Notes under the pieces: generated by a model
Databases searched by the model: none
What the model was told of the DNA's origin: nothing
What the model saw: only the letters and a program-made list of their open reading frames with translations
Made by a program: the position numbers and the translations under genes
Shown: positions 1-64,000 of the stretch, one piece after another
How positions within the stretch are numbered: the stretch's first letter is position 1
Layout of the letters: every line of letters begins with the position of its first letter
Source of the DNA: Syntrophorhabdaceae bacterium
GTDB taxonomy: Bacteria > Desulfobacterota > Syntrophorhabdia > Syntrophorhabdales > Syntrophorhabdaceae
NCBI GenBank assembly: GCA_963666485.2
Contig: CAXXUO010000002.1
Coordinates: forward strand, 288,001-352,000
Direction: 5' to 3'
DNA length: 64,000 nucleotides

Positions 1-1201
1 CATTGTCGACGAGGAATGTATTGGGTTTGTAGGTTTTGTAAAGACGGCAGAACCACAGCTTGTAAATGCCGTTGTCGAGAACGACGATATCCTCTTCGTC
101 GAGAACGTCCCTGACATGCCGGACCACGTCCCGCGGCTGAAGCGGGAATCGAGCCTCGATCTGCCCTTCCAGCTTCCCGCTTAAGAAAGCCCGTACAGCG
201 GGGTATATCTCATCGTTTCTCCGCGGCGTGATCTGCGCCTCGAGCATGCGAAGGGCCGAAGCGACATCCCCCGTCACCTCGAGGACCGGGTTGTAGTATT
301 TATCCAGTTCAGCCCCGGAAAAGTCGATGTGGACGATCTTCTTGTCGAGGTTCCTGTTCCATACGTATGGCGGGTACTCCACGATGTTGTAGCCGATCGT
401 GATGACGACATCCGCCCGGTCGATGCCGCAGCTCACAAAATCGCGGCGATGTATCCCCGTACTGAAAAGGCTGTATTCCGATGCGTCGGAGAGCACGCCT
501 TTGCCCATCTGGGTATGAACTGCATAGACCCCCGTGTTCTCGACGAACGAGGCCAACTCCCCGGTGATACGGTTTCGATTGGCACCCCCGGACAGGAGAA
601 TGAGCGGGTGGCGCGCTCCGTTAATGAATCCGGCGGCAAGGGCCACGGCCTTCGTGTCCGGGGCAGATCGCCGGGCAATGCCCGGCGGCTGTACGACCGC
701 ACCGGTATCATCCTCAGCCACATCCTCGGGCAGTTCGATATGTACCGCACCCGGCCGCTCGGCCTCGGCAAGTTTGAAGGCGTTGCGCACGACCGTTGCG
801 ACCGTGCCCGGATCGACGACGGAGGTGGAATCCTTGGTGATCGGCGACATGAGGCCCACGACATCGATGAGCTGAAAACGCGCCTGCCTGTTGTCCCGCA
901 AGGCCTTCTGCCCCGTGATGGCCACGAGGGGTGCGCCGATGAGCTGTGCGTGGGCAATGCCGGTAACGAGGTTCGTCGCGCCCGGGCCTAAGGTCGAGAA
1001 ACAGACGCCTGCCTTCCCCGTCAGCCGCCCGTACGCGGCGGCCCGGAATGCTGCCGCCTGTTCGTGGCGGGTAATATGCACCTCAATCTTCGATGTGCGC
1101 AGTGACTCGAGAAAAGCGAGGTTCTCTTCACCCGGCAGACCGAAAACATGCCTCACGCCCTCTTCCTCGAGCTGCCTCACCATCAGGTCGGATGCCTTCA
1201 T
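1..1201 (-). CDS. ThDP-dependent acetolactate-synthase-like enzyme (candidate 2-oxoglutarate decarboxylase), 3' end outside window
   Basis: Missing from the ORF track; translated by hand from ATG 1201: MKASDLMVRQLEEEGVRHVFGLPGEENL...RHEQAAAF...STLGPGATNLVTG... and, in the same frame at the window edge, LDNGIYKLWFCRLYKTYKPNTFLVDN. GGGAGG RBS upstream. Confidence 0.9.
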   Translation of the reverse strand, partial: MKASDLMVRQLEEEGVRHVFGLPGEENLAFLESLRTSKIEVHITRHEQAAAFRAAAYGRLTGKAGVCFSTLGPGATNLVTGIAHAQLIGAPLVAITGQKALRDNRQARFQLIDVVGLMSPITKDSTSVVDPGTVATVVRNAFKLAEAERPGAVHIELPEDVAEDDTGAVVQPPGIARRSAPDTKAVALAAGFINGARHPLILLSGGANRNRITGELASFVENTGVYAVHTQMGKGVLSDASEYSLFSTGIHRRDFVSCGIDRADVVITIGYNIVEYPPYVWNRNLDKKIVHIDFSGAELDKYYNPVLEVTGDVASALRMLEAQITPRRNDEIYPAVRAFLSGKLEGQIEARFPLQPRDVVRHVRDVLDEEDIVVLDNGIYKLWFCRLYKTYKPNTFLVDN

Positions 1202-1221
1202 CTGCCCTCCCGGAATATGCA

Positions 1222-2589
1222 CTACTCAAGTACAACGACACTCTTGACGTTCACAAACTCCTTGAAGCCGTAGTGTGACAATTCCCTGCCGACACCGGAG
1301 CGCTTCACGCCGCCGAAGGGCAGCCGGGGATCTGATTTTACAAAATCATTGATCGCAACGACCCCGGCCTCGAGCTGCCCGGCAAGGCGCTCGGCCCTCA
1401 CGAGGTCCCGTGTCCATATCGACGCACCGAGCCCGTACTCGGTCGCGTTGGCGATCCGGACAGCCTCTTCCTCACTGTCGACCACGATGATCGGCGCGAT
1501 CGGCCCGAACACCTCCTCTTTCAAGACCTTCATATCTTCGGCAGGGTTCAAAACAACCGCGGGTGCGAAGAAAAAACCCTTGCTGAACGAATGTTCCCCT
1601 TGTATGACCTCGGCACCCTTTTCCCGGGCATCCTTGAGTTGTTCCTTCAGGTTATCAAGGAAATCTTTCCGGGAAAGCGGGCCAATATCTGTGGCCTCAT
1701 CCATGGGATCGCCGATCTTCAACTGCTGCATGCGTTGAACGAAGATCTTCTGGAACTCACCGGCCACTTTCCTCAAGACGATGAAGCGCTTGGCTGCAAT
1801 GCAGCTCTGGCCGGTGTTTAGCGTCCGGGCTGTCACCGCGGTCTGCGCCGCTCTTTCTATGTCCGCGTCTTCAAGGACGATGAAAGGATCGGAGCCGCCC
1901 AGTTCGAGGACGACCTTCCTGATGTTCCTTCCCGCCGCCTTACCCACCTCAGCACCTGCTCTTACACTTCCGGTCAGGGTAACGGCATCCACTTTATTTT
2001 CATCAAGGAGGGAAAGAGCCTCGGGAGGTTCTACGAACACTGCCTTGAGGACACCGGGAGGGAAGCCCGCCGTGAGGAACGCCGCCTCGATGGCACGGGC
2101 GGTGGCCGGGACGGAAGGCGCATGTTTCAGGATCACGCAGTTGCCGGCAACGATCGCGGGTATCCCGAACCGGAAGACCTGCCAGAACGGGAAGTTCCAG
2201 GGCATGATGGCCAGAACGATCCCCAGCGGGTCGAACCGTATGTAGCTCCTCTTCGCCTCGGTCTTTATCTCTTCGGGACGCAGCACGGCCGCCGCGTTCT
2301 CCGAAAGATAATCGCACAGCCACGCGCACTTCTCGATCTCACTCAGAGCCTCGCGGATAGGCTTGCCCATCTCCCGGGTGATAAGCCCCGCGTACTTCCG
2401 CTTTTCTTCACGCAGGCGGGCCGCCAGCCGCCGCACGCAGGCCACTCTTCCCTCCAGGGGTACAGTGCGCCAGGCGGTGAAAGCTGCGCGGCATCGGGCC
2501 GTCGCCTCGTCAAGCTCCGCTTTTGTCATGAGGGGGAATTCTTCAACAACGTCTTCGGTATAGGGGTTGATCGACTGCATCTTTCCCAT
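1222..2589 (-). CDS. NAD(P)-dependent succinate-semialdehyde dehydrogenase (Sad/GabD1-type ALDH)
   Basis: ALDH motifs [27 protein letters not shown], catalytic [32 protein letters not shown]; start moved to MGKMQSINP after a GAAAGGA RBS. Confidence 0.92.
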
Positions 2590-2594
2590 TTTTA

Positions 2595-3830
2595 TCATCC
2601 TTTCGGTGCATCTCTTTTTTCTACAGGCTCGTAGACGCATCCCGTCTTGCCGCAGTAGTGGCCGACATACTCGGATAAAGGCCGGTAGAGGGCGGGCTTT
2701 TCCTGCGCGTCGGCGAATTTCTCCTCGATGACGTGCGCCGTCCAGCCCGCGACCCGTGCGACCGCAAAGACCGCAGTCATGAGGTCGATCGGGATACCTA
2801 AGAAATGGTACACAGAGCCGCTCCAGAAATCAACATTGGGCCTGACCGTCTTCTTGCCCCGCGCGGCAAGCTCGGCGGTCGCCGCCGTCTCGATCCCGGA
2901 GAGAAGCCCGCACCAATCGTCCCCGTGAAACCTTTTCCCGAGGGTGAAGCACATGGACCGCAAAAACGGTGCGCGGGGATCGAGGGTCTTGTACACCGCG
3001 TGGCCGAGGCCCATGATCTTCTCCCCGGCTTCAAGGTGGTCCCGTATCCATCCGGGGATATCTTTCTCTGTGCGAAGCTCGAGGAGCATCTCCATGACCC
3101 GGGCGTTGGCCCCGCCGTGCAGGTCCCCTGAAAGGGCCCCCACTCCCGCGGCGATGGCAGCATACATGTGGGCCCCCGTCGAGGCGACCTCCCGGCAGGC
3201 AAACGTGGACGCATTGAATGAATGGTCGGCATGAACGAGCAGCGCGATATCGAGATCGCGGGCCATTTCGCCGTCGGGCTCTTTGCCGGTGAGCAGCCAC
3301 AGGAAGTTGGCTGCATGCGGCAGGGACCGGTTCGATGGAAGGGGTTCGGCCCCCTGGCGTATCCTGTGCCAGGCGGCCACGATCACGGGCACCCGGGATA
3401 TAAGGCGTATGGCACTGGCCATGTTCGCCTCACGCGATTCATTGCCAAGGTCCGGGTCGATCGTTGCCAGGACCGGGACGGCGGCCTGGAGCACATCCAT
3501 GGGATGGGATTCCCGGGGCAGTTTTTTCAGCACGTCGAAAATGAAGTCAGGCACCGTCCGCGCCTCGACGAGGAGCCCGGAGAACCTCAGGAGCTCATCC
3601 CTGCCGGGAAGTTCGTCATGGTGAAGCAGGTACGCCGTTTCCTCAAACGTCGACTCCCGCGCCAGTTCCTCTATCCGGTATCCCCGGTAGATGAGGGTCC
3701 CGTTCTCACCGTCTACATGGCTGATCTTTGTATCGGCCACGGTAACGCCCCGCAAGCCGATATTCTTAACCCTGACGGTTGTCCCCGTCTTTTCACCTGC
3801 AGATGATGCTGCTCCGGCGGTCTCAGTCAT
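2595..3830 (-). CDS. gltA: citrate synthase (Si-type; citrate/2-methylcitrate synthase family)
   Basis: GLRGV, LIYRGY, HADHSFNASTF, LHGGAN, GLGHAVYK..DPRA, PNVDF, ARVAGW motifs. Confidence 0.93.
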   Translation of the reverse strand: MTETAGAASSAGEKTGTTVRVKNIGLRGVTVADTKISHVDGENGTLIYRGYRIEELARESTFEETAYLLHHDELPGRDELLRFSGLLVEARTVPDFIFDVLKKLPRESHPMDVLQAAVPVLATIDPDLGNESREANMASAIRLISRVPVIVAAWHRIRQGAEPLPSNRSLPHAANFLWLLTGKEPDGEMARDLDIALLVHADHSFNASTFACREVASTGAHMYAAIAAGVGALSGDLHGGANARVMEMLLELRTEKDIPGWIRDHLEAGEKIMGLGHAVYKTLDPRAPFLRSMCFTLGKRFHGDDWCGLLSGIETAATAELAARGKKTVRPNVDFWSGSVYHFLGIPIDLMTAVFAVARVAGWTAHVIEEKFADAQEKPALYRPLSEYVGHYCGKTGCVYEPVEKRDAPKG

Positions 3831-5778
3831 GGCTCCCCCGGTTGTGAAGCAGTTCGTTCTTCACGAAATTCAAGGTCCCTCCCGCCAGCAGGTGCTCACG
3901 CTCACGCCTCGATACATCAAGCAGGACAATGATGGTCTTTCCCGCCGCCTCCACGGGGATCTCCGTGTCACCCAGCTCGATCCTTTCACGCACTTCGGGG
4001 AAGCTGACCTTCGTCCCTTCGGCAAGAAGTTCGTAATCCTCCGGGTCTTCCAGGACAAGCGGCAGGATGCCGAAATTACAGAGATTGGATTTGTGGATGC
4101 GCGCAAAGCTTTTCACTATCTTGGCGCACACACCCAGGTACCGGGGCGCCAGGGCTGCGTGTTCCCGGCTCGATCCCTGGCCGTAGTTCTGGCCTCCCAC
4201 CACGACAACAGTGCCCCGCGCCCTGCAGGCAGCGGCAAAGTCCGGCCGGACCTGTTCGAACACGTGCTGCGCGATCGCTTCGATGTTTGACCGAAGGGGG
4301 AGCACCTCGTTGCCGGCGGGCATGATCGTGTCGGTGGATATGTTGTCGCCCACGCGGAGGACAACCTCGGCCGCAATAAATTCGGGCAAAGGCGCGAGGT
4401 CCGGCAGGGGCTTTATGTTGGGCCCGCGTATGATAGCGGTTCCTCTCCTTTCTTCGGACGGAAAAATAAGGGAACGGTCGTCGGTGAGATATCTCTTCGG
4501 GTCGCGGATGCGCGGGTATGGCATCTCTGACGCGAGGTCGCGGGGATCGGTGATGACGCCCTTCAGGGCGGAAGCTGTCGCCGTCTCCGGCGAGCAGAGA
4601 TAGACCTGATCGTCCCGGGTGCCCGAGCGCCCGGGAAAATTTCTCGGGAAGGTCCTCAAGCTGACCTCACCCGTCCCGGGGGCCTGGCCCATCCCGATGC
4701 ACCCCAGGCAGCCGGGCTCATGAACGCGCGTACCGCCTTTAAGGAATGCCAGCATCCCGTTCTGGCTGGCCACGTTCTCGAGTACCTGGCGGCTGCCGGG
4801 ATTCACATGAAAAGAAACCGCCGGGTGTACGTGCCTGCCCTCGAGGATCTTTGCCGCGACCATCAGGTCCCGGTAGGAGGAATTGACGCTGCTGCCCACG
4901 ATCGCCTGGTCCACTTTTATACCGGCCACCTCGCGCACGGGGACGACGTTGCCGGGTGACACGGGTTTCGCGATAAGCGGCTCGACGGAACTGAGGTCAA
5001 GGGTCATCTCTTCGTCGTACCCTGCGCCCTCATCGGCTGAAAGCTCGTGCCATGATCCGCCGCGGCCCTGTGCTTCGAGGTATGCCCGTGTCCTTGCATC
5101 GGAGGGGAAAACGCTGCTCGTGGCGCCAAGCTCGGCCCCCATGTTGCCTATGGTCTCCCGGTCCGTAGCCGAGAGTGTTGCCACGCCCGGGCCGTAATAT
5201 TCCACGATCTTGCCCACGCAGCCCTTGACACCGAGGCGGCGCAGCATCTCGAGGATGACGTCCTTGGCGCTTACCCAGTCGGGAAGGCTCCCGTCGAGCT
5301 TGACACCCAGCACGCGCGGACAGGGAAGATAATACGGAAAGCCGGCCATGGCGAGGGCCACGTCGAGCCCCCCCGCCCCGATGCCGATCATGGAGACGCC
5401 GGCAGCCCCCGGCGTATGACTGTCCGCACCGAGCAGGGTCTTGCCGGGCGCCCCGAAACGCTCCATGTGGACCTGGTGGGACACGCCGTTGCCCGCCCCG
5501 CTGAAATGAATACCGTAGCGAGCGCAGGCGGTTTGCAGGAACTTGTGGTCGTCGGCGTTCTTGAAGTCCGTGTGCAGGATATTGTGGTCCACGTACTGGA
5601 CCGCCAGTTCCGTCTTGACTGTGTCAAGCCCCAGGGCCTCGAATTCGAGCATGGCAAGGGTCCCCGTGGCATCCTGGAGCAGGGCGTGGTCGATCCTGAT
5701 ACCGATCTCTGCGCCCGGTGCGAGTTTGCCTTCGATGAGATGATCACCGAGTATCTTCTGGACAAGGTTTCGTTTCAT
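3823..5778 (-). CDS. aconitate hydratase
   Basis: QDATGT, DHN, GADSHT, GSSVNSS, CLGCIGMG (Fe-S ligands), RTFPRNF, swivel-domain DNISTD and NYGQGSSREHAALAPR; overlaps the citrate synthase start. Confidence 0.93.
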   Translation of the reverse strand: MKRNLVQKILGDHLIEGKLAPGAEIGIRIDHALLQDATGTLAMLEFEALGLDTVKTELAVQYVDHNILHTDFKNADDHKFLQTACARYGIHFSGAGNGVSHQVHMERFGAPGKTLLGADSHTPGAAGVSMIGIGAGGLDVALAMAGFPYYLPCPRVLGVKLDGSLPDWVSAKDVILEMLRRLGVKGCVGKIVEYYGPGVATLSATDRETIGNMGAELGATSSVFPSDARTRAYLEAQGRGGSWHELSADEGAGYDEEMTLDLSSVEPLIAKPVSPGNVVPVREVAGIKVDQAIVGSSVNSSYRDLMVAAKILEGRHVHPAVSFHVNPGSRQVLENVASQNGMLAFLKGGTRVHEPGCLGCIGMGQAPGTGEVSLRTFPRNFPGRSGTRDDQVYLCSPETATASALKGVITDPRDLASEMPYPRIRDPKRYLTDDRSLIFPSEERRGTAIIRGPNIKPLPDLAPLPEFIAAEVVLRVGDNISTDTIMPAGNEVLPLRSNIEAIAQHVFEQVRPDFAAACRARGTVVVVGGQNYGQGSSREHAALAPRYLGVCAKIVKSFARIHKSNLCNFGILPLVLEDPEDYELLAEGTKVSFPEVRERIELGDTEIPVEAAGKTIIVLLDVSRREREHLLAGGTLNFVKNELLHNRGSHD

Positions 5779-5796
5779 AGCGTCACCGGATATGCA

Positions 5797-6831
5797 TTAC
5801 GTGAAGACACGCCTGTCTATCTCGGACAGGGAGTTGCAGCCCGTCATGATCATCGCTTTCCTTAAATCCTGGGAAAGGAACCGGGCTTCGGCGACGACAC
5901 CGTCCGCCCCGCCTCCTATGGCGGCCCGGATGAATTCCCGGCCCACGCCCACGAAGTCGGCCCCCAGGGCAAGCATTTTCAATACGTCGAAGCCGGTACG
6001 GACACCTCCGTCCGCGCCAATGACCACCTTGCCTTTCAAAATAGGTACCAGCCGCGGCAGGACCTCGGCGATCCCCGGCATGGAATCGAGGATGCGGCCG
6101 CCGTGGTTCGAAACGACGACCATTGTGCAGCCGGTCTCCAGCGTTGCCGCCGCGTCCTCTTCACTTGTGATCCCCTTGAGTATGAAGGGAAGCGATGTGG
6201 CGTGAACCAGTTCTTTCAGTTCAGCTATTGACTTCCGGAAAACGGGCTGGCCTTTCAGGGCCATCACAACGGAGCCTGCACCATCGAGATCGACCCCCAC
6301 GGCAGCCGCCCCGGCTTCTTCGGCCTCCTTGATGACGCGAAGCAGGACAGCTTGCTCACGCGGCTTGAAGATCTGCACGCCCCACCCGCCGGCTTCCCGT
6401 ATCGCCTGCAGCCCGGGCCGGCCCTCAAAAGTTTCGGCGGTATCACCGGCAAATGAGATGGTCCCCGCCGCCTTGCACCCTCCGATCACCGCCCGAAAGA
6501 AGTCGGCTTCACTGATCGCGCCCCCCATGCTGATGTTGACCCCGCTCATGGAGGAACAGTAGATCGGGGCGTTGATCTCGTGCCCGAAAAAAGAAATTTT
6601 CATTTGCGGTTCGGCATGCCCTGAGATCAGGCGGGACTTCAACCGAAGGCGGTCCAGCGCTTCGACATTCGCCGCGAAGGTGAGACCTTTCCCGATCCCT
6701 CCCATCCCCAGGGGCTTGCCATACTTGATGCCCTGGCAGAGCCGGTCCGGCCGGCCGTCACACACCTTGTAAACCGCGCAGTATCCCTTCATCAGTTCCC
6801 GTGCTTTATTCCGGGCATCCGTCAGATCCAT
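5797..6831 (-). CDS. FMN-dependent alpha-hydroxy-acid oxidising enzyme (lactate/glycolate oxidase family)
   Basis: ILKGI, VVSNHGGRILD, DGGVRTGFDVLKMLALGAD; N-terminal CxxxxxCDGxxxxxC; start set to MDLTD after GGGAGG. Confidence 0.88.
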   Translation of the reverse strand: MDLTDARNKARELMKGYCAVYKVCDGRPDRLCQGIKYGKPLGMGGIGKGLTFAANVEALDRLRLKSRLISGHAEPQMKISFFGHEINAPIYCSSMSGVNISMGGAISEADFFRAVIGGCKAAGTISFAGDTAETFEGRPGLQAIREAGGWGVQIFKPREQAVLLRVIKEAEEAGAAAVGVDLDGAGSVVMALKGQPVFRKSIAELKELVHATSLPFILKGITSEEDAAATLETGCTMVVVSNHGGRILDSMPGIAEVLPRLVPILKGKVVIGADGGVRTGFDVLKMLALGADFVGVGREFIRAAIGGGADGVVAEARFLSQDLRKAMIMTGCNSLSEIDRRVFT

Positions 6832-6930
6832 GAGAACCTCCCGAAGTCGCTCGTGCACACGTGCGCCTTCATACGTTCGTACTAAAGTGAACGTAATGCG
6901 TGAGGGCACTGCCGTCAAATTCTTATCGGC

Positions 6931-8232
6931 TTAAGGGAATATCCCGCGAAGCCTCGTGGCCTCTGCGATGCGCCCGATGCTGAGGATGGTTGCCGCCGTC
7001 CGCATGTCCGTGTTGTATCTTTTGGCCAATACTCTGACCTCGCCGAAGGCCCTCAAGAGTATTCTCCTCAGCCGCTGATAGACCTCGTCCGCACTCCAGA
7101 GCAGTTCCTGCAGGTTCTGGACCCACTCGAAATAGGAAACGACGATCCCGCCCGCGTTCGCCAGGATGTCGGGGACGAGAAAGATGTCCCTCTGCCTGAG
7201 TATATCGTCGGCCGCCGGGGTCGTCGGCCCGTTGGCGCCCTCGATGACCATACGGCACCGCAGTTCGGCCGCGTTCTTTTCCGTTATCTGGTTCTCTATT
7301 GCGGCGGGCACCAGGATATCGCATTCCGTCCGAAGGAGTTCTTCATTGCTTATCTCGTCCCCGTCGATCCCGCCCTGCGTGAAACAGCTGCCGTCCGCCT
7401 TGCACGCAAGGGCCTTGGCGACGTTAAGGCCGCGGGGATTATAGATCCCCCCGTTGATATCGGAAATGGCAACCACTCTGGCCCCGGCCCGCATGAAGAG
7501 CCGGGCGGCCGTTCCCCCGACGTTCCCTGCCCCCTGTATCGCCACGGTTGCATCTTTGAGCGCCAGGCCTTTAAGCCGTGCCGCCCTCTCGGCGACGATC
7601 AAAAGGCCCCGGGCGGTCGCTTCCAATCTTCCCCGGGACCCGCCAAGCTCGAGCGGTTTTCCCGTCACGATACCCGGCACCGGGTGGCCGGTCCTTATAC
7701 TGAACGTGTCCATGACCCATGCCATGACCTGGGGGTTTGTTGCAAGGTCGGGGGCAAGTATGTCCGTCTCGGGACCGATGAACGGCGATATCTCCCAGGT
7801 AAAACGGCGCGTCATATTCTCGAGTTCCCGGAGCGACATGGTGCCAGGATCGCATTTCACCCCGCCTTTCGCGCCGCCGAAAGGAACGTTGACGACCGTC
7901 GCCTTCCACGTCATCAGCATGGCGAGGGCCTTCATCTCGTCAAGGTTTATCCCGGGATGGAACCGCAAGCCCCCCTTGAAGGGGCCCCTCGTGTCGTTGT
8001 GCTGCACGCGGTATCCCTCGAAGACGCGGATGCCTCCATCGTCCATCCTGACCGGGAAGTGGACAACGATCTCCCGTTTTGTCTGCTTGATCTTTTCGAG
8101 GATGCCGGGGTCTACGTGAGGCAGGTACCGGGCAGCGGTCTCCACCTGCCGTACGGCCATCTGCGCGAGATTTACCTTTCCGTCGTTCGCGGTCCCCGAT
8201 CTTCTTGCTGATGGTTTCTCTGACAGGGCCAA
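6931..8232 (-). CDS. gdhA: glutamate dehydrogenase (Glu/Leu/Phe/Val dehydrogenase family)
   Basis: GYRVQHN..RGPFKGGLRFHP, VPFGGAKGGV, VTGKP..LGGS.GR..ATARG, QGAGNVG, EGANGP, PDILANAGG.VSYFEWVQN; TTG start after GGAGG. Confidence 0.93.
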   Translation of the reverse strand: MALSEKPSARRSGTANDGKVNLAQMAVRQVETAARYLPHVDPGILEKIKQTKREIVVHFPVRMDDGGIRVFEGYRVQHNDTRGPFKGGLRFHPGINLDEMKALAMLMTWKATVVNVPFGGAKGGVKCDPGTMSLRELENMTRRFTWEISPFIGPETDILAPDLATNPQVMAWVMDTFSIRTGHPVPGIVTGKPLELGGSRGRLEATARGLLIVAERAARLKGLALKDATVAIQGAGNVGGTAARLFMRAGARVVAISDINGGIYNPRGLNVAKALACKADGSCFTQGGIDGDEISNEELLRTECDILVPAAIENQITEKNAAELRCRMVIEGANGPTTPAADDILRQRDIFLVPDILANAGGIVVSYFEWVQNLQELLWSADEVYQRLRRILLRAFGEVRVLAKRYNTDMRTAATILSIGRIAEATRLRGIFP

Positions 8233-8290
8233 AGGACCTCCGGTGATTTACTTCATCTGGCCGCCCATCTTTACACTCTCAGTTCTGAAC

Positions 8291-9535
8291 CTAATATAAG
8301 GCCCGCGTGAAAACCTGCAAGACAGGAGGGTCCTGGCGGGCGCACCCGGCCCGGTAGACGTAGTCGCGCGTCATGGGCAGGGAATTGTTCAATCCGTTGG
8401 AGAACAGTACCTGGTAGAGCCTGATGTCGCCCCAGCGAAAGGATGCGGCGCTGCCGTTCAGGTACATGCGCCACATGCGTACGAACCTCGCATCGAACAT
8501 TCTTTCGATCTCCCTTCTATTCGTCTCGAATCGTGCCGCCCATTCGTCGAGGGTCCTGGCATAGTGGAGGCGAAGGTTCTCGATATCGAGGGGCACGAGC
8601 CCCTTTTTCCCCATGCTGTCGATCACGCGGCCAAGGGGCGGGATATAACCTCCCGGGAAAATATATTTCATCGTCCACGGGTCGCCGGGGCTGTTGTGCT
8701 CTTTGCCGATCGTATGAAGAAGGCCGAGGCCGCCCGGCTTTAACATACTCTTTGCCTTTTCCATGAACAGGGGAATGTAACGTTTCCCCACATGTTCAAA
8801 CATGCCGATGGAAACAAACTTGTCGAACCGGCCGCGGATCTTCCTGTAATCTTCGCGCAGGATGGTGATCTCCTTTTCCAGGCCCTCATCTTTCACCCGC
8901 CGGCTCGCATACTCCTCCTGGTAGCGCGAAAGCGTGCACCCTACCCCGCGGACGCCATAATGGCGTGCGGCATAGAGAAGCATTCCGCCCCAGCCGCAGC
9001 CGACGTCTACGATCGTATCTCCCGCGCGAAGGCACAGCTTTCTGCATATATGTTCGTACTTGTGCCGCTGCGCCTCGTCAAGGGTGTCTTCATCCCTCAT
9101 GAAATAGGCACACGAATACGTCATGCTCTCGTCAAGGTAGAGCCTGTAAAAATCATTGCCGAGATCATAATGATGGGCAATGTGCCCGGGCGCCCTCCTG
9201 AGCGTGTTGAGGGAGGCAATGTATTGAAAGGCTGCGGCCGCTATGGTCTTCGCCGAAAGATTGAAGCCGTGAGAATCCAGACGGATCCCGAGGCGCAGAA
9301 GCTGCTGGAGGTCGCCGTCCACGTCGATAGTGCCGGCGGCATATTCCTCCCTGAACCCCATGGACCCTCGTGACAGGATGACCCTTACCGCCTCCTCGTT
9401 ATTAACTTTAAGGGCAAAGGCAGGCGCGGCGGTGCCGTATCTCTTTGTCTCCCCGTCCCAGAATTCAACGTCGAACGCGGCGTCGGGAAATGCAACGCTC
9501 GCACTTCCCAGCAACTCCTGAAATGTCTTCTTCAT
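8291..9535 (-). CDS. cfa: cyclopropane-fatty-acyl-phospholipid synthase
   Basis: HHYDLGNDFY, MTYSCAYF, DVGCGWGG, SIGMFEHVG, KYIFPGG, HYARTL, RMWRMYL; start set to MKKTF after an ACGGAGA RBS. Confidence 0.93.
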   Translation of the reverse strand: MKKTFQELLGSASVAFPDAAFDVEFWDGETKRYGTAAPAFALKVNNEEAVRVILSRGSMGFREEYAAGTIDVDGDLQQLLRLGIRLDSHGFNLSAKTIAAAAFQYIASLNTLRRAPGHIAHHYDLGNDFYRLYLDESMTYSCAYFMRDEDTLDEAQRHKYEHICRKLCLRAGDTIVDVGCGWGGMLLYAARHYGVRGVGCTLSRYQEEYASRRVKDEGLEKEITILREDYRKIRGRFDKFVSIGMFEHVGKRYIPLFMEKAKSMLKPGGLGLLHTIGKEHNSPGDPWTMKYIFPGGYIPPLGRVIDSMGKKGLVPLDIENLRLHYARTLDEWAARFETNRREIERMFDARFVRMWRMYLNGSAASFRWGDIRLYQVLFSNGLNNSLPMTRDYVYRAGCARQDPPVLQVFTRALY

Positions 9536-9721
9536 GTGCGTCTCCGTAAATAACATCTCACTCCATGGTCCGCTTCCGGGGTCCCGGCAAAATTGCAAAA
9601 TCCCCTATTTGATATAATAATCATGGAAGGACAAAATGCCGCGAATACTCCGTATCGCGGTGCGATATCAAAAAGATCCACCGGCAACTCGACCGAATGT
9701 AAAATGCCTCGCATAAGACGA

Positions 9722-9750
9722 TTGACAACATTCCACAATTCCTATATTTT
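9722..9750 (+). promoter_or_regulatory. sigma70-type promoter of modA (TTGACA-N17-TATTTT)
   Basis: TTGACA at 9722-9727 and TATTTT at 9745-9750 in an AT-rich intergenic region 60 bp before modA. Confidence 0.55.
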
Positions 9751-9754
9751 ATAG

Positions 9755-9778
9755 CGATATATATTACTGAATATAACG
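9755..9778 (+). promoter_or_regulatory. ModE-binding operator
   Basis: CG-A-TATATA-TTACTG-AATATA-A-CG matches the ModE consensus CG-N-TATATA-N6-TATATA-N-CG with one mismatch, directly upstream of modA. Confidence 0.8.
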
Positions 9779-9809
9779 CACGGATTATCTGATCCAAGGA
9801 GGCCCGGCA

Positions 9810-10676
9810 ATGTGGTTGCGTCGTTTTCTGATTCATTCGTGGACCGTCTCGATCTGTCTTATCATCCTGTTGCTGATCGCGGCAAGGGCTCATGGAGGGG
9901 GAGAGCTTCTTATATTTGCCGGGGCAGCAAGCAAGCCGCCGACAGAAGAAGCGATAAAAGTGTTTGAGAAAAAAACGGGTGTAAAGGTACATGTCGTGTT
10001 CGGAGGGTCCGGCTTTGTTCTGTCCCAGATGTCGCTGGGAAAGAAAGGGGATATTTACTTCCCCGGATCATCCGATTACATGGAAATCGCCAAGAAAAAG
10101 GGGCTTGTGTTCCCGGAGACCGAAAAATATGTCGTGTATCTCGTCCCGGCCATTAACGTTCAAAAAGGAAACCCGAAAAACATCACGTCATTGCAGGACC
10201 TCACCAAACCGGGGATCCGCGTTGCCATCGCCAATCCGGAAGGTGTGTGCGTTGGGCTTTACGCGGTAGAGATCATAGAAAAGAATCTTAACCCTGAGCA
10301 AAAGGCGGCCTTTAGGAAAAATCTCGTTACGTACGTGGAGAGCTGCGAGAAGACCGCGACCGCGATTTCGTTCAAAGCGGTCGATGCGGTCATAGGCTGG
10401 GAGGTCTTCAGGTATTGGGACCCGAAACGCATAGAAACGATTCCTCTCAGGAAACAGGAAGTGGTCCGCATAGGATACATACCGATAGCGGTATCCAAAT
10501 TCACGGCAAACAAGCCTCTTGCGCAAAAATTCATCGATTTTATTCTTTCCGCCGAAGGAAGGGCGTTCTTTAAAAAATATCACTACTTCTTGACCCCTGA
10601 AGAAGCTACATCATGGATCGGTGAAAAAAAGCCGGTCGGGGGAGAATACTCCGTCCCCCGGAGTTGGATAGAGTGA
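9810..10676 (+). CDS. modA: molybdate/tungstate ABC transporter substrate-binding protein
   Basis: Signal peptide, IFAGAASKPP, FGGSG, DIYFPGS, VQKGNPKNI..LQDL.KPG.RVAIANP; ModE box upstream; AAGGAGG RBS. Confidence 0.9.
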   Translation: MWLRRFLIHSWTVSICLIILLLIAARAHGGGELLIFAGAASKPPTEEAIKVFEKKTGVKVHVVFGGSGFVLSQMSLGKKGDIYFPGSSDYMEIAKKKGLVFPETEKYVVYLVPAINVQKGNPKNITSLQDLTKPGIRVAIANPEGVCVGLYAVEIIEKNLNPEQKAAFRKNLVTYVESCEKTATAISFKAVDAVIGWEVFRYWDPKRIETIPLRKQEVVRIGYIPIAVSKFTANKPLAQKFIDFILSAEGRAFFKKYHYFLTPEEATSWIGEKKPVGGEYSVPRSWIE

Positions 10677-10761
10677 TATCGTTACGATCTTACCGCCGGG
10701 AATATAAGGGGCCGGTTTTCTGTAGGAATGAAGTGAAATCAGGTATACAGGTTGGCGCTGA

Positions 10762-11694
10762 TCAAAAAATAATTCTATCCCCGTTCCCGAGGTAAAGATC
10801 GCTTCCGGAGCCGTTGCGCGCCGTGCCGGCCACTACCGGGTAGCCGAGGTCCATCATCCTCCGAACTGCACTCAGTCCTGTACAGTGATTGCAGGCGATC
10901 TTCCTGAAACCGTACGCGCCAAGATCTTCGACGATCTTCTCACCTTTCGCGTCGAGTTCCCCCACAGGGGCGATATGCAAGCCCCCGTACAACCCGTACA
11001 GGTTTTCTCCCCCCTCTATCTGAGTCCGGGCAAACTCGGCAAACGTTATGATGCTCTGATGGCAGCATCCCGTAACACAGACGATGCCCTTGTCCTTTAC
11101 GTGGAAAAAGAGGGATTGTTCGCCCCTTATTCTGAAAGGGACATCGAGATCGAATGTGACCGAGGCACAGCCGGGATACAGCACATATATTACATCCGGG
11201 TCATGCCGGATCAACTCGCCCGTATGGGGAAATGCATTCCCGGCATGGGACAGCGGAAACTGCGCACCTTTCAGCAGTATATGACCTTTTTCCTGAAACG
11301 TGTTGGGGATCATGATCGTAATGTCCGGGTCATGCCTGAGCACCGATGCGATCCCGAAGTAATGGTCGAAATGCTCATGCGTCACATAGAGGAATTCGAT
11401 ATCGCCCCTGTCCAGCATAGCGTCGACGCCTTCACGCTTGAATGCCGCATCCATGTAGCCATTGTTCCAACCGGAATCAAGCAGGAACGTGCGGCGGGAC
11501 CCGTCAAGCCCCTCGACCTCGACCAGGCTGGAATAGCCCCCGCTGTTGCCTTCGTCCCAATCGATCGACCACTGATCGATACTACGGCCTCCTGCCCGTT
11601 CCACGTTTTTCTGCCAGGCATCACCGTCGAGCCAGCTGGTTTCCGAGATGCATGTAATGGCAACGCTCTTGCAAACACCGATATCTGTTTTCAT
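10762..11694 (-). CDS. MBL-fold metallo-hydrolase (COG1237-like)
   Basis: LLDSG, THEHFDHY (HxHxDH), EQSL, TGCCH, GGLH, CNHCTG. Confidence 0.85.
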   Translation of the reverse strand: MKTDIGVCKSVAITCISETSWLDGDAWQKNVERAGGRSIDQWSIDWDEGNSGGYSSLVEVEGLDGSRRTFLLDSGWNNGYMDAAFKREGVDAMLDRGDIEFLYVTHEHFDHYFGIASVLRHDPDITIMIPNTFQEKGHILLKGAQFPLSHAGNAFPHTGELIRHDPDVIYVLYPGCASVTFDLDVPFRIRGEQSLFFHVKDKGIVCVTGCCHQSIITFAEFARTQIEGGENLYGLYGGLHIAPVGELDAKGEKIVEDLGAYGFRKIACNHCTGLSAVRRMMDLGYPVVAGTARNGSGSDLYLGNGDRIIF

Positions 11695-11829
11695 CTCATC
11701 CTGAATGACGCCCCGTCAAGCGCCCGTCTGACCGCCGATACCATTTCCTGCCGGGTGACCGGCTTCATGAATGCTTTTGGGGTCAAGTTCATTGAACAGT
11801 TGAGCTTTGGTCTTGGCTTCGTCCTGCAA
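11691..11829 (-). pseudogene. internally deleted remnant of a hybrid sensor kinase (N-terminus joined to receiver-domain C-terminus)
   Basis: After an AGGGAGA RBS, TTG opens MQDEAKTKAQLFNEL; another frame then reads KAFMKPVTRQEMVSAVRRALD...R*, whose TGA overlaps the ATG of the MBL gene. Confidence 0.55.
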
Positions 11830-12005
11830 TCTGGTTTTCTCCCTGTATTAGCTGAATACTGAATAAATTATATTACATTTTCAAACAAATTGCTTTTGGG
11901 GTCACGTCTTGCATTATCACATTTTGCGTTTTAATGGGACTGGGTAAGGATGTGCCAGTCATAAAATGTTATATTGCAAGACTTGACCCCGGGACTGCGC
12001 CCTTT

Positions 12006-13616
12006 CTATGTTACCCACACACGGTCGAGGGAGATCCCGGAAATATCCACACGGACTGCCGGCATGTTTTTTTCAATGTCCCAGGGGATAAAATAGGTCA
12101 GCTCCTCGATCTCGTCCCTGAAACGGGAATGGAATTTTTTCTTGAGGTGAGCTTCCACATCTTTGATCGTCTTCATGATGCACCGGCTTATACCTGCGCT
12201 CTCATTGAGCGCCTTGAGATACGGCACGGTTTTCAGCTGGTCCAGGGCTTCCTGCGAATGAATTCCTTCCACCTGCCGCCTCATGGCGTATACGTTCCCT
12301 TTATCGCGGATGATCAGGATGATCTCATTTACCAGGACCTTTGCATTGTTGAAGTGCAATTCCCCCTGCGAAGCCCCGATCATTCTGAGCAGCACCCGCC
12401 GTCGCAGGAGATGGTCGAAAACGAGCGTCGACAATCTTTCAAAAATAAAACGCGTGCCCCGGTGATGGAACTCCCTGAGCCTCGTGGGATCGAACCCGAA
12501 ATCGATCAGGTCGGAGATCGTCGGTTTATCAGGCGGGTTGAGCCCTGTCCTCTTCATCCAGTTGTGGAGGTACGGGCGCTGATAGAACGGGAGGCTTTCA
12601 ATGTACAGGGTCGGGTTATCCTTCAGCGTACGCGGCAGGCTATGAAGGATTTCCTCGTTCCCCCACATTCCCCCGTCGTCTTTGCCAAATGTCCAGATCG
12701 AATACGGTTGGATCGGCAAACGTCTGACCGTGTCCGAAAACGATAATTGCTCGAGGGATTCACCGCCGGTATATCCTATCAACGTCTCGATGCGCCTGTG
12801 AAAACCGATGAGCCGCGTGGCAAGCCGCGTGAACATGAAATTCATAAGCGTGTTCGGCGTTCCGGACGCAAGGTCCTCGGCGAAAAGCCTCGACAACGAC
12901 CCGTACACGTTTTGAAATTCCGCTATGGTCCGTTTGACCATGTCCTCGTTGTCGTGCATCTCGATGACGGGCCTTTTCTTTTTGAGAGCGAAAAGGATGC
13001 GGACAAGGTCCGCCTTGAGGTCTCCGGCCGCGGCCGCCTCGGGAAAGAAGACCATGTAGTTTTCAAAGCCCTCCGATCCCCCGTCGCCGATAACATCCGC
13101 CAGCGGCCGCCACCCGAGGTTCGTGTATATCGAATATGTCGGGTCGTCGCCCGGGATGATATTGTCGAGCAATCCCAGGGCCCTCTTCTTTTTCAGGAAA
13201 TCCGCAAAGGCGGTGATGATCCTGCTGCCAAGCCCCAAACGCCGGAAAGCGGGCAAGATCTCGACGTAAACCAGGTAGTAGCACGGGACGGACCTTTTCA
13301 GGTAAAGCATGTTGAGATAGCCTAAGGTCTCATCGTTGTCCGTAGTGAGCTCGAGCGTACAGAAGCGCCTGCGTTGTTCCTTTGCCCGAAAGCGTTCCAC
13401 CTTTGCCCCGTGCACGGTATGGTCAATGAGCTCATGAAGGCCGGCAAATGCCGCGTAGGGTGACGGAGCGTCAAGGCGTTCCATCTGCTCGTCGAAGGTG
13501 AAATTTATCAGGGCCAGGGCATCCGCTGCCCGCATACCGGTCTTCTTTATCCTTGTCCCGATCTGGTCGATCTGTTCCGGCAATGTCATATGCGACCCTA
13601 AACGAAAACGGGCCAT
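12006..13616 (-). CDS. GNAT-domain protein with a large uncharacterised C-terminal region
   Basis: 536-aa ORF; acetyl-CoA-binding motif A VEILPAFRRLGLGSRII and IYTNLGW; I do not recognise the remainder. Confidence 0.75.
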   Translation of the reverse strand: MARFRLGSHMTLPEQIDQIGTRIKKTGMRAADALALINFTFDEQMERLDAPSPYAAFAGLHELIDHTVHGAKVERFRAKEQRRRFCTLELTTDNDETLGYLNMLYLKRSVPCYYLVYVEILPAFRRLGLGSRIITAFADFLKKKRALGLLDNIIPGDDPTYSIYTNLGWRPLADVIGDGGSEGFENYMVFFPEAAAAGDLKADLVRILFALKKKRPVIEMHDNEDMVKRTIAEFQNVYGSLSRLFAEDLASGTPNTLMNFMFTRLATRLIGFHRRIETLIGYTGGESLEQLSFSDTVRRLPIQPYSIWTFGKDDGGMWGNEEILHSLPRTLKDNPTLYIESLPFYQRPYLHNWMKRTGLNPPDKPTISDLIDFGFDPTRLREFHHRGTRFIFERLSTLVFDHLLRRRVLLRMIGASQGELHFNNAKVLVNEIILIIRDKGNVYAMRRQVEGIHSQEALDQLKTVPYLKALNESAGISRCIMKTIKDVEAHLKKKFHSRFRDEIEELTYFIPWDIEKNMPAVRVDISGISLDRVWVT

Positions 13617-13813
13617 GGACCCGCCATGACCCGTTCATATTTCAAACAAACAAGCGCCGGTTACCCCCGGCCGGTCCCGGCTTCATCGCGCCGGCATATC
13701 ATAAGCATAGCACAGGATCTCCCCCGGTGGGGGTGGATCTGGTTTTTTCGGAGATGCAGCCGGGGATAAACCGATCCCGGCCGCATTCCGAACACAAAAT
13801 AAGGGTTTAGGAG

Positions 13814-14302
13814 CTATTTGAGAGGTTCCGGCATGGCTGACGAATGGTGACTGGTAATAAGCCATTTTGTACCGGTCCATCGATACGTGAATGTGTAGCG
13901 CGCATCGATACTCTCTCCTGTTTCGGCAAATGTGAAGGTGTAGAGCCCTGCATCGACGGCACTGTTGCATCCCGGTTCGACAAACCGTTCCTTTATCCGG
14001 CCCGATGGTTTTTTCTCAAGAAAGTGCCGGAAATAGTCTTCTTTTTCTCGGCTCGTCCAGCGAGGCTTATTTGAAACGGTCGGCAGCAGAAGAGAATTCT
14101 CTGCGTACAAAGCAGCGACCTTTCGCGGGTCCCCGGTCAAAAGCGCTTTGTTCCAACGGTCGAATAATGACTCAATTTCACCCGGCGTCGTGCTTTTACA
14201 CGATTGGGTATATGTGTCCGGCCCGCCCTGTGCAGCCGCCTTATGGGTGCATGCGGCCGGCAAAAGGAACAGGAGACATACGATCACTGACAATCTTTTC
14301 AC
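13814..14302 (-). CDS. SgcJ/EcaC (DUF4440/COG4875) family lipoprotein, iota-class carbonic anhydrase-like
   Basis: GTG start after GGAGG; lipobox LPAA-C; LFDRWNKAL.TGDP, LLPTVSN, AGLYTF, ARYTFTY and C-terminal WLITSHHSSAMPE. Confidence 0.8.
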   Translation of the reverse strand: MKRLSVIVCLLFLLPAACTHKAAAQGGPDTYTQSCKSTTPGEIESLFDRWNKALLTGDPRKVAALYAENSLLLPTVSNKPRWTSREKEDYFRHFLEKKPSGRIKERFVEPGCNSAVDAGLYTFTFAETGESIDARYTFTYRWTGTKWLITSHHSSAMPEPLK

Positions 14303-14360
14303 TGAACACCTCCGCATGATGTTATTCAATACGATATCGTGACCGGCGTCAAGGCATTGC

Positions 14361-17300
14361 CTACCACCTGTACTTGAATCCCATTCCCCCCGTATGCAGG
14401 GTCTCATTGGCGGAGAAGGCCCCTTCGTAGGAGAGATAGAGGGAGAGGTTGCCCATACCCTGGCGGATAACGGAAACGCCGGCAACGAGCCTGTCCCTGT
14501 CGGGCCTGTCGGGTATCACCGTGAATGGTGCCCCGGGGTACCCGGTGAAGGAGGCGTTCATGCCGTAGGTGTCGTCAGAGAACTCGTGGTCCCAGCGCAA
14601 CTTCATCTCGGGGATGAGGGTACCGCTCTCGAGGGCGAACTCCTTCCTTAACCTGACGCCAAGAGAGGAGACAAGGGACGAGTAGTTTTGCCTGTCGACG
14701 CTCAAGGCGAGTGTTTCCGCCCCCGACTCGGTAAACCCGTCGCGCAGGAGGTAGCTTGCCTGGATGCCGGCAAGGGGTACGATGTCCATGAAGGTTCCCG
14801 TGAACCTGTACCCCGTCTCCACGTACCCGCTCGCAATGTGCCCCGCGTAACTCGCCTGCGCGATCCGGTCGTCTGAAGAGAATGCGAGCAGCCGCGTCGT
14901 GTCGTAATCGTTGTACCCGTATCCCAAGATGCCGTTCACGTAGACGGGACCATGGGAGTAGACGCCGTATACGGACGCCTGATGGCCCTTCACGTATGCC
15001 GTGTCACTGAGCGCGTCCATGCCGAGCTTCGTATAGGAATACCCCATGGTGATCCCCATGAGAAGCGAAGGGCTGAGCTTCGTGTCGTATCCCATGACGA
15101 ACCCCGAGGTCGCCTGGTCATACCGGGAGGATATGTCGTTCTGTCTCGTCTCCCCGAATCCGCCGTACCCCCGGGCGAAGAAGCCCCATTGCGGTTGTAC
15201 GATGGGCTGGTCGGCTGCCTCGAGGGCGTTGAGCTGGGCAAGGAGCAGGGTAGGCGCGCTTGCGCCCATATCGGTGCGGGAGCCCATGATGGGAAGGCCG
15301 GCAAAAGAGGACCCCGGGTTCCCCGAGAGGAATGAATGCGCCCTTTCCTTCATGACGTCCATATACCTGTTGAACTGGGAGAAACCGGCGGATGCGGATG
15401 CCGTATGGTTATACCCGGCGAGCCTGTCATAGGAGTTCTTCGCCCCCTGGGCGGAGTGGCTCTCGAGACTCGTCATGGCAGACCCCAAGGAGGGCCTACC
15501 CTGCGATACGGCCATCTTGATCCTGTCCTGTGGCACGGGGACCTTATTCTTATCCTGTTCCGCCTTCTCGAAGATGCGCGCGACGCTCTTCTGGTTTGGG
15601 GTCTCGGCCACATCGGAGTACGCCCTGCCGTTGCGGGTGAGCGTCAGGTAGACGTTCTTGCTGTCATAGTTGAGCGAAGGATCGAGGAAAGCGAGGTTCG
15701 TTTCGGCATTCTTGAACGTGCCGTCAACCGTATTGGCGGTGAGGATCGTGTATTTTGTATCCTTCGCATAGGTACCGGTGTCCGCGAGGACGGACACGGT
15801 GCCGCCCATGAGCGTCGCTGTGCCCTGCCCCCGTGAATACCAGTGCGGCTTCGCCACGACGAGCCTGTCGGCCTGACCCATTTCATTGGCCCTGATCATG
15901 AAGAGCGCGCCGGGATTATGGGTGTAATTACCGTAGATGGTCATACGGTTATCCTTGCCGATGGGGTTATTCCTGTTATACGGCATCAAAATACCGCTGT
16001 TCGTGACGTCTCCGGTGATCGTCCCGCTGCCTGTAAGGATGCCGTTGCCGGCGATGTTGACTCCACCTGTGACATCGGTGTTCACCGCAAGGATGCCGTA
16101 TGGTTTTATGTTGGCGTTTGCGAATGAACTGTCCTTGGCCCCGCTTTCAAGGGTCCAGTAAGCGCCCCGTGTGCCGTTGCCGACGTTAAGATTTGTTATG
16201 TTCTTGAAATAGCTGTTGAGAGAATTAGACCCGTAGAGGTTCAGGGTGTTGTTTCCCTTGCCGAGGTCTATCTTCCCGATGATCGTCGCCCCTGTATCGA
16301 GAGAGACAATATCATCTCCCTTACCGCCGTAAATGGCATAGCCGTCATTCCACATCCACTGGAACCAGGATGTGTCCACGCCGCTTACTGTCCCGACAAC
16401 ATAGATGTTCATCGCGCCTTCGGACCGAATGGCGACGGCATCCCCGGACGCGTTGGCGAAGACCTTACCCGAAATGAACATCGCTGTGTCGGGCGTACCG
16501 CCGTTGAGTGCGCCTTTAGCATAGATGCCGTAGGCATTGTGGGCCGTACCCGGAATGCGAAGCCAGTAATTTGCCGGCTCGGCTTTTATCGTACCGGACA
16601 TGATGCGAACGGAGATATCCTTGTCGGCATAAAGGCCGTAAGCGGAGTTAAAACCGGCACCGACGACCCCGCCAACCGTGGTCGCGGAAGCCGATACAGT
16701 GCCCGAGAGGGTATCGATCTTTATGTTTTCGCCGGCATAGAGACCATAGCCTGCAGCGTAGCCGACGCCGCCCGCACCGACCCCGATTGCCGTCCCATGT
16801 GCGTTCACATTTCCCGACAGCGTGCCGATCGTGATGTCCTTCCCTGCATAGAGGCCGTAACCGGTTGTGGACGCCACGCCGACGACGCCGGTCGCGACAT
16901 CTGTCCCGTTTCCTTTCACAGTTCCCGATAACGTATCGATCGTGATATCCTTGCCGGCATAGATTCCGTAACCGGAGCCGTCGCCGCCTCCAACCCCCGC
17001 CGGAATGGCGCCGATCCCGACGCCGGTGCTGAGTGCAAACCCGCTCCCGGTCACGTTTCCGGACAGGGTATCGATCGTAATGGTGTCACCTGCATAAAGA
17101 CCATAACCCGAACCGGCCCCGCCTCCAACCCCGACACCCTGCAGGCCAATTCCGAGCCCGCCACCGACCGCTGTTCCTGACCCGTACACATTGCCTGAAA
17201 GCGTGCCAATTGCGAGGTTATTGCCTGCATAGACACCGTAGCCGGAACCATAACTGAGCCCGGCCGCTGCACCGACGCCAACTCCATCTTCGATTCCCAC

Positions 17301-20126
17301 GCCTATTCCCAGTGCGAGATCGAGAGCAAAACCCGTGCCCTCCACGCTGCCGGCAAGGGTGCCGACCGTGATATTCTGTCCGGCATAGAGGCCATAGCCG
17401 GAACCGTAACTTAAACCGGCCGCGGCGCCGACACCGCCGGCCGCGCCTATACCAATACCAAGTGTACCATTCATCGCAATCCCTTGACCGGCAACGTTTC
17501 CGGTGAGGCTGGTAATTGTGATATCCTTTCCGGCATAGACGCCGTAGCCGGACCCGTAACTGAACCCGGCCCCGACACCGACGCCAGCGCCCGATGCTTC
17601 CCCGTACCCGGCTTGAAGCTGTGCCGCGGAACCCGTACCGGCAACACGTCCGGTAAGGTTGGCGATGGTAATGTTCTCACCGGCATAGAGACCGTAGCCG
17701 GACCCGTAACTGAACCCGGCCCCGACACCGATCCCGGCCCCATTGTTGCCTGACCCTATGCCTATCCCGGCCCCGACAGCCGTTCCTGTTCCATACACGG
17801 TACCCGACAGAGTATTTATTGCGATATTGTTGCCGGCATAGACGCCGTAGCCGGAGCCGTATGCGCCAATAGATTCAATTCCTGCCGCTTTATCCGAATT
17901 CCCCAGCGCGATCCCGAATCCGACTGCCGTCCCGATACCTTCGGCCTTTCCCGACAGGGTGCCGACGGTTACATCTCTGCCGGCGTAAAGACCGTAGCCG
18001 GAACCGTATGCGCCGGTGAGCCCGGCCCCGGCCCCCAGGGACTCGTGATCGTACTTTTGTCCCGTGGTTATCCCGATGCCGGCTCCAACCGCACTGCCTG
18101 TCCCCGTTACCGTACCCGATAAGGTCTCTATCTTTGCGTCCCGTCCGGCGTACAGACCATAACCGGAACCGAAGGCGCCGTTAAAGCCGAGCCCGGCTCC
18201 AACTGCTTTATATTCATACGGTGTCCGTAATCCAAACCCGGCTGTGACCGCGGTCCCGGTCCCGTTCACAGTGCCCGACAGGGTGCCGACCGTAATATCG
18301 TTGCCGGCATAAAGGCCGTAACCGGAACCGTATGCGCCGGTAAATCCTGCTCCGACGCCGGCTGGAACGCGTTTCGTTTCTCCGGTCGCAACCCCGATAT
18401 CAAAACCGACAGCGGTCCCGGTCCCGTTCACAGTGCCCGACAGGGTGCCGACCGTAATATCGTTGCCGGCATAAAGGCCGTAACCGGAACCGTATGCGCC
18501 GGTAAATCCTGCGCCAAATCCCGCAGACCCGTCCCTTTCAAAATCGTCAAACATGCTCGTCCCGCGTCCGAAATCGAATCCGAACCCGACCGATGTCCCG
18601 GTACCGTTCACAGTGCCCGACAGGGTGCCGACCGTAATATCGTTGCCGGCATAAAGGCCGTAACCGGAACCGTATGCGCCGGTAAATCCTGCTCCGACAC
18701 CCTGGCCTTGTGTACTCCATGGATACCCCGAAGTACCGCTGCCGATCCTGAGCCCGGCACCCACGGCGGTCCCGGTCCCGCTCACTTCCCCCGACAGAGT
18801 GCCAATCCCAATATCGTTGCCGGCATAAAGGCCGTAACCGGATGCATACGCGCCGTTAAACCCGACTCCAACTCCGGCTGCCATGTCTGAATAACGCAGG
18901 TAACCCGCCCCGGCGGCGAGCCCGATCGCCATCCCGTCGCCTTTCACGTTCCCCTCGAGAATATTGATCCTGATATCGTGGCCGGCCCACGCGCCATACC
19001 CCGAGGCGAACGAGCCGCTGAATTCGGCCCCCGTCGCCGCGCCGTGCTGGAAAAGCTGCCCCCTGCCGATCGCGATACCAAGTCCGACCGCATTCCCGCT
19101 CCCCGTTACATTGCCCGAGAGCGTGCCGATCCCAATATCATTACCGGCGTAAAGGCCGTAGCCGGATGCATACGCGCCCGTAAACCCAAGCCCAAATACG
19201 TGCCAGGGTTGGGTCGCAACCGAGGTGTCAGGTGCGGAGCCATATCCATCGTATAGTCTTTTTCGCCCGAAGTTTATCGCCAAACCCACCGCCGTCCCGG
19301 TCCCGCTCACGTCGCCGGAGAGGGTGCCGATCGAGATATTTTCACCGGCATACATGCCATACCCCGATCCGTAGGCCCCCGTGAAGCCGTACCTCCCGGC
19401 TCCCACACCTACTCCCGTCCCGCTTCCCGAAACACTGCCCGATAAAGTACCGACGGTGATATTTTTTCCTGCATACATACCAAATCCCGATGCATATGCA
19501 CCCGCAAATATGGCCCCGAGTGCGCCCGACCCCCCGGTGCCGGTCACGGTGCCCGAGAGATTGTCGATAGCGATGTCATTCTCCGCATAGAGGCCAAAAC
19601 CCGTTCCGTATGCTGCGAAAAGCCCGGCTGACGCGCCGAGCCCGCTGACGTTGCCGGAGAGGGTACCGATGGTGATGCTGTCAGCGGAATAGATACCGTA
19701 GGCGTTGCCATAAAAGAGCATGATCCCCATTCCGCTCACGTCGCCGGAGAGTGCGTCCATGGCGAAACCTTTGTCGGCATAGATTCCGTATGTATAAAAG
19801 GGCCGGATCCGGGAACTGTTGAGCTTTACGTCGTGTCCGGGGGCATTTTCAAACTTCACCGGTTTTTTAAGTTCGGGAAGGCTTACGTCGAGCGTTGGAG
19901 GTTCCGTCGATCCGGGCTCCCGCGGGATGTCAAATACGATCTTGTTGCCGTCGTCATCTCCGCTTGCGTTAAGGTCTTGAATCGCCTGGTTGAGGGACCC
20001 CGGGCCGGAATCATTCGTGCTCGTGACGCGGTATTCTTTGGCCGGTCCGGCACAAGGAAAGGCCAGAAACATCAAAAGAAAAAATACGAGGCATGCAGCG
20101 GATTTCTTTTTTGGGAAGTCGTTCAT
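14361..20126 (-). CDS. autotransporter (type Va) with glycine-rich beta-helical repeat passenger
   Basis: Signal peptide; VTSTNDSGPGSL.QAI N-cap; about 20 GYGLYAG.DITIGTLSG.V.G.G repeats; autochaperone NLAFLDPSLNYDSKNVYLTLTRN; C-terminal beta-barrel ending FKYRW. Confidence 0.93.
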   Translation of the reverse strand: MNDFPKKKSAACLVFFLLMFLAFPCAGPAKEYRVTSTNDSGPGSLNQAIQDLNASGDDDGNKIVFDIPREPGSTEPPTLDVSLPELKKPVKFENAPGHDVKLNSSRIRPFYTYGIYADKGFAMDALSGDVSGMGIMLFYGNAYGIYSADSITIGTLSGNVSGLGASAGLFAAYGTGFGLYAENDIAIDNLSGTVTGTGGSGALGAIFAGAYASGFGMYAGKNITVGTLSGSVSGSGTGVGVGAGRYGFTGAYGSGYGMYAGENISIGTLSGDVSGTGTAVGLAINFGRKRLYDGYGSAPDTSVATQPWHVFGLGFTGAYASGYGLYAGNDIGIGTLSGNVTGSGNAVGLGIAIGRGQLFQHGAATGAEFSGSFASGYGAWAGHDIRINILEGNVKGDGMAIGLAAGAGYLRYSDMAAGVGVGFNGAYASGYGLYAGNDIGIGTLSGEVSGTGTAVGAGLRIGSGTSGYPWSTQGQGVGAGFTGAYGSGYGLYAGNDITVGTLSGTVNGTGTSVGFGFDFGRGTSMFDDFERDGSAGFGAGFTGAYGSGYGLYAGNDITVGTLSGTVNGTGTAVGFDIGVATGETKRVPAGVGAGFTGAYGSGYGLYAGNDITVGTLSGTVNGTGTAVTAGFGLRTPYEYKAVGAGLGFNGAFGSGYGLYAGRDAKIETLSGTVTGTGSAVGAGIGITTGQKYDHESLGAGAGLTGAYGSGYGLYAGRDVTVGTLSGKAEGIGTAVGFGIALGNSDKAAGIESIGAYGSGYGVYAGNNIAINTLSGTVYGTGTAVGAGIGIGSGNNGAGIGVGAGFSYGSGYGLYAGENITIANLTGRVAGTGSAAQLQAGYGEASGAGVGVGAGFSYGSGYGVYAGKDITITSLTGNVAGQGIAMNGTLGIGIGAAGGVGAAAGLSYGSGYGLYAGQNITVGTLAGSVEGTGFALDLALGIGVGIEDGVGVGAAAGLSYGSGYGVYAGNNLAIGTLSGNVYGSGTAVGGGLGIGLQGVGVGGGAGSGYGLYAGDTITIDTLSGNVTGSGFALSTGVGIGAIPAGVGGGDGSGYGIYAGKDITIDTLSGTVKGNGTDVATGVVGVASTTGYGLYAGKDITIGTLSGNVNAHGTAIGVGAGGVGYAAGYGLYAGENIKIDTLSGTVSASATTVGGVVGAGFNSAYGLYADKDISVRIMSGTIKAEPANYWLRIPGTAHNAYGIYAKGALNGGTPDTAMFISGKVFANASGDAVAIRSEGAMNIYVVGTVSGVDTSWFQWMWNDGYAIYGGKGDDIVSLDTGATIIGKIDLGKGNNTLNLYGSNSLNSYFKNITNLNVGNGTRGAYWTLESGAKDSSFANANIKPYGILAVNTDVTGGVNIAGNGILTGSGTITGDVTNSGILMPYNRNNPIGKDNRMTIYGNYTHNPGALFMIRANEMGQADRLVVAKPHWYSRGQGTATLMGGTVSVLADTGTYAKDTKYTILTANTVDGTFKNAETNLAFLDPSLNYDSKNVYLTLTRNGRAYSDVAETPNQKSVARIFEKAEQDKNKVPVPQDRIKMAVSQGRPSLGSAMTSLESHSAQGAKNSYDRLAGYNHTASASAGFSQFNRYMDVMKERAHSFLSGNPGSSFAGLPIMGSRTDMGASAPTLLLAQLNALEAADQPIVQPQWGFFARGYGGFGETRQNDISSRYDQATSGFVMGYDTKLSPSLLMGITMGYSYTKLGMDALSDTAYVKGHQASVYGVYSHGPVYVNGILGYGYNDYDTTRLLAFSSDDRIAQASYAGHIASGYVETGYRFTGTFMDIVPLAGIQASYLLRDGFTESGAETLALSVDRQNYSSLVSSLGVRLRKEFALESGTLIPEMKLRWDHEFSDDTYGMNASFTGYPGAPFTVIPDRPDRDRLVAGVSVIRQGMGNLSLYLSYEGAFSANETLHTGGMGFKYRW
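18262..18692. repeat. three identical 89-bp intragenic direct repeats in the autotransporter
   Basis: CCGTTCACAGTGCCCGACAGGG...CCGGTAAATCCTGC is identical at 18262-18350, 18424-18512 and 18604-18692. Confidence 0.9.
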
Positions 20127-20544
20127 GGCTTTCTCCTTATAATGCCGGATACGATCGAGCCTCTCGGACCTTTTCGTAACCTGATAATTTTTATGGTGCT
20201 CTATATTCTAGCTTTTATACGGACTCCCGCACTATAGAGAGATATCGATATTTGATGTAGATAAAAGCTGATAAAATTAGGATCTTTACGTCCCGTTGAA
20301 AAAAGATTGTTTCGCAGAAAAACAGAGAGACCCTGCCACCAGGCCGGATTCTAGTAAATTCCTGATTCGTCGATGCAGGATCGATCCCGCCCCGGAATAT
20401 CTGCCTGAACCTTAAATACGTGCCCATGGTTATGTGAATAAATAACCGACTACAGGTAATCGTTAGGTCCAACGACATCATTCTGTCCCCGTACCTGATT
20501 AAATGATTCCCATTTAGGATCATTTGATCGTGAGGAGGTTTTTC

Positions 20545-21837
20545 ATGAAAAAATTGGCTTTAACCCTGTTAACTCTCTTGCTTGCCATCCCCGCATTGAG
20601 CGACGCGGGCGGCGTATCGAGCAGGTACGACGTGACATTCGGCGGGTATGTAAAATATGATGTCGGTTATTCAACGCAGAATAATAATGCGGACCCGATA
20701 CTGGCCAGCCGGGAAAGCAGCGGTAGAATTAGATGGCTCGCGGATGACTATGGGAATACATTCCAGACCGCGGGCGAAACGCGCTTTAACTTCCTCATCA
20801 AGGGCCCCGACCTGGGCGGCGCCAAAACAAAGGCCTTTATCGAAGGCGATTTCCGGGGGGTGACAACAGGAAGTTCTTACGGCGGTTTCCAGTTAAGGCA
20901 CGCTTTCATGACCCTGAACTGGCCGACTGCGGAATTAATGCTCGGGCAGAACTGGCAGCAATGGGGCATGCCGTACTATAACGCGGCGATCGGCATCAAT
21001 GATTTCGCCCAGTATATTGGCGGGCACAGGACCCCCCAGGCGGCATTCCGTTATTTTTTTACAAAGGAGTTCAATGCAATGGCCGGTCTGACCGCGGCGA
21101 CGGAATGGTCGGGAGCCGACGGGATCAACGGGTACAATGACGGTTATGCTCGAAGCGGCTGGCCCGGGCTCATGGGCGAGATAGCGTACACGACGGACGG
21201 GTGCGGCAAGATCGGACCGAACAACCTGAAATTTGCCATTGGCGGGTACTTCGGGAAAGAGAAACAGATATGGCCCCCGTACAAATCAACGCGCAGCGAA
21301 AAAGGGTACCAGGACGATGAAGTCGATGCATGGCTCACCGCCTTCCGGTACAGCATTCCCCTCGTCCCGGAAAAACAGGGCAATAAGGCAATGTCCCTTC
21401 TCCTGAACGGCAATTTCTTTTACGGCCAGAACGTGGCAGGCAATAACTGGATGATGCCCGGCGGCCCGAGCAATGGCTCATACTGGCGTAATTTCCGCAC
21501 CATGGAAGCTGCTGCCCCGGTGGTATGGGGAGCTTTCGCCCAACTTTCATGGTGGCTGACGGATACGCTGTCGGTCAACGGAATGTACGGGTACCTGAAA
21601 TATAAATATAGCACCATAGCCGAGGACCTGATGCCTGACCATGTCAACATGATGCAGACCTGGGGCGTGAATCTCTTGTGGAACGCCAACGAATCGCTGC
21701 GGTTGGGCCTGCAGTGGATGACGATGTTCACGGGGTACAACAGGCCGTACTATTTCCCGGCAATAGGCTTCAAGGACTCCGGGGACCGCACGGGAAAGAT
21801 CGACCAGTACAGGCTGGCAGCGTGGTATTTCTTCTAA
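20545..21837 (+). CDS. outer-membrane porin (DcaP-like)
   Basis: Signal peptide MKKLALTLL...; FGGYVKYD, ETRFNF, AFIEGDF, LRHAF, LGQNW; terminal aromatic WYFF; GAGGAGG RBS. Confidence 0.8.
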   Translation: MKKLALTLLTLLLAIPALSDAGGVSSRYDVTFGGYVKYDVGYSTQNNNADPILASRESSGRIRWLADDYGNTFQTAGETRFNFLIKGPDLGGAKTKAFIEGDFRGVTTGSSYGGFQLRHAFMTLNWPTAELMLGQNWQQWGMPYYNAAIGINDFAQYIGGHRTPQAAFRYFFTKEFNAMAGLTAATEWSGADGINGYNDGYARSGWPGLMGEIAYTTDGCGKIGPNNLKFAIGGYFGKEKQIWPPYKSTRSEKGYQDDEVDAWLTAFRYSIPLVPEKQGNKAMSLLLNGNFFYGQNVAGNNWMMPGGPSNGSYWRNFRTMEAAAPVVWGAFAQLSWWLTDTLSVNGMYGYLKYKYSTIAEDLMPDHVNMMQTWGVNLLWNANESLRLGLQWMTMFTGYNRPYYFPAIGFKDSGDRTGKIDQYRLAAWYFF

Positions 21838-21854
21838 GACATTTCCCGGCTCAC

Positions 21855-21884
21855 ATGGGTCCCTTATAGTCAGGGGCCCATTTA
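21855..21884 (+). terminator. probable intrinsic terminator after the porin
   Basis: Hairpin ATGGGTCCCT-TATAGTC-AGGGGCCCAT followed by a short T run. Confidence 0.5.
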
Positions 21885-21953
21885 ACCCTGCCGGCCGACA
21901 ATCGTTCGCTTGTTTTCCCGGGCGGCATATACTACAATTCTAGCATTCACGGG

Positions 21954-23666
21954 ATGACACGAGAAGGTTCAACGAAGAGTAAAGCCAGAACAGCACAGGT
22001 CTTAAGGCTCCTGCACGCATTGCTTTCAGATATCGCCGGGCCGGAGATCAGGCGGCTTGTCACCGCCGCCCTTTTCATTTGTCTCTCCACTTTTGGTTCC
22101 ATCGCCGGGCCTTTCCTCATAAAAGAGATCATAGATGTCGCGCTTCCGGCGAGGGATGTCCGCCTCCTCGGCATTTACTCGGTACTCCTGCTCCTGACGA
22201 ATGCGGTTGCGCTCGTTTTCTGGTCCATCCATTCCCGTTTCGCCATACGCTCATCCGAAAGGATCTTTCTGAAATTCCGCGAAAAGCTTGTTTCCGCCGT
22301 CTTGCGGAAGAGGCTCGATTTCTTCTCCCGGTACGGGTCGGGGGATATCCTTACGAGAGTTAATAACGACCTCGACTTTATCAGCCTTTTTCTCCATCAG
22401 ACGGTGCTGCGCTGCCTGGCGTTTTCCGTTTTCTCGATCGTCCTCCTGGCCGGGCTCATTATCTGGAACTGGCGGCTGGGCCTCACATTCCTGCTGACCC
22501 TTCCCTTTCTCCAGTTCTACGCCTGGAAAACATACGAGCCCGCGGCGAAACATTTCAGGTTATCCAAGGAGAAACTTTCATCGCAGAGCGAGACCCTTCT
22601 CGATATCCTCGCCGGCGTCCCTGAACTGAGGTTCTACCAGCAGGGCCGGGAGGCGGTCCGGCGCTTCCGGCGCAACGCGGAGGCATATACCGAACAAAAT
22701 ATCCGGACGCTCATGATCAGTGATCATTTTTCGAACGGGCTCGATTTTCTCGGGGTACTGGTGCGGCTCCTGCCGTTCATCGTCGGCGGCTATCTTATCT
22801 GCCTCGGCTCATCCGACATTACGATAGGCATGCTCGTTGCCTATTTTGTCATATTCTTCCGCCTCGCGCTCCAGATATTCGCCATTTTTCAAGGCATCCT
22901 TGCATCCGCACAGGCGCTGCCCTCATTGCAGCGCCTGAAAGAACTCCTGGATTTTCCCGAAGATACCGAGCCCGAAGAGTTCGGCATCGATGAGGTCCCT
23001 GACGCGACCGATATTGAATTTAACGATGTCTCGTTCGCTTATCCGAACGGTCATCCCGTTTTTACAGGCCTCAACCTCCGTGTCAGCCAGGGAGAAAAGG
23101 TGGCCATCATGGGCCAGAGTGGATCCGGCAAAAGCACGCTCGCGCAGCTGATCACGCGGTTCCTTGCCCCGAGTTCCGGCCATGTGCTTTTCGGAGGCAA
23201 GGATGTCAGATCGTACCCCCTGGCGTTTTACCTGAGCTTTTTCGCCTATGTCCGGCAGGAGGCCCATTTATTCAAGGTCAGTTTCAAGGACAATATCGCG
23301 ATGGGGTGGTACGGGGTCCCCCTGGACCGCATCAAGGAAGCGGCGTCCCTTGTCCGCATGAACGACGTAATCGAGCGATTGCCGATGCACTATGACACCG
23401 TGTATGCCGAGGACGGCACGAATCTTTCCGGCGGGCAGAAACAAAGGATCGCTCTCGCGCGGGCGCTTATCCGGGACCCCCATATCCTGGTCCTCGACGA
23501 ATTCACCTCCGGGCTCGACCCCCAGGTGGAAAAAGAGATACTTGACGACATGTTCGCATTGTTCGAGAAACAGACGATCATATGCATAACCCATAAACAA
23601 TCGGTCGCCGACAGGTTTCAGAGGACCATTACGATCGGCCAGGCCGTGCACTCTCCCATTTCGTGA
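21954..23666 (+). CDS. ABC exporter, fused permease/ATP-binding protein
   Basis: N-terminal TM domain (SGDILTRVNNDL); Walker A GQSGSGKS, signature LSGGQKQRIALAR, Walker B ILVLDEFTS, H-loop ITHK. Confidence 0.93.
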   Translation: MTREGSTKSKARTAQVLRLLHALLSDIAGPEIRRLVTAALFICLSTFGSIAGPFLIKEIIDVALPARDVRLLGIYSVLLLLTNAVALVFWSIHSRFAIRSSERIFLKFREKLVSAVLRKRLDFFSRYGSGDILTRVNNDLDFISLFLHQTVLRCLAFSVFSIVLLAGLIIWNWRLGLTFLLTLPFLQFYAWKTYEPAAKHFRLSKEKLSSQSETLLDILAGVPELRFYQQGREAVRRFRRNAEAYTEQNIRTLMISDHFSNGLDFLGVLVRLLPFIVGGYLICLGSSDITIGMLVAYFVIFFRLALQIFAIFQGILASAQALPSLQRLKELLDFPEDTEPEEFGIDEVPDATDIEFNDVSFAYPNGHPVFTGLNLRVSQGEKVAIMGQSGSGKSTLAQLITRFLAPSSGHVLFGGKDVRSYPLAFYLSFFAYVRQEAHLFKVSFKDNIAMGWYGVPLDRIKEAASLVRMNDVIERLPMHYDTVYAEDGTNLSGGQKQRIALARALIRDPHILVLDEFTSGLDPQVEKEILDDMFALFEKQTIICITHKQSVADRFQRTITIGQAVHSPIS

Positions 23667-23713
23667 GATAATGGGACGCAATAATTCATGAGTTCATTGA
23701 GGAGGAATATTAC

Positions 23714-24700
23714 ATGATCAAATTGACGCCGGATGAGGTCAGGGAACGTTTCGGGAAATTCTATTATGAATCCTTCCTCACAATAGTGGATAGTGAAAAA
23801 AGTAAGATCGAGATAGTCGAAACCTTCGGCAATTATCCCGGCAGTGCGGAATGGACTGCGATAAACAGGTGCCGGGCAGGAGGAATAATCGAGTCCTATG
23901 AAATATACGGGCAGACATCGTATATCAGGGCCAGGCTGGGCGAATCTCCCGTTCATTTCGGGCCCGCGGATGCCGAGCAGGGCGGACAGGCGCTGCAGGG
24001 GGCGCTGGTCGAAGGTGACCGGGTCAGGACAAAATGGATCGGCATCGCAGGCATGAGCCTGAGCACATGCGGTTCCCTGACGCAGGCCCCGGGGGTCATC
24101 GAAGCGTGGTACCCCTCCGAAGACGACCTCAATGTCGGGGGCAATAAGACAGGGCGTGTCGAGATCATCTCTCCGGCGTACGAAAAAATAAGCTTCGGTA
24201 TTGACGATACGGACGACCCGAGCGGCGGGGCAACATTCGCGCTTATAGTGAACGCGCGGCTCGAGGCGGGCAAGATCCCCGGGGTACACCCTCTTATGGT
24301 CAGGTTTGCCCAGTTGCTGCCGAAGTGCCCTTATAAAACGACGAACTGTACGTCGTCATTTATGTCCTTCGCGGTCAGGCCGGGTACAGCCCGGAAGGTC
24401 ATCGATGTCATCGTGGACATGGTCAGGTCTCAATCACGCTCCGATGATGCCGCAATCGCCGTGCTGAGCGGTATAGGTGTGCCCGGGAACCTGGTTGCCT
24501 TCGGGTGGGATGCGAAAAGGCGCATGATCTCGCTCGACGAGGCATATGCGTTGGATGGCAAAGAAGGGGTTGATCTGATCCCCGTGGGACCCGGCAAAAA
24601 GGGGCTGATCGGCGCATTGGCTGCACTTGGCCTCTCCGAAGAAAAATATGCCGCCGCCCTCGAAAATGATAAAGGTTTTGACCTTATCAGAAGATGGTAG
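23714..24700 (+). CDS. methanogenesis marker protein 11 (Mmp11) homologue, TiaS-N-like GIDDTD domain
   Basis: N-terminal region ..IEIVE..EW..NR.RAGG, GGQAL..VEGD.V.T.W.GIAG, QAPGV; then SFGIDDTD..GGATF, QL.P.CP.KTTNC.S and GLIGALAALG. Recognised from family memory, not from a search. Confidence 0.75.
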   Translation: MIKLTPDEVRERFGKFYYESFLTIVDSEKSKIEIVETFGNYPGSAEWTAINRCRAGGIIESYEIYGQTSYIRARLGESPVHFGPADAEQGGQALQGALVEGDRVRTKWIGIAGMSLSTCGSLTQAPGVIEAWYPSEDDLNVGGNKTGRVEIISPAYEKISFGIDDTDDPSGGATFALIVNARLEAGKIPGVHPLMVRFAQLLPKCPYKTTNCTSSFMSFAVRPGTARKVIDVIVDMVRSQSRSDDAAIAVLSGIGVPGNLVAFGWDAKRRMISLDEAYALDGKEGVDLIPVGPGKKGLIGALAALGLSEEKYAAALENDKGFDLIRRW

Positions 24701-24725
24701 AAAACGACCGCTTTAGGACTGTTCC

Positions 24726-26231
24726 GTGGAACCTTTCGCTGACAATTCAACGCTGATCGTACCGAACGATCTTTTTTATATGCCCCTCATCCAGGCTTTT
24801 ATATCTGAGGTTGCAAACAGGATGGGATTCAGCAAGCGTGACATGTCCATGATGATGGTCGCTGTCGAAGAAGCGGTCGTGAACGTGGTCAGGCATGCCT
24901 TTGAGCCCGGTGAGAAAACAACCTTTCAGGTCATTGTTGCACCGGGCAATATGAACTTAACGGTCATTATCAAAGACAAGGGACTGCCGTATTCACCTGG
25001 CATCGTGCCCGATTATAACCCCCCGTCCGATATTTATGACGCAGCCAATGCCGGGCTTGGCTTATATCTTATAAGGAAGGGCGTTGACGAAATATTTTTC
25101 AATAACCTGGGCCGGGAAGGCAAAGAACTGCACCTTGTCAAACATGTTCCGTACCGCAGTGTCCAGGAGATACACACCGAAACCGAACTTGAACGTTTCC
25201 CTGAACCTGTCGTAACAGGACCGGCCAAACAAAAGTCCTTTTCCATCCGCCCGATAGAACCGTCCGAGGTTTACGACGTGTCAAGGCTGTTTTACCGGAC
25301 GTACGGGTATACATACGGCGTCGATACGATCTATTACCCTGAAAAACTCGCCCAAAGCCACGCCGATGGAACGATAACATCCGTGGTGACTGTCGGGGAA
25401 GATGGCCGCCTCGTCGGGCATGCCGCACTTGTGCGCGATGGCAGGGAAGACAGGATAGCCGAGCTGGCAATGGCTGTTGTCGAGCCCTCGTACAGGGGGC
25501 ACGGATGTCAAAACCTGATGACCCTGCGCCTCGTTGAGGAAGCGAAGAAGGAAGGCCTCGCCGGGATATACAGCAAGGCCGTCACCAATCACATGTACGC
25601 ACAGAAAGCCGGGGAGAAAGCGGGATTCAAACGGTGTGCGCTTGTCGCCGGTGTGATCCCCGCAGACAGGATATATAAGGGAATGGACGCTGCCTTAACC
25701 CAGCGCGGATCGGTGGTCTTTGGGTACAAGGCGGTTGGCGACCCGGGGAATATCATGGTGTTTGCACCGTCAAAACACAGCGCGATCATCCAGAAGACGT
25801 ACGGGGCATTGGGGATAGACCGGGTCTTCGCGGAAGGGCCCCGGAAAGAGCAGGAGGCCGATGAGGAGCCAGGGGACGTCAGGGTCGCCGTTATTCCCGG
25901 ATTCAACCGTGGGACAATTGAGGTCAAGAAATACGGAAAGCATACAGCGGTGCAGGTGCACACCATCCTCAAGATGCTTTGTTACCAGAAGGTCGACCAG
26001 ATAACGCTTTATCTCAATTCCCACGATCCGGCCATATGTGGTCTGATCGACACATTTGAAAACATGGGGTTCTTCTACGCAGGCATCCTGCCCTTTTCGC
26101 ACGTGGGAGACGCGCTGCTGCTCCAATATCTCAACAATGCGCCCATCGATTACGACAAGGTTTACGTGGCATGCGAGATGGGCCGCGAGATCCTGGAATA
26201 TGTGAGATCATGCGATCCTAACAACCGGTAG
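24726..26231 (+). CDS. fusion of RsbW/SpoIIAB-like anti-sigma kinase (HATPase_c) and GNAT acetyltransferase domains
   Basis: N box VEEAVVNVVRHAF, G1 IKDKG, G2 GLGLYLI; then GRLVGHAAL, AVVEPSYRGHG, AVTNH.YAQK, GFFYAGILP; GTG start. Confidence 0.85.
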   Translation: MEPFADNSTLIVPNDLFYMPLIQAFISEVANRMGFSKRDMSMMMVAVEEAVVNVVRHAFEPGEKTTFQVIVAPGNMNLTVIIKDKGLPYSPGIVPDYNPPSDIYDAANAGLGLYLIRKGVDEIFFNNLGREGKELHLVKHVPYRSVQEIHTETELERFPEPVVTGPAKQKSFSIRPIEPSEVYDVSRLFYRTYGYTYGVDTIYYPEKLAQSHADGTITSVVTVGEDGRLVGHAALVRDGREDRIAELAMAVVEPSYRGHGCQNLMTLRLVEEAKKEGLAGIYSKAVTNHMYAQKAGEKAGFKRCALVAGVIPADRIYKGMDAALTQRGSVVFGYKAVGDPGNIMVFAPSKHSAIIQKTYGALGIDRVFAEGPRKEQEADEEPGDVRVAVIPGFNRGTIEVKKYGKHTAVQVHTILKMLCYQKVDQITLYLNSHDPAICGLIDTFENMGFFYAGILPFSHVGDALLLQYLNNAPIDYDKVYVACEMGREILEYVRSCDPNNR

Positions 26232-26232
26232 A

Positions 26233-26332
26233 CCACACACACCCCTCGTCATCCACACACACCCCTCGTCATCCACACACCACCGTCGTCATCCACACAC
26301 CACCGTCGTCATCCACACACCACCGTCGTCAT
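26233..26332. repeat. five tandem 20-bp repeats
   Basis: 2 x CCACACACACCCCTCGTCAT then 3 x CCACACACCACCGTCGTCAT, with no spacers. Confidence 0.95.
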
Positions 26333-26473
26333 CCCGGTGCTTGACACCGGGATCCAGTGTCTTTGTCCTTTCTTTTTTATTTCCGGTATAAGCGATCTCA
26401 GACTGTGCAATAACCACATGCAAGACGGATATGAGAGAAATCCTGGATCCCGGTGTCAAGCACCGGGATGACG
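26327..26473. repeat. REP/MITE-like palindromic element (31-bp perfect inverted repeats)
   Basis: CGTCATCCCGGTGCTTGACACCGGGATCCAG (26327-26357) and its exact reverse complement (26443-26473); each arm has an internal hairpin ATCCCGGTG-CTTGA-CACCGGGAT. Confidence 0.85.
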
Positions 26474-27901
26474 TGAATTGGTAGAAGCCCTTCTATTTAT
26501 TTTCCCGAGCAGCGAAAAAATACATGCGACAAAACAGCACAATGCGCCCGCCAGGTATGCGTAACGGAAGCCCGGCAATGCGGATTGTGCGGTCAGTTTT
26601 CCGACGAGATCGCTCCCGCCGGACACACCCGAGGAAAAGATCGCCTCTAAAACGGTGACCCCGAGCACCATCCCGAGATTGTTGACCGTGTTGAACAGTC
26701 CCGAGGACACCCCGCGTTTATCCGGGGGCGCGTATGTCATGATCTGGTTATTGTTTGGTGAAAAAAACAGGACAAAGGAAAGCGCAAGCCAGACGAGATA
26801 TACGAATACCGTGGCATAGCCTCCCCGGGAAAGCGATAACGCAAATGTCAGGACGCAGGCCGTGGCGGACAGTGTGGCAATGCTGCATAACAGTGCGGGG
26901 TTTACCCGGTCTGAAAGCCGGCCGGCCGCAGGAGACAGAGCAACATAAATGACCGAATAGGCTATGAGGACCATTCCCGTCTGCTGCGCGTTGAGCCCCA
27001 TTACCACGTCGAGATAAAATGGCAGAAGGATGCCGTTCCCGGATATGAGCATATAGGCGAAGAATGTCGCTATAAGGGCGAATGTAAAATGAGGACGGGA
27101 AAAAAGGCGTATGTCGAGAAGCGGGTCATCGTGCCGCAGTTCCCACCAGGCAAAGAACCCGAGCGATATGAGGGCCAACCCCAAACAACCGACAGTCTCC
27201 GGCGACAACCCCCGGGTATTGAGATGATTGATACCCCATATGAAGAAGGCAAGTCCCGCGAAACTTACTGCGGCACCCGTAAAATCAAACGGCTGGCCCT
27301 CCCCTCGAACCGTCTTGCCGCCACGGTCATCAGGCCCCGGAATGAATCTGCTGCCCGCTGCAATTGCTGCTATACCGACAGGGACGTTGATAAAGAATGC
27401 CCAGTTCCATGAAAGGTATCCCGTCACGATCCCGCCGACGGGAGCGCCTGTCGCCACGCCGAGGGCCGATGCGGTCGAGGTGATGCCGAACGCCCATCCC
27501 GTCCTTTCGGGCGGCAAAAGCTGGGAGATTATCGCAAAGCTGACGGCAAGAAGCATCGAGGCGCCGATCCCCTGGATAACGCGGCACAGGATAAGCATCG
27601 TGAGATCATGAGACAGCCCGCACAAGAGCGAGCCCACCGTGAAAACCGCGTACCCTGCGATGAACACGCGTTTCAATCCTATCCTGTCGCCGAGCTTTCC
27701 AAAAAGCAGCAGCGTTGTCGTGATAACGAGAAGATAGGATGAGAGTACCTGGGAAGCATCTGACGATGACATACCGAGCGAACGGGAGATCGTCGGCAGG
27801 GAAACGTTGACCATGTAATTATTGAGGCGCACAAGGAATGAGCTGAACGCCACGCTCATCACGATCAGAAAATAGGCATACGTACGGTTTTGGGCGGCCA
27901 A
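26456..27901 (-). CDS. MFS exporter, DHA2 (EmrB/QacA) family
   Basis: VNVSLPTI, motif A GKLGDRIGLKR, RVIQGIGA, WAFFINVPVG, FDFTGA, PLLDIRLF; TTG start. Confidence 0.92.
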   Translation of the reverse strand: MAAQNRTYAYFLIVMSVAFSSFLVRLNNYMVNVSLPTISRSLGMSSSDASQVLSSYLLVITTTLLLFGKLGDRIGLKRVFIAGYAVFTVGSLLCGLSHDLTMLILCRVIQGIGASMLLAVSFAIISQLLPPERTGWAFGITSTASALGVATGAPVGGIVTGYLSWNWAFFINVPVGIAAIAAGSRFIPGPDDRGGKTVRGEGQPFDFTGAAVSFAGLAFFIWGINHLNTRGLSPETVGCLGLALISLGFFAWWELRHDDPLLDIRLFSRPHFTFALIATFFAYMLISGNGILLPFYLDVVMGLNAQQTGMVLIAYSVIYVALSPAAGRLSDRVNPALLCSIATLSATACVLTFALSLSRGGYATVFVYLVWLALSFVLFFSPNNNQIMTYAPPDKRGVSSGLFNTVNNLGMVLGVTVLEAIFSSGVSGGSDLVGKLTAQSALPGFRYAYLAGALCCFVACIFSLLGKINRRASTNSRHPGA

Positions 27902-27911
27902 TGTGAATTAT

Positions 27912-29054
27912 TTATAATCTTTGGCTGTCCATCGCAAGCTTTTTCTCGTCGCCCTTTAGTTCCCGGGGACAATGTGCGGCGCGGTGCGGGTCATGATCGA
28001 GGACATAGGACTTGATGGCGGCAAGTGTCTCCGATGCCACGTTAATATCATCATAGTCGACATGGGCGTTATGGACATATTGAAGGACGAGAGCGTCCCC
28101 GACCGGGGAATGCGGCATGATACCCGAAATAAAGAACCCCAGGCGTTCGAATTCCCGGCAGGCCGTTGCAGTATGGGGTGATGCCAGGGGAAGCTCCATC
28201 GAAATGTATCGGATATCCCTCGCCCGCATATCACGCCACAGTTCCTCGACGCAGCGGTAAATACCCACACCATACCGATCGATCGTGACCTGCGCCACAT
28301 CCCTGGCGACCATGCGCGCCTTCAGTAAGGCACGCCCTGTTAAAGGGGGGCGATCCGCCGGCGCAAGGCTTACCGGGGAGCGCTTCAATCCTGCCTGTCT
28401 GTACAGCATCTCGATAAATTTACGATGGTGTACAGGGGGATATATCGTTATGTCCCGTTGATCCTTGAGCGGCAGGTAGCCTATTGCCAGGGATTGTCTT
28501 CTCCCGGGGGCCGGATGTTTTCCGTCGTATATCCTGCGGTCCGGCATTATGCCCACCTGGAGACCGATGCGCTTGAAACCGAACTTCTGGCCCGTCTTTT
28601 GTGCAAATACATGGTGCGTCACACCCTGGCTCAGGATCCCCTCAAGACCTCGCGCCCGCGCCTCCTGTATGACCGCGCCCAGCATCCTGGATTCACACCC
28701 CATATTGCGAAAATCTCGATGGACCACAGACAATGCGGCCCGCCCAAAATCAGCCTCTTTATTGTCCTTTATCAGTGCACAGTGGCCGACCACCCGGCCG
28801 TCAGGGGCAATGGCAACGATCGACGTCAACTCCCCTCTCGATATTCTTCCCGCCAGGATATCCGCACTGTAAACCCCGGGGTTTGCGTCTCCAAAGACGC
28901 TTTCAAAAGTGCGGCCATAGACGCTTTCAAATAGTGCCGGTATTTGCTGCACATCCCCGGGTCCCGCTTTTCGTATTTCGATCAAGGACGTGCATTCGTG
29001 CCGGGCCGATGAATCATGCACGACCCTGCTTGCGGACGAAACGGACGATATCAT
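27912..29054 (-). CDS. GNAT-domain protein, paralogue of the C-terminal part of 24726-26231
   Basis: GRVVGHCAL, VVHRDFRNMG, GVTHHVFAQK, GFFISGIMPHSPVGDALVLQY align with the fusion protein. Confidence 0.85.
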   Translation of the reverse strand: MISSVSSASRVVHDSSARHECTSLIEIRKAGPGDVQQIPALFESVYGRTFESVFGDANPGVYSADILAGRISRGELTSIVAIAPDGRVVGHCALIKDNKEADFGRAALSVVHRDFRNMGCESRMLGAVIQEARARGLEGILSQGVTHHVFAQKTGQKFGFKRIGLQVGIMPDRRIYDGKHPAPGRRQSLAIGYLPLKDQRDITIYPPVHHRKFIEMLYRQAGLKRSPVSLAPADRPPLTGRALLKARMVARDVAQVTIDRYGVGIYRCVEELWRDMRARDIRYISMELPLASPHTATACREFERLGFFISGIMPHSPVGDALVLQYVHNAHVDYDDINVASETLAAIKSYVLDHDPHRAAHCPRELKGDEKKLAMDSQRL

Positions 29055-29098
29055 GACCCTTTTCCTTCCCCTTTCACGTCAGTTAACATGGTGCCCCT

Positions 29099-29572
29099 TC
29101 AATCCCTCGCAATGTCCGCCATACCGGCGAGGTCCTCCGGGATCGGCAAATACTTGATCAGATGGAGCTCTTTCCCGTCGGGATGGTTCCTCACCATCAC
29201 CTGGTCAAAACTGCTTCGCATGATCTGGAAACCCAGGCCCGACTCGGGGTAACTGTCAATATTCCTCGCAGACATATCGTCCGGGTACAGTGCAGTTTCG
29301 TGTTCGAACGGTTTGCCGTCATCCCGGACAACGATCGAGAACAGGGAGTCCGTAATACGGAATATGATCTCATACATAGCTTTTTCCGTCGTGCCGTATG
29401 AATGCGTGATAACGTTAAGAATGGCCTCTTCGAGCCCGAGGCACACCTTGGCCCTGTCGACGGCGCCGAGGCGCGCTTTTTTGCCCAACTCGTCCGTAAA
29501 TGCCTTCGAAGCCATAAGCGAATAGAGATTGTTCGGAAGTACCAGTTTCGAACTGTAACCCAGACCCTTCAT
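29099..29572 (-). CDS. RsbW-like anti-sigma factor kinase (HATPase_c), paralogue of the N-terminal part of 24726-26231
   Basis: LEEAILNVITHSY, VRDDGKPF, SGLGFQIMR, GKELHLIK; AAAGGAGG RBS. Confidence 0.88.
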   Translation of the reverse strand: MKGLGYSSKLVLPNNLYSLMASKAFTDELGKKARLGAVDRAKVCLGLEEAILNVITHSYGTTEKAMYEIIFRITDSLFSIVVRDDGKPFEHETALYPDDMSARNIDSYPESGLGFQIMRSSFDQVMVRNHPDGKELHLIKYLPIPEDLAGMADIARD

Positions 29573-29805
29573 GCACGACCTCCTTTTTTCGGAACTATCG
29601 ATCTATGCGAACAGACAGATGTGCCCGGTGGACAGCCGACAGAAAGGCGAGGGAGAGAAATTCCATCGTCTGCGGGATTTGGTTTCAGGCATGATGGGGG
29701 GTAATTAGCGGCGCAGGTCTGCGCCAGCGGTATACTTCTTTGCTGCAAAGGCTTCCTTACCCGTCGATCCAGAAATGCTCTCCGCTCGCCCAGTAATGAC
29801 TTCAT
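29569..29805 (-). CDS. possible small protein (78 aa)
   Basis: Its stop overlaps the kinase ATG (ATGA); N-terminal ERRAFLDRR; otherwise unrecognised. Confidence 0.25.
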   Translation of the reverse strand: MKSLLGERRAFLDRRVRKPLQQRSIPLAQTCAANYPPSCLKPNPADDGISLPRLSVGCPPGTSVCSHRSIVPKKGGRA

Positions 29806-29936
29806 AACCCTTAGGGTATCAGTCGGACCGCATTTCGTCTGTCGTCCGGTGTGAACGAATGGTGTCGTCTAATGATTATTTCCCGGTACGGGAAAAAGAG
29901 TGTACATTGTGTTATGGGCCCGCGTGACCGTGCGGA

Positions 29937-30590
29937 TCAATCGGGCATTATCAGGCCATGCTTGATCGAAAATTTTATGAGTTCGGAATAATCTTTCAGC
30001 ATGAGCTTCGTCATGATGCGATGGCGGTATGTCGCAACGGTACTCGGCGCGAGAAACAAGATATCGGCCACATCCCTGTTTGATTTCCCTTCCGAAATGA
30101 GCTGCGTTATCTCTCTTTCCCGGCGCGTCAGTTTTTCGAAATAGTCGCCTTTTTCTTCCCTGTCACGGTACCTGATATAATCGTCTATGACCGTACCGCT
30201 GACGGAATCGCAGATATAACGTTTCCCGGAATATACCGCATTTATGGCCCGGATGAGCTCCTCACCCGCAAGCTCTTTCAAGAGATATGCCGATGCGCCC
30301 GCCTTGAATGCGCGGAATATGTGTTCCTGCGAGGCATTCATCGTCAATATGATGATCTTTGTCTCTTTGTGTTCCTCGCGAATCGCATCCGTAGCATCGA
30401 TGCCGTTCATCTCAGGCATGAAAATATCGAGGATGACGATGTCGGGTTTTTTCTTGAGGACCTCCCTCACCGCCTCCCGCCCGTTGGAACTCTCGCCTAC
30501 CACCGTGATGTTTCTTTCATTTTCCAGGAGCAGCCTGATCCCCTGTCTGAACATTATGTGGTCATCAGCCAGAAAAACATTAATACTCAT
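29937..30590 (-). CDS. NarL/FixJ-family response regulator (REC + LuxR HTH)
   Basis: LADDH.MFRQG, ILDIFMPEMNGI, AYLLK, LTRREREI, STVATYRHRIM.KL; start set to MSINVF. Confidence 0.95.
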   Translation of the reverse strand: MSINVFLADDHIMFRQGIRLLLENERNITVVGESSNGREAVREVLKKKPDIVILDIFMPEMNGIDATDAIREEHKETKIIILTMNASQEHIFRAFKAGASAYLLKELAGEELIRAINAVYSGKRYICDSVSGTVIDDYIRYRDREEKGDYFEKLTRREREITQLISEGKSNRDVADILFLAPSTVATYRHRIMTKLMLKDYSELIKFSIKHGLIMPD

Positions 30591-31716
30591 AAAGGCACCT
30601 CGACGAAGATGTGTGTTCCCTTTCCCAGGTCCGATGTGATCGTGCATGAGCCGCCGATCACTATCGACCGCTCTCTCATGGACAAAAGTCCCATGCCTTT
30701 TTGTCCGTTTCCCTTGCGTGATCGGGTCTTCTTGTATCCTATGCCGTTATCCCGGATGGCCAGAAGAAGCGAATTATCTTTCAGGTGGACATCGATCTCG
30801 ACCGCTGTTGCCCGGGCATGTTTGGACACGTTTGTCAGGGCTTCCCTGGCTATGAGAAAAAGCGTGCTTTCAATATGGGCCTCCGGCCTTGGATGCAGAT
30901 CTTTTCCCCTGACGTCCACCTCTATGCCTGTTTTTTCCGAAAATTGACGGGAATACCAGCGCAGGGCGGCGACCAGTCCATAGTCGTCGAGCACGGGAAG
31001 CCTCAATTCCGTAAGGATATTTCTTATCTTGGCCGTCGTGTCCTTGAGAAGCATTGCGGAGTCGCTGATTATTTTTTTCGTCGATACGAGAGATTCCTTC
31101 GACATAACAGATTGCAAGAGATTGAGATTGAGGCCGATCGTGCTCAAGTTTTGCCCGATCTGGTCATGGATCTCACGGGAGATACGTTTTTTTTTGCGCC
31201 TCTTCGGCCATTGCCAGACGACGGATAAGAGATTTCAACTCTTCGTAGACCTGGTTCAATTCCAGGGTCCTGGCCTTGACCCGCATCTCCAATTCGTCGC
31301 GTGCGGCTTATCAGCTCGTTTTCCAATTTCTTCTCGATCGTTATGTCAATGCCTACCGAAAGCACCTGGTGGATCTTGCCCTCACCGTCCACCAGTCCTC
31401 TGTTTGTCCAGGCAATAACAACGCGTTCCCCCGACTTCAGGATATTTTCATTGATGTTCTTGATATACCGGTCGGGGTCCTTGCAAACGTCTTGCATGAC
31501 ACGAGATAATTTTTGTCCCGAACTATCGGTCACGGGGACGATCGTACCGAGAATGTTCAATCCAATGAGTTCGTCAAGCTTAAAACCGAAAAATTCTGAC
31601 CCGTACCTGTTGATATACTGTATTGTCCCGGCAGGCGACCACAGGAGTATGATACTGTTTGCCATCTCGGCCAAATCTTCATAAAGCTGCGGCATTTTAT
31701 TCATAATCCGGCTCAC
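30587..31716 (-). pseudogene. PAS-domain HisKA_3 sensor histidine kinase, two frameshifts
   Basis: The PAS part, the coiled coil (ARDELEMRVKARTLEL...AEEAQKK) and the kinase (RISREIHDQIGQNL...REALTNVSKHA...IRDNGIG...GMGLLSMRER) lie in three frames; extra bases near 31305 and in the A9 run at 31187-31195. Confidence 0.85.
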
Positions 31717-31888
31717 CCCACTGTAAGTAATGCACTATGGATTAATTATGTCAAAATAATTTTGATCATATCAAGGCCTGTTTCCTCTTTTCAACGATCA
31801 TTGATGCCGTTTGTCAACATCGGACGACAGACGCGCCCTATCCTGCCGATTAAACTTGAGGTCAAAAAAAGAGTATAAGGATGACGCT

Positions 31889-33640
31889 ATGGGCCTAGGC
31901 AGCGACCTGTTCAGAAAAAAATCGGTTTCATCCGTTTTGTCATCAGATTACGAGGGTACAGCCGGAAACGGCGAGGCGAGTCTTGTCAGGGCGCTTGGCG
32001 TACGGGACCTGACCGCCCTCGGGATCGCAGCGATCATTGGCGCCGGGATCTTTTCGGCCATAGGAAATGCGGCGTACTGGGGTGGTCCGGCAATAATCTT
32101 TCTCTTCATTTTTACAGCCTTTGCCTGCGGGTGTACCGCCATGTGCTACGCTCAGTTCGCTTCCATTATCCCGATATCGGGGTCCGCGTATACCTATGCC
32201 TATGTTGTCTTCGGTGAACTGGCCGCGTGGATCATGGGGTGGGACCTGCTTATGGAATATGCGATCGGCAATATAGCCGTGGCGATCTCCTGGAGCAACT
32301 ATTTTGTCGAACTTCTGGCCGGCTACAATATTGCCATCCCGGATTTCCTTGTCATCGACTACAGGTCAGCATTAAGCGGCGCCGAGGTCATTCAGGGGCA
32401 TCTCGCCTCCGGCCATACCATGGACACCATCGCGGGATTGCCGGGGGCAACGCTCCTTATGCGGGCTTTTTCAGCGTGGCAGGGTGCGCCCGTCGTGTTC
32501 GGGTACAGGATAATTTTCAATCTGCCGGCACTTATAATCATACTCATGGTCACCGTGCTCATTTATATCGGCATACAGGAATCGAAGCGCGTGTCCAACG
32601 CGATGGTCCTCGTAAAGGTCCTCACGATAATCCTCGTCATCGTAGCGGGTTCTTTTTATATACGGCCTGCGAACTGGATGCCCTTTGCGCCAAACGGCCT
32701 CGATGGCGTCATGAAAGGGGTTTCGGGGATCTTCTTCGCATATATAGGCTTCGATGCCCTGTCGACGACTGCGGAGGAGTGCAGGGACCCGCAACGGGAC
32801 CTCCCCCGGGCAATGTTCGGCGCATTAGGGGTATGCACGGTGCTCTACGTACTGCTTGTCCTCGTTCTTACCGGGATGGTCCATTACAGCAAACTCCAGG
32901 TCGGCGACCCTCTCGCGTTTGCCTTTGGCAAACTCGGCGCCAACGTGCAATGGCTTATGGGGATCATAGCCGCAAGCGCGGTCGTCGCGATGGCATCGGT
33001 TCTTCTCGTGTTCATGCTGGGGCAGCCCCGCATATGGATGGCCATGAGCCGTGACGGGCTTCTCCCCCCGGCATTCTCAGCGATACACCGGAAGTTCAGG
33101 ACGCCCTGGCTGGCTACCATCATGACGGGCCTGTGCGTGGGGGTCCCGTCTTTGTTCATGAACCTCAACGAGGTCACAGACCTGTGCAGTATCGGCACCC
33201 TTTTTGCCTTCAGTGTCGTGTGTGCGGGCACCCTTATATTCGACATTACCGGTCACAAAGGGACAGGCAAGTTCCATGTGCCCTATATTAACTCACGGTA
33301 TGTATTCACCCCCGCCCTGGTCATCGTCGTCGCGGTCTATTTCTCCTTATGCCCGCAAAAACTGATCCTTTTTCATGGCATCCAGCGCATCGGGATCGCG
33401 AGCCCGGTTATCATCTTTGCGTTTTTCAGCCTTGTCCTCTGCTATTTTTCCGTGACGCGCCAGCTCTCCCTTATACCTCTCATAGGGCTCGAAAGCTGTA
33501 TGTACCTTATGACCGAGCTTACCATGAGTTCCTGGCTCAGATTTACGATCTGGATGGGCTTTGGACTGGCGATCTATTTCTTTTACAGCCGGAACAGGAG
33601 CAAGCTCCGCACTGTCATGAAGGGTCCGCTTCCCGAATAG
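31889..33640 (+). CDS. APC-family amino acid permease (CAT/YfnA-like)
   Basis: LFRKK, GIAAIIGAGIF, SGSAYTY, FFAYIGFDA.ST.AEE..DPQRDLP, QPRI..AMSRDGLLP; start set to MGLGS. Confidence 0.93.
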   Translation: MGLGSDLFRKKSVSSVLSSDYEGTAGNGEASLVRALGVRDLTALGIAAIIGAGIFSAIGNAAYWGGPAIIFLFIFTAFACGCTAMCYAQFASIIPISGSAYTYAYVVFGELAAWIMGWDLLMEYAIGNIAVAISWSNYFVELLAGYNIAIPDFLVIDYRSALSGAEVIQGHLASGHTMDTIAGLPGATLLMRAFSAWQGAPVVFGYRIIFNLPALIIILMVTVLIYIGIQESKRVSNAMVLVKVLTIILVIVAGSFYIRPANWMPFAPNGLDGVMKGVSGIFFAYIGFDALSTTAEECRDPQRDLPRAMFGALGVCTVLYVLLVLVLTGMVHYSKLQVGDPLAFAFGKLGANVQWLMGIIAASAVVAMASVLLVFMLGQPRIWMAMSRDGLLPPAFSAIHRKFRTPWLATIMTGLCVGVPSLFMNLNEVTDLCSIGTLFAFSVVCAGTLIFDITGHKGTGKFHVPYINSRYVFTPALVIVVAVYFSLCPQKLILFHGIQRIGIASPVIIFAFFSLVLCYFSVTRQLSLIPLIGLESCMYLMTELTMSSWLRFTIWMGFGLAIYFFYSRNRSKLRTVMKGPLPE

Positions 33641-33708
33641 GACAAATCTATGCCGGCCGGCGCATCAACCTTGTGATAGAAACCGCGATATGGTAAAAAT
33701 CCGTTATC

Positions 33709-34875
33709 ATGCCCATTCAAACGGCGAAAACCATTGACTCAGGCGAATTGCCGGCTGCGAAAAAAGTCCAGCGGATGTCGTACCTCGACAATCTCCGGCT
33801 CCTTTTTACCCTGCTCGTCATCGTCCACCATATATGCCTCACCTACACGGGGGAAAGAGGCTGGTATTGTTACGAGATTATCAATGACCCGTTTACGAAC
33901 CTCGTCATGGTCCTTCTCATGACCACAGGCAGGAATTGGGTCCTGCAATTTTTCTTTCTCCTGTCGGGATATTTCACGCCGGGGTCCCTCGACAGGAAAG
34001 GCCTCCAGGTATACATCAAGGAACGCCTTATCCATATCGGAATACCTCTTGCCATTTTCTGGTTTTTGATCCGGCCGATACTCTATTACATTACGAATAA
34101 GAACAAATTGCCGTATTCATTTCTCGAAGGCCTTTTTACCCTGAAGCTTGCTTCACCGGGACAAGCATGGTTCCTGGAGGTACTTCTCATTTTTTCGGTC
34201 ATCTATGGCCTGCTGTGGTATGTACGCAAACCCCGGACGGGCCCGGAAAGGAAGGAAATGCCGTTCCCTTCGACCGGCGCCATTTTCCTGTTTATATGTG
34301 GCCTTTCGATCATAACGTTCATCATCCGTATGTTTCTGCCGGGAGATATGCAGGTATTGTACTTGCGCCTGGGCAATTACGCGGATTACATTGCATTCTT
34401 CGCGCTGGGAATAGTGGGGTACCGCAACAAATGGCTCGATAAGCTATCCGACCGGACAGGGCTTCAATGGACCCTCATAACGGCAGCCGCGTTTATCGTG
34501 TACTGTGCGTTCGTCACAAACTCATGGGCATCACACGAAAGCCTGGCCTATTTGCGCGGGGGATCATCCGTCAAGACATTTATTACGACCTGGCTTGGGA
34601 CGCACATCGCGATCGGCATCTCTATCAGTTTTACGTATCTTTTCAGGAAATTCGTGAATTTTAAGTCAGCGCTCCTCAAGGCAATGGCAGCCGAGGCGTA
34701 TCCCGTGTTTATCTTTCATGCACCCGTCGTCATCGCCGTAACATATGCCGTTCATGACCTCGCGTCGTGGCCGTTTTTGAAATTCAGTTCAAATTTCGTG
34801 CTATCGACTGCCATATGCTTTCTCGTCTGCCGATACGTCGTACGTAAGATACCGTATGTAAATAAGGTAGTCTGA
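33709..34875 (+). CDS. acyltransferase family 3 (OpgC/OafA-like) membrane protein
   Basis: YLDNLR...LVIVHH, FFLLSGYF, ERL..IGIP, WFL..LL, Y.VFIFH.PV. Confidence 0.88.
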   Translation: MPIQTAKTIDSGELPAAKKVQRMSYLDNLRLLFTLLVIVHHICLTYTGERGWYCYEIINDPFTNLVMVLLMTTGRNWVLQFFFLLSGYFTPGSLDRKGLQVYIKERLIHIGIPLAIFWFLIRPILYYITNKNKLPYSFLEGLFTLKLASPGQAWFLEVLLIFSVIYGLLWYVRKPRTGPERKEMPFPSTGAIFLFICGLSIITFIIRMFLPGDMQVLYLRLGNYADYIAFFALGIVGYRNKWLDKLSDRTGLQWTLITAAAFIVYCAFVTNSWASHESLAYLRGGSSVKTFITTWLGTHIAIGISISFTYLFRKFVNFKSALLKAMAAEAYPVFIFHAPVVIAVTYAVHDLASWPFLKFSSNFVLSTAICFLVCRYVVRKIPYVNKVV

Positions 34876-36726
34876 TCAATCATTGCCATCTTCTGCCTCG
34901 ACGTATGCGTACCCTTTCCCCCAACCATATCCCGGTTCTTTTTCTATGGACAGGAGATCATGTATTCTCCTGGCGGCACAGATAATGATAATGAAGATGA
35001 GGAACATGATGAGGGCCGACAGGGCTGCAAGCAGGTAGAGCCGGTTCGGCAGGTAATTTACCGTAATATTTATATAGCCTGCCCAGAGTGTGATCACTCC
35101 CATTGCCATCCCCGGCAGGAGCGTTATCCAGACATATTTCTTTTTACCCAGGCGTATCAGCATCGTGCTCGTGATGATAAGGGCGCAGGACGCGAGCAGC
35201 TGGTTGCTTATCCCGAAAAGCGGCCATATCGTCGTTATGGACCCGGTGTACAGCAGATAGCCCCACATGAAGGTGAAAGCAACGCCGCACGTTATCATCC
35301 CGGGGATCCAGTTGTGGTCGTTGAATTTCGGGATGAACCTGCCGGTCATCTCCTGCAGGAGGAACCTGCCGGCCCGCGTTCCCGCGTCGATGAGCGTCAG
35401 GATGAACACGGCTTCGAACATGATGGCAAAGTGGTACCAGTAGGACATCATCCTGTCCATTGCTGGTATCTTTGAAAATATGTACGAGATCCCCACGGCG
35501 AGGGATACGGCGCCGCCCGGCCGTGCCGCGAGATTTTCATGGATCATTTCCGAGAACCAGGGAAGGTCGACCGGGGTCATGCCGAGCCCTCTATACATTT
35601 CCGCGGATGAGTTTATTGCGAAATAATCAGCCGGAACGAGAACGCATGCGGCTATAAGGGCCATCATGGCAACGATCCCTTCGAAAAGCATTGCGCCGTA
35701 CCCGACGAAGAGAATGTCTCTCTCGCTGGCTATCATCTTGGGCGTCGTGCCTGACGATATGGTCGCGTGGAACCCCGAAATGGCCCCGCATGCGATTGTT
35801 ATAAAGATAAAGGGAAAGACACTGCCCGGTATGACAGGGCCTCCGCCGTATACAAATTCAGTAAACGCCGGCATCTGGAACGACGGCCTCAAAAATACAA
35901 TGCCGACCGCGAGCGCACAGATCGTCACGGTCTTGAGGAACGTCGACAGGTAATCCCGCGGTGCGAGGAGAAGCCAGACGGGGAGCACCGATGCCAGGAA
36001 GGCATACGCGGGAAGAAACAAAGAGATCTGCTTTTTCGACAGCGTAAAGAATTTTCCCAGGACCGGGTTTTCAACGAGCGAATTCCCGAAGAACACGGCC
36101 AGGAACAAAAGGGCTATCCCTATAATGCTTGCCACGACAATCCCCGTATTTCCCGGCCTTCGCATAATGATCCCCATAATGACGGCGGCCGGTATGGTTG
36201 TCGCGACGACGAGGGTGCCCCAGGGACTGTCCGATACTGCGTTCGTCATTGCGATCGACGCGCCCGCGATCGTCAGCACGAGGATGAGCAGGAATGCAAG
36301 AGAAGACACCGCACCCGCTGTTTTCCCGATCTCATTCTTCGCAATATTGGCAAGGCTCTCGCCATTGTGCCGGACGGAAGCAAAAAGAATGACGATGTCG
36401 TGAACGGCCCCGCCGAGGACGGCCCCGATAAGGATCCACAGTGCACCCGGCAGATAACCGAACTGTGCCGCAAGAACGGGCCCCGCGAGCGGCCCTGCTC
36501 CTGCTATTGCGGCAAAGTGATGTCCAAAAAGAACGAACCGGTTTGTCTTGTGATAGTCGATGCCGTCGGCCATAGCGATGGCCGGTGTAGGCCGGGACCC
36601 ATCAAGCTCGAGGACCTTCCTGGCTATAAACAAACCGTAGAATCGATAGGCGATCGCGAAGATGCACAGCGCAGCTAACACAAAAGCAGCAGGGGTAGCG
36701 AGAATTGAATGGTTGAACGGGTTCAT
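34876..36726 (-). CDS. cstA: carbon starvation protein CstA (peptide/pyruvate transporter)
   Basis: LFGHHFAAIAGAGP, SVLPVWLLLAPRDYLSTF, ITIACGAISGFHA, RPGGAVSLAVG, IWPLFGISNQLLA. Confidence 0.95.
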   Translation of the reverse strand: MNPFNHSILATPAAFVLAALCIFAIAYRFYGLFIARKVLELDGSRPTPAIAMADGIDYHKTNRFVLFGHHFAAIAGAGPLAGPVLAAQFGYLPGALWILIGAVLGGAVHDIVILFASVRHNGESLANIAKNEIGKTAGAVSSLAFLLILVLTIAGASIAMTNAVSDSPWGTLVVATTIPAAVIMGIIMRRPGNTGIVVASIIGIALLFLAVFFGNSLVENPVLGKFFTLSKKQISLFLPAYAFLASVLPVWLLLAPRDYLSTFLKTVTICALAVGIVFLRPSFQMPAFTEFVYGGGPVIPGSVFPFIFITIACGAISGFHATISSGTTPKMIASERDILFVGYGAMLFEGIVAMMALIAACVLVPADYFAINSSAEMYRGLGMTPVDLPWFSEMIHENLAARPGGAVSLAVGISYIFSKIPAMDRMMSYWYHFAIMFEAVFILTLIDAGTRAGRFLLQEMTGRFIPKFNDHNWIPGMITCGVAFTFMWGYLLYTGSITTIWPLFGISNQLLASCALIITSTMLIRLGKKKYVWITLLPGMAMGVITLWAGYINITVNYLPNRLYLLAALSALIMFLIFIIIICAARRIHDLLSIEKEPGYGWGKGYAYVEAEDGND

Positions 36727-37113
36727 GCCTGGCTCCTTTTAGCGGTTGGTACCGGGTCACCGCGCGATACCTGCATGATAACTTCCATCCGGAAATGATG
36801 ATGTTCGATAGCACGGTGAACTGCCATATGACCACATGTCCTGTGATCGTGAACAGGCTATCATGACGTGTGCGTTGACGGTTGTCGTCCATCTTAAGGG
36901 TTCTTCATAAACGTCCGTTTATTTACAATTCCACGAATGTCCCGGAGAAGGCCGGACGCATGGACGAACCTTCCGCACGATAGTCATATCTTTTTCATTT
37001 TGGTTGACGGGATTAGTCAATACCAGACTACAGAAATTCTCCCGGCTCCGGGCTATGATGGCTACGTTCAAAGACAATGATGTGCAGTCATACGGGCATA
37101 CGGAGGATATACC

Positions 37114-38832
37114 GTGACAATTCAAAGCCTTACGCGCAGGAAAGATGTCACCCTCATTATTTCGGAAAATTCCCGGGCACATGAAAAGAGCGATGCCGGG
37201 ACGGGCCTTCGCAAAGAACTCGGTGTGACCGATCTGGTGGCCTTTGGTATTGCACTCATCGTTGGAGCAGGGATCTTTTCAACCATCGGCAATGCCGCCT
37301 ATTGGGGAGGGCCTGCGGTTATATTCCTCTACATATTCATGGCGATTGCATGTGCCTGCACGGCCCTGTGCTATGCCGACTTCGCATCCCGCCTTCCCGT
37401 TGCCGGATCGGCGTATACATACTCCTACGTGGCTTTCGGGGAGATCGTCGCCTGGGTGATCGGCTGGACCCTGATAATGGAGTACACGATAGCCGCAAGC
37501 GCGGTCTCGATATCATGGAGCGATTACTTCACAGGTTTTATCTCGGGGTACGGTTTTAATGTGCCGCATTTCATGACCATGGACTATTTCAGTGCCTCGA
37601 AGGGCGCCCGGAGAATAACAGAGCTGTTAAGCCAGGGGCACACCCTCGAGTCTTTACGAAATACGGCGGGCATGGGAGGGTCATTACAGGCGTACGCAGC
37701 GTGGGAGTCGGCCCCGCGGTTCCTCGGGGTCCCGGTCGTTTTCGATCTGCCCGCGTTGTGCATCGTTTCCCTTATCACCATTTTAAGCTACGTCGGCATA
37801 CGCGAATCGAAGCGCGTCACGAACGGCATCGTCGCCATCAAGATCGCAACCATTCTGTTCGTCATCGTTGCAGGTGCCTTCTATATCAGGCCCGAAAACT
37901 GGAGTCCTTTCGCGCCAAACGGCATGAGCGGGGTTCTCAAAGGCGCTTCCGCCGTATTTTTTGCCTACCTGGGATTCGATGCCATATCGAATACCGCTGA
38001 AGAATGCAGGAACCCCCGGCGGGACCTCCCGCGCGGCATCATATATTCGCTCCTGATCTGTACGCTTCTTTACGTCGCGCTTGCGCTGGTTTTGACCGGA
38101 ATTGTCAATTACAGAAACCTGCGCGTGGGCGACCCCCTTGTAGCGGCCTTTGCCGCAGACGGCGCCAACCTGCAGTTCGTATCAGGCATTGTGGGCGCCA
38201 GCGCCGTCGTGACGATGGCGACGGTCGTCCTTGCCCTTATCATCAGCCAGCCCCGGGTGTTGATGTCCATGGGGAGGGATGGTCTTTTGCCGTCCATTTT
38301 TTCCTCGATCCACCCGAAGTTCCGCACACCGTGGTTTTCGACCATTCTTACAGGGATCGTCGTGGCCGTGCCGACGCAATTTATGAGCCTGACAGCGGTC
38401 ACTGACCTGACGAGTATCGGGACGCTCTTTGCTTTCATTCTCGTTTGCGGAGGCGTTCTCGTTCTTGACCGAAACCCGAATTTCCCCCGGGGAAGTTTCA
38501 GGCTCCTCTATATCAATTCGCAGTATATATTCACGCCCGTGATCGCAGCCATCATCGCGGGCCTCGCCATACACGACCCGAACGACGTGAGTGTATTCAA
38601 ACATCCGCACCTTATTGCATTCTACGGGGCCACCATATGCCTCGCGTACGTAAGCATCCGGAAAAAACTGTCCCTCATCCCCCTCATGGGCGTCGAGATA
38701 TGTTTCTATCTCATGACGGAACTGGGCAGCACCACGTGGACCGGCTTTATCATCTGGTTATCGATCGGCCTTCTCTGCTACTTCCTCTACGGAAGAAAAA
38801 ACAGCAGGTTGAACGGCCATGCACAGCACTAA
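37114..38832 (+). CDS. APC-family amino acid permease, paralogue of 31889-33640
   Basis: GIALIVGAGIF, AGSAYTY, FFAYLGFDA, NPRRDLP, RDGLLP; GTG start after GGAGG. Confidence 0.93.
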   Translation: MTIQSLTRRKDVTLIISENSRAHEKSDAGTGLRKELGVTDLVAFGIALIVGAGIFSTIGNAAYWGGPAVIFLYIFMAIACACTALCYADFASRLPVAGSAYTYSYVAFGEIVAWVIGWTLIMEYTIAASAVSISWSDYFTGFISGYGFNVPHFMTMDYFSASKGARRITELLSQGHTLESLRNTAGMGGSLQAYAAWESAPRFLGVPVVFDLPALCIVSLITILSYVGIRESKRVTNGIVAIKIATILFVIVAGAFYIRPENWSPFAPNGMSGVLKGASAVFFAYLGFDAISNTAEECRNPRRDLPRGIIYSLLICTLLYVALALVLTGIVNYRNLRVGDPLVAAFAADGANLQFVSGIVGASAVVTMATVVLALIISQPRVLMSMGRDGLLPSIFSSIHPKFRTPWFSTILTGIVVAVPTQFMSLTAVTDLTSIGTLFAFILVCGGVLVLDRNPNFPRGSFRLLYINSQYIFTPVIAAIIAGLAIHDPNDVSVFKHPHLIAFYGATICLAYVSIRKKLSLIPLMGVEICFYLMTELGSTTWTGFIIWLSIGLLCYFLYGRKNSRLNGHAQH

Positions 38833-38856
38833 AAAAATACTATCAGGAGGCAGTTT

Positions 38857-40572
38857 ATGGAGATCAAAGGCAAACGGATTCTTGTCCTCGGCGGATACGG
38901 GGAAGTAGGGTCGGCTGTCTGCCGCCAACTTCTCATTTATGAACCGGAAATGCTGGTCGTTACATCATTACGGCAATCAGAGGCACACGATGCAGCGAGG
39001 GAGCTGCAAGACGAATATCATTTGCCGTGTGAAATAAAACATGACTTCGGGAATCTTTTTGTCCGTTTCGAACATCGGGACAAGACGATAGACGCGATCA
39101 TCAAGGACCCGATGTTGCTGCGCCAGCTGGTCGATGACAACCTTGCCGAATTGAACAGGGAGATCCTCGGTTCGTCGACGCTGTACAGGCTCATAACCGA
39201 ATACAATCCGGATATCATCATCGATTGCATCAATACGGCGACGGCGCTGGCGTACAGGGATGTTTTCTACGCCTACAGCACGATGCGCGCGGACATGGCC
39301 GCTGGTGCTGCAAATGACGCCGCCGATGTCGGGTATTCGCTCCTTGCGACCATTGCTATTCCGCCGCTCATTCGCCACGTCCAGATCTTGAATGAGGCGA
39401 TGAAAAGGGTCGGCACCCAGGTTTATCTGAAAATAGGGACAACCGGTACCGGCGGAATGGGGCTTAATATACCGTTCACCCACGGGGAAGAAAGCCCGTC
39501 ACGGTTGCTCATGGCAAAGTCCGCACTTTCCGGCGCCCAAACAATGCTGCTCTTTACAATGAACAGGACGCCCGGCTGGCCGGTCATCAAGGAGATCAAG
39601 CCCGCTGCGATGATCGGATGGAAAGAGGTGGCAAAAGGTGCCATAACCCGCCCCGGGAAACAGTTCAACGCCTATGATTGTGATGGAACGGCGGCATATC
39701 CATTGACGCGGGGCCTCACGTTCCAGTTCAACGGGACGAAGCATGGCACACAGCTGCAGCAGAAGACGCTCGAAGGAATTTATGTCGATACGGGGGAGAA
39801 CGGGATATTCTCCCGTGACGAATTCAAGCTCATCACGGCACTCGGGCTTATGGAATTCGTTACGCCGGAAGAGATCGCCCATACCGCCATGCTTACGATA
39901 CTCGGTATCGATACATCGAAGGACGTCATCGGGGCAATTGAGGGAGCGGTCATGGACCCGAGCTACCAGGCCGGCTGCCTCAGGGACTCCGCAGTCAAGC
40001 GTATGGATGCCATGGGAAGACAGGGCGTCGGATATGGCTATTTAGGGCCGCATCCCACCAAACTTCTCTTTGAGGCAAGCCTTTTGCGCCAGTGCTTCGG
40101 AAATGTCGAGAACATCCTCGCCCTCACACCGGCGGAGCTTGCTTCGGCCCTGGAGGATTACGTTTATAACAACCAGGCATTCCGGATAAATCCGATCTCG
40201 ATCGGCATTCCCATTCTCGCGTCTGACGGGTCTAAACTTCTTTGCGCGACAAGGCCCAATCGGGACAAGAGCTGGGAAGTCGAACCCTGGGAGATAACCG
40301 ACGAGTCCATCGATACATTTGCCGCACGTGAATGGATAGACTTGAGGCCCCGCAACATGGCGCGGTGGCAGGACCGTTTCCGGAATGTTCTCGGTGAAGT
40401 GCTCTGTTCTTCTCTGTGCACAAGCTCCCGGTCCCACGGCGGAGAATGCATTGAAACACGGGATGGAGCAACACCGATCGATGCCGGCGAGGTCGTAGCG
40501 CGCGTCCTCATCGACGAGTTCGGTGGCGGCCGCAACAAGGCCTATACATCGGCGGGAGGAAAATACATATAG
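38857..40572 (+). CDS. large Rossmann-fold (SDR-like) oxidoreductase of unknown function
   Basis: N-terminal ILVLGGYGEVG dinucleotide-binding motif; IIDCINTAT; KIGTTGTGGMGLNIP.THGEE; CAGGAGG RBS. Confidence 0.75.
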   Translation: MEIKGKRILVLGGYGEVGSAVCRQLLIYEPEMLVVTSLRQSEAHDAARELQDEYHLPCEIKHDFGNLFVRFEHRDKTIDAIIKDPMLLRQLVDDNLAELNREILGSSTLYRLITEYNPDIIIDCINTATALAYRDVFYAYSTMRADMAAGAANDAADVGYSLLATIAIPPLIRHVQILNEAMKRVGTQVYLKIGTTGTGGMGLNIPFTHGEESPSRLLMAKSALSGAQTMLLFTMNRTPGWPVIKEIKPAAMIGWKEVAKGAITRPGKQFNAYDCDGTAAYPLTRGLTFQFNGTKHGTQLQQKTLEGIYVDTGENGIFSRDEFKLITALGLMEFVTPEEIAHTAMLTILGIDTSKDVIGAIEGAVMDPSYQAGCLRDSAVKRMDAMGRQGVGYGYLGPHPTKLLFEASLLRQCFGNVENILALTPAELASALEDYVYNNQAFRINPISIGIPILASDGSKLLCATRPNRDKSWEVEPWEITDESIDTFAAREWIDLRPRNMARWQDRFRNVLGEVLCSSLCTSSRSHGGECIETRDGATPIDAGEVVARVLIDEFGGGRNKAYTSAGGKYI

Positions 40573-40748
40573 CGATAACTCTCAATGTACCGGTGTCTGC
40601 ACCCTCTTGATAGATGGTCAAACAAAGAGTCCTCCGTGCATTACCCTGCATCATACCGCAGGCACCGGTACATGTTTTGTACCTTCCGGCATTGCCTGAT
40701 ACGTCCCGCATGACTGAAAAATCTCATGATGCCTGACGGGGAATTCTC

Positions 40749-41270
40749 TTGGGAGCAATTGTTCACGCAATCAAAGCCCGATATCTATGGAATGCAGTCC
40801 TTATAGTCATCATTTCCGTGTCCGTGACCGTTCCTGCTTCCGTCCTGTATTGTCATCGGGCATACGCGGATTCGGCCCGGTCGGCCATCCAGATATCGGC
40901 GAGAGTCTTATCACATTTTCATATCACGATGATCCACCAGGTATCACAGATCGAGATAACGCGGACGGATATTAAGCGGGGATATAAAGACATTGCCAAC
41001 GCATTGCATTTCGAGGTAGCCAGCAACAACCCGCACGGGTATACACTGGTGTTTGGTCAGCAGTGTCCTGCATTCAAGGGGATACACGCAAGGACCGGAG
41101 GAACAGATATCTACATCGATGGGTGTCAGGGTATGATCAAAAGGCCCTGCGCCAGGGGCCCTGAGGTCGTTACGTTCAGTTACCGGCTGATCCTGTCAGA
41201 CCATGTTGAACCGGGCACATACGCATCCCCCGTATATGTTCGACCTACGGACGTTGTGCCCGATTCGTAA
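40749..41270 (+). CDS. hypothetical exported beta-rich protein
   Basis: Hydrophobic N-terminus ending AYA-D; beta-strand pattern ending in EPGTYASPV; start uncertain. Confidence 0.6.
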   Translation: MGAIVHAIKARYLWNAVLIVIISVSVTVPASVLYCHRAYADSARSAIQISARVLSHFHITMIHQVSQIEITRTDIKRGYKDIANALHFEVASNNPHGYTLVFGQQCPAFKGIHARTGGTDIYIDGCQGMIKRPCARGPEVVTFSYRLILSDHVEPGTYASPVYVRPTDVVPDS

Positions 41271-41535
41271 CAGGACCATGAACGCGATCGTATTCTTCGC
41301 AGCGAGGTTACCATTCCCCCCAGGGATCGAAGGTGCGCCAATAATGGTCGTCGCAATACGTGCAAGATCCATATATAAAGCAATCGGCCTTTACAGGGTG
41401 AGAACAATGTTTAAAGAAAGTGTAAGGCGAATTAACGTAGGTACCCCGTGCGAGCCATACGGAAGTCTCTACTTTTTCCTTTAACTGTATAGCTTCGTCA
41501 GTAGTGTGAGGAGAATAAAATCCAGTAATCATGTT

Positions 41536-43095
41536 TTACTTGTACAAAAAAGCTTCCGCGTCATTTTTAATCGCGCTTATATCCGAAACATTGATATACC
41601 CGTTATTATTCCGGCGATGAACCAACTTTCCCTCTAAATACGTAGCTTTTATATTACGATCATCGCCCAATGTCATGACCACAAATAATTTTTCCGCGAA
41701 ACCCTGGGCTGGCGATATCTCACGTCTGTCAATCCTTGCATTTATGCTATCAATCCGCAGGTTCTGCAATTCTGTTTCCGCAAATGCCAGTACAATAAAA
41801 TCGGCTTCATTGCCGGGCCGGAAAGTGCCTATCTTGTCTTCAAGCCCTAAAACGAGAGCACCGCCAAGCGTAGCCTGGTACAGTCCTTCAAATACCGATA
41901 ATGGGATTTTCACAGGCATTTCGTTCTGCTGCAGCAAGACAACTTTGTAAGCCTCATTCAACGTTTGGAGCATATTAAATGTCGAGCCCCCTCCGACATC
42001 TGTTCCCATGCCGAGTTTTATTTCACGCCCTTTTTTCTTGGCGTCCCGCAGCTTAAAAAGACCGCTTCCCAGGAATAAATTTGAAGTTGGGCAAAATATA
42101 ACGGCTGATCCCGTGTCATGCAGCATCTGGAATTCCGCGTCGCTCAAGTGTATGCCATGAGCGAAAATGCTGCGATTCCCCGTCAAGTTGAATTTATGAT
42201 AAACATCGAGGTAATTCTTGCTATCCGGAAAGAGGGATTTGACCCATTCGCATTCGGCAAGGTTCTCCGAAAGGTGCGTATGCACATAGGCCGTTGGGTA
42301 TTCCTTTGCAAGCTTCGAAGCCATGATTAATTGCCCGGGCGTCGAAGTAGGTGCAAATCGGGGTGTAATTGCATACAATAAACGTCCCCGGCCATGCCAT
42401 TTCTCCATAAGCTCCTTGGATTGTTCATAGCTGGTTTGTGCTGTGTCGAGAAGATAGTCTGGCGCATTTCTGTCCATCATCACCTTGCCGGCAATAAGCC
42501 GCATGTTCAACTTTAAAGCTTCGTTAAACAATGCATCGACTGATTGAGGATGCACGGTACCCAGGACAAGTGCTGTAGTCGTTCCATTTCGAAGCAATTC
42601 TTTTAAGAACATTTTCGATATTTTATGTGCATGCTCGTATTTTTCGAATTGTCTTTCCGTGGGAAAAGTATACAACGTTAACCATTCAAGCAATTGCTGA
42701 CCATAAGATCCTATGATTTCGGTCTGAGGATAATGTATGTGACTATCTATAAATCCCGGCATGATCAGGTCATTTTTATATTCGGAATTAATCTCCGATG
42801 TGCCGGCCAATTCAACCAATTGATCCTTCAGAATGTTATATTCATCAACGGCCGCTATTTTCCCCTTTACAACAACCAATAACCCATCGTCAATATACCT
42901 GTATGATTCGTCTGGCCGGGCTGTTTTTACCGGGTCATCGATAAAATAGAGAATTCGTGCACGAAATGAACCGGAAGCATCTGATGAAAGTATCTTTTGA
43001 TCCTTAGCATTACCATTCACAGCATCAACACCAATCATGATAAACGCCATCATCAAGATTATTACTAAAACCCTGGGAAAATATTGCTTTGTCAA
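41536..43095 (-). CDS. guaD: guanine deaminase with N-terminal signal-like extension
   Basis: PGFIDSHIHYPQ, QLLEWL..YTFP.E, YAITPRFAPTS, HTHLSEN, AHGIHL, FCPTSNLFLGSGLF, GTDVGGG, LGDDR. Confidence 0.93.
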   Translation of the reverse strand: MTKQYFPRVLVIILMMAFIMIGVDAVNGNAKDQKILSSDASGSFRARILYFIDDPVKTARPDESYRYIDDGLLVVVKGKIAAVDEYNILKDQLVELAGTSEINSEYKNDLIMPGFIDSHIHYPQTEIIGSYGQQLLEWLTLYTFPTERQFEKYEHAHKISKMFLKELLRNGTTTALVLGTVHPQSVDALFNEALKLNMRLIAGKVMMDRNAPDYLLDTAQTSYEQSKELMEKWHGRGRLLYAITPRFAPTSTPGQLIMASKLAKEYPTAYVHTHLSENLAECEWVKSLFPDSKNYLDVYHKFNLTGNRSIFAHGIHLSDAEFQMLHDTGSAVIFCPTSNLFLGSGLFKLRDAKKKGREIKLGMGTDVGGGSTFNMLQTLNEAYKVVLLQQNEMPVKIPLSVFEGLYQATLGGALVLGLEDKIGTFRPGNEADFIVLAFAETELQNLRIDSINARIDRREISPAQGFAEKLFVVMTLGDDRNIKATYLEGKLVHRRNNNGYINVSDISAIKNDAEAFLYK

Positions 43096-43229
43096 GATAA
43101 CCCCCTAGCTTGGGTATAATCACATGCAACCGTCAACATGCAGACAAAGATGATGCCGATAACTACCGCCTTTGCCTGGAAGGATTTCAATAGGGTAATT
43201 CCCTTTTTTTCCAATTTTTTCTGCTCCAT
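43092..43229 (-). CDS. 45-aa lipoprotein-signal-like ORF (mini-protein or truncated lipoprotein gene)
   Basis: MEQKKLEKKGITLLKSFQAKAVVIGIIFVCMLTVACDYTQARGLS*; its TGA overlaps the TTG start of guaD. Confidence 0.35.
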   Translation of the reverse strand: MEQKKLEKKGITLLKSFQAKAVVIGIIFVCMLTVACDYTQARGLS

Positions 43230-43433
43230 CGGGCAAAAGTATCACAATGCAAATAATCGTGTGAATCGTTCTGTTTAGAGTTTTTTCGTAGTTAGGTATC
43301 GATGTTTACCGGGACAAGCACTCTTGCCTTGAAGTGTGAAATTACGAAGATAAAGTCCTGACTACCTAATCTATCAATAATGTGCGACATCAGACATTTT
43401 AGAGGCGTGCTACCTTTTGTCAAAGGAATACGA

Positions 43434-45011
43434 ATGGATATCCGGCACGCCATGCACCTGGCCCTATCGGGTAGAACAATTGAGCCCGGGAAGGAACGAG
43501 GTATCGGGCGGTATACATGGATAGTGTTCAGCGTTGCGTTGAGCTCATTTATTATCAGGCTGAATATGGCCAGTATCAATGTCTCCCTGCCAACCATCTC
43601 GCAATATTTTGACGTCGACGTAACGGTCGTTTCAAAACTGGTTACAGGATATTTCATCGTTATTACGAGCGCGCTTCTTTTGCTTGGAAATATCTCCGAC
43701 CGGGTCGGGCTGAAAAAGATATTTCTCCTTGGGTCCATAGTACTGGCCACCGGTTCCCTCCTGTGCGGCCTGGCCCCCTGTTTCTGGATGCTTCTGGGTT
43801 CCCGGTTTATTCAGGGTACAGGCGCGGCTATGCTTCTTGCCACGAGCTATGCAATAATCTCGCGTTTCCTGCCCCCCGACCGGGTAGGCTCGGCATTCGG
43901 GATTACCACGACCGCATCCGCCCTCGGCGTTGCCCTCGGAGCCCCTTTAGGCGGATTTTTTACGGATCATATTTCCTGGCACTCTGTTTTCTTCTTCAAT
44001 GTTCCGGCTTGCCTGGTTGCCATGATCATTGGTTTTAAGCATATACCGAATGACACGGACAAAGATCTTACGGAAGGCAGCGTGAAGAAGCCATTTGACA
44101 TAACGGGCGCCTGCCTCAGCGCCCTGGGTTTGGCCCTGTTTCTTTACGGTGTGAACAGGGGAAACCACGCCGGGTGGCTCTCCCCGGTCACTGTTGTATG
44201 TATCCTGACAGGTATCGCAATTCTCGTCGTCTTCGTGGCCAGAGACAGGAAGCGCAAGGAAAGTTTTCTCCAGCTGGAGCTTCTTAATGATCGCCGCTTT
44301 CGATTTTCAATGATAGCAACATTTTTTTCTTACGTTATGTTGTCGGGCAATGCATTCATTCTTCCGTTTTACCTGAATACGATACAGGGCCTGAATGCCG
44401 GGCAGACAGGTATCGCATTGCTCTTCTATGCTCTCACATTTGTTTTCCTGTCCTCTTATGCCGGCAGGCTTGCCGATTGTGTCAGGCCTGCAGGTCTTTG
44501 CATGGTTGCCATGCTATCCGCATCCGCCTGCACGTTCATTTACTCTGTAACCTTGCACCAGGCGGGGTTATTTTCCACCTTGTCATTTCTGTTGGTGTTC
44601 GGCACCTCATATGTATTCTTTTATACTCCGAATAATAAGCACGTGATGGAGCAGGCACCCCGGGACAGGCAGGGCCGTGTTTCGGGCCTTTTTGTGATGA
44701 TTGGCAATCTCGGAATGATTTTCGGAATTTCGGTATTTGAAACCGCGTTTTCCCGGTCTGTGCCCCCCGAAGAATTAGCAAAGGCCGCTGGCAGCTACTC
44801 TGCAATACCAAAGTCCCTCCTCCTGTCCGGCTTCAGCAATGCCTACATCGTTGGTGCCATCTGCTGCGCATTGGCCGCGGTCGCAATGTATTTAAGCCCT
44901 GCAAAAAACAGGCATCCTCTCGAGGCCGCCTTTCGCGAGCTACGTCTATTGCGTTGTCTGCAGGGGGAAAACCCAAAAAGGGACTCCGTTCACGAACCAC
45001 CAAGATCATAA
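43434..45011 (+). CDS. MFS exporter, DHA2 family, paralogue of 26456-27901
   Basis: INVSLPTI, GNISDRVGLKK, RFIQGTGA, AFGITTTASALGVA, FFNVP, FDITGA; start set to MDIRH after AAAGGA. Confidence 0.92.
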   Translation: MDIRHAMHLALSGRTIEPGKERGIGRYTWIVFSVALSSFIIRLNMASINVSLPTISQYFDVDVTVVSKLVTGYFIVITSALLLLGNISDRVGLKKIFLLGSIVLATGSLLCGLAPCFWMLLGSRFIQGTGAAMLLATSYAIISRFLPPDRVGSAFGITTTASALGVALGAPLGGFFTDHISWHSVFFFNVPACLVAMIIGFKHIPNDTDKDLTEGSVKKPFDITGACLSALGLALFLYGVNRGNHAGWLSPVTVVCILTGIAILVVFVARDRKRKESFLQLELLNDRRFRFSMIATFFSYVMLSGNAFILPFYLNTIQGLNAGQTGIALLFYALTFVFLSSYAGRLADCVRPAGLCMVAMLSASACTFIYSVTLHQAGLFSTLSFLLVFGTSYVFFYTPNNKHVMEQAPRDRQGRVSGLFVMIGNLGMIFGISVFETAFSRSVPPEELAKAAGSYSAIPKSLLLSGFSNAYIVGAICCALAAVAMYLSPAKNRHPLEAAFRELRLLRCLQGENPKRDSVHEPPRS

Positions 45012-45127
45012 GCCTCCTCTTTAGAGAGGCTATCGGAAGTAATGGAACGAGCCGATTGAAAGATAGGGCTGACCTCGATCAGGCGGCCCTCTAAAACTAC
45101 CGGATAGATTAAACACTGGAGAGCCTT

Positions 45128-45697
45128 GTGATAGACACATTCCTTCTGACATTCATCCCTTTATTCGTAGCCTTTGATGTTCTTGGGCTTTTGCCTCTGT
45201 ACATAAAGTTTACTATGTCGATGGATGAAGGACACCGTGCAAGGCTCCTTCGGGACTCGTTGTTGACTGCCTTTATTATATCGCTCGTTTTTGTTGTGAT
45301 AGGAAACCGCGTCATGACCTGTCTCGGGATATCGATGAAGGATTTTCTCATTGCCGGAGGCATTGTTATCTTCATCACGGCGGTGAAGGACCTGATCGCG
45401 GGCCACGGTAAACCGGAAGACTCCGAGCTCATGGGGATCGTCCCACTCGGCGTACCCCTTCTCGCCGGGCCGGCCGTCCTGGCAACATCCATTATTATCT
45501 GGAAGCAATGCCCCGTTCATTATTACCTCATATCCCTTATCCTGAACATTATCATATGCTGGGTAGTTCTGCGTTTTTCTGGCCTCCTCTTGAAGGTCCT
45601 GGGCCCCCGGGTGATCGAGGCCCTGTCCAAGGTGATGGGGCTTGTCGTGGCCTCAATCGCCATTATGTTCATCCGCAGGGGATTGGAAGGGTTCTAG
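45128..45697 (+). CDS. MarC family membrane protein
   Basis: FIPLFVAFD.LG.LP.Y, F.IAGG, IVPLGVPLLAGP, KVMGL.VA.IA. Confidence 0.92.
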   Translation: MIDTFLLTFIPLFVAFDVLGLLPLYIKFTMSMDEGHRARLLRDSLLTAFIISLVFVVIGNRVMTCLGISMKDFLIAGGIVIFITAVKDLIAGHGKPEDSELMGIVPLGVPLLAGPAVLATSIIIWKQCPVHYYLISLILNIIICWVVLRFSGLLLKVLGPRVIEALSKVMGLVVASIAIMFIRRGLEGF

Positions 45698-45712
45698 TCA
45701 GGACTTGATTCT

Positions 45713-46423
45713 TTATATAATACGCCCCACATCAAGAATCGTGGCGTAGATCATAACGGCCGCCATGAAAACCCAACCGGCAACCGCGAGCGGATAATGG
45801 AGCTTGACGAATTTCCTGTTGAGCTTCTCCAGTGAATACAGCACTATCTTTCCTCCGTCAAGGACGGGTATGGGTAAGAGGTTGAGAACGGCTAGGTTGA
45901 TGCTCACAAATCCCGCGAAGGAAAGCAGGTTTTCAATGCTCGACCCTATATAGCGGCCGCCCTGAGAGACAACCCCGGCAATCCCCGACAATTCCCCGTG
46001 ATGCGAGAAGAGCAAAGGCATGATGGACGCGGTCCTCCAAAAAATCTCCGCCGTCCGGGCAAAGGGGTTGATGACGACCGTGTCGATCCCGAAACCGGAA
46101 CGGAGAACCCCGGCAAAGGCAAAGCAGAAGAGCGGCAGAACAAGGCTTGCCGCCGGCCCGCCTGCTGCCAGCATGACCCGGCTTAAAATGGGAAGATCGA
46201 AGAAGGCGTTTTCGTCCTCGATATCGGGCATGACGTATCCGCCGAGCGGAACGAGGGAAAAACGGTACTCCGTCCCTCCCCGCGTCATTCCGAAAAGCCT
46301 CGGGCCAAAACCGACGGAAAAGACCCTGACCGATATCCCGGTCAACTTCGCCGCGACAAGATGCCCGAACTCATGGGCAAGTATCACGAAACCGACAGCG
46401 AACACCGCATAAACATAACCCAT
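45713..46423 (-). CDS. site-2 protease (M50, RseP-like, no PDZ)
   Basis: HEFGH, FSVGFGP, PLGGYV, GGP, NLLPIPVLDGG; start set to MGYVY after AAAGGAG. Confidence 0.92.
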   Translation of the reverse strand: MGYVYAVFAVGFVILAHEFGHLVAAKLTGISVRVFSVGFGPRLFGMTRGGTEYRFSLVPLGGYVMPDIEDENAFFDLPILSRVMLAAGGPAASLVLPLFCFAFAGVLRSGFGIDTVVINPFARTAEIFWRTASIMPLLFSHHGELSGIAGVVSQGGRYIGSSIENLLSFAGFVSINLAVLNLLPIPVLDGGKIVLYSLEKLNRKFVKLHYPLAVAGWVFMAAVMIYATILDVGRII

Positions 46424-46593
46424 TGATCGTACTCCTTTAATTTTCGAGACAATACAACGTTCAAGCAGAAAAGTAAACGGGCCCGGCAAAGGAAATGAAC
46501 GTTCCACCCGTCTGGTTTGACGAATCGTCAATAAACGACAGCAGATGTCAACTGGGAATGACACGCGCACATGGGGTAGTTATAGTGACTCCG

Positions 46594-47796
46594 CTATTTC
46601 TTTGCCATGGGATCGTATATTTTGTCTTTGATAAGGATGCCGGGCAATAGGGCGGCAGCCAGGTATGCAAGTGCGCAGGTGATGATACCCGCTCCGATTG
46701 AGCCTTCTACGGCGATCCAACCGATCATTGCAGGAGAGATGATGGAACCGATACGGCCGGCGTTGTACGATGTTGACATTGCCGTTCCCCGGACAACGGT
46801 GGGAAAGCTCTCGGCAAGGTACGTCGCGTTTATAGCGTATAGCCCCGCGTACAGTCCGCCGTAGATGAGCAGAAGCCATGCCGCGTTGGAACGTGTCGCG
46901 ACGATAATTATAAGCGGTATTGCAAAGCTGATGCACAGCCCGGTTATGACCCACATGCGCCGCCGGCCGAAACGGTCGGCAAGGATACCGATGACCGGCT
47001 TTGCAAGAATACCCATGGTGTAACTGGCAGCGAGGTACCACCCCATATTCTTGAGGTCGACATGGAGGTCCCGTACCAGGTAGCTCGGCAGCCATGTGCT
47101 TCCGCCGTAAAAACCAAACTGGAGAAAGACGGAGGTAATGCTCCAGAGAATGAACGTCCGGCGCAGCGAATTGTTATTCCAGATGATCGCAAATTCATTC
47201 TTTTTCCCGCCTGGCGCCGCCTTATGTGCCGATGACCAGCTCGCAGGGTCGGCGGCCTTTAAGAGCATACCGAGACAGACCATGCCCGGGATCGCCGAGA
47301 TAAAGAACAGGGGCCGCCACCCCCACGATGTGATGACAAGACCGGTAAACAGGGCCGCGATCACATAGCCCGTTGACCATCCGGCGATGAGCACGGACAG
47401 AACGGTGCCGCGTATCTTCGTGGGAACGTACTCGGCGGCGAGAACGTTGCCGACACTGTACACGGCGCCTATCCCCAGGCCGGATATTATCCTCATCGCC
47501 GCTATCTGCCAGTATTCCTGGCATACCCCGATGATCGCGGTGCCCAGGGAAAAAATGAGGACTGACCACCGGATCACGCGAACCCGCCCGATACGGTCGG
47601 CTGCCCATCCTGCCGTGATCCCGCCAATGCCCATTCCGATCAGGGTATACGTCCCCAGCATCCCGGCGAGGACCGTTGATATCTGGAGGTCTTTCATGAG
47701 AACCGGCAAGGCAAGGGCCAGGACCTGCAGATCTATGCCGTCCGCGACCATGGCCAGCGTCACGGCCGTTATGACGAACGCGGACCGCCTGTTCAT
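46594..47796 (-). CDS. MFS transporter, aromatic acid:H+ symporter-like
   Basis: ADGIDLQ, GWAADRIGRV, AEYVP..RG, GILADRFGRR, ESFPT.VRGT; its ATG overlaps the mtxX stop (ATGA). Confidence 0.9.
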   Translation of the reverse strand: MNRRSAFVITAVTLAMVADGIDLQVLALALPVLMKDLQISTVLAGMLGTYTLIGMGIGGITAGWAADRIGRVRVIRWSVLIFSLGTAIIGVCQEYWQIAAMRIISGLGIGAVYSVGNVLAAEYVPTKIRGTVLSVLIAGWSTGYVIAALFTGLVITSWGWRPLFFISAIPGMVCLGMLLKAADPASWSSAHKAAPGGKKNEFAIIWNNNSLRRTFILWSITSVFLQFGFYGGSTWLPSYLVRDLHVDLKNMGWYLAASYTMGILAKPVIGILADRFGRRRMWVITGLCISFAIPLIIIVATRSNAAWLLLIYGGLYAGLYAINATYLAESFPTVVRGTAMSTSYNAGRIGSIISPAMIGWIAVEGSIGAGIITCALAYLAAALLPGILIKDKIYDPMAKK

Positions 47797-48626
47797 TTTT
47801 TTGCAGGCAGGGTTTTTTTCGTTTTTGGCAAACCCGCCAATGCCGACGCACAGCATATCGCGTTATGGTACGTTCTGCCCGCCCGGGATGTGTCCACGTA
47901 AACAAGGTCGGCCCCGACAGCCGGGCCGCCCATTCCGGTCCCCTCCCCCACGAGACACAAAGAGCGGTAGATCAGGTTGCCGCTGATGCCGTCAGGGGCA
48001 AGGATGAAATTGTATTTTTCGATAGCTTCCTCGAAAAGGATATACATGCACGTCGCGTTGTACCCTTTCGCCGTGAGGATATCAGCGGCCTTCTCCGCGC
48101 TGCGTATGCTCCGGTCCGTTACCGCCGACCTGCCGATATCCCCTTTTCTCCCTCCGCCGAGGACCGCGATATTCTCATCGATCCCGAGCCGTCTCATGAG
48201 GTCCGCGCCAAGCTGGCCGAGCCTCACTTTTTCCCTGACCCCCCAGGCGTCATCGATACCGACCGGGGCGAAAAAGAACGGGGTAACATGCGGTGGCTGC
48301 AGTATCGCAAGGCGAAGGAGCTTCCTGATACCGTACTGTTCCTTGAGGGCCTTCATCAAAGGGTTTATGTCAAGGGACCCCCGGACGATGCCTGCCACTT
48401 CCCCTCTTTTGACCATCCCGACGAGTTCTGCCTCGGGGGATTGAGATACGACGTTTTCGATCCCGCCGGCCAGTTTTTCCCGGCTCACGATAACGACACG
48501 GGCGTACCCTAACTCTTGTGCTTTCTCGGCGCTCTCCAGGACCTTCTTTTCGTACCCTTTTTCTGCACCAATGGCGATCCGGGCCCGGGACATCCGTGCC
48601 CGGTCGATGATCAGATCGGTTATCAT
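47793..48626 (-). CDS. mtxX: MtxX / methanogenesis marker protein 4 homologue (phosphate acetyl/butyryltransferase fold)
   Basis: PE..LV..V..G.V...VRGSL, FFFAPVGIDD, AVLGGGR.GD.GRS, IL.EEAI, APDGISGNLIYRSL..VG.G..MGGP, YVDTSRA. Recognised from family memory, not from a search. Confidence 0.85.
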   Translation of the reverse strand: MITDLIIDRARMSRARIAIGAEKGYEKKVLESAEKAQELGYARVVIVSREKLAGGIENVVSQSPEAELVGMVKRGEVAGIVRGSLDINPLMKALKEQYGIRKLLRLAILQPPHVTPFFFAPVGIDDAWGVREKVRLGQLGADLMRRLGIDENIAVLGGGRKGDIGRSAVTDRSIRSAEKAADILTAKGYNATCMYILFEEAIEKYNFILAPDGISGNLIYRSLCLVGEGTGMGGPAVGADLVYVDTSRAGRTYHNAICCASALAGLPKTKKTLPAKK

Positions 48627-48858
48627 GGCCACCCCTTTCATTGTCTCGCACCTCATTATTCCCGAATGGGACAAATCATTTAATACAATTAAAGCATATC
48701 TTTTTTCTCATATCAGGCGAGGCACATGAAATCAATACTTATCTACAACCTTATCCAATTGCGGACTACTCACAAGGTACATGCATGCATGATACATTGG
48801 TCCCCAGATAACCTCCGATGCACTTCAAGCCAGTTAAGAAACCGAAAGAGGAGGCGCA

Positions 48859-50133
48859 ATGAAATTCTTCAGAAATCTCTCTCAAACCCAGCTCATTTTC
48901 ATCGGAATGCTCAGCGGAATGTTGATCGGGTTCGCTTTTCCCGGGATTGGCATCAGGCTTGAAGCGGTCGGAATCATTTTCATTCGGCTCGTAAAGTCGA
49001 TCATTATCCCGATCATTTTCGCGACACTGGTCGTGGGGATCGCCAAACATTCGGACCTGAAGGCTGTCGGAAGGATGGGAATCAAATCACTCATATATTT
49101 CGAAGTGATCACGACAGCGGCACTATTTCTCGGCCTGATAGCCGCAAACATAACAAAACCCGGGCTCGGCATTACACTCGGGGCCAACGGCGGTTCGGGG
49201 GCCGGATTGGGTCCCGCGAAAGAAATGAATATGAAAGACATTATTGTTCATATATTTCCTGACAATTTCTTTGAATCGGCGGCCCGCGGCGATATCATGG
49301 AGGTTGTTGTTTTTACAATACTGTTCGCCATAGCGGTGAGCCTCATCGGCGACAAAAAGAAACCCATAATCGAATTCTGCGAATCGCTTTCTGAGGTCAT
49401 GTTCAAGTACACCGCCATCGTGATGCGCTTCGCACCCGCGGGCGTTGGTGCGTCCATCGCTGCGGTCGTGGCAAGCAAAGGGATCAATGTCCTGTTAAAA
49501 CTGTGCCTGCTCATCGCTACGTTCTACGGTGCCGCGATCGTATTTATCTTCGTAATATTGCTCCCCGTAGCCGTCGTCTTCCGGGTACCGATCAGGCAAT
49601 TCCTGGCGGCGGTCAAAGAGCCCGCAATGATCGCGTTTTCAACGTCCAGTTCGGAGGCGGCCCTGCCGAAAGCGATGGAGAACATGGAAGCCCTCGGGGT
49701 GCCAAGGAGAATAGTCTCGTTCGTGATCCCGACGGGGTATAACTTCAACCTTGACGGAACAACGCTTTACCTGGCGCTTGCGTCCCTATTCGTTGCACAG
49801 GCGGCAGGCATGCACGAAAGCCTGGCCCAGCAGCTCGCCATAGGCTTTACCCTGATGCTGACGAGCAAGGGAGCGGCCGGGGTGCCCCGCGCGTCACTTG
49901 TCGTCCTTGCAGGGACACTGTCATCATTTGGCCTGCCGGTCGAGGGTGTGGCGGTAATCCTTGGCATCGACACGATAATGGATATGGGACGAACTGCGAT
50001 CAACGTAACGGGAAATTGCCTGGCGACCGTGATCATTGCAAAATGGGAAGGCGTATTCCGCAACGACACTGACGCTGTACCGGAAGAAATAGTCGCAGAA
50101 ACTCGAGAGGCCTGCGAGGCGCTGGACGGGTAA
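48859..50133 (+). CDS. dicarboxylate/amino acid:cation symporter (GltP/DctA family)
   Basis: FIRLVKSII.P, AFSTSSSEAALP, PTGYNFNLDGT, LTSKGAAGVP, DMGRTAINV.GN. Confidence 0.95.
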   Translation: MKFFRNLSQTQLIFIGMLSGMLIGFAFPGIGIRLEAVGIIFIRLVKSIIIPIIFATLVVGIAKHSDLKAVGRMGIKSLIYFEVITTAALFLGLIAANITKPGLGITLGANGGSGAGLGPAKEMNMKDIIVHIFPDNFFESAARGDIMEVVVFTILFAIAVSLIGDKKKPIIEFCESLSEVMFKYTAIVMRFAPAGVGASIAAVVASKGINVLLKLCLLIATFYGAAIVFIFVILLPVAVVFRVPIRQFLAAVKEPAMIAFSTSSSEAALPKAMENMEALGVPRRIVSFVIPTGYNFNLDGTTLYLALASLFVAQAAGMHESLAQQLAIGFTLMLTSKGAAGVPRASLVVLAGTLSSFGLPVEGVAVILGIDTIMDMGRTAINVTGNCLATVIIAKWEGVFRNDTDAVPEEIVAETREACEALDG

Positions 50134-50343
50134 ACCTGCGACGACCCCATCATCATTATCGGTCCACAGGCAACTACAGGATGCAATGACAGACAAGCGT
50201 GGGTGCGCCAAGCGATAATTTGGGCCATACAAGGCACGCATGTGCTGCGGGAAATGAAACAGCGTATTCCGGGTTCGGAAAATAAAACACAAAATTGAAG
50301 CAATCCAAAAACGATCCGGGTCTTCGCTGATTGCGGAGGAGAA

Positions 50344-51786
50344 ATGAATCTATTCGGCCCCCTGCTCAAACGGGAGCATGGCAAAAAACAGCCTTTCATG
50401 CCTCTTGGCCCTTTTGAATTGAGGCTGCCGTTCATACATTACCGGTTCGAGGCAGCCGATTTCACACAGGGCCTCATTATGTGCGCCGTCTGCCTCGGCA
50501 TTATCCCTATATTGATGGATTACCTCGGGATGCCTTTCGAGGTGGCCATCACCATCGTGATATTGAATGGTTTCCTGTATCTCTGGCATGCGCATCTGGG
50601 GGATCCGGTCGTACCGGGCTGGATCACCCCTGCCATACCCCTCCTTCTTTTGTGGCTCAAATCGTTTCCCGAGGGCGTGCCCCGAATGCACGCCCTCATT
50701 GCATTTGAATGCGAACTGGGCGTCATCGCCTTTATCCTCGGGGTGACGGGCCTCGCGAAACGGCTCGTCGATCTCGTCCCGGACGCGCTGAAAGCGGGCA
50801 TATTGCTTGGAGCCGGGGTCGCGGCGGTGCGGCTCGTGTTTGAAACGGGCGGACGCTTCGACAGTTATCCCTGGACCATAACGATCGCGCTCGGCCTGGC
50901 TTTCTATATTCTCTTCTCCAACCATTTCAAGAACCTTCGCACGCGCTATAAATTCCTGGGTTTCGTCTCAAATCTCGGGCTCATACCGCCGATGCTCCTG
51001 GCCATCATCATTGCCCCCGTCCTGGGCGAGCTTCCCTGGCCTGATATAAAGTGGGGATTTACCGTTCCCCAGTTCGGGACCCTGTTCAGGGAATGGACGC
51101 CCTTCGCCGGGCGGATCGGCTTTCCGCCGCTTTCCTTGTACCTTTCCGCTGCACCGCTCGTTGCGGCGGTCTATATCATTCTCTTCGGAGAACTGATCCA
51201 GGCCGATGCGTTGATCGATGAGGCACGCGAATTCCGCGGCAGCGACGAGAACATCCACTTTGATGCAAACCGCAATAATGTGATCCTCGGCCTGAGAAAT
51301 ATGGTCATGTCGTTTTTCGGGCCCGATGCATCGATGTGCGGCCCTATGTGGGCAGCCATGCAGGTCGTGGAATGCGAGCGCTACAAACACGGTCAGAAGG
51401 CGATGAACTCGATCTTCGGAGGCGTTGCGTCATTCAGATGGGGAACATTCACCGGGTATTTCTTTCTTCCCATCGTGACCCTCGTCAAACCGATCCTTCC
51501 CATAGCACTTTCCCTGACCATGCTTGTACAGGGTTATGTTGCGGTAAGAGTGGGGATACTCAAGGCGCGCACCTTCAACGACCTCGGTGTGGCCGGGATA
51601 GTCGGGGCGGTCCTGATAACACGCGGTGCCGCGTACGCCTTCGGCGTGGGGGTCGTTTTGTGCGCCCTTGTGTACGGCAGGGATTTTTTCAGGAGATGGC
51701 ACAGGTACGACACGGTCAAAGACCCCGTTTTTAATTGCCGCGTCGCGGAAGATACCGTCGAATTGGCCCCGGTCGAAAACGATTGA
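50344..51786 (+). CDS. polytopic membrane protein, probable NCS2/SLC23-like permease
   Basis: 480 aa, many TM segments; RLPFIHYR.E, LGDPVVPGWITP, YIILFG, GPMWAA; co-oriented with abfD. Confidence 0.7.
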   Translation: MNLFGPLLKREHGKKQPFMPLGPFELRLPFIHYRFEAADFTQGLIMCAVCLGIIPILMDYLGMPFEVAITIVILNGFLYLWHAHLGDPVVPGWITPAIPLLLLWLKSFPEGVPRMHALIAFECELGVIAFILGVTGLAKRLVDLVPDALKAGILLGAGVAAVRLVFETGGRFDSYPWTITIALGLAFYILFSNHFKNLRTRYKFLGFVSNLGLIPPMLLAIIIAPVLGELPWPDIKWGFTVPQFGTLFREWTPFAGRIGFPPLSLYLSAAPLVAAVYIILFGELIQADALIDEAREFRGSDENIHFDANRNNVILGLRNMVMSFFGPDASMCGPMWAAMQVVECERYKHGQKAMNSIFGGVASFRWGTFTGYFFLPIVTLVKPILPIALSLTMLVQGYVAVRVGILKARTFNDLGVAGIVGAVLITRGAAYAFGVGVVLCALVYGRDFFRRWHRYDTVKDPVFNCRVAEDTVELAPVEND

Positions 51787-51817
51787 TATCAGATATGATA
51801 GATCTGGAGGTATAAAG

Positions 51818-53338
51818 ATGCCGTTGAAAACACCCGAGCAATACGAGCAGAGCCTGCGTTCCATGAAATTCAACCTCTACCTGATGGGAGAACGCGTCCG
51901 GGGTGTCGTCGACCACCCCATTGTAAGACCTTCGATGAATTCCGTTAAAATGACGTATGCCCTCGCCCGGGACCCGGCCCACGAGGATATTATGACAGCA
52001 ACGTCCCACCTGACGGGACAGAAGATAAACCGTTTTTGCCATTTACACCAGGGGACCGATGACCTTGTTAAAAAGGTCAAGATGCAGAGACTCCTCGGAC
52101 AGATGACGGGATCATGTTTCCAGAGGTGCGTCGGCATGGATGCAATGAATGCCGTCGACAGCACGACCTGGGAGATGGACGCAGCGCTCGGCACCGTCTA
52201 CCACGAAAGGTTTCTGAACTTTCTCGAGATGGTCCAGGCAGACGATCTCGTAGTTGACGGGGCCATGACTGACGTAAAGGGCGATCGATCGCTTTCACCG
52301 TGCCGGCAGGCGGACCCGGACATGTTCTGCCGCGTTGTCGAGCGTTTAGGCCACGGGATCATCGTACGGGGCTGCAAGGCCCACCAGACCGGTGCGCTCA
52401 ATTCACACTGGGTCCTTGCAATGCCCACCATAACGATGAGCGGCGATGATAAAGATTATGCGTTGTGCTTTGCGGCGCCGGCCGATGCAGAGGGCATTAC
52501 ATATATCTACGGGCGACAGTCCTGCGACACGCGCAAGCTCGAGGGCGGCGCGCTCGATGCCGGGAACACGGTGTTCGGCGGTCACGAAGCGATGATGATC
52601 TTCGATGACGTTTTCATCCCCTGGGAAAATGTTTTTATGTGCGGTGAACATGAATTCACCGGCATGCTCGTCGAACGCTTCGCCGGGTACCATCGGCAAA
52701 GTTACGGGGGATGCAAGGTGGGTGTCGGCGATGTCCTGATAGGGGCAGCCGCCCTGGCGGCTGAATTCAACGGTGCGTCAAAGGCGTCTCACATAAAGGA
52801 CAAGATCATTGAAATGGTGCATCTCAATGAATCACTCTTCTCCTGCGGCATCGCCTGTTCTGCCGAAGGCTCGCCTACCGGCTCGGGAACATACCTTATC
52901 GACCTCCTGCTCGCAAATGTCTGTAAGCAGAATGTCACCCGTTTCCCGTACGAAATAGCCCGGCTGGCAGAGGACATCGCGGGGGGTCTCATGGTCACCA
53001 TGCCATCGGAAAAAGATCTCAACCACCCTGTCGCCGGGAAATATATCAGGAAATACCTCGCCGGGGATGCCGCGGTGCCGGTGGAAGACCGGCTGCGGAT
53101 CTTAAGGCTCATAGAAAATATGACGCTGGGGACTGCGGCCGTAGGCTACCGGACCGAATCGATGCATGGGGCCGGTTCGCCGCAGGCACAGCGCATTATG
53201 ATCTCCCGGCAGTGTGAGCTCGATCGCAAAAAAGAGCTTGCCCGCGTGATCGCCGGCATCGGTGAAACGTCGTGCCCCGCCGCCTCGTTTGACCCGGCAA
53301 TGAGCGGACAGGCACCATTCAACAATTATGAGGAATAA
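51818..53338 (+). CDS. abfD: 4-hydroxybutyryl-CoA dehydratase / vinylacetyl-CoA isomerase
   Basis: CFQRCVGMDA (Fe-S Cys), GAMTDVKGDR, KAHQTG, YGRQSCDTRK, YHRQSYGGCK, RTESMHGAGSPQAQR; start set to MPLKT after GGAGG. Confidence 0.93.
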   Translation: MPLKTPEQYEQSLRSMKFNLYLMGERVRGVVDHPIVRPSMNSVKMTYALARDPAHEDIMTATSHLTGQKINRFCHLHQGTDDLVKKVKMQRLLGQMTGSCFQRCVGMDAMNAVDSTTWEMDAALGTVYHERFLNFLEMVQADDLVVDGAMTDVKGDRSLSPCRQADPDMFCRVVERLGHGIIVRGCKAHQTGALNSHWVLAMPTITMSGDDKDYALCFAAPADAEGITYIYGRQSCDTRKLEGGALDAGNTVFGGHEAMMIFDDVFIPWENVFMCGEHEFTGMLVERFAGYHRQSYGGCKVGVGDVLIGAAALAAEFNGASKASHIKDKIIEMVHLNESLFSCGIACSAEGSPTGSGTYLIDLLLANVCKQNVTRFPYEIARLAEDIAGGLMVTMPSEKDLNHPVAGKYIRKYLAGDAAVPVEDRLRILRLIENMTLGTAAVGYRTESMHGAGSPQAQRIMISRQCELDRKKELARVIAGIGETSCPAASFDPAMSGQAPFNNYEE

Positions 53339-53339
53339 T

Positions 53340-54632
53340 ATGGCCGACACATGGAGAAGCACGTATCGCAAAAAAATAATGAGTACCGAGGGGGCCCTTC
53401 GGGCCGTAAAAGACGGTGACCGCGTTGTTGTCGGACATGCGTGCGGCGAACCGCAGGCACTCGTCAAGGCGCTTGTCGGACGGGCGGCCAGATTGAATGA
53501 TGTAGAGGTCGTCCATATGGTCGCGCTCGGTCCTGCGGAATATGCCCAGAGCGGAATGGAAGGAAGGTTCCGGCACAACTCCTTTTTCGTGGGAGCCGCC
53601 AGCCGTAAGGCCGTCTCGGAAGGCAGGGCCAGGTTCACCCCCTGTTTTTTCTCAGAGATACCCCGGCTTTTTCAGAGTGGCATCCTTCCGGTGGATGTGA
53701 CGCTTATGCAGGTCGCGCCGCCCGATCCCAAAGGGTTCTGCAGTCTTGGCGTATCCGTCGACTACACGCTGGCATCCGCGCGGTCCGACCGGATAACCAT
53801 CGCGCAGGTCAACGCGCATATGCCGCGCACCCGCGGCGAGAAGATCCATCTCGATGAGATCGACATCATTGTGGAACACGACGAGCCGATAATCGAGATA
53901 CTGCCGCCGAAGATAGGACCTGTCGAACGTGCCATCGGTGAAAACATAGCGGGGCTCATAGAGGACGGATCGACGCTTCAGCTCGGGATAGGAGGCATCC
54001 CCGATGCGGTCCTGCTCTTTCTGGGACACAAGAAAGACCTCGGCATCCACAGCGAGATGTTCTCGGATGGGGTTATGGAACTTGCAAGGGCCGGGGTGAT
54101 AAACAACAGGAAGAAAACGATAAATCCCCGCAAGTTCGTGGCGACATTCCTGATGGGTACGCGAAAACTTTACGATTTTGTCGATGACAACCCCGATATC
54201 ATGATGAGAACGGTGGATTATACGAATGATGTGCATATAATCGGGCAGCACGAAAGAATGGTCTCGATCAATTCGGCGATCCAGGTCGATTTCATGGGAC
54301 AGGTCAATGCCGAGATGATCGGCAAGGACCAGTTCAGCGGGGTCGGGGGCCAGGTCGATTTTGTCCGCGGAGCGAGCCGTTCCCGAGGGGGAAAATCGAT
54401 CATAGCCCTACCCTCGACGGCCCGGAACGGAGAGGTCTCGCGTATCGTGCCCCATCTCGACACAGGCGCAGCGGTCACAACGTCGCGCGGAGATGTCCAG
54501 TTCATCGTCACGGAGTACGGAGTGGCCGACCTGAGGGGGAAAAGCCTGTGTCAGCGGGCCGACGAGCTTATCAGGATCGCCCACCCTGATTTTCGGTATA
54601 ACCTTTCATGCCTGGCCGCCGGGGTCGTCTGA
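53340..54632 (+). CDS. cat2: 4-hydroxybutyrate CoA-transferase (Cat2/AbfT; acetyl-CoA hydrolase/transferase family)
   Basis: GHACGEP, G.CSLGVSVDY, LQLGIGGIPDA, LGIHSEMFSDG (catalytic Glu), SGVGGQVDF.RGA, VTEYGVADLRGK, IAHPDFR; directly follows abfD. Confidence 0.88.
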   Translation: MADTWRSTYRKKIMSTEGALRAVKDGDRVVVGHACGEPQALVKALVGRAARLNDVEVVHMVALGPAEYAQSGMEGRFRHNSFFVGAASRKAVSEGRARFTPCFFSEIPRLFQSGILPVDVTLMQVAPPDPKGFCSLGVSVDYTLASARSDRITIAQVNAHMPRTRGEKIHLDEIDIIVEHDEPIIEILPPKIGPVERAIGENIAGLIEDGSTLQLGIGGIPDAVLLFLGHKKDLGIHSEMFSDGVMELARAGVINNRKKTINPRKFVATFLMGTRKLYDFVDDNPDIMMRTVDYTNDVHIIGQHERMVSINSAIQVDFMGQVNAEMIGKDQFSGVGGQVDFVRGASRSRGGKSIIALPSTARNGEVSRIVPHLDTGAAVTTSRGDVQFIVTEYGVADLRGKSLCQRADELIRIAHPDFRYNLSCLAAGVV

Positions 54633-54929
54633 TATTTAAATTGCAGACTACATAAGGATATGAGACTGAGCGTCAGATTACTGCGCCCTTCTCTGATATA
54701 AATTGAACAGGATAAACGCTGCCATCCATGGTGAGGGAGAAGATACCCCAACGTCAGGACCCAACCAGACCACTCCCTCACCAATCTTTTTATCCCCGCC
54801 GAAATCGGGAACCTCGGGAATGTAACGATGACCGCCCGCATACCCCGGACCTCAGGGCAAGCTTCCGCGGCGTGCTGTATCGCTGTATTCCTGTTGTGTG
54901 GGTCAGATTACTGTAATCCGCGATAGCCC

Positions 54930-55139
54930 TTATTCGACCGCCAGGGAAACGTCAATGGCCTTTATGAGCACTACTACGCGTTTTCCCTGTTTAAGTCCCA
55001 TTTCTTCCAGCTTCTTCGTACTGACAGCGGACCTGACATCGCATCCGGGATCAAGTTCTATCAGGGCCTCACTCAACGGCCCTTCCGAGGCTGTTACTTT
55101 CACGGTCCCTTTCAAGACATTGTGCATGCTGAATTTCAT
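54930..55139 (-). CDS. TOBE-domain molybdate-binding protein (Mop/ModG-like)
   Basis: MKFS..N.LKG.V ... S.VS...L..MGLK.G..V..LIKA.DV; GAGGGGAG RBS. Confidence 0.85.
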   Translation of the reverse strand: MKFSMHNVLKGTVKVTASEGPLSEALIELDPGCDVRSAVSTKKLEEMGLKQGKRVVVLIKAIDVSLAVE

Positions 55140-55218
55140 AGTGTCTCCCCTCTCGTTTTGGATTCTGGATAGAAAAATTATATAGAATCCTGCAAAAATG
55201 TACAGGGGGAAATATTCA

Positions 55219-56532
55219 TCACGGCTCGCGTTCTTTTTTCTCCTCTTTGATCCACCCGAGCTTGTGGAATACGCCCAGGGTGAAGCTCAACGCCATCGCG
55301 GAGAATGCGCTCAGGGCCATCCCTTTGATCTCTACGGCGCCCCATCGAATGACGATGCCGCTCACACCGATTATCAAGGGGACCGATGTCAGGACAAGAT
55401 TCACGGGTTTGCCATAATTGACGCGCTGTTGTATAAGCAGGCGAATACCGGCGCTCGCGATAATTCCAAAAAGAAACAGGGATACCCCGCCCATGACGGG
55501 AGACGGGATGCTGCGAATAAGGGCGGAGATCTTACCGATAAAGGAACTCGCAATGGCAAGGCAGGCGGTGCCGCCCAAGACCCACGTGCTGAAGACCCGT
55601 GTAATTGCGAGGACCCCTATGTTCTCCCCGTATGTTGTGTTCGCTGTAGCACCGGCCAGCCCGGACAGAATATTCGCTATCCCATCCCCGAGCAAGGACC
55701 TGTGGATCCCCGGGTTTTTGATAAAATCCCTGCCCACGATATTCCCCGTAACAACGAGATGGCCTATATGTTCTGCAAGGGTCACGAAATACGCCGGGAC
55801 CATGATCAGGACCGCGGCGGCATTGAAGCTGGGCCGGTAAAATGTGGGCACGTGAAACCAGGGCGCGGTGAAAACGGGTGAAATATCGACCAGGCCTGCC
55901 GTGCAGGCACAGCAATAACCGGAAAGAACACCGAGAAGTATCGGGATGGCAGACAGAAACCCCCGCAGCAGGACCGATGCAAAAACAGTGGCGATGAAGG
56001 TGAAGATCGCCACACATTGCATTGTAGAGCTTTCCGGACCGGCATTCCCCGTAAAACCTGATAAGCGGGCGGCAATCGGGGCAAGTTCAAGGCCGATGAC
56101 CAGGACTATCGATCCCATCGCAGCAGGGGGAAAAAGAGCGTTAAGCCATTGTACGCCCGTGCGGTAAACCAGGAAGGAAAGAAAAATAAAAAATAACCCG
56201 AATACGATAAAAGCGCCTTGCGCCCCGCCGTAGCCTCCCATGCCGGGTGAGGCCACAATGATGAGGACAGGCGGCACAAAAGCAAAGCTGGAGCCAAGAT
56301 AGGAAGGGATGCGCCAATCCGACACCCACAGGTAAATGAGGGTCCCCACTCCGTTCATTAACAGTGCAATAGACGGGTCCACATTGCAAAGGCAAGGCAC
56401 GATAACCGTTGCTCCAAACATCGCAAGGAGATGCTGCAGGCTTAATGGTATCGTACGAAGCACCGGAAGTTTTTGCTCTACCGGTATGAAAGACGGTTCA
56501 TCTTTGTGTATGGGTATTATCTTTTGGTCCAT
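55219..56532 (-). CDS. uraA: uracil permease (NCS2)
   Basis: LSLQHL.AMFGAT, YLGSSFAF, AEHIGH, G.HRSL.GDG, NTTYGENIGVLAITRV, P.PVMGGVS. Confidence 0.9.
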   Translation of the reverse strand: MDQKIIPIHKDEPSFIPVEQKLPVLRTIPLSLQHLLAMFGATVIVPCLCNVDPSIALLMNGVGTLIYLWVSDWRIPSYLGSSFAFVPPVLIIVASPGMGGYGGAQGAFIVFGLFFIFLSFLVYRTGVQWLNALFPPAAMGSIVLVIGLELAPIAARLSGFTGNAGPESSTMQCVAIFTFIATVFASVLLRGFLSAIPILLGVLSGYCCACTAGLVDISPVFTAPWFHVPTFYRPSFNAAAVLIMVPAYFVTLAEHIGHLVVTGNIVGRDFIKNPGIHRSLLGDGIANILSGLAGATANTTYGENIGVLAITRVFSTWVLGGTACLAIASSFIGKISALIRSIPSPVMGGVSLFLFGIIASAGIRLLIQQRVNYGKPVNLVLTSVPLIIGVSGIVIRWGAVEIKGMALSAFSAMALSFTLGVFHKLGWIKEEKKEREP

Positions 56533-56707
56533 CTTGAATTCACGAACGATAATTCCCCCTGCAATCGGGAACAGGCGGGCTCAGTTCTATAATGAGAGAC
56601 TCTATTTGATTAACATATCAGTAAAGGTCTGGATGTAATCATGTATAAGATATGAGCGTGGTTCACTATTGATTTCAATTGCGCCGCGGGGTCAATGGGG
56701 CGCTTTT

Positions 56708-57883
56708 TTATGAAAAATTACGGAATATGTCACGTGCAATGACTATTCTCTGCACCTGGTTCGTGCCTTCATATATCTGGGTCGCCTTTGCGTCGCGCAT
56801 CATTCTCTCGACCGGGTATTCCTTGGTGTACCCGTATCCGCCAAGGATCTGGACCGCATCGGTCGTTACCTTCATGGCCACGTCGGCGGAATAGACCTTT
56901 GCCATGGCAGAGAGTTTGTCGACGCCTATGGCACTCATCTTGTCGCGCTCGTACACCTTCATATCGAGCAGGTGCGCGGCATCGTAGACGAGGGCCCGGG
57001 CCGCCTCGACCCCTGTCGCCATATCGGCGACCATGAACTGGATCCCTTCGAAATCGGCGAGCTTCTGGCCGAACTGGACCCTTTTCCAGGCATACTCCAC
57101 GGCAAAATCGAGGGCACCCTGCGCCAGGCCGACTGCCTGCGCACCGACGGCGGGCCGTGACAGGTTGAGGGTCGACATCGCGATGTCCCATCCCTGCCCT
57201 TCCTTGCCGAGGAGGTTGTGCTTTTCCAGGCGGACATTGTCGAAGATCAACTCCGTTATATCGGAGCCGATCATGCCCATCTTGTCTTCGCTCTTGCCGA
57301 TAACGACCCCGGGGTAATCCTTTTCGACGTAGAAGGCGGATATGCCCTCTGTCCGCTTTGCCGGGTTCGTGGCGGCAAAGACCGTGTAGAACTGGGCGTT
57401 TGCCCCGTTCGTTATCATTGATTTCTTGCCGTTGAGGTAATAGTGGTCGCCCTCCTTTACCGCCCGCGTCCTCATGTGCGAGGCATCGGAGCCCGCATCC
57501 GGTTCCGTCAGGGCGAAAGCGACGAGGTACATTTTATCGGGTTCACATATCTTGTTGTAGATGTATTCCTTCTGTTCGTCATTTGCCGAGACCATGATGG
57601 GCATGATACCGACATTGTGTGCAAGGGGGATAAGGGACGACGCACCGGACACCTTGGCCAGTTCTTCGATGACAAGGCACAGCGACGTGATGTCGCCGTC
57701 GAGCCCACCGAACTTCTCGGGGAGCATCATGTAGAGGAAACCGTGCTTCTTGTATATGTCCACCAGGTCCCAGGGGAACGATCCGGTCTTGTCGATCTCT
57801 TTTGCCCGGGGAGCGACCTTTTCCTTGGCTAATTTCTCGGCAATTTTCTGGATCATGCCGTGCTTGTCCGAAAGATTGAGCAT
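56708..57883 (-). CDS. acyl-CoA dehydrogenase (short-chain/butyryl- or cyclohexanecarbonyl-CoA type)
   Basis: FALTEPDAGSD, LNGKK.MITNG, EDKMG, R.QFG, QILGGYGY.KEYPVERMMRDAK.TQIYEGTNQ. Confidence 0.95.
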   Translation of the reverse strand: MLNLSDKHGMIQKIAEKLAKEKVAPRAKEIDKTGSFPWDLVDIYKKHGFLYMMLPEKFGGLDGDITSLCLVIEELAKVSGASSLIPLAHNVGIMPIMVSANDEQKEYIYNKICEPDKMYLVAFALTEPDAGSDASHMRTRAVKEGDHYYLNGKKSMITNGANAQFYTVFAATNPAKRTEGISAFYVEKDYPGVVIGKSEDKMGMIGSDITELIFDNVRLEKHNLLGKEGQGWDIAMSTLNLSRPAVGAQAVGLAQGALDFAVEYAWKRVQFGQKLADFEGIQFMVADMATGVEAARALVYDAAHLLDMKVYERDKMSAIGVDKLSAMAKVYSADVAMKVTTDAVQILGGYGYTKEYPVERMMRDAKATQIYEGTNQVQRIVIARDIFRNFS

Positions 57884-57993
57884 CCGTTGAACCTCCTTAC
57901 ATGTTTCAATCCGCCCGCAGAATGTACCAGGGGATAAGGCGATCAGTTGAAACAGGTTATAATTTATAATTTGATCACACGATTATGGTTCGA

Positions 57994-58902
57994 TTAACTG
58001 CGAACCACGGTCTCGGGAACGAGCCACGTGTTGTTTCCGTCACTTTCGGGTACAGCACGCTTAACACTTATATCTCCTATTTCCTGGTCAGGCGTTGCAG
58101 CAAATTTGCATCTCTTGACGTGCACAAAATCCGGGATGATAGAGCCATCGGGTATCGTGCTGTATTCCTCCACGACGACCCCGTGGCCTATCCGGCAATT
58201 ACTGCCTACCTTTGCCCCGTAATGAACAATAGTATCGACCCCGGTTCGGGTATTGTCTCCCACTTCGACGTCTACCGACAATCTATTCTGAAAGCCGATG
58301 ATCGCATTTTTTCCTATTTTCACACCGGGAGCAAGGCAGGACCGCGCCTGGATCTGTGTATTGTCACCGATAACAAGCTTTTTTAATATATGGATATTCG
58401 CATCCAGGGCGAGGTGAGTGGATAAAAGGACCTCGGACCCAATGGCTGCTTTTTTTCCGATATAGATGAGATTGTTGCAATCCTGCATATCGACAGTTTC
58501 CGCAAAGTACGTGGAATAGCTCAGATTGACGCGCAGCAGCCTGAAAAATAAAAATCTGATAGTCTTGTTATAGAAAAGGTACTGACGCAAAAAGAGAAAT
58601 ACGTACGAATAGAAATTCCAGTTCAATCTCCACATCACATGTCTTGCGGAATTGACTCGGTATCGTCCTTCCCTGAGGGGCCGGACAAAGATCCTGAATA
58701 AACACCCGGTTACAAGTATGTAAATATTCACAAATATCAGGGCGCAAAGAACGATCACCGCCACCACATGCAAATGTTGTATTAAGAAATTAAACGCCAG
58801 TATGGTGAAATATGTAGTTATAGACAATACCGCAGCTATTCCGGCAAGCCAGGTCATCTCGCCGAAAAACTGGTCTAAGAAAACTCTCTTTACGATATTC
58901 AC
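57994..58902 (-). CDS. membrane-anchored hexapeptide-repeat (left-handed beta-helix) acyltransferase-like protein
   Basis: Two N-terminal TM helices, then repeats IGDNTQI, GVKIGKNAII, VEVGDNT, AKVGSNCRIG; GTG start after GGAGG; AT-rich. Confidence 0.75.
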   Translation of the reverse strand: MNIVKRVFLDQFFGEMTWLAGIAAVLSITTYFTILAFNFLIQHLHVVAVIVLCALIFVNIYILVTGCLFRIFVRPLREGRYRVNSARHVMWRLNWNFYSYVFLFLRQYLFYNKTIRFLFFRLLRVNLSYSTYFAETVDMQDCNNLIYIGKKAAIGSEVLLSTHLALDANIHILKKLVIGDNTQIQARSCLAPGVKIGKNAIIGFQNRLSVDVEVGDNTRTGVDTIVHYGAKVGSNCRIGHGVVVEEYSTIPDGSIIPDFVHVKRCKFAATPDQEIGDISVKRAVPESDGNNTWLVPETVVRS

Positions 58903-59089
58903 CCCAATCGCCTCCGTGAGGAATTATAATAACTCTAATCTCGCCGAGAATTCCGTAGTCACATATTTAGTTTTTGTTGTTTATGTTGAGTTCCAATCCA
59001 ATGAGAATTATACGGACAAATCCAAGAAACTGTAATATCAATTGATTGTACTAAAAATGTATAAAGTATTGATACATTGTTAAATCGGG

Positions 59090-59188
59090 ATGTCGTTGCC
59101 GTATATCATTGAAATCCCCCGCGAAGATGCCGAGAAGATCCAGGCTGTCGGCGATGTCATAGAATATATAAAGAACCGTTTAGCTTGA
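59090..59188 (+). pseudogene. acyl carrier protein C-terminal fragment
   Basis: Reads ...IEIPREDAEKIQAVGDVIEYIKNRLA*, matching the AcpP C-terminus (IEIPDEDAEKI.TV.D...YI); the N-terminal half with the DSL phosphopantetheine serine is absent. Confidence 0.75.
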
Positions 59189-59260
59189 AAGGCTTTCAAA
59201 ACCAGCCGCTTCAGTGGCCCGGCGCCGGGTTATTAAGGTCCGATAACAGAATATTGATAC

Positions 59261-60439
59261 TTATTTAATTGAATCGAGATGTTGTTGCAGGTTTATTTTC
59301 CGACCATTCAATTGAAGCTTCGACCGTATCCTGTTCCTGTACACATTGACAGCAGACGGTGCTACACCTATGGTCGCGGCAATTTCCTTCGTCGTTTTGC
59401 CATCCTTTATTAAAGATGCAATCTGCATTTCCCGCGGCGTGAAATTATATTGCTGCAAAGTATGCAGGAAAGGTGAGATAAGCTTGGTGAGATTTTCTTC
59501 GATTATCGAAATATATGACCTGCATTCAGGGGTTAAACGTTCTTTCTTGATCTTATCCAGATACGGGATTATTATTTTTTTCGTATTGGCGGCGAAGAGC
59601 TCTTCCATTTCCTTTTTTTCTTCGGATATGTTCCGCAACAAAATCTTCAATGCAGTATTTACTTCTGTCAGAGACTGCGTTTTATTTTCCAACTCTTCGA
59701 TTATTATTTTACTTTTGGTAATATCCTGAACAAAACCGCTCATGCATGTTTTTTTCCCTCTACGTTTTTGAATCATGCCGGCAGCCCGTATCCATCGAAC
59801 TTCACCGTCCTTTCTTCGAATACAGCATTCCAGGTCAATATCTGATCGACCGGCCAGAACTTCCCTGAAAGACGTTTCAATCATCTCCCTGTGTTCAGGT
59901 ATGACATGTGCGAGGAATGTCTCATAGGTAAAATAAGGGACCGTCTCGTCATAGCCAAAGATCAGGTCGCATTCGTGTGAACCGGTTAATATTTTATCCT
60001 CAAGGTTGAAATCCCAGGCGCCCATACGGTTCATTCGCAACGCGAAGCCCAGTATGTCCTGGCTGTTCAAAAATAACTCTTCCACCGTCCTGCGTTCAGT
60101 AATATCCCTGATAAATATTGATACACCGCCCCTTCCCCACGGAAAGCAGCGGTATTCAAGAAAACGGTCTTGAATTTCCTGGTGATGGTAAAATTCCCTT
60201 ATTTCTCCCGATGCGGCGATGCGAAATTCCATTTCCCGTGACGTACCCGCGATATCCGGGAGTACCTCCCAAAGTTCCTGTCCGAGTGCTTCAGTTCGCT
60301 CTATTCCCAGTAAATTTGCCGCCGCCTCATTGACAAACCTCAGGCGCCACGATGAATCACAGGAAAAAACTCCATCTGTGAGGCAGTTAAATGTAGTTTC
60401 AAGATCTGTCGCTTCAATGTCGAATGCGGGTTTGTTCAC
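59261..60439 (-). CDS. PAS-PAS-LuxR HTH transcriptional regulator
   Basis: Two PAS/PAC domains (FVNEAAA.LLG; MGAWDF...DGEVRWI), coiled coil L.EVNTALKILL, HTH FTPREMQIA.LI..GKTTKEIA...YRNRIRSKL. Confidence 0.9.
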   Translation of the reverse strand: MNKPAFDIEATDLETTFNCLTDGVFSCDSSWRLRFVNEAAANLLGIERTEALGQELWEVLPDIAGTSREMEFRIAASGEIREFYHHQEIQDRFLEYRCFPWGRGGVSIFIRDITERRTVEELFLNSQDILGFALRMNRMGAWDFNLEDKILTGSHECDLIFGYDETVPYFTYETFLAHVIPEHREMIETSFREVLAGRSDIDLECCIRRKDGEVRWIRAAGMIQKRRGKKTCMSGFVQDITKSKIIIEELENKTQSLTEVNTALKILLRNISEEKKEMEELFAANTKKIIIPYLDKIKKERLTPECRSYISIIEENLTKLISPFLHTLQQYNFTPREMQIASLIKDGKTTKEIAATIGVAPSAVNVYRNRIRSKLQLNGRKINLQQHLDSIK

Positions 60440-60731
60440 TGAATTAACAACTTTGACATCTCTTCAAAGTAATACCTCATGCACTATGAAATCTGCTTTC
60501 CCTGAACCTAGCATAAAATTCCGGGATAATCCATAAAAAGCTACACAAATTCATTACGATGTAGATTCGACCCAATAATGTTCGTAGATATTATAAGAAT
60601 TCACAGGTGTGAAGCACAGTGTAATTCAGACGATGCAAATATTGCTTTAAAACAACTACATAATAATGCTTCATTTTATGTCGTCGCTTATGTACAGTGT
60701 AAGTAGATTCATCTCTCCTAAGGGGTATAGT

Positions 60732-61382
60732 ATGATCTCAATTTATCTGGCAGACGATCATGTCATGTTCAGGCAGGGCTTAAGACTTCTTCTCGAAAAA
60801 CAGGAGAATATGACAGTCGTCGGGGAAGCCTCCAACGGCCGTGACGCTTACCGGGACATAGTGAAGAAAAAACCCGATGTCGCAGTGCTCGATATCATCA
60901 TGGAGGGTATGAACGGGATAGACGCTGCCGAAGCGGTCCGCAAAGAGTGCCCGGCCACCCGGGTTATTATACTTACGATGAATTCGTCCCAGGAACATAT
61001 CTCGCGGGCTTTGAAGGCCGGCGCCTCGGCCTACCTGCTCAAGGAATTTGCCGGTGAAGAACTGGTTCGGGCGATCAATGACGTGCACGCCGGAAAGCAG
61101 TATTTTAATTTTTCGGAGAATGCGTCGGCCATCGACGAGTATGTCATGGAGGGGGCTACGCAGAAAGATGGGGACGTTCTGTCCCTGCTATCGCTCCGCG
61201 AAAGGGAAATACTTCAGCTCATCGCCGAGGGGAAGTCGAACCGCAAGATTGGCGATATTCTCTTCCTTGCACCCAGCACGATTGCTACCTACCGTCACCG
61301 CATAATGCAGAAATTGAAGTTCAAGGACCAATCCGATCTCATAAAATTCGCAATCAGGCGGGGACTGATCAAACAGGAATAA
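60732..61382 (+). CDS. NarL-family response regulator, close paralogue of 29937-30590
   Basis: LADDHVMFRQG, VLDIIM, LTMNSSQEHI, LSLREREI, LFLAPSTIATYRHRIM; start set to MISIY. Confidence 0.95.
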   Translation: MISIYLADDHVMFRQGLRLLLEKQENMTVVGEASNGRDAYRDIVKKKPDVAVLDIIMEGMNGIDAAEAVRKECPATRVIILTMNSSQEHISRALKAGASAYLLKEFAGEELVRAINDVHAGKQYFNFSENASAIDEYVMEGATQKDGDVLSLLSLREREILQLIAEGKSNRKIGDILFLAPSTIATYRHRIMQKLKFKDQSDLIKFAIRRGLIKQE

Positions 61383-61551
61383 CCCTTTTTTCCAACCCCC
61401 CCCCCGATCGGTCATCTCATAAATCAATAACAGACTACGCCAATCGTATACGGTTGTTTACTCACAAAGCGCGGCTTTTTGTGTAGAATCTACCCGTTTT
61501 ACAAAGTGGCGCGTAGAAAATCAATAAACGAAAAATCATAAAGGAGCCTGA

Positions 61552-61740
61552 ATGAAACAGAAAGAACATAACGGTGCGGCACATAACACAATGTCCCTTA
61601 CGGAAATGTTCTGTAAACGTCATCCCGCTACGTTTATGGAACCGCGATTTGCAGGCGACCGGGTATTCTGGGAATGCCCGGCTTGCGAGCGGGAATTCTA
61701 TTATGAAAGAAAAATCACGGAAAGGAACGACAATGAATAA
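61552..61740 (+). CDS. small putative zinc-ribbon protein (62 aa)
   Basis: AAGGAG RBS; CKRH...WECPAC motif; its stop overlaps the HU start (ATGAATAA). Confidence 0.55.
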   Translation: MKQKEHNGAAHNTMSLTEMFCKRHPATFMEPRFAGDRVFWECPACEREFYYERKITERNDNE

Positions 61741-62008
61741 GACAGACCTTGCATATACGATCGCCGAAAAACTGAATATTCCAAAAGTACAGGCCGGGCA
61801 GGCTATTTCGGCTGTATTTGACGCAATCGCCGAAGCATTGAAAAGAGGTGAAAAAGCGCAGTTTATCGGATTCGGTACATTCTCCATATCCAGGAGAAAA
61901 GCGCGCGCGGCAAGAAATCCCCGTACCGGGGAAAAAATTGAGATTCCCGCAAAGAACACGATCAAGTTCAAGGCAGGGAAAGAACTCGATCATCATATCG
62001 AACGTTAA
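61733..62008 (+). CDS. hup: HU-family DNA-binding protein
   Basis: MNKTDL..IAEK, L..GEK..FIGFGTF, RKAR.ARNPRTGEKI.IPAK...KFKAGKEL. Confidence 0.95.
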   Translation: MNKTDLAYTIAEKLNIPKVQAGQAISAVFDAIAEALKRGEKAQFIGFGTFSISRRKARAARNPRTGEKIEIPAKNTIKFKAGKELDHHIER

Positions 62009-62080
62009 ACTCCTCCTTATGACCGGGACCCTGCACGACATTCCGATGGCGGAAGGCAGGGCCCGGATCCAACTCCAGGA

Positions 62081-62860
62081 TTGATGGAAACAGGATCAGC
62101 AATGAAAGTTACTCATACCGCCGTAAAACATTCTTTCGAATATCGCAATGAGCTAAAGCTCTGCGAAACCTCGCGGGACCTTACCGTGACATTGCTAATA
62201 AATGATTTTTTGAGTATTTCCTATTCTCCCGAGGATGCCTGTATTGCGCTGGCCATGAGAGATGTCTTGTTGGACAGTTATAACTACGTGAAAAACTGGT
62301 TTCACTATGGCAGCAATCTTATAATCGAGCTGCGGGTAACGCCTCTTGATGATGCACAAGGTATCACGCCTCTTCCCTGTAATACACCATATCGTTTTTC
62401 GTTGGAGGTGCACGATTGGAAAAATATTATTACTTTCCCGTCCCCACGATCCCCGGGCCACAACAAGAATATTAATTTCTTTTCCGGTCTCCTGGCTCAC
62501 CTGATTGCGCATCATTTTATTACCGCTATCTCGGGGACGGCCAGTTACCACACCGAACCCCGGCGTTATCCGAACGTGCCCGTCTGGCTGGAAGAAGGGT
62601 TGTGCCTGGCAATACAGGGTGAGATTGATCAAGATTTTCGGCATCTGTGTTTTCGTAAGATGCAGGATGTTACTGCCTGGCCCGACCTGAGGCATATAGG
62701 GAACAATCTGCCTTCATGCAGCAATCTGTCGGTGGCCCATTTGCAGGCGTATTGGAACGTATACCAAGTCCTGCGGGCTGGACGAAAATCCGAAATACTG
62801 CGCCTGCTGCGCCAGAACAGGCTTCACCATGTCAATTGGAAGACTCTGATAGATCCATGA
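62081..62860 (+). CDS. peptidase MA (gluzincin)-like protein with degenerate HExxH
   Basis: LLAHLIAHHF followed by PVWLEEGLC; start uncertain (62081/62084/62102). Confidence 0.6.
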   Translation: MMETGSAMKVTHTAVKHSFEYRNELKLCETSRDLTVTLLINDFLSISYSPEDACIALAMRDVLLDSYNYVKNWFHYGSNLIIELRVTPLDDAQGITPLPCNTPYRFSLEVHDWKNIITFPSPRSPGHNKNINFFSGLLAHLIAHHFITAISGTASYHTEPRRYPNVPVWLEEGLCLAIQGEIDQDFRHLCFRKMQDVTAWPDLRHIGNNLPSCSNLSVAHLQAYWNVYQVLRAGRKSEILRLLRQNRLHHVNWKTLIDP

Positions 62861-62938
62861 ATCATTGGATACATCCTTATAAACATGCATCGCGATTTGA
62901 GCATCCGAACGCTCAGATCGTGTGACGATCGAATCTGC

Positions 62939-62970
62939 AAAAAAATGGGCCTCCTGAAAAGAGGCCCATT
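62939..62970 (-). terminator. intrinsic terminator of the porin paralogue
   Basis: Stem AATGGGCCTC-CTGAAAA-GAGGCCCATT with a T run on the minus strand. Confidence 0.75.
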
Positions 62971-62987
62971 CGGTATTCAATTTAGTT

Positions 62988-63908
62988 CTAAAAGAAGTAC
63001 CAGGCCGCCAACCGGTATTGGTCAATGTGTCCGGTGCGGTCTTCTGAATCCTTGAATCCGATCGCGGGAAAATAATATGACCTGTTGTACCCGGTGAACA
63101 TCGTCATCCACTGGAGACCCAATCGAAGTGATTCATTCGCATCCCACAGCAGGTTGACGCCGTAGGTCTGCATCATGTTGACGTTGTCCGGCATAAAATC
63201 GCGTGCATCGGAACTGTACTTATATTTCAGATAACCAAACATGCCATTAACCGACAATGTATCCGTCAGCCACCAGGAAAGCTGGGCGAACGCTCCAAAG
63301 ACCATCGGCGCATTGGCCTCGCTTGTCCTGAAGTTCCTCCAGTACGAACCATTGCTCGGCCCGCCCGGCATCATCCAGTTGTTTCCCGCGACGTTCTGTC
63401 CATAAAAGAAATTACCGTTCAAAAGGAGGGACATCGTTTTGTCGCCCGCTTTCTCCGGGACAAGGGGAATACTGTAGCGGAAAGCCGTCAACCACGCGTC
63501 AAGCGTGTCGTCCCTATAGTCGCGCGCCCTGGTTATGGGGGGCCATATCTTCTTTTCCTTCCCGAAGTATGCACCTAAGGCAAACTTCAGGTTGTTCGGT
63601 CCGATCTTACCGCACCTGTCGGTCCAGTATGCTATTTCGCCCTGCAATCCCGGCCAGCCGCTCCGTGCGTAGCCGTCGTTGTACTGACGAATGTTATCTG
63701 CCCCTGACCATTCCGTTGCCGACGTGACACCGGCCATGATATTAAATTCTTTCGTGAAGAAATAACGCAATGCCGCCTGCGGCGTCCTGTTGCCGCCGAG
63801 ATACTGACCGAAATCATTATTGCCAAGGGCGGCGTTATAGTAAGGCATGCCCCACTGCTGCCAGTTCTGGCCAATCATCAATTCAGCGGATTGCCAGTTC
63901 AAGGACAT
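62988..63908 (-). pseudogene. 5'-truncated paralogue of the DcaP-like porin at 20545-21837
   Basis: Highly similar from MSLNW..AELM.GQNWQQWGMPYYNA to DQYRLAAWYFF; the signal peptide and first about 120 aa are missing, and upstream DNA (63910-64000) is unrelated. Confidence 0.8.
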
Positions 63909-64000
63909 GACATCCCGGTGTCGTCCGGGTTAGTATTGGAGGCCGCATTTTTTAAGATATTGATGTAATGAAGCTCTTTTTTTTGAGAAACATTGAATCT

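Follow-up and report, generated by a model that had tools for sequence, protein, structure and literature searches.

Two probably independent gene modules, one with a bacterial Mmp11 paralogue, meet in a Syntrophorhabdaceae genome

Introduction

To our knowledge, no methanogen can do without coenzyme B, which makes the enzymes of its synthesis relevant to methane control; we know of no enzyme assigned to the steps of its synthesis past 2-oxosuberate, and of no use for it in a bacterium without methyl-CoM reductase. Mmp11 (methanogenesis marker protein 11, TIGR03280) is treated as m17/DUF1743 in the supplement of Adam et al. 2022 (PMC9635834), the accessible part of which calls the role of the group indeterminate and includes, uncommented, the Syntrophorhabdus sequence OPY02695 in the m17 tree and, in the MtxX tree, OPY02696, the accession that follows it. 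MtxX/Mmp4 (TIGR03270; PDB 9NZY) is still of unknown function in the accessible part of a 2026 structure paper (PMC12978539), which finds its fold closest to PTA/PTB and infers a ligand both hydrophobic and acidic. Two further comparisons are the tRNA(Ile2) agmatidine synthetase TiaS (PDB 3AMT, 3U02), of ~420 residues, in which a kinase domain is joined by tRNA/agmatine-binding domains, and the anti-sigma kinases RsbW/SpoIIAB (PDB 6M36, 1L0O). The literature searched, mostly outside subscription journals, contained no paper on the genes described here, whether as HATPase-GNAT fusions, Mmp11/marker 11 or late steps of coenzyme B synthesis.

Here we analyse a 64,000-nucleotide stretch (the window) of a Syntrophorhabdaceae genome. 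At a rough probability of 85%, it joins two independent modules: module 1, a HATPase-GNAT fusion with a DHA2 pump, and module 2, Mmp11b, MtxX and an ABC transporter.

Results

The first-pass annotation had described two convergent three-gene operons. The six ORFs, their strands and the gaps of 47, 25, 44 and 10 bp were all confirmed, as were, by profile matches, the labels ABC exporter, Mmp11-like, fusion, DHA2 MFS, GNAT and HATPase_c_2 (Table 1). Its statement that the window has no STAS, PP2C or sigma-factor gene also stood in a scan of 44 window ORFs, where the sole sigma-type signal consisted of weak Sigma70_r4_2 matches on two NarL-type regulators. It had overlooked the split-paralogue relation of the minus-strand pair to the fusion, the MtxX gene, and the STAS and SpoIIE-type phosphatase matches elsewhere in the genome, all described below. 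Short-read contigs span positions 20500–26295 and 26444–32000 in one piece each with no other letters, separated by the multicopy repeat, which gave 125 blastn pieces across the genome; the runs (X1–X3) represent one sample, possibly the window's own source. This coverage does not support misassembly of the six-gene stretch. The PAS sensor kinase is a single gene; two surplus bases in the window break it into two ORFs. Promoter matches were no more frequent than expected by chance (12 against 11.1), and terminator matches only mildly so (20 against 12.7).

Table 1. Features of the two modules and their surroundings in the window
Feature	Position	Strand	Evidence or remark
ABC exporter-fold gene	21954..23666	+	ORF; PF00664+PF00005
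mmp11b (Mmp11-like)	23714..24700	+	ORF; TIGR03280 163 bits
HATPase_c_2+GNAT fusion	24726..26231	+	ORF; domain matches
20-nt tandem repeat and REP-like palindromic doublet	26233..26470	none	between the two operons
DHA2 (EmrB-type) MFS efflux pump	26456..27901	-	TIGR00711 239.7 (cut-off 230.2, passed)
GNAT + C-terminal domain	27912..29054	-	split paralogue of fusion residues 174-500
Stand-alone HATPase_c_2	29099..29572	-	split paralogue of fusion residues 1-142
NarL-type regulator + PAS sensor kinase	29937..31716	-	precede split pair in every mapped locus
Acyltransferase-3 membrane protein	33709..34875	+	often adjoins fusion-MFS pair; island member
Organic-acid:H+ symporter-like MFS	46594..47856	-	overlaps mtxX; TIGR00895 260.9, below cut-off
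MtxX/Mmp4, PTA/PlsX fold	47793..48626	-	

Distribution across genomes, counted among kin rather than independent lineages, leads us to reject one conserved six-gene unit. The fusion is present in 38 of the 69 family genomes and has the DHA2 pump seen here as its neighbour in 26 of 29 loci of the family, mostly without Mmp11, whereas full-length Mmp11, in all cases paralogue 'b', occurs in only four: the source genome (G000), G010, G022 (two copies) and G051. Excluded from these counts were G059, a fragment whose contig carries IOR-alpha and Elp3 and is probably archaeal, and G025 and G032, with weak matches to the kinase domain only. A single unit with Mmp11 as a further step was not supported. 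None of five bacterial Mmp11 loci from genome contig searches carries the fusion or split pair in its flanks. Genome G071 has Mmp11, MtxX and the ABC transporter, and such a GNAT was not found there; G019 has the split pair, and Mmp11 was not found; in G051 the fusion copies lie more than 1 Mb from mmp11b. Among mapped bacterial loci, mmp11b stands immediately upstream of the fusion in the source genome only, and the two modules share one island only within the source genus. Of the neighbourhood proposed earlier, the link between fusion and exporter thus survived, whereas the constant partners of Mmp11 turned out to be MtxX and the ABC exporter. A HATPase and GNAT near Mmp11 were indeed seen, the split pair lying within ~10–15 kb in G010, G022 and L149; together with the source genome, these loci leave room for a local link between the modules.

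The Mmp11-like protein (328 aa) is identified by trees, motifs and fold as a second Mmp11 paralogue, 'b', with a TiaS-type kinase domain. It misses the TIGR03280 cut-off of 255.8 bits, and trees place it in the paralogue clade; as a full-length homologue of Mmp11 it has the same two-domain build with DDTD (164–167) and KTxNC (KTTN, 208–211) motifs, the latter two in the kinase domain. Canonical Mmp11 mostly has H-Y where paralogue 'b' has N-R-x-R, and the window protein further differs in being bacterial, below the cut-off and tied to an ABC transporter. All 52 archaeal and bacterial rows share the N-terminal motif E46 W47 N51 R52 R54 Q92 W108 without change. In the predicted model (pLDDT 94), residues 156–317 superpose on TiaS (3AMT; Z 22.1, rmsd 1.7, 154 aligned), with DDTD and KT-N kept, and PF22641 (TCKD kinase domain) matches weakly. 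The N-terminal domain, searched within the whole model, gave no clear fold match (best rows Z < 7; Atlas matches < 0.8). NCBI labels relatives as the tRNA enzyme TiaS, an identity that we reject: NF040849 covers only profile positions 3–159 of 422 (48.8 bits against 600), and the rest of TiaS is unmatched in Mmp11b, which carries instead an unrelated 155-residue N-terminal domain of its own that makes tRNA an unlikely substrate.

MtxX adjoins mmp11b downstream in relatives and is displaced by 23 kb in the source genome. It scores 185–186 bits against the TIGR03270 cut-off of 190, orthologues in G022, G026, G051 and G071–G073 reach 190–211, and it matches PDB 9NZY with E 2.4e-30. Across 33 rows, R82, R105, R160, R166, N217 and R221 are invariant and DTSR (D245–R248) is kept in at least 90%, residues being matched to the numbering of PMC12978539 by an inferred constant offset. 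The window protein thus keeps the DTSR and invariant arginines of described MtxX; it differs in being bacterial and in being paired with mmp11b, which is also the case in Methanocella-type genomes; the synteny section of PMC12978539, in its accessible part, does not name this pairing. The ABC transporter is of type IV, with exporter fold, Walker A, LSGGQ and Walker B, and scores above no named family cut-off (CydC/D, MsbA, HlyB, peptidase-containing), the best 25 families all falling far below. The symporter-like gene also follows mtxX in G010 and G022, and amino-acid permeases are present in the island. A 571-aa Rossmann protein (38857–40572) was rejected as a fixed part of module 2, as many genomes that lack Mmp11b encode it in full length.

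The ABC clade was found in the same four family genomes as Mmp11b, and MtxX in these plus G026, where MtxX and ABC lie on one short contig cut before mmp11. All three genes also occur together in three Syntrophaceae, and MtxX is present in 3 of 301 genomes of the class of G071, each time beside Mmp11b and ABC. The genes mmp11b and mtxX are adjacent in all five bacterial and all four Methanocella-type loci and in 10 further archaeal genomes (5 mapped), and never neighbours in Methanomicrobiales (0/58). The bacterial clades (SH-aLRT 100) are sister to Methanocella-type rows for both Mmp11b (99) and MtxX (94), and a grouping of bacteria with Methanomicrobiales 'b' is rejected (p-AU 0.001). Both genes are under purifying selection (dN 0.06–0.17, dS at least 0.9). 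A metagenome scan yielded four loci only, one of bacterial type.

In 45 of the 47 Methanomicrobiales loci with 5 kb downstream, mmp11b is followed by canonical mmp11 and IOR-alpha-like, aksA-like and aksD-like genes. These aks-like genes score under the methanogen-specific AksF/HacA cut-offs and could be leucine genes. Both exceptions come from Methanomicrobium, and in M. mobile, where 'b' and MtxX are retained, searches did not find canonical Mmp11 or AksA. This species, listed in a table of PMC10658910 as requiring coenzyme B, also needs branched-chain fatty acids, which makes the loss ambiguous, and if it needs finished coenzyme B, retention of 'b' and MtxX fits salvage or an unrelated role equally well. 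Moreover, mmp11b adjoins ftr in 45 of 58 Methanomicrobiales loci and in G241/G251, and uppS in 11 of 12 Methanomassiliicoccales-type loci, so that only canonical mmp11 may be tied to the aks-like genes. The methanofuran role that the ftr neighbour might suggest for clade 'b' is weakened by Methanomassiliicoccales-type genomes, which have 'b' only and, according to the accessible part of PMC4153887, no CO2-reduction pathway. The bacterial locus resembles the methanogen coenzyme B pathway (AksA, AksD/E, AksF) in that archaeal relatives of its mmp11b head the aks-like cluster. It differs in that AksA, canonical Mmp11, ftr and the radical-SAM gene of that cluster were not found in the source genome with the queries used; the AksA query met frames of 527–614 aa at 27–38% identity, LeuA/CimA-sized against the 380-aa AksA form, so that late steps at most would be present.

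In module 1, the fusion consists of an RsbW/SpoIIAB-fold ATP-binding domain (residues 1–144; Z 15.9 and 15.3), a GNAT domain and a C-terminal alpha/beta domain, which looks GNAT-like from its secondary structure. The HATPase part scores under family cut-offs (62.6 against 145), and its N-box, D/E84-x-G (DxG) and GxG motifs are conserved in 94 fusion proteins. The GNAT part passes PF00583 and has the GNAT fold (Z 14.0), motif A (R-G-x-G) being kept at R257 in 92, G258 in 88 and G260 in 85 of the 94. The two minus-strand genes together form a paralogue of the fusion in split form, at 27% and 34% identity, present in 4 of the 69 family genomes, and three paralogues in the source genome match only the GNAT part of the fusion.

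Discussion

We tentatively propose, at somewhat less than even odds and with the split into two modules included, that module 2 derives from Methanocella-related archaea and makes and exports a coenzyme-B-type acyl-threonine. Mmp11b, to judge from the fold and motifs of its TiaS-type ATP site, may act as a kinase on a small anion: the phosphate would go to a carboxylate, that of 7-mercaptoheptanoate or a similar acid, or else to the hydroxyl group of threonine. MtxX, with its phosphotransacylase fold, would then pass the acyl group of the acyl-phosphate on to an amine. As an AksA-type synthase was not found in the source genome, the symporter beside mtxX is a candidate importer of the acid, and the co-distributed ABC transporter would export the product. 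Module 1, the fusion with its DHA2 pump, is a family-wide unit whose likely task is to acetylate a small molecule and export it; the split copy with its sensor/regulator pair is a genus-level addition. A speculative and, as matters stand, unlikely extension is that a syntroph acquired the last two coenzyme B enzymes from a Methanocella-like archaeon, combined them with an importer and an ABC exporter of its own, and feeds coenzyme B or a precursor to methanogens unable to make it. If true, it would represent cross-domain cofactor feeding with dedicated genes and would reveal what Mmp11b and MtxX do. The bacterial pair of enzymes with transporters of its own, the two Mmp11 paralogues differing in N-terminal motifs and the loss in a coenzyme-B-requiring methanogen together narrow down the substrates and strains worth testing.

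It is possible, though rather unlikely, that within the same two modules Mmp11b and MtxX form a kinase/phosphotransacylase pair for another carboxylic acid, which would conjugate an imported acid and export it, as detoxification, or conserve ATP from an acyl-phosphate; coenzyme B would play no part in the bacterium. The nearness of the MtxX fold to PTA/PTB (in the accessible part of PMC12978539), the amino-acid permeases, the coupling of the symporter to mtxX in G000, G010 and G022, and the failure of the AksA, canonical Mmp11 and ftr queries all fit such a role, but the invariance of the b-type N-terminal motif argues for an unchanged substrate.

We consider it distinctly improbable that the ABC transporter works inward, importing coenzyme B or its dephospho form, and that Mmp11b and MtxX repair or degrade it for the bacterium's own Hdr complex or as a source of carbon and sulfur. 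The source genome does contain HdrA/HdrB homologues and equals M. mobile in its complement ('b' and MtxX, AksA not found), and exporter-fold ABC importers exist (IrtAB, YbtPQ); however, the transporter resembles no named importer family above cut-off, and the Mmp11b/MtxX pair occurs in only 4–5 of 69 genomes.

About as slim is the chance that, as first suggested, the six genes work together as a single modify-and-export unit, with the ATP-binding domain gating the GNAT and Mmp11 contributing a chemical step. The 25-bp gap between mmp11b and the fusion, the conserved ATP-binding motifs and the split HATPase, which in three of its four family genomes accompanies Mmp11b and in L149 also occurs with it, speak for such a unit, against which stand the disparate genome counts, the adjacency unique to the source genome and the arrangements in G071 and G051.

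Least probable is that the HATPase domains are ordinary partner-switching serine kinases for STAS proteins elsewhere, with module 1 as signalling output and Mmp11b an unrelated passenger: the fold and ATP-binding motifs are those of RsbW/SpoIIAB, the source genome has eight STAS and four SpoIIE-type phosphatase matches outside the window, and a scan of 50 of 98 neighbour ORFs met STAS genes no more than 1.5 kb from the fusion at 2 of 30 loci in the phylum, but both phylum loci and both complete STAS/PP2C modules of the source genome carry a HATPase of their own, the stand-alone HATPase resembles the fusion domains more than it does the kinases of those modules, and the co-distribution of Mmp11b, MtxX and ABC is left unexplained. 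In the window, moreover, the domain goes together with a GNAT, in one chain or as a neighbouring gene, next to an efflux pump. In line with the first-pass annotation, no STAS gene was seen beside the fusion in 20 regions mapped by their ORF lists and by similarity to the proteins of the window. Widespread and apparently uncharacterised, the HATPase-GNAT fusion is in itself an architecture of moderate interest.

Two operons sharing one architecture, fused and split

The first-pass annotation proposed that six genes in two convergent operons form one modify-and-export or sensing system. An ORF check of the window reproduced its six ORFs with their strands and all four gaps, and family profile searches confirmed its family labels. 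Each operon is spanned in one piece by short-read contigs without differing letters, the runs coming from one sample that is possibly the source of the assembly itself. The contigs break between the operons, in a 20-nt tandem repeat with a REP-like palindromic doublet behind it, a stretch present in many copies in the genome (125 blastn pieces). The minus-strand HATPase and GNAT proteins align end to end with the fused protein (27% over 144 residues and 34% over 336 residues, respectively), so that one architecture is present twice, fused in one operon and split in the other. By its named relatives, the genome belongs with Syntrophorhabdaceae-like syntrophs.

The predicted structure of the fusion (pLDDT 85) comprises an RsbW/SpoIIAB fold, a GNAT domain and a C-terminal domain. 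The ATP-binding domain matches RsbW/SpoIIAB (Z 15.9, rmsd 3.3, 135 aligned; Z 15.3, rmsd 1.5, 103 aligned), and the GNAT domain also has a structural match (Z 14.0, rmsd 4.3, 156 aligned). Among 94 homologues, the ATP-site and acyl-CoA motifs are conserved and H232, H289, Q293, R327 and H351 are invariant. Three paralogues in this genome match the GNAT part only, one of them near another DHA2 pump and an acyltransferase-3 gene.

Two systems rather than one

Of 69 family genomes, 38 have the fusion (E up to 1e-30), 4 the full-length Mmp11-like gene (three weak or partial matches excluded) and 4 the stand-alone HATPase, these last four all of one genus (this genome, G010, G019 and G022), a distribution at odds with six co-travelling genes. 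The proposed single system is two: a common module of fusion and pump, and a rare pair of archaeal enzymes with an ABC transporter dedicated to it.

Taking the best match per genome, the DHA2 pump lies at most 1.5 kb from the fusion in 26 of 29 family loci, often with an acyltransferase-3 gene. The stand-alone HATPase sits behind genes for a PAS kinase and a NarL-type regulator. In G010, G022 and contig L149, ~10-15 kb separate the split pair from the Mmp11-like gene, which places the island at genus level. Outside the genus, the link between fusion or split pair and the Mmp11-like gene is gone. In G051, GNAT copies are >1 megabase away from mmp11b; in G071, a bacterial genome outside the family set, no GNAT of either type was found with the queries used; and five bacterial mmp11 loci on database contigs (flanks up to 8 kb) had neither fusion nor split pair. 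In the phylum of G071, the fusion occurs in 27 of 301 genomes, where its neighbours vary. A scan of 50 of 98 neighbour ORFs showed STAS genes beside it in 2 of 30 loci, both of which also have a separate HATPase. In two genomes, a ThiF-family gene and a carboxyltransferase lie downstream of the fusion (L147 from G052, and L263), or an AMP-binding enzyme gene precedes it (L270, L271).

The window contains a second methanogen marker, MtxX (Mmp4), whose gene lies directly downstream of the Mmp11-like gene in relatives. MtxX occurs in 5 of the 69 genomes, namely the four with the Mmp11-like gene and G026, where MtxX and the ABC gene share a 1.6-kb contig that ends ahead of mmp11. Scoring 20 candidates in each genome recovered the ABC clade (E up to 1e-120) in exactly the four Mmp11 genomes of the 69. 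In the class of G071, MtxX is present in 3 of 301 genomes, each time beside Mmp11-like and ABC genes; one mmp11 copy in G022 adjoins the ABC gene without mtxX. An organic-acid symporter gene follows mtxX in this genome, G010 and G022. Both Mmp11b, as we call the Mmp11-like protein of the window, and MtxX are under purifying selection (dN 0.06-0.17, dS 0.9 to saturated). Many island genes of G022 (ABC, permeases, Rossmann protein, kinase, fusion; L009, L130, L131) are frameshifted, by either decay or assembly error, with mmp11b and mtxX intact. The mmp11b-mtxX-ABC cluster of G051 (L012) is flanked by an IS1380 transposase and other insertions.

Probable archaeal origin of Mmp11b and MtxX

TIGR03280 takes in several archaeal paralogues; the window's protein, with a score below its cut-off, belongs to a second clade, 'b'. 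In quick, midpoint-rooted trees with SH-aLRT support only (one with rows thinned by identity, one with 29 chosen rows), bacterial Mmp11b rows form a single clade (100), sister to Methanocella-type rows (99). The MtxX tree agrees (100 and 94), and constraining the bacteria with Methanomicrobiales 'b' was rejected (p-AU 0.001). The mmp11b-mtxX order is shared with Methanocella-type genomes (4/4 loci) and is present in 10 genomes by table, 5 of them mapped. Clade 'b' extends across several archaeal orders, which makes transfer from archaea to bacteria the simplest reading of these sequences, the donor being a relative of the sampled Methanocellales, not necessarily a member. Our literature search found no paper on the fusion, on the split of Mmp11 into paralogues or on the Mmp11b-MtxX pair of bacteria; a Syntrophorhabdus Mmp11-group sequence and an MtxX sequence with consecutive accessions appear in supplementary trees of PMC9635834.

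Four contigs filed as Bacteroides, Ruminococcus, Dialister and Prevotella (L079, L084, L086, L088) carry Methanomassiliicoccales-type Mmp11 and neighbours and are probably misbinned. A short contig of archaeal look (L013, G059), with an Mmp11 fragment and IOR-alpha-like and Elp3 genes, is probably contamination.

Predicted structures of the enzyme pair

Mmp11b is predicted with confidence (pLDDT 94), and residues 156-317 of the model resemble the kinase domain of TiaS closely (Z 22.1, rmsd 1.7, 154 aligned), with DDTD and KT-N retained; the remainder of TiaS is absent from Mmp11b. In TiaS, this kinase domain phosphorylates a carbonyl oxygen. In the N-terminal domain, E46, W47, N51, R52, R54, Q92 and W108 are present in 52/52 b-type rows, and positions 51-52 are H-Y in 23/25 non-b rows, which suggests an anion site differing between paralogues. 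For the Mmp11 group, the supplement of PMC9635834 predicts only an ATPase. The window's MtxX matches 9NZY and retains DTSR and six invariant Arg/Asn residues; PMC12978539 describes MtxX as a protein of PTA/PlsX fold without known activity, whose cleft would accommodate a ligand that is both hydrophobic and acidic.

A possible role in coenzyme B synthesis

Downstream of mmp11b, Methanomicrobiales carry canonical mmp11, genes for a radical-SAM protein and an IOR-alpha-like protein, and aksA/D/E/F-like genes, an arrangement found in 45 of the 47 loci (from 58 in total) with at least 5 kb downstream. AksA/D/E/F are stated to produce 2-oxosuberate for coenzyme B (PMC3087415). Both exceptions are Methanomicrobium, and M. 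mobile is listed in a review table as requiring coenzyme B (PMC10658910). In our search, its genome yielded 'b' and MtxX but no canonical Mmp11 or AksA-like synthase; three Methanomassiliicoccales-type genomes likewise show 'b' and MtxX only. The bacterium studied here has the same complement, canonical Mmp11 and an AksA-like synthase not being found with the queries used. Late coenzyme B synthesis reportedly (White 1994) requires that 7-mercaptoheptanoate be activated with ATP and joined to threonine by an amide bond, and it also requires a phosphorylation. A putative small-molecule kinase (Mmp11b) and a putative acyl-phosphate transferase (MtxX) would fit these steps, and it becomes possible to test directly what these two methanogen marker proteins do and how coenzyme B synthesis ends.

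Against this link, however, the aks-like genes score below methanogen-specific cut-offs and may be leucine genes, M. mobile needs branched-chain acids too, and mmp11b lies as often beside ftr (45/58 Methanomicrobiales loci) or uppS (11/12 Methanomassiliicoccales-type loci). It is not beside mtxX in the 58 Methanomicrobiales loci. An AksA-sized protein was not found in two draft Methanomassiliicoccales-type genomes, which differs from a statement in PMC4153887 that coenzyme B genes are present in that order.

In L228 (G129), genes for an MSMEG_0568-family radical SAM protein, Mmp11 and MtxX lie in a row downstream of a homoserine-dehydrogenase-like gene; in L241 (G106), the Mmp11 gene is directly upstream of mcrB; and L063 and L229 have a weak XcbA-family (coenzyme M pathway) match within the Methanomicrobiales aks-like cluster.

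Other features of the window

Features of the window by position
Positions	Strand	Feature	Remarks
12006-13616	-	536-aa protein, weak GNAT domain	no paralogue found in genome
20524-21837	+	porin-like protein	no Pfam match; four paralogues in genome
21954-23666	+	ABC exporter	
23714-24700	+	Mmp11b	
24726-26231	+	HATPase-GNAT fusion	
26233-26470		tandem repeat, palindromic doublet	
26456-27901	-	DHA2 MFS pump	
27912-29054	-	GNAT	
29099-29572	-	HATPase	
30587-31716	-	PAS and histidine-kinase ORFs, one gene	short-read contigs, relatives
38857-40572	+	571-aa protein, N-terminal Rossmann motif	no Pfam/NCBIfam family
47793-48626		MtxX (Mmp4)	
50344-54632	+	unclassified 480-aa membrane protein, HpaB-family (4-hydroxybutyryl-CoA dehydratase-like) gene, CoA-transferase	divergent from mtxX
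62988-63908	-	porin-like protein	no Pfam match; four paralogues in genome

The window's PAS/histidine-kinase gene contains two bases (31187, 31308) that the short-read contigs lack, and its counterparts in relatives encode a single protein of 375-387 aa. Copies of the 571-aa Rossmann protein that are 52-55% identical occur in many family genomes, with a 73% copy in the G010 island and a broken copy in G022.

Follow-up and report, generated by a model that had tools for sequence, protein, structure and literature searches.

Mmp11 and MtxX are two methanogenesis markers without an assigned function. The Mmp11 family is marker m17 (DUF1743-containing) of Adam et al. 2022, whose entry for it gives a "predicted ATPase" of indeterminate function, and whose remarks on MtxX hold that its function is not deducible from its distribution (PMC9635834). 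According to our own mapping, the family is probably also arCOG01116 of Borrel et al. 2014. The main text of the MtxX structure paper describes a phosphotransacylase fold in which the Ser and Arg of Pta are kept and the Asp base is absent, predicts an acidic and hydrophobic ligand, considers MtxX possibly essential in Methanococcus maripaludis, and closes by asking for the ligand; its synteny analysis names uppS, mmp12, mmp2 and mtxAH as neighbours, and the word "mmp11" appears 0 times in that main text (PMC12978539). In the literature, searched mostly outside subscription journals, we found no function for Mmp11, no link between Mmp11 and MtxX, and no bacterial report of either.

With regard to mechanism, a known relative of Mmp11 is TiaS, the tRNA-Ile2 agmatinylcytidine synthetase (NF040849; PDB 3amt, 3u02, 4rvz), the only relative with a solved structure. 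The TCKD domain of TiaS phosphorylates a carbonyl oxygen before amine attack, and also phosphorylates its own Thr18. The Ack/Pta, butyrate kinase/Ptb and FakAB/PlsX systems work in two steps, with acyl-phosphate formation by a kinase followed by acyl transfer on a Pta-fold enzyme.

The window, which is the whole stretch of 64,000 nucleotides analysed here, belongs to a bacterial genome of 3.77 Mb that is 99% complete (G000). It contains one member of each marker family, at a distance of 23 kb (Table 1). The gene under study is a bacterial variant of a known, uncharacterised family, for which a testable chemistry can be proposed.

Table 1. Features of the window that are relevant to the Mmp11-B gene, with their coordinates.
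Feature	Position	Strand	Remarks
ABC transporter	21954..23666	+	exporter-type fold, membrane and ATPase parts, narrow subfamily; co-occurs with the Mmp11-B/mtxX pair
Shine-Dalgarno-like GAGGAGG	23699..23705	+	8 nt 5' of the ATG of the Mmp11-B gene; from sequence
Mmp11-B gene	23714..24700	+	328 aa, ATG start; N-terminal domain and TiaS-type kinase (TCKD) domain
N-terminal domain, aa 1-155	23714..24178	+	two similar beta-beta-alpha-beta-beta halves; pLDDT 93.4
TCKD kinase domain, aa 156-317	24179..24664	+	3amt_A Z 22.1, Foldseek E 4.9e-9, phmmer E 1.7e-9 to 3u02
GIDDTD...GAT motif (D164, D165, T166, D167, T174)	24197..24235	+	alignment to the TiaS DDTD motif and Thr
KTTNC loop	24335..24349	+	contains Cys212; model confidence low at 209-211
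HATPase_c_2 and GNAT protein	24726..26231	+	downstream in the same gene run; away from Mmp11-B in other bacterial loci
Two APC amino-acid permeases	31811-33640, 37114-38832		near the pair in some relatives; loosely associated island 31811..40572
Acyl_transf_3 protein	33709-34875		near the pair in some relatives; frequent in the genus even where the pair is absent
Rossmann reductase, PF27054, 571 aa	38857-40572	+	near the pair in some relatives; frequent in the genus even where the pair is absent
MFS transporter	46594..47856	-	immediately follows mtxX, as it does in two related loci; closest model is an aromatic acid/H+ symporter, with a sub-cut-off score
Mmp4/MtxX homologue	47793..48626	-	phosphotransacylase fold, DTSR kept; TIGR03270 185.1 bits

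Family assignment and structure of the window protein

The sequence-only reading had described an ORF of 328 aa with GIDDTD, GATF, KTTNC and GLIGALAA motifs, and all of these are present in the translation (aa 162-167, 172-175, 208-212 and 297-304). Against the Mmp11 profile TIGR03280, aa 18-312 align with positions 2-287 of the 292 in the profile, at 163 bits (E 8e-48), and the conserved positions of the family are kept (E36, G43, W47, G110/G113, G142-G143, DDTD, GAT, QL.P and T..NC). This full-length match over both domains places the protein in the broad Mmp11 family, which comprises paralogues A, B and C. However, the canonical Mmp11 equivalog (paralogue A) has a cut-off of 255.8 bits, which neither the window protein nor the 11 scanned relatives (155-212 bits) reach, and the host is not a methanogenic archaeon: the contig is bacterial, TilS is present and ftr is unmatched. 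In five methanogen genomes searched with TIGR03280, three paralogues are observed, namely A at 320-340 bits, B at 187-196 bits where intact, and the HTH-fused C at 107-126 bits. The window protein is paralogue B, here named Mmp11-B, which methanogens carry too; it groups with the sub-cut-off copies of Methanocellales, Methanomicrobiales and Methanomassiliicoccales, apart from A and C. In the order of a Methanomassiliicoccaceae record, all 61 genomes exhibit sub-cut-off copies only (184-232 bits), and the Methanomassiliicoccales-type copies sampled in our trees group with B; the TIGR03280 cut-off overlooks a whole methanogen order.

The description of the protein as an Mmp11 homologue is therefore right for the family and for both domains, but not for canonical Mmp11. 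As evidence against itself, the sequence-only reading had named a score below the Mmp11 cut-off combined with best hits in a broad bacterial GIDDTD family. The score is indeed below the cut-off, but the best hits are bacterial orthologues, followed by the B copies of Methanocellales. The short stand-alone bacterial TCKD proteins (~245-260 aa; L004-L008) have the G[IF]DDTD domain in common with Mmp11-B, but they match its C-terminal half only, at 28-30% identity, and exhibit no Mmp11 N-terminal domain and other neighbours. The gene beside the short protein in L007 and L008 presumably encodes, as judged by eye, a protein like the molybdenum-storage or amino-acid-kinase families. The C paralogues (L102-L106) are HTH-fused and have an Asn where A and B have Cys212; in L106, the gene follows a homoserine dehydrogenase gene.

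In the AlphaFold model of the protein (pLDDT 90.5), the C-terminal half was found to be TiaS-like, as had been suggested from the sequence: aa 156-317 superpose on TiaS 3amt with an rmsd of 1.8 A over 154 residues, and both the TCKD fold and the ATP-site motif are present. In contrast, the TiaS domains beyond TCKD, which serve tRNA and agmatine binding, are absent, as the N-terminal domain and TCKD account for the whole model and no TiaS_FLD Pfam hit is observed. The TiaS model NF040849 matches aa 159-314 only, with 48.8 bits against the 600 needed over the whole protein. The protein further differs from TiaS in its N-terminal domain, in the Cys that replaces the Asn of the KT..N loop, and in its host, which has TilS. 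The residues D164, D165, T166, D167 and T174 occur in all of 20 bacterial copies; among 74 archaeal B and 56 A sequences, their conservation is at least 92%. T174 is aligned with the threonine that we take to be the one phosphorylated by TiaS. Cys212 is invariant in the same three sets of sequences and is an Asn in TiaS and Mmp11-C.

The N-terminal domain is the presumed substrate-binding domain. Its best structural match covers one half only (Z 6.8, rmsd 1.5, 51 residues). With the domain alone, Foldseek gave no match at E 0.001 and the fold searches gave nothing above background; the sole hit of its profile among PDB sequences was a weak one to a turret protein (E 0.011), and Atlas hits remained below 0.8. 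The Gly-rich loop of this domain (aa 110-121) is altered in the bacterial copies. The changes fixed in the bacterial clade within the presumed substrate region comprise the replacement of the archaeal GAGVGVAAC by GMSLSTCGS (113-121), C38F, D48T and W175F.

Origin of the gene and its partners in bacteria

The ORF is a genuine gene, its assembly is correct, and it evolves under purifying selection. Mmp11-B is a single-copy gene in G000 and lies on a 669-kb contig, surrounded by bacterial genes, with the ABC-transporter gene 47 bp upstream and the HATPase-GNAT gene 25 bp downstream, all on the same strand. The proposed check of read coverage against a chimeric assembly came out in favour of the locus: in each of two public runs, one contig (7.4 and 7.5 kb, respectively) spans positions 19000-26295 of the window, with zero differences and even depth. 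As the two runs represent one sample, this match bears on the assembly only and not on the spread of the gene, and the genes next to Mmp11-B recur in further bacterial genomes. Among six bacterial copies, dN/dS is ~0.05-0.10 (10 of 15 pairs with estimable dS), and dS exceeds 1.2 throughout, the synonymous sites being saturated, which indicates that the gene is functional and not newly arrived. A promoter scan remained at chance level (4 found, 5.7 expected).

The nearest relatives of the protein, which are 58-90% identical, come from records named Syntrophorhabdaceae, Syntrophaceae, Syntrophus or delta proteobacterium, and the next ones by identity are those of Methanocellales (~50%) and Methanomicrobiales (39-48%). 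In a maximum likelihood tree of 23 rows (LG+G4), the bacterial copies form one clade (100/100), which is joined by Methanocellales and one further protein (100/99) and then by Methanomicrobiales (99/96), all inside B. A quick tree of 38 rows, with its root on A and C, agrees with it in shape; its row labelled L102C contains the L105 sequence. Forcing Methanocellales and Methanomicrobiales together without the bacteria was rejected (p-AU 0.02), for a group that was picked after the trees were seen. Four gut records named Bacteroides, Ruminococcus, Dialister and Prevotella (L078, L083, L085, L087) correspond to Methanomassiliicoccales-type contigs by gene order and DNA identity, probably through mis-binning, and were left out of the bacterial count.

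As the bacterial copies form one clade beside Methanocellales, an old transfer of Mmp11-B from archaea to bacteria is well supported by the trees. The intermixing of families within the bacterial clade suggests later movement between bacteria. The earlier idea that the gene was acquired from a methanogen partner is thus retained for the methanogen origin but not for the partner, since the transfer would be old and common to a small bacterial clade rather than a recent gain from the partner of this organism. The suggested phylogeny with archaeal Mmp11 likewise placed the bacteria among archaeal copies, but within B, apart from A and C. The full-length gene is present in 3 of 61 relatives, including G000, and in 3 of 20 genomes of the genus. 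The Mmp11-B module was observed in 4 of 96 genomes in a survey of the order, and in G000 only in a draw of 401 genomes of the phylum.

The sequence-only reading had also expected the bacterial context to hint at the function of the family. The context is informative, but the informative neighbour, mtxX, lies outside the local operon, on the opposite strand; the ABC gene is informative together with it. The window MtxX is slightly below the TIGR03270 cut-off of 190 bits, whereas four bacterial orthologues pass it (191.9-210.2 bits). As in known Mmp4/MtxX proteins (PDB 9NZY), the DTSR motif and the cleft arginines are kept, and the protein is nested among archaeal MtxX; it differs from them in being bacterial. 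The bacterial MtxX sequences fall into a single clade (100/99), which is nested in a larger group (84/91) that includes Methanocellales. When identical loci are counted once, there are 9 distinct bacterial copies of Mmp11-B (the window, L011-L017 and L153), of which 7 have mtxX directly downstream and 8 have a member of the ABC-transporter subfamily in the fetched locus. This subfamily, with 12 database relatives of the window gene, occurs in 4 of the 96 genomes of the order (G000, G001, G002 and G623), and mtxX occurs in the same four and in G006, where a 1.6-kb contig comprises the 3' half of the ABC gene and ends inside mtxX. In G623, the Mmp11-B gene adjoins mtxX; the mtxX of G001 and one ABC copy of G002 are frameshifted. 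An archaeal origin of the ABC gene is unsupported, as no close match was found in five archaeal genomes with the window query. The link between Mmp11 and mtxX is well supported. A complex prediction of Mmp11-B with the window MtxX, the latter folded without an alignment, gave a score of 0.00, which speaks neither for nor against a complex.

A non-methanogenic bacterial lineage that took and kept exactly Mmp11-B and mtxX is a natural experiment linking the two markers. The host group lives alongside methane-making archaea, from which, as judged from the trees, the two intact genes were taken long ago. Mmp11-type and MtxX hits are no proof of a methanogen.

Gene context in archaea

The archaeal genomes profiled for A, B, MtxX and aks genes comprise groups other than class I methanogens. 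Among 151 genomes of one archaeal phylum (that of G455), 75 have mtxX, all 75 with an Mmp11-family gene, 6 have Mmp11 only and 70 have neither. Methane-type metabolism confounds this co-occurrence, as both genes follow it, and related genomes are not independent. In 10 of 10 Methanocellales-type genomes, typed by score, B is directly followed by the only mtxX. The order is reversed in G455 (L050), where mtxX is directly upstream of B, and in G510 it is paralogue A that adjoins mtxX. Nevertheless, B is not the obligate partner of MtxX, as it is present in only 26 of the 75 mtxX genomes, the rest having A- or C-type copies, and as none of the 58 Methanomicrobiales B loci contains mtxX. In G201, a distant MtxX (L114 1193-2014, 90 bits) lies between the halves of a split dikinase of the PEP-synthase/rifampin-phosphotransferase type, which is an unrelated kinase in the same position. 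In Methanomassiliicoccales, mmp11B was observed directly before uppS (L084 7992-9724); uppS is given as a neighbour of mtxX in Methanobacteria and Methanococci in the synteny part of the structure paper (PMC12978539).

Methanomicrobiales exhibit a gene run headed by B, with the order ftr-11B-11A-radical SAM-TPP enzyme-aksA-aksD-aksE-xcbA-like-aksF. The TPP enzyme is like IOR-alpha, and the aks homologues are homocitrate synthase, homoaconitase and homoisocitrate dehydrogenase, names based on similarity and on the presence of another LeuC-type gene at a separate site of that genome, the top models being shared Leu/Aks families. Over the 58 loci, 11A was found in 54, radical SAM in 52, the TPP enzyme in 51, aksA in 47, aksD in 46 and aksF in 42, some of the misses corresponding to short contigs. 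Elsewhere, 11A adjoins the TPP enzyme in L128, is near it in G061, and adjoins an MSMEG_0568-type radical SAM gene in L122, L123, L124, L125 and L129; a homoserine dehydrogenase gene lies upstream in L122, and cysteate synthase and ComDE follow in L129. The genes for 11A, radical SAM, TPP enzyme and aks enzymes are missing from all three Methanomicrobium loci, where 11B and the XcbA-like gene remain. No orthologue of 11A, radical SAM, homoaconitase or TPP enzyme was detected in the M. mobile genome, and 11B and mtxX are present; coenzyme B is listed among the requirements of M. mobile in a table of PMC10658910. Four archaea without detected mcrA (G501, G509, G510 and G521) carry Mmp11-A and mtxX, which either weakens a role tied to the coenzyme of MCR or points to coenzyme B use outside methanogens. 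In one of them, G521, mmp11A, radical SAM, cysteate synthase and ComDE lie in one stretch (L129 3117-8082).

Possible functions of Mmp11-B and MtxX

The final steps of coenzyme B synthesis comprise the formation of 7-mercaptoheptanoyl phosphate, amide formation with threonine, and phosphorylation, and we know of no enzymes assigned to them. Section 14.5 of PMC3087415, on coenzyme B synthesis, names only three enzymes, those of chain elongation. A carbonyl-activating kinase adjoining MtxX suggests the logic of Ack/Pta and its counterparts, although the kinase would be of the TCKD rather than the ASKHA fold and MtxX is without the catalytic Asp of Pta. Based on the chemistry of MtxX, the adjoining kinase and the final steps of coenzyme B synthesis that lack enzymes, our preferred reading, to which we give slightly less than even odds, is therefore that Mmp11 generates an acyl phosphate from which MtxX passes on the acyl group, coenzyme B being the leading product in archaea. 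The aks genes in the Methanomicrobiales runs, and the retention of 11B and mtxX by M. mobile, speak for the link to coenzyme B. The pairing offers a concrete assay of kinase and transacylase activity, and points to the end of coenzyme B synthesis.

The data show the identity, fold, origin, linkage and purifying selection of the gene; the following mechanism goes beyond them. Mmp11-B would act as an ATP-dependent kinase that activates carbonyls. The gene would have come with mtxX, as one unit of two genes, from a Methanocellales-like archaeon, and a few syntrophic bacteria would since have retained the unit and passed it among themselves along with one subfamily of ABC transporters. The N-terminal domain would bind a small molecule, a carboxyl or carbonyl oxygen of which the TCKD domain would phosphorylate with ATP; the resulting acyl phosphate could possibly be passed through Cys212. 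MtxX, which is without the base that Pta uses on CoA, would transfer the acyl group to an acceptor such as the amine of an amino acid. The archaeal job would most likely be a late step in coenzyme B synthesis or salvage, from 7-mercaptoheptanoate to N-acyl-threonine phosphate. The bacterial version may perform the same chemistry on an imported or exported acid, with a substrate that has probably drifted. The fixed changes at the presumed substrate site, the 23 kb between the two genes in the window and the rarity of the module count against the preferred reading. No match to ftr, radical SAM or XcbA-like proteins was found in G000, and the TPP enzyme gave partial matches only, so that de novo synthesis by the archaeal route is beyond this bacterium. 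None of the aks-like hits of G000 proved to be more than a leucine, lysine or TCA homologue. A role in methanofuran synthesis, considered on account of the ftr neighbour, was set aside because all 61 Methanomassiliicoccales-type genomes keep B, although the order is described as lacking the CO2-reduction pathway in the relevant part of PMC4153887. In its boldest form, which we consider quite unlikely, the favoured reading would have Mmp11 and MtxX join 7-mercaptoheptanoate to threonine and thereby complete coenzyme B, Mmp11-B serving for salvage. A few syntrophic bacteria, having obtained the unit from Methanocellales, would use it with a dedicated ABC transporter to synthesise, scavenge or recycle coenzyme B or a similar compound, which might serve their own heterodisulfide reductase as a thiol. 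If true, an archaeal methanogenesis coenzyme would have a place in bacterial metabolism.

The main rival, unlikely as we judge it, is sulfur transfer, in which the kinase would activate a carbonyl and Cys212, as a thiol or persulfide, would deliver sulfur in a thiolation step common to coenzymes M and B, with radical SAM and Mmp2, MtxX acting elsewhere. The invariant Cys212, together with the radical SAM gene beside Mmp11-A in five loci and in most of the Methanomicrobiales loci and the coenzyme M genes of L129, fits this reading equally well, and the XcbA-like gene remains beside 11B in Methanomicrobium. However, the radical SAM link is that of paralogue A, the bacteria took B and MtxX without radical SAM (none was found in G000 or G623), and the Cys could equally hold an acyl group or a metal.

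We give little credence to a salvage of coenzyme B by the bacteria, in which methanogens would release coenzyme B or a precursor, the ABC transporter would import it, and the pair would complete it for the bacterium's own HdrABC, or degrade it for ATP. B and MtxX are what a methanogen requiring coenzyme B keeps, G000 has an hdrCBA-mvhD cluster, and the ABC subfamily tracks the pair genome by genome within the order. Nevertheless, most of these syntrophs manage without the gene, given its presence in so few genomes of the genus, HdrB is only 29.5% identical to the methanogen protein, the substrate site is changed, and searches of M. mobile and Methanocella genomes with the window query did not detect the ABC subfamily. 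Equally hard to credit is that the two genes have unrelated functions and moved together only as neighbours in the donor. The mtxX of most methanogens does have other neighbours in the published synteny (uppS, mmp2, mmp12, mtxAH; PMC12978539), and the genes are apart in the window and at a second G002 copy, but every module-bearing bacterial genome checked retains the two, although dS is saturated and the loci are rearranged, and their adjacency recurs in G455 and G510 in other arrangements.

Less credible still is a stand-alone TiaS-like ligase, which would phosphorylate the carbonyl of a ring or an amide in a nucleotide, cofactor or RNA and attach an amine such as agmatine, MtxX being a passenger. 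TiaS is the only solved relative, and APC amino-acid permeases lie near the gene in several bacterial loci; however, the two proteins have the kinase domain alone in common, the model leaves no room for other TiaS domains, TilS does the same tRNA job in G000, and the transfer and retention of mtxX with the gene would be left unexplained. Mis-assembly or mis-binning of archaeal DNA, for which the four gut records set a precedent, is refuted by the long contig among bacterial genes, the identical independent contigs and the orthologues with the same neighbours in other bacterial records.

Several other features of the window were noted. The Acyl_transf_3 protein and the PF27054 reductase were rejected as dedicated parts of the system, as they occur in 27 and 24 of the 96 genomes of the order, mostly without the pair. 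The reductase has no Pfam or NCBIfam hit and was assigned by Atlas to PF27054 (beta-methylindole-pyruvate reductase-like) with a score of 0.99. Between 24726 and 29572, the fused HATPase_c_2-GNAT gene faces a split pair of the same parts (27912-29054 and 29099-29572), and RsbW-like and GNAT proteins recur in G000. The intergenic region 26290-26475 contains a palindromic repeat, with two inverted arms after short direct repeats and ~150 BLAST hits across G000, which looks like a REP- or MITE-type element. A 1921-aa autotransporter with long Gly-rich repeats is encoded at 14361-20126 (-). A 480-aa membrane protein without a family hit (50344-51786, +) precedes an HpaB-type gene and a CoA transferase, in a cluster likely to be of the 4-hydroxybutyrate type. 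The secreted porin-like proteins at 20524-21837 (+) and 62991-63908 (-) have no family hit, are 83% identical to each other, and belong to a set of four copies in G000.

Follow-up and report, generated by a model that had tools for sequence, protein, structure and literature searches.

Coenzyme B is synthesized via AksA, AksD/E and AksF, followed by uncharacterised late steps, and its synthesis includes an acyl-phosphate route; to our knowledge, these last steps are the remaining gap in the pathway. The mechanism of TiaS, the tRNA(Ile2) agmatinylcytidine synthetase, is ATP-dependent; a kinase activity at an ATP site of the TiaS type is proposed below for Mmp11.

The closest described relatives of the genes considered here are MtxX (methanogenesis marker 4; TIGR03270, structure 9NZY) and Mmp11 (methanogenesis marker 11; TIGR03280, m17/DUF1743 of PMC9635834). 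In the structural study of MtxX (PMC12978539), the protein is graded as possibly essential with its function unresolved, the catalytic Asp of phosphotransacetylases (PTA) is not conserved in it, and butyrate remained unbound in crystal soaks. That study surveyed methanogens and archaea, and the neighbours of mtxX named in it are uppS, mmp2, mmp12 and mtxAH, with mmp11 not reported. The function of Mmp11 is classed as indeterminate in the supplement of PMC9635834, and bacterial copies have already been listed in a 2022 supplement.

Here we consider mtxX in a Syntrophorhabdaceae bacterium, in a window (the whole stretch of DNA analysed, 64,000 nt) of a 669-kb contig, where the gene very probably belongs to a module with Mmp11 rather than to the adjacent 4-hydroxybutyrate genes. 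The features of the locus are as follows:

21954..23666, plus strand: ABC exporter (fused permease-ATPase, assigned by Pfam), co-occurring with mtxX, of bacterial origin
23714..24700, plus strand: mmp11 of the "imperfect" subtype, 328 aa, with a C-terminal TiaS kinase domain; the surviving paralogue
46594..47796, minus strand: MFS transporter of 400 aa resembling aromatic-acid/H+ symporters, with translational coupling to mtxX; candidate importer
47793..48626, minus strand: mtxX (Mmp4), 277 aa, intact, with a PTA-like fold and the MtxX arginine cleft
48627..48678, minus strand: deletion scar of ~50 bp, at the equivalent spot of which the relative L006 has a 1-kb mmp11
48709..48746, minus strand: conserved promoter-like motif, putatively of the ancestral mmp11-mtxX operon, directed towards mtxX
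48859..50133, plus strand: gltP/dctA-type dicarboxylate symporter, divergent neighbour, outside the module
50344..51786, plus strand: permease of the NCS2/DUF3360-like type, 480 aa, separate block
51818..53338, plus strand: abfD, 4-hydroxybutyryl-CoA dehydratase (1U8V, E 6e-214), separate block
53328..54632, plus strand: cat2-like 4-hydroxybutyrate CoA-transferase (3EH7, E 5e-149), separate block

The mtxX frame runs on the minus strand from the ATG at 48626 to the TGA at 47795–47793, and this stop overlaps the ATG of the MFS gene, as a first-pass annotation of this DNA had described; the ATG is at 47796–47794 and the shared ATGA at 47796–47793. The divergent region between mtxX and gltP-permease-abfD-cat2, which it had put at roughly 230 bp, is 232 bp long, with the gltP ATG at 48859. 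The same window holds, 23 kb from mtxX, mmp11 and the ABC exporter, both absent from that annotation. A public contig, possibly from the source sample itself, is identical across window positions 46000–50500 with zero differences, and a second contig, from another study, has the same gene order over 46604–50500 at ~85–91% identity, with no mmp11-sized insert in the equivalent region.

The mtxX product scores 185.3 bits with TIGR03270 (positions 3–201 of 204, E 9e-55), 4.7 bits short of the cut-off of 190, and scores just below this cut-off are also observed for five of 81 archaeal matches. The MtxX structure 9NZY is its best match both by sequence (E 2e-30) and by fold. Scores with the Pta/Ptb models of NCBIfam are only 15–28 bits (cut-offs 282–413), and there is no Pfam hit, PF01515 included. 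In the MtxX tree the protein is placed within a clade of Methanocella-named and Methanocellales proteins (support 99/96); in another tree, of 113 rows and run in quick mode, it is far from a PTA domain outgroup. An ordinary Ptb is ruled out by the lack of a Pfam hit, the low Pta/Ptb scores, the fold match to 9NZY and the distant outgroup, and the first-pass assignment holds: judging by these comparisons, the window gene is a true MtxX with Methanocella-type grouping, nested among archaeal MtxX.

Nine cleft residues mapped by alignment (R82, R105, R160, R166, N217, R221, D245, S247 and R248, the counterparts of R54, R74, R128, R134, N185, R189, D213, S215 and R216 in the solved MtxX, PMC12978539) are each kept in 128–137 of 138 sequences, and the DTSR motif is shared as well. 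In its cleft residues the bacterial protein agrees with its methanogen counterpart, and nothing points to an altered pocket. With Pta/Ptb (PF01515), MtxX shares the fold (TM ~0.7) and the catalytic Ser-Arg pair, present here as S247 and R248 (equivalence from PMC12978539), but the identity is 14–19%, the catalytic Asp is not conserved, and MtxX has extra cleft arginines. The position of this Asp (+6 from R248, by offset count, with no superposition) is occupied by His in the window protein and by Glu in seven of 19 bacterial sequences and in the Methanocella-type ones; the column is variable among the 138 sequences (T20, E17, L17, V16, S15). With His or Glu at this position, MtxX may still carry out CoA chemistry.

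At least seven bacterial mtxX loci other than the window have been identified among the matches listed, and in all six of these with upstream DNA mmp11 lies directly upstream of mtxX (the seventh, L009, where upstream DNA is absent, is left out of this count). In blastn alignments L006:8261–8982 corresponds to window positions 49397–48679, and L006:9985–12030, to 48638–46597; by this evidence the operon copy of mmp11 has been lost from upstream of mtxX in this genome, and the paralogue beside the exporter remains. The upstream motif precedes mmp11 in L006, L007 and L176, and mtxX in the window; it is missing from L008 and L012. It also stands in front of mmp11 at sites that no gltP faces. We infer that the motif in the divergent gap is the promoter of the ancestral mmp11-mtxX operon. 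A consensus promoter scan yielded six hits vs. 6.9 expected, that is, chance level, and the gap motif was not among them.

The window Mmp11 scores 163 bits with TIGR03280 over the full length, compared to a cut-off of 255.8 and to 181–214 bits for archaeal "imperfect" paralogues, and it groups with the "imperfect" paralogue located before mtxX in Methanocella-type genomes. Like the known family, it comprises two domains, an N-terminal one, for which a whole-model search gave no clear fold match, and a TiaS kinase domain; unlike it, it has no canonical paralogue or radical SAM partner found in the window genome. Residues 156–318 superpose on TiaS-ATP (3AMT) with Z 21.5 and rmsd 1.8 over 155 residues, and the ATP-site motifs GIDDTD, G-x-T, K-T-x-N and G-x-I-G-A-L-A-A are retained. 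Still, the match is confined to the N-terminal part of TiaS, and Mmp11 has an additional N-terminal domain of its own; it would not be expected to modify tRNA.

In both the MtxX and the Mmp11 trees the bacterial clade adjoins Methanocella-type proteins. The dN/dS ratio is 0.05–0.09 for mmp11 and 0.07 for mtxX (vs. L006), the latter ruling out a decaying relic for the window copy. A methanogen assembly chimera is rejected because the flanking genes are bacterial, GC3 is neighbour-like (0.66–0.71 vs. 0.65–0.70 in the neighbours), and mtxX is present in the complete chromosome of a relative. No McrA is found in the host genome (99% complete), and the host is not a methanogen or an archaeal relative; the non-methanogen host is thus a new setting for MtxX, not another protein family. 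No mtxX relatives were found among the plasmids and viral contigs searched.

The setting differs from that of known MtxX also in the coupling to the MFS gene and in the co-occurrence with the ABC exporter. mtxX is carried by five of 69 genomes of the family and five of 96 of the order. The ABC exporter is present in exactly the same five of the 69 family genomes, and a close MFS orthologue, in four of the 69, all of them mtxX carriers, so the MFS link proposed by the first-pass annotation is real; in the complete chromosome G079 the MFS gene is ~4 Mb from mtxX. The best model for the MFS protein is TIGR00895 (aromatic acid/H+ symporter), with 256 bits, below the cut-off of 418.55. In archaea the exporter has only 26–28% matches, in three of five genomes with an adjacent mmp11-mtxX pair. 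By their families, the MFS protein would be an importer and the ABC protein an exporter. A second mmp11 with an exporter and no mtxX is present in G002, which counts against the module.

In a 151-genome sample of an archaeal phylum each of the 81 genomes with mtxX also matches TIGR03280, the two genes being adjacent in 15 of them; among the matches listed, mmp11 is in view in only four of 153 non-bacterial mtxX loci, many of which are short. In all eight genomes studied with tandem mmp11 (related and hand-picked out of 12 such genomes), the order is mmp11–mmp11–variant radical SAM–IORalpha-like protein–aksA–D–E–x–F-like, where the aks calls are family-level and several fall below model cut-offs. 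The location of archaeal Mmp11 paralogues in such aksADEF-like operons, which also encode a thiamine-enzyme-like protein and a radical SAM of the LipS2-like type, suggests late coenzyme B steps. Mmp11 is also near aksA/D-like genes in two of three Methanocella-type loci; mtxX is not beside the aks-like operons. In methanogens, the Mmp11 and MtxX types would likely provide the missing late coenzyme B steps. In Methanomassiliicoccales, mtxX has a synthase-aconitase-dehydrogenase cluster nearby, but its score is that of isopropylmalate synthase, and these may be leucine genes. In contrast to this pathway, the bacterium has only two candidate late enzymes plus transporters: no variant radical SAM and, by tblastn, no aks operon is found in the window genome, the hits falling in leucine-like and citrate/isocitrate clusters, and the second hacAB-like cluster of the host looks like citrate synthase-aconitase-isocitrate dehydrogenase. 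Without McrA, the variant radical SAM or an aks operon, an outside precursor would be needed.

Both enzymes are Methanocella-like, share an operon in relatives and evolve under purifying selection, and two transporters of bacterial type occur together with them. We therefore place the gene in a four-part module of Mmp11, MtxX, MFS and ABC exporter, present in a small number of syntrophic Thermodesulfobacteriota. The odds appear about evenly balanced for the proposed chemistry, in which Mmp11 may act as a kinase and MtxX as an acyl-phosphate transferase, and so for this reading as a whole. The MFS protein would import a carboxylic acid, Mmp11 would phosphorylate it to an acyl-phosphate at its TiaS-type ATP site, and MtxX would bind this intermediate through its PTA-type Ser-Arg pair and acylate an anionic amine (an amino acid), not CoA; the ABC exporter would then remove the product. 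The methanogen counterpart would be the conversion of 7-mercaptoheptanoate to its acyl-phosphate and further to N-acyl-threonine, plus a phosphorylation. That the substrate in the bacterium is of the coenzyme B type is conceivable but doubtful. A stronger version, in which the syntroph would import a precursor of the 7-mercaptoheptanoate type, convert it to coenzyme B or to the threonine amide of the cofactor with enzymes acquired from a Methanocella-like partner, and export the product via its own ABC transporter, we consider quite unlikely.

The first-pass annotation had proposed instead that MtxX may act as a phosphotransacylase on 4-hydroxybutyryl-, crotonyl- or butyryl-CoA; in that case, mtxX would be expected to be co-regulated with abfD-cat2. 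The fold and the retained Ser-Arg pair agree with this, as does the lack of a stand-alone Pta/Ptb found in the host genome, whose only PTA_PTB match lies inside a 761-aa frame. Moreover, a close relative retains the divergent gltP-permease layout up to the permease start, and an abfD paralogue is 13.6 kb from mtxX in the Syntrophaceae contig G246, which has six abfD matches. However, among the matches listed, abfD, cat2 and the permease are found within 10 kb of mtxX in none of the seven other bacterial loci, and gltP (SDF family) is near it in one, truncated there. Close cat2 is present in 21 of the 69 genomes of the family, yet each of the four other mtxX carriers lacks it; the sole abfD match in the G079 chromosome is ~630 kb from mtxX, and the permease (no Pfam or NCBIfam hit; look-alikes NCS2/DUF3360-like) is found in two of 96 genomes of the order. 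The divergent gap carries the mmp11 operon's own upstream motif, and the non-conserved Asp and the unbound butyrate, as given in PMC12978539, also speak against this role. The 4-hydroxybutyrate link is rejected on synteny and co-occurrence, and ties to CoA metabolism are for the most part not conserved, an outcome that the first-pass annotation had itself named as refuting; the 4-hydroxybutyrate genes nearby look incidental, and the CoA role itself is highly improbable. What stands of the first-pass interpretation is the true MtxX and its MFS partner.

An equally improbable alternative is that MtxX is a non-catalytic ligand-binding partner regulating Mmp11 or the transporters. MaeB PTA domains, described as non-catalytic in PMC12978539, are among the fold neighbours of MtxX, and the catalytic Asp is not conserved, but the D-T-S-R and six more cleft residues are near-invariant in 138 diverse sequences, which fits catalysis better than sensing. 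Alternatively, the module may complete a coenzyme-B-like thiol for the host's own heterodisulfide-reductase-like complexes, the exporter clearing only the excess or a by-product. Two full-length matches of the HdrB-like type (189 and 124 bits) are present in the host, but both are below the TIGR03288 cut-off of 345, and mtxX is not found in 64 of the 69 family genomes, which disfavours a core redox role and makes this variant very unlikely. The same two-step chemistry could also have been fully repurposed: the acceptor would be an amine or amino acid with no relation to coenzyme B, and the acylated product would be exported to serve as a signal, or as a detoxified conjugate, to which the neighbouring regulators respond. 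This agrees with the patchy distribution in the order, with a host devoid of coenzyme B upstream genes and McrA, with the presence in three same-genus genomes of an island with amino-acid permeases, a two-component pair, anti-sigma-type ATPases and GNAT proteins, and with an anti-sigma-type gene and a Cache-SpoIIE sensor nearby in L012. As the pocket shows no sign of change relative to the methanogen protein, and L008 and L010 (both short loci) show none of these regulators, we consider such repurposing unlikely.

The kinase-transferase reading suggests a two-enzyme assay with ATP, an acid and an amino acid, since a bacterial module retaining only Mmp11, MtxX, an importer and an exporter isolates both enzymes from methanogenesis, and our results turn assays away from 4-hydroxybutyryl-CoA. 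If the coenzyme B reading is true, the final enzymes still missing would be Mmp11 and MtxX, which would close the last gap, as far as we know, for a cofactor that every methanogen needs and would offer targets for inhibitors specific to methanogens; through the exporter, syntroph and methanogen would also be linked by cross-feeding, the bacterium supplying the methane-forming cofactor to its archaeal partner.

A weak match (E 3e-11) lies within a 655-aa frame in G252. The presence of mtxX in two frames in G001 counts against the kinase-transferase reading. In its favour, a distant MtxX-like gene in G228 is flanked on either side by one half of a PPDK-type kinase, which would be another kind of phosphoryl donor.

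The locus appears to hold a methanogen marker pair, mtxX and mmp11, in a new setting among bacterial transporters; a deletion has split the pair in this genome, and it has nevertheless been retained. The first-pass annotation placed mtxX, coupled to an MFS gene, divergently from a gltP–permease–abfD–cat2 block, and this layout was fully recovered: the mtxX TGA overlaps the ATG of the MFS gene (400 aa), the gap to the divergent gltP is 232 bp, and the ORF and family matches are listed here.

Features of the locus
21954–23666: ABC exporter, co-occurring with mtxX
23714–24700, + strand: mmp11
48626–47793, – strand: mtxX, 277-aa ORF
Beyond the divergent gap: gltP, SDF symporter by family search
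50344–51786, + strand: permease, 480 aa, without Pfam or NCBIfam family, NCS2/DUF3360-like look-alikes, adjoining abfD–cat2 upstream
gltP-side block: AbfD, best match 1U8V (E 6e-214)
gltP-side block: Cat2-type CoA-transferase, match 3EH7 (E 5e-149)

Positions 46000–50500 are covered by one public contig with zero differences, possibly the source sample itself; from another study, a second contig has the same order from the MFS gene to the permease start at about 85–91% identity.

The identification of MtxX holds as well. The protein scores 185.3 bits with TIGR03270 (cut-off 190) and 15–28 bits with Pta/Ptb models, has no match in a Pfam search, and has MtxX 9NZY as its nearest solved structure whether judged by sequence or by predicted fold. 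Nine cleft residues named in PMC12978539, which covers archaea and expects the MtxX ligand to be both hydrophobic and acidic, map onto it in the alignment and are conserved in 128–137 of 138 sequences (the window protein and 137 of 150 listed representatives, 13 shorter than 230 aa being left out). In the host genome (99% complete) mtxX is single-copy, McrA was not found, and the only PTA_PTB match sits in a 761-aa frame. The 18 closest MtxX clusters (62–92%) belong, where named, to Syntrophorhabdaceae, Syntrophus and Syntrophaceae, followed by Methanocella proteins at about 50%; this suggests that the host is Syntrophorhabdus-like. In the careful tree (38 rows, midpoint root), the bacterial clade (100/98), joined by the unassigned protein P0069, stands beside Methanocella-type proteins (94/93), the whole group being nested in a 99/96 clade with one Methanocellales row. 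The gene is found in 5 of 96 genomes of the host's order, gives three strong matches (already known carriers) and one weak match in 251 genomes of a second order, and one distant match in 150 other genomes of the phylum. From this nesting and rarity among bacteria we infer that mtxX was acquired from archaea by transfer.

It had also been proposed that MtxX may be a phosphotransacylase acting on acyl-CoAs of the 4-hydroxybutyrate (4HB)/crotonyl/butyryl route or on the MFS substrate; with the 4HB role the neighborhoods disagree. Among the matches listed, none of the seven other bacterial loci has abfD, cat2 or the permease within 10 kb of mtxX, and one has gltP; gltP of L006, one of these loci, is truncated and followed by homologs of genes located beyond the 4HB block in the window. 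Of the 69 family genomes, 21 have a close cat2; the four other mtxX carriers, two of them just 66% and 78% complete, have none. The gene abfD occurs somewhere in all five carriers tested, about 630 kb from mtxX in G079; a 4HB role is favored by carrier G246, where one of six abfD matches is 13.6 kb from mtxX, and by the close relative with the same layout on the other-study contig. On gene order and occurrence, the 4HB block is most likely separate from mtxX, and the first-pass interpretation, correct on MtxX and the MFS, is not supported on this point. The permease, which is rare in the host's order (2 of 96 genomes), may transport 4-hydroxybutyrate or 4-aminobutyrate.

The real partner of mtxX appears to be mmp11. 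At least seven bacterial mtxX loci (L006–L012) exist besides the window, and in six out of six with upstream DNA the gene directly before mtxX is, among the matches listed, a homolog of window gene 23714–24700, encoding a methanogenesis marker 11 protein (163 bits, cut-off 255.8). The pair is also seen in 4 of 153 non-bacterial loci among the matches listed, three Methanocella-type and one from Methanocellales. The Mmp11 tree mirrors that of MtxX: next to a bacterial clade (100/100) comes an unassigned protein, followed by Methanocella-type rows (99/98). In the window a deletion has split the pair, with an mmp11 kept elsewhere: the alignment with L006 continues on either side of a 1-kb gap coinciding exactly with mmp11, and the motif preceding mmp11 in L006, L007 and L176 (and not seen in L008 or L012) now precedes mtxX. 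Compared to L006, the surviving mmp11 shows 78% identity (pS 0.74) and mtxX 89% (pS 0.52), so this mmp11 is a paralog of the L006 copy; one compared genome, G002, retains two copies. Both mtxX (dN/dS 0.07 vs L006) and the surviving mmp11 (0.05–0.09) are under purifying selection; several deeper pairs were saturated.

The second mmp11 of G002 (L176:7709–10546) converges on an exporter homolog, without mtxX, between housekeeping genes; the matching host site has no mmp11–exporter pair. At the Syntrophaceae locus L008:4801–7461, mmp11–mtxX is preceded by an ORF resembling an Rrf2-type regulator and by genes for an ABC ATPase, a CobW-type GTPase and an Fe-S protein.

Two bacterial transporters co-occur with mtxX. 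Among the matches listed, an exporter homolog lies within 10 kb of mtxX in six of seven bacterial loci and at about 11 kb in the seventh, and close exporter matches among 69 family genomes fall in exactly the five mtxX carriers. As these carriers are related and perhaps share a single island, such counts are not independent events. More distant exporter relatives elsewhere reach 40–51%. In five archaeal genomes with adjacent mmp11–mtxX, exporter matches are only 26–28% in three and absent in two, so the exporter is not archaeal. The proposed mtxX–MFS link is confirmed by the stop/start overlap and by MFS orthologs in 4 of 69 family genomes, all mtxX carriers, adjoining mtxX in three and lying about 4 Mb away in G079. 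The same four have a strong mmp11 match; in the fragmented genome G006, where mtxX begins at a contig end, no MFS ortholog was found.

Among 151 archaeal genomes, all 81 with mtxX have a TIGR03280 match (two with only the most distant Mmp11 paralog, one with a fragment), seven have a match without mtxX, and in 15 the genes are adjacent. Twelve carry a tandem mmp11 pair, and in all eight of these examined the tandem is followed by a LipS2-like radical SAM gene, an IORalpha-like gene and genes resembling aksA, D, E and F. At 13 further loci, aksA/D-like genes are close by in two of three Methanocella-type ones, mmp11 lies beside a radical SAM gene in four others, before an IORalpha-like gene in three and beside mtxX in one, and two have none of these. 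Taken together, these archaeal genes would cover chain elongation, decarboxylation, sulfur insertion and activation, the steps needed for coenzyme B synthesis. That synthesis includes an acyl-phosphate step, known from the 1990s; no passage on it was found in the literature searched.

One archaeal operon (L222:1024–10699 and L229–L235) comprises ftr, two mmp11, a variant radical SAM gene, an IORalpha-like gene, aksA, D, E, a 275-aa gene and aksF; the 275-aa gene, without any NCBIfam match, could encode a further coenzyme B enzyme. A more distant, third Mmp11 paralog (L226:6748–7872, L227:8556–9656; about 370 aa with an N-terminal extension) is widespread in the archaeal sample, including five genomes where mtxX was not found.

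The Mmp11 model (pLDDT 91) superposes on the TiaS kinase domain over 155 residues (Z 21.5, rmsd 1.8), and Mmp11 retains the ATP-site motifs of TiaS, in which ATP phosphorylates a carbonyl that an amine then attacks. Compared to PTA, MtxX keeps the Ser-Arg pair, has added arginines and lacks the conserved Asp base; this loss is qualified, however, by the +6 position, where the window protein has His, and 7 of 19 bacterial rows and the Methanocella-type rows have Glu. The simplest joint reading would be a kinase acting before an acyl-phosphate transferase. Another member of the phylum, G228, has a distant MtxX-like gene between PPDK_N and PEP-utilizer genes (L192:242–3441), its product lacking several cleft residues; this position between PPDK-type kinase halves points the same way, and may indicate a second kinase partner. 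Upstream coenzyme B genes were not found in the host genome by homology search, so the bacterium could only finish or repurpose the route, by import, activation, coupling and export. The MFS transporter would take up an acid, Mmp11 would activate it with ATP to an acyl-phosphate, MtxX would couple the activated acyl to an amine, and the ABC exporter would export the product.

In the available portions of PMC9635834, tree legends include, for both markers, proteins of Syntrophorhabdus and Syntrophus that bear consecutive accessions; both functions are called undetermined, and the supplement describes the Mmp11 marker as a predicted ATPase, no more than that. A table in the accessible part of PMC10658910 gives coenzyme B as required by Methanomicrobium mobile, and the accessible parts of PMC4153887, PMC9081873, PMC8305020, PMC11619418 and PMC4902934 contain nothing on MtxX or Mmp11 function. 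The literature search, with most subscription journals outside its coverage, returned no paper assigning either function or describing this bacterial module.

Downstream of mmp11, a regulatory island (24726–33640) common to two same-genus relatives contains a HATPase–GNAT fusion, DHA2-type MFS, GNAT protein, anti-sigma-type ATPase, response regulator, histidine kinase and APC permease; in the window the kinase is spread over two ORFs (30587–31147, 31144–31716), as against one 859-aa ORF in L181, a locus compared. A 571-aa protein (38857–40572, + strand) has no Pfam match, its Atlas look-alikes carrying PF27054 (beta-methylindole-pyruvate reductase C-terminal family); its gene comes after that of an amino-acid permease, and two same-genus relatives have retained it in their island. 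The window also encodes a 1921-aa autotransporter (14361–20126, – strand) and an amidohydrolase (41536–43095, – strand) in a lower-GC stretch (about 0.45).
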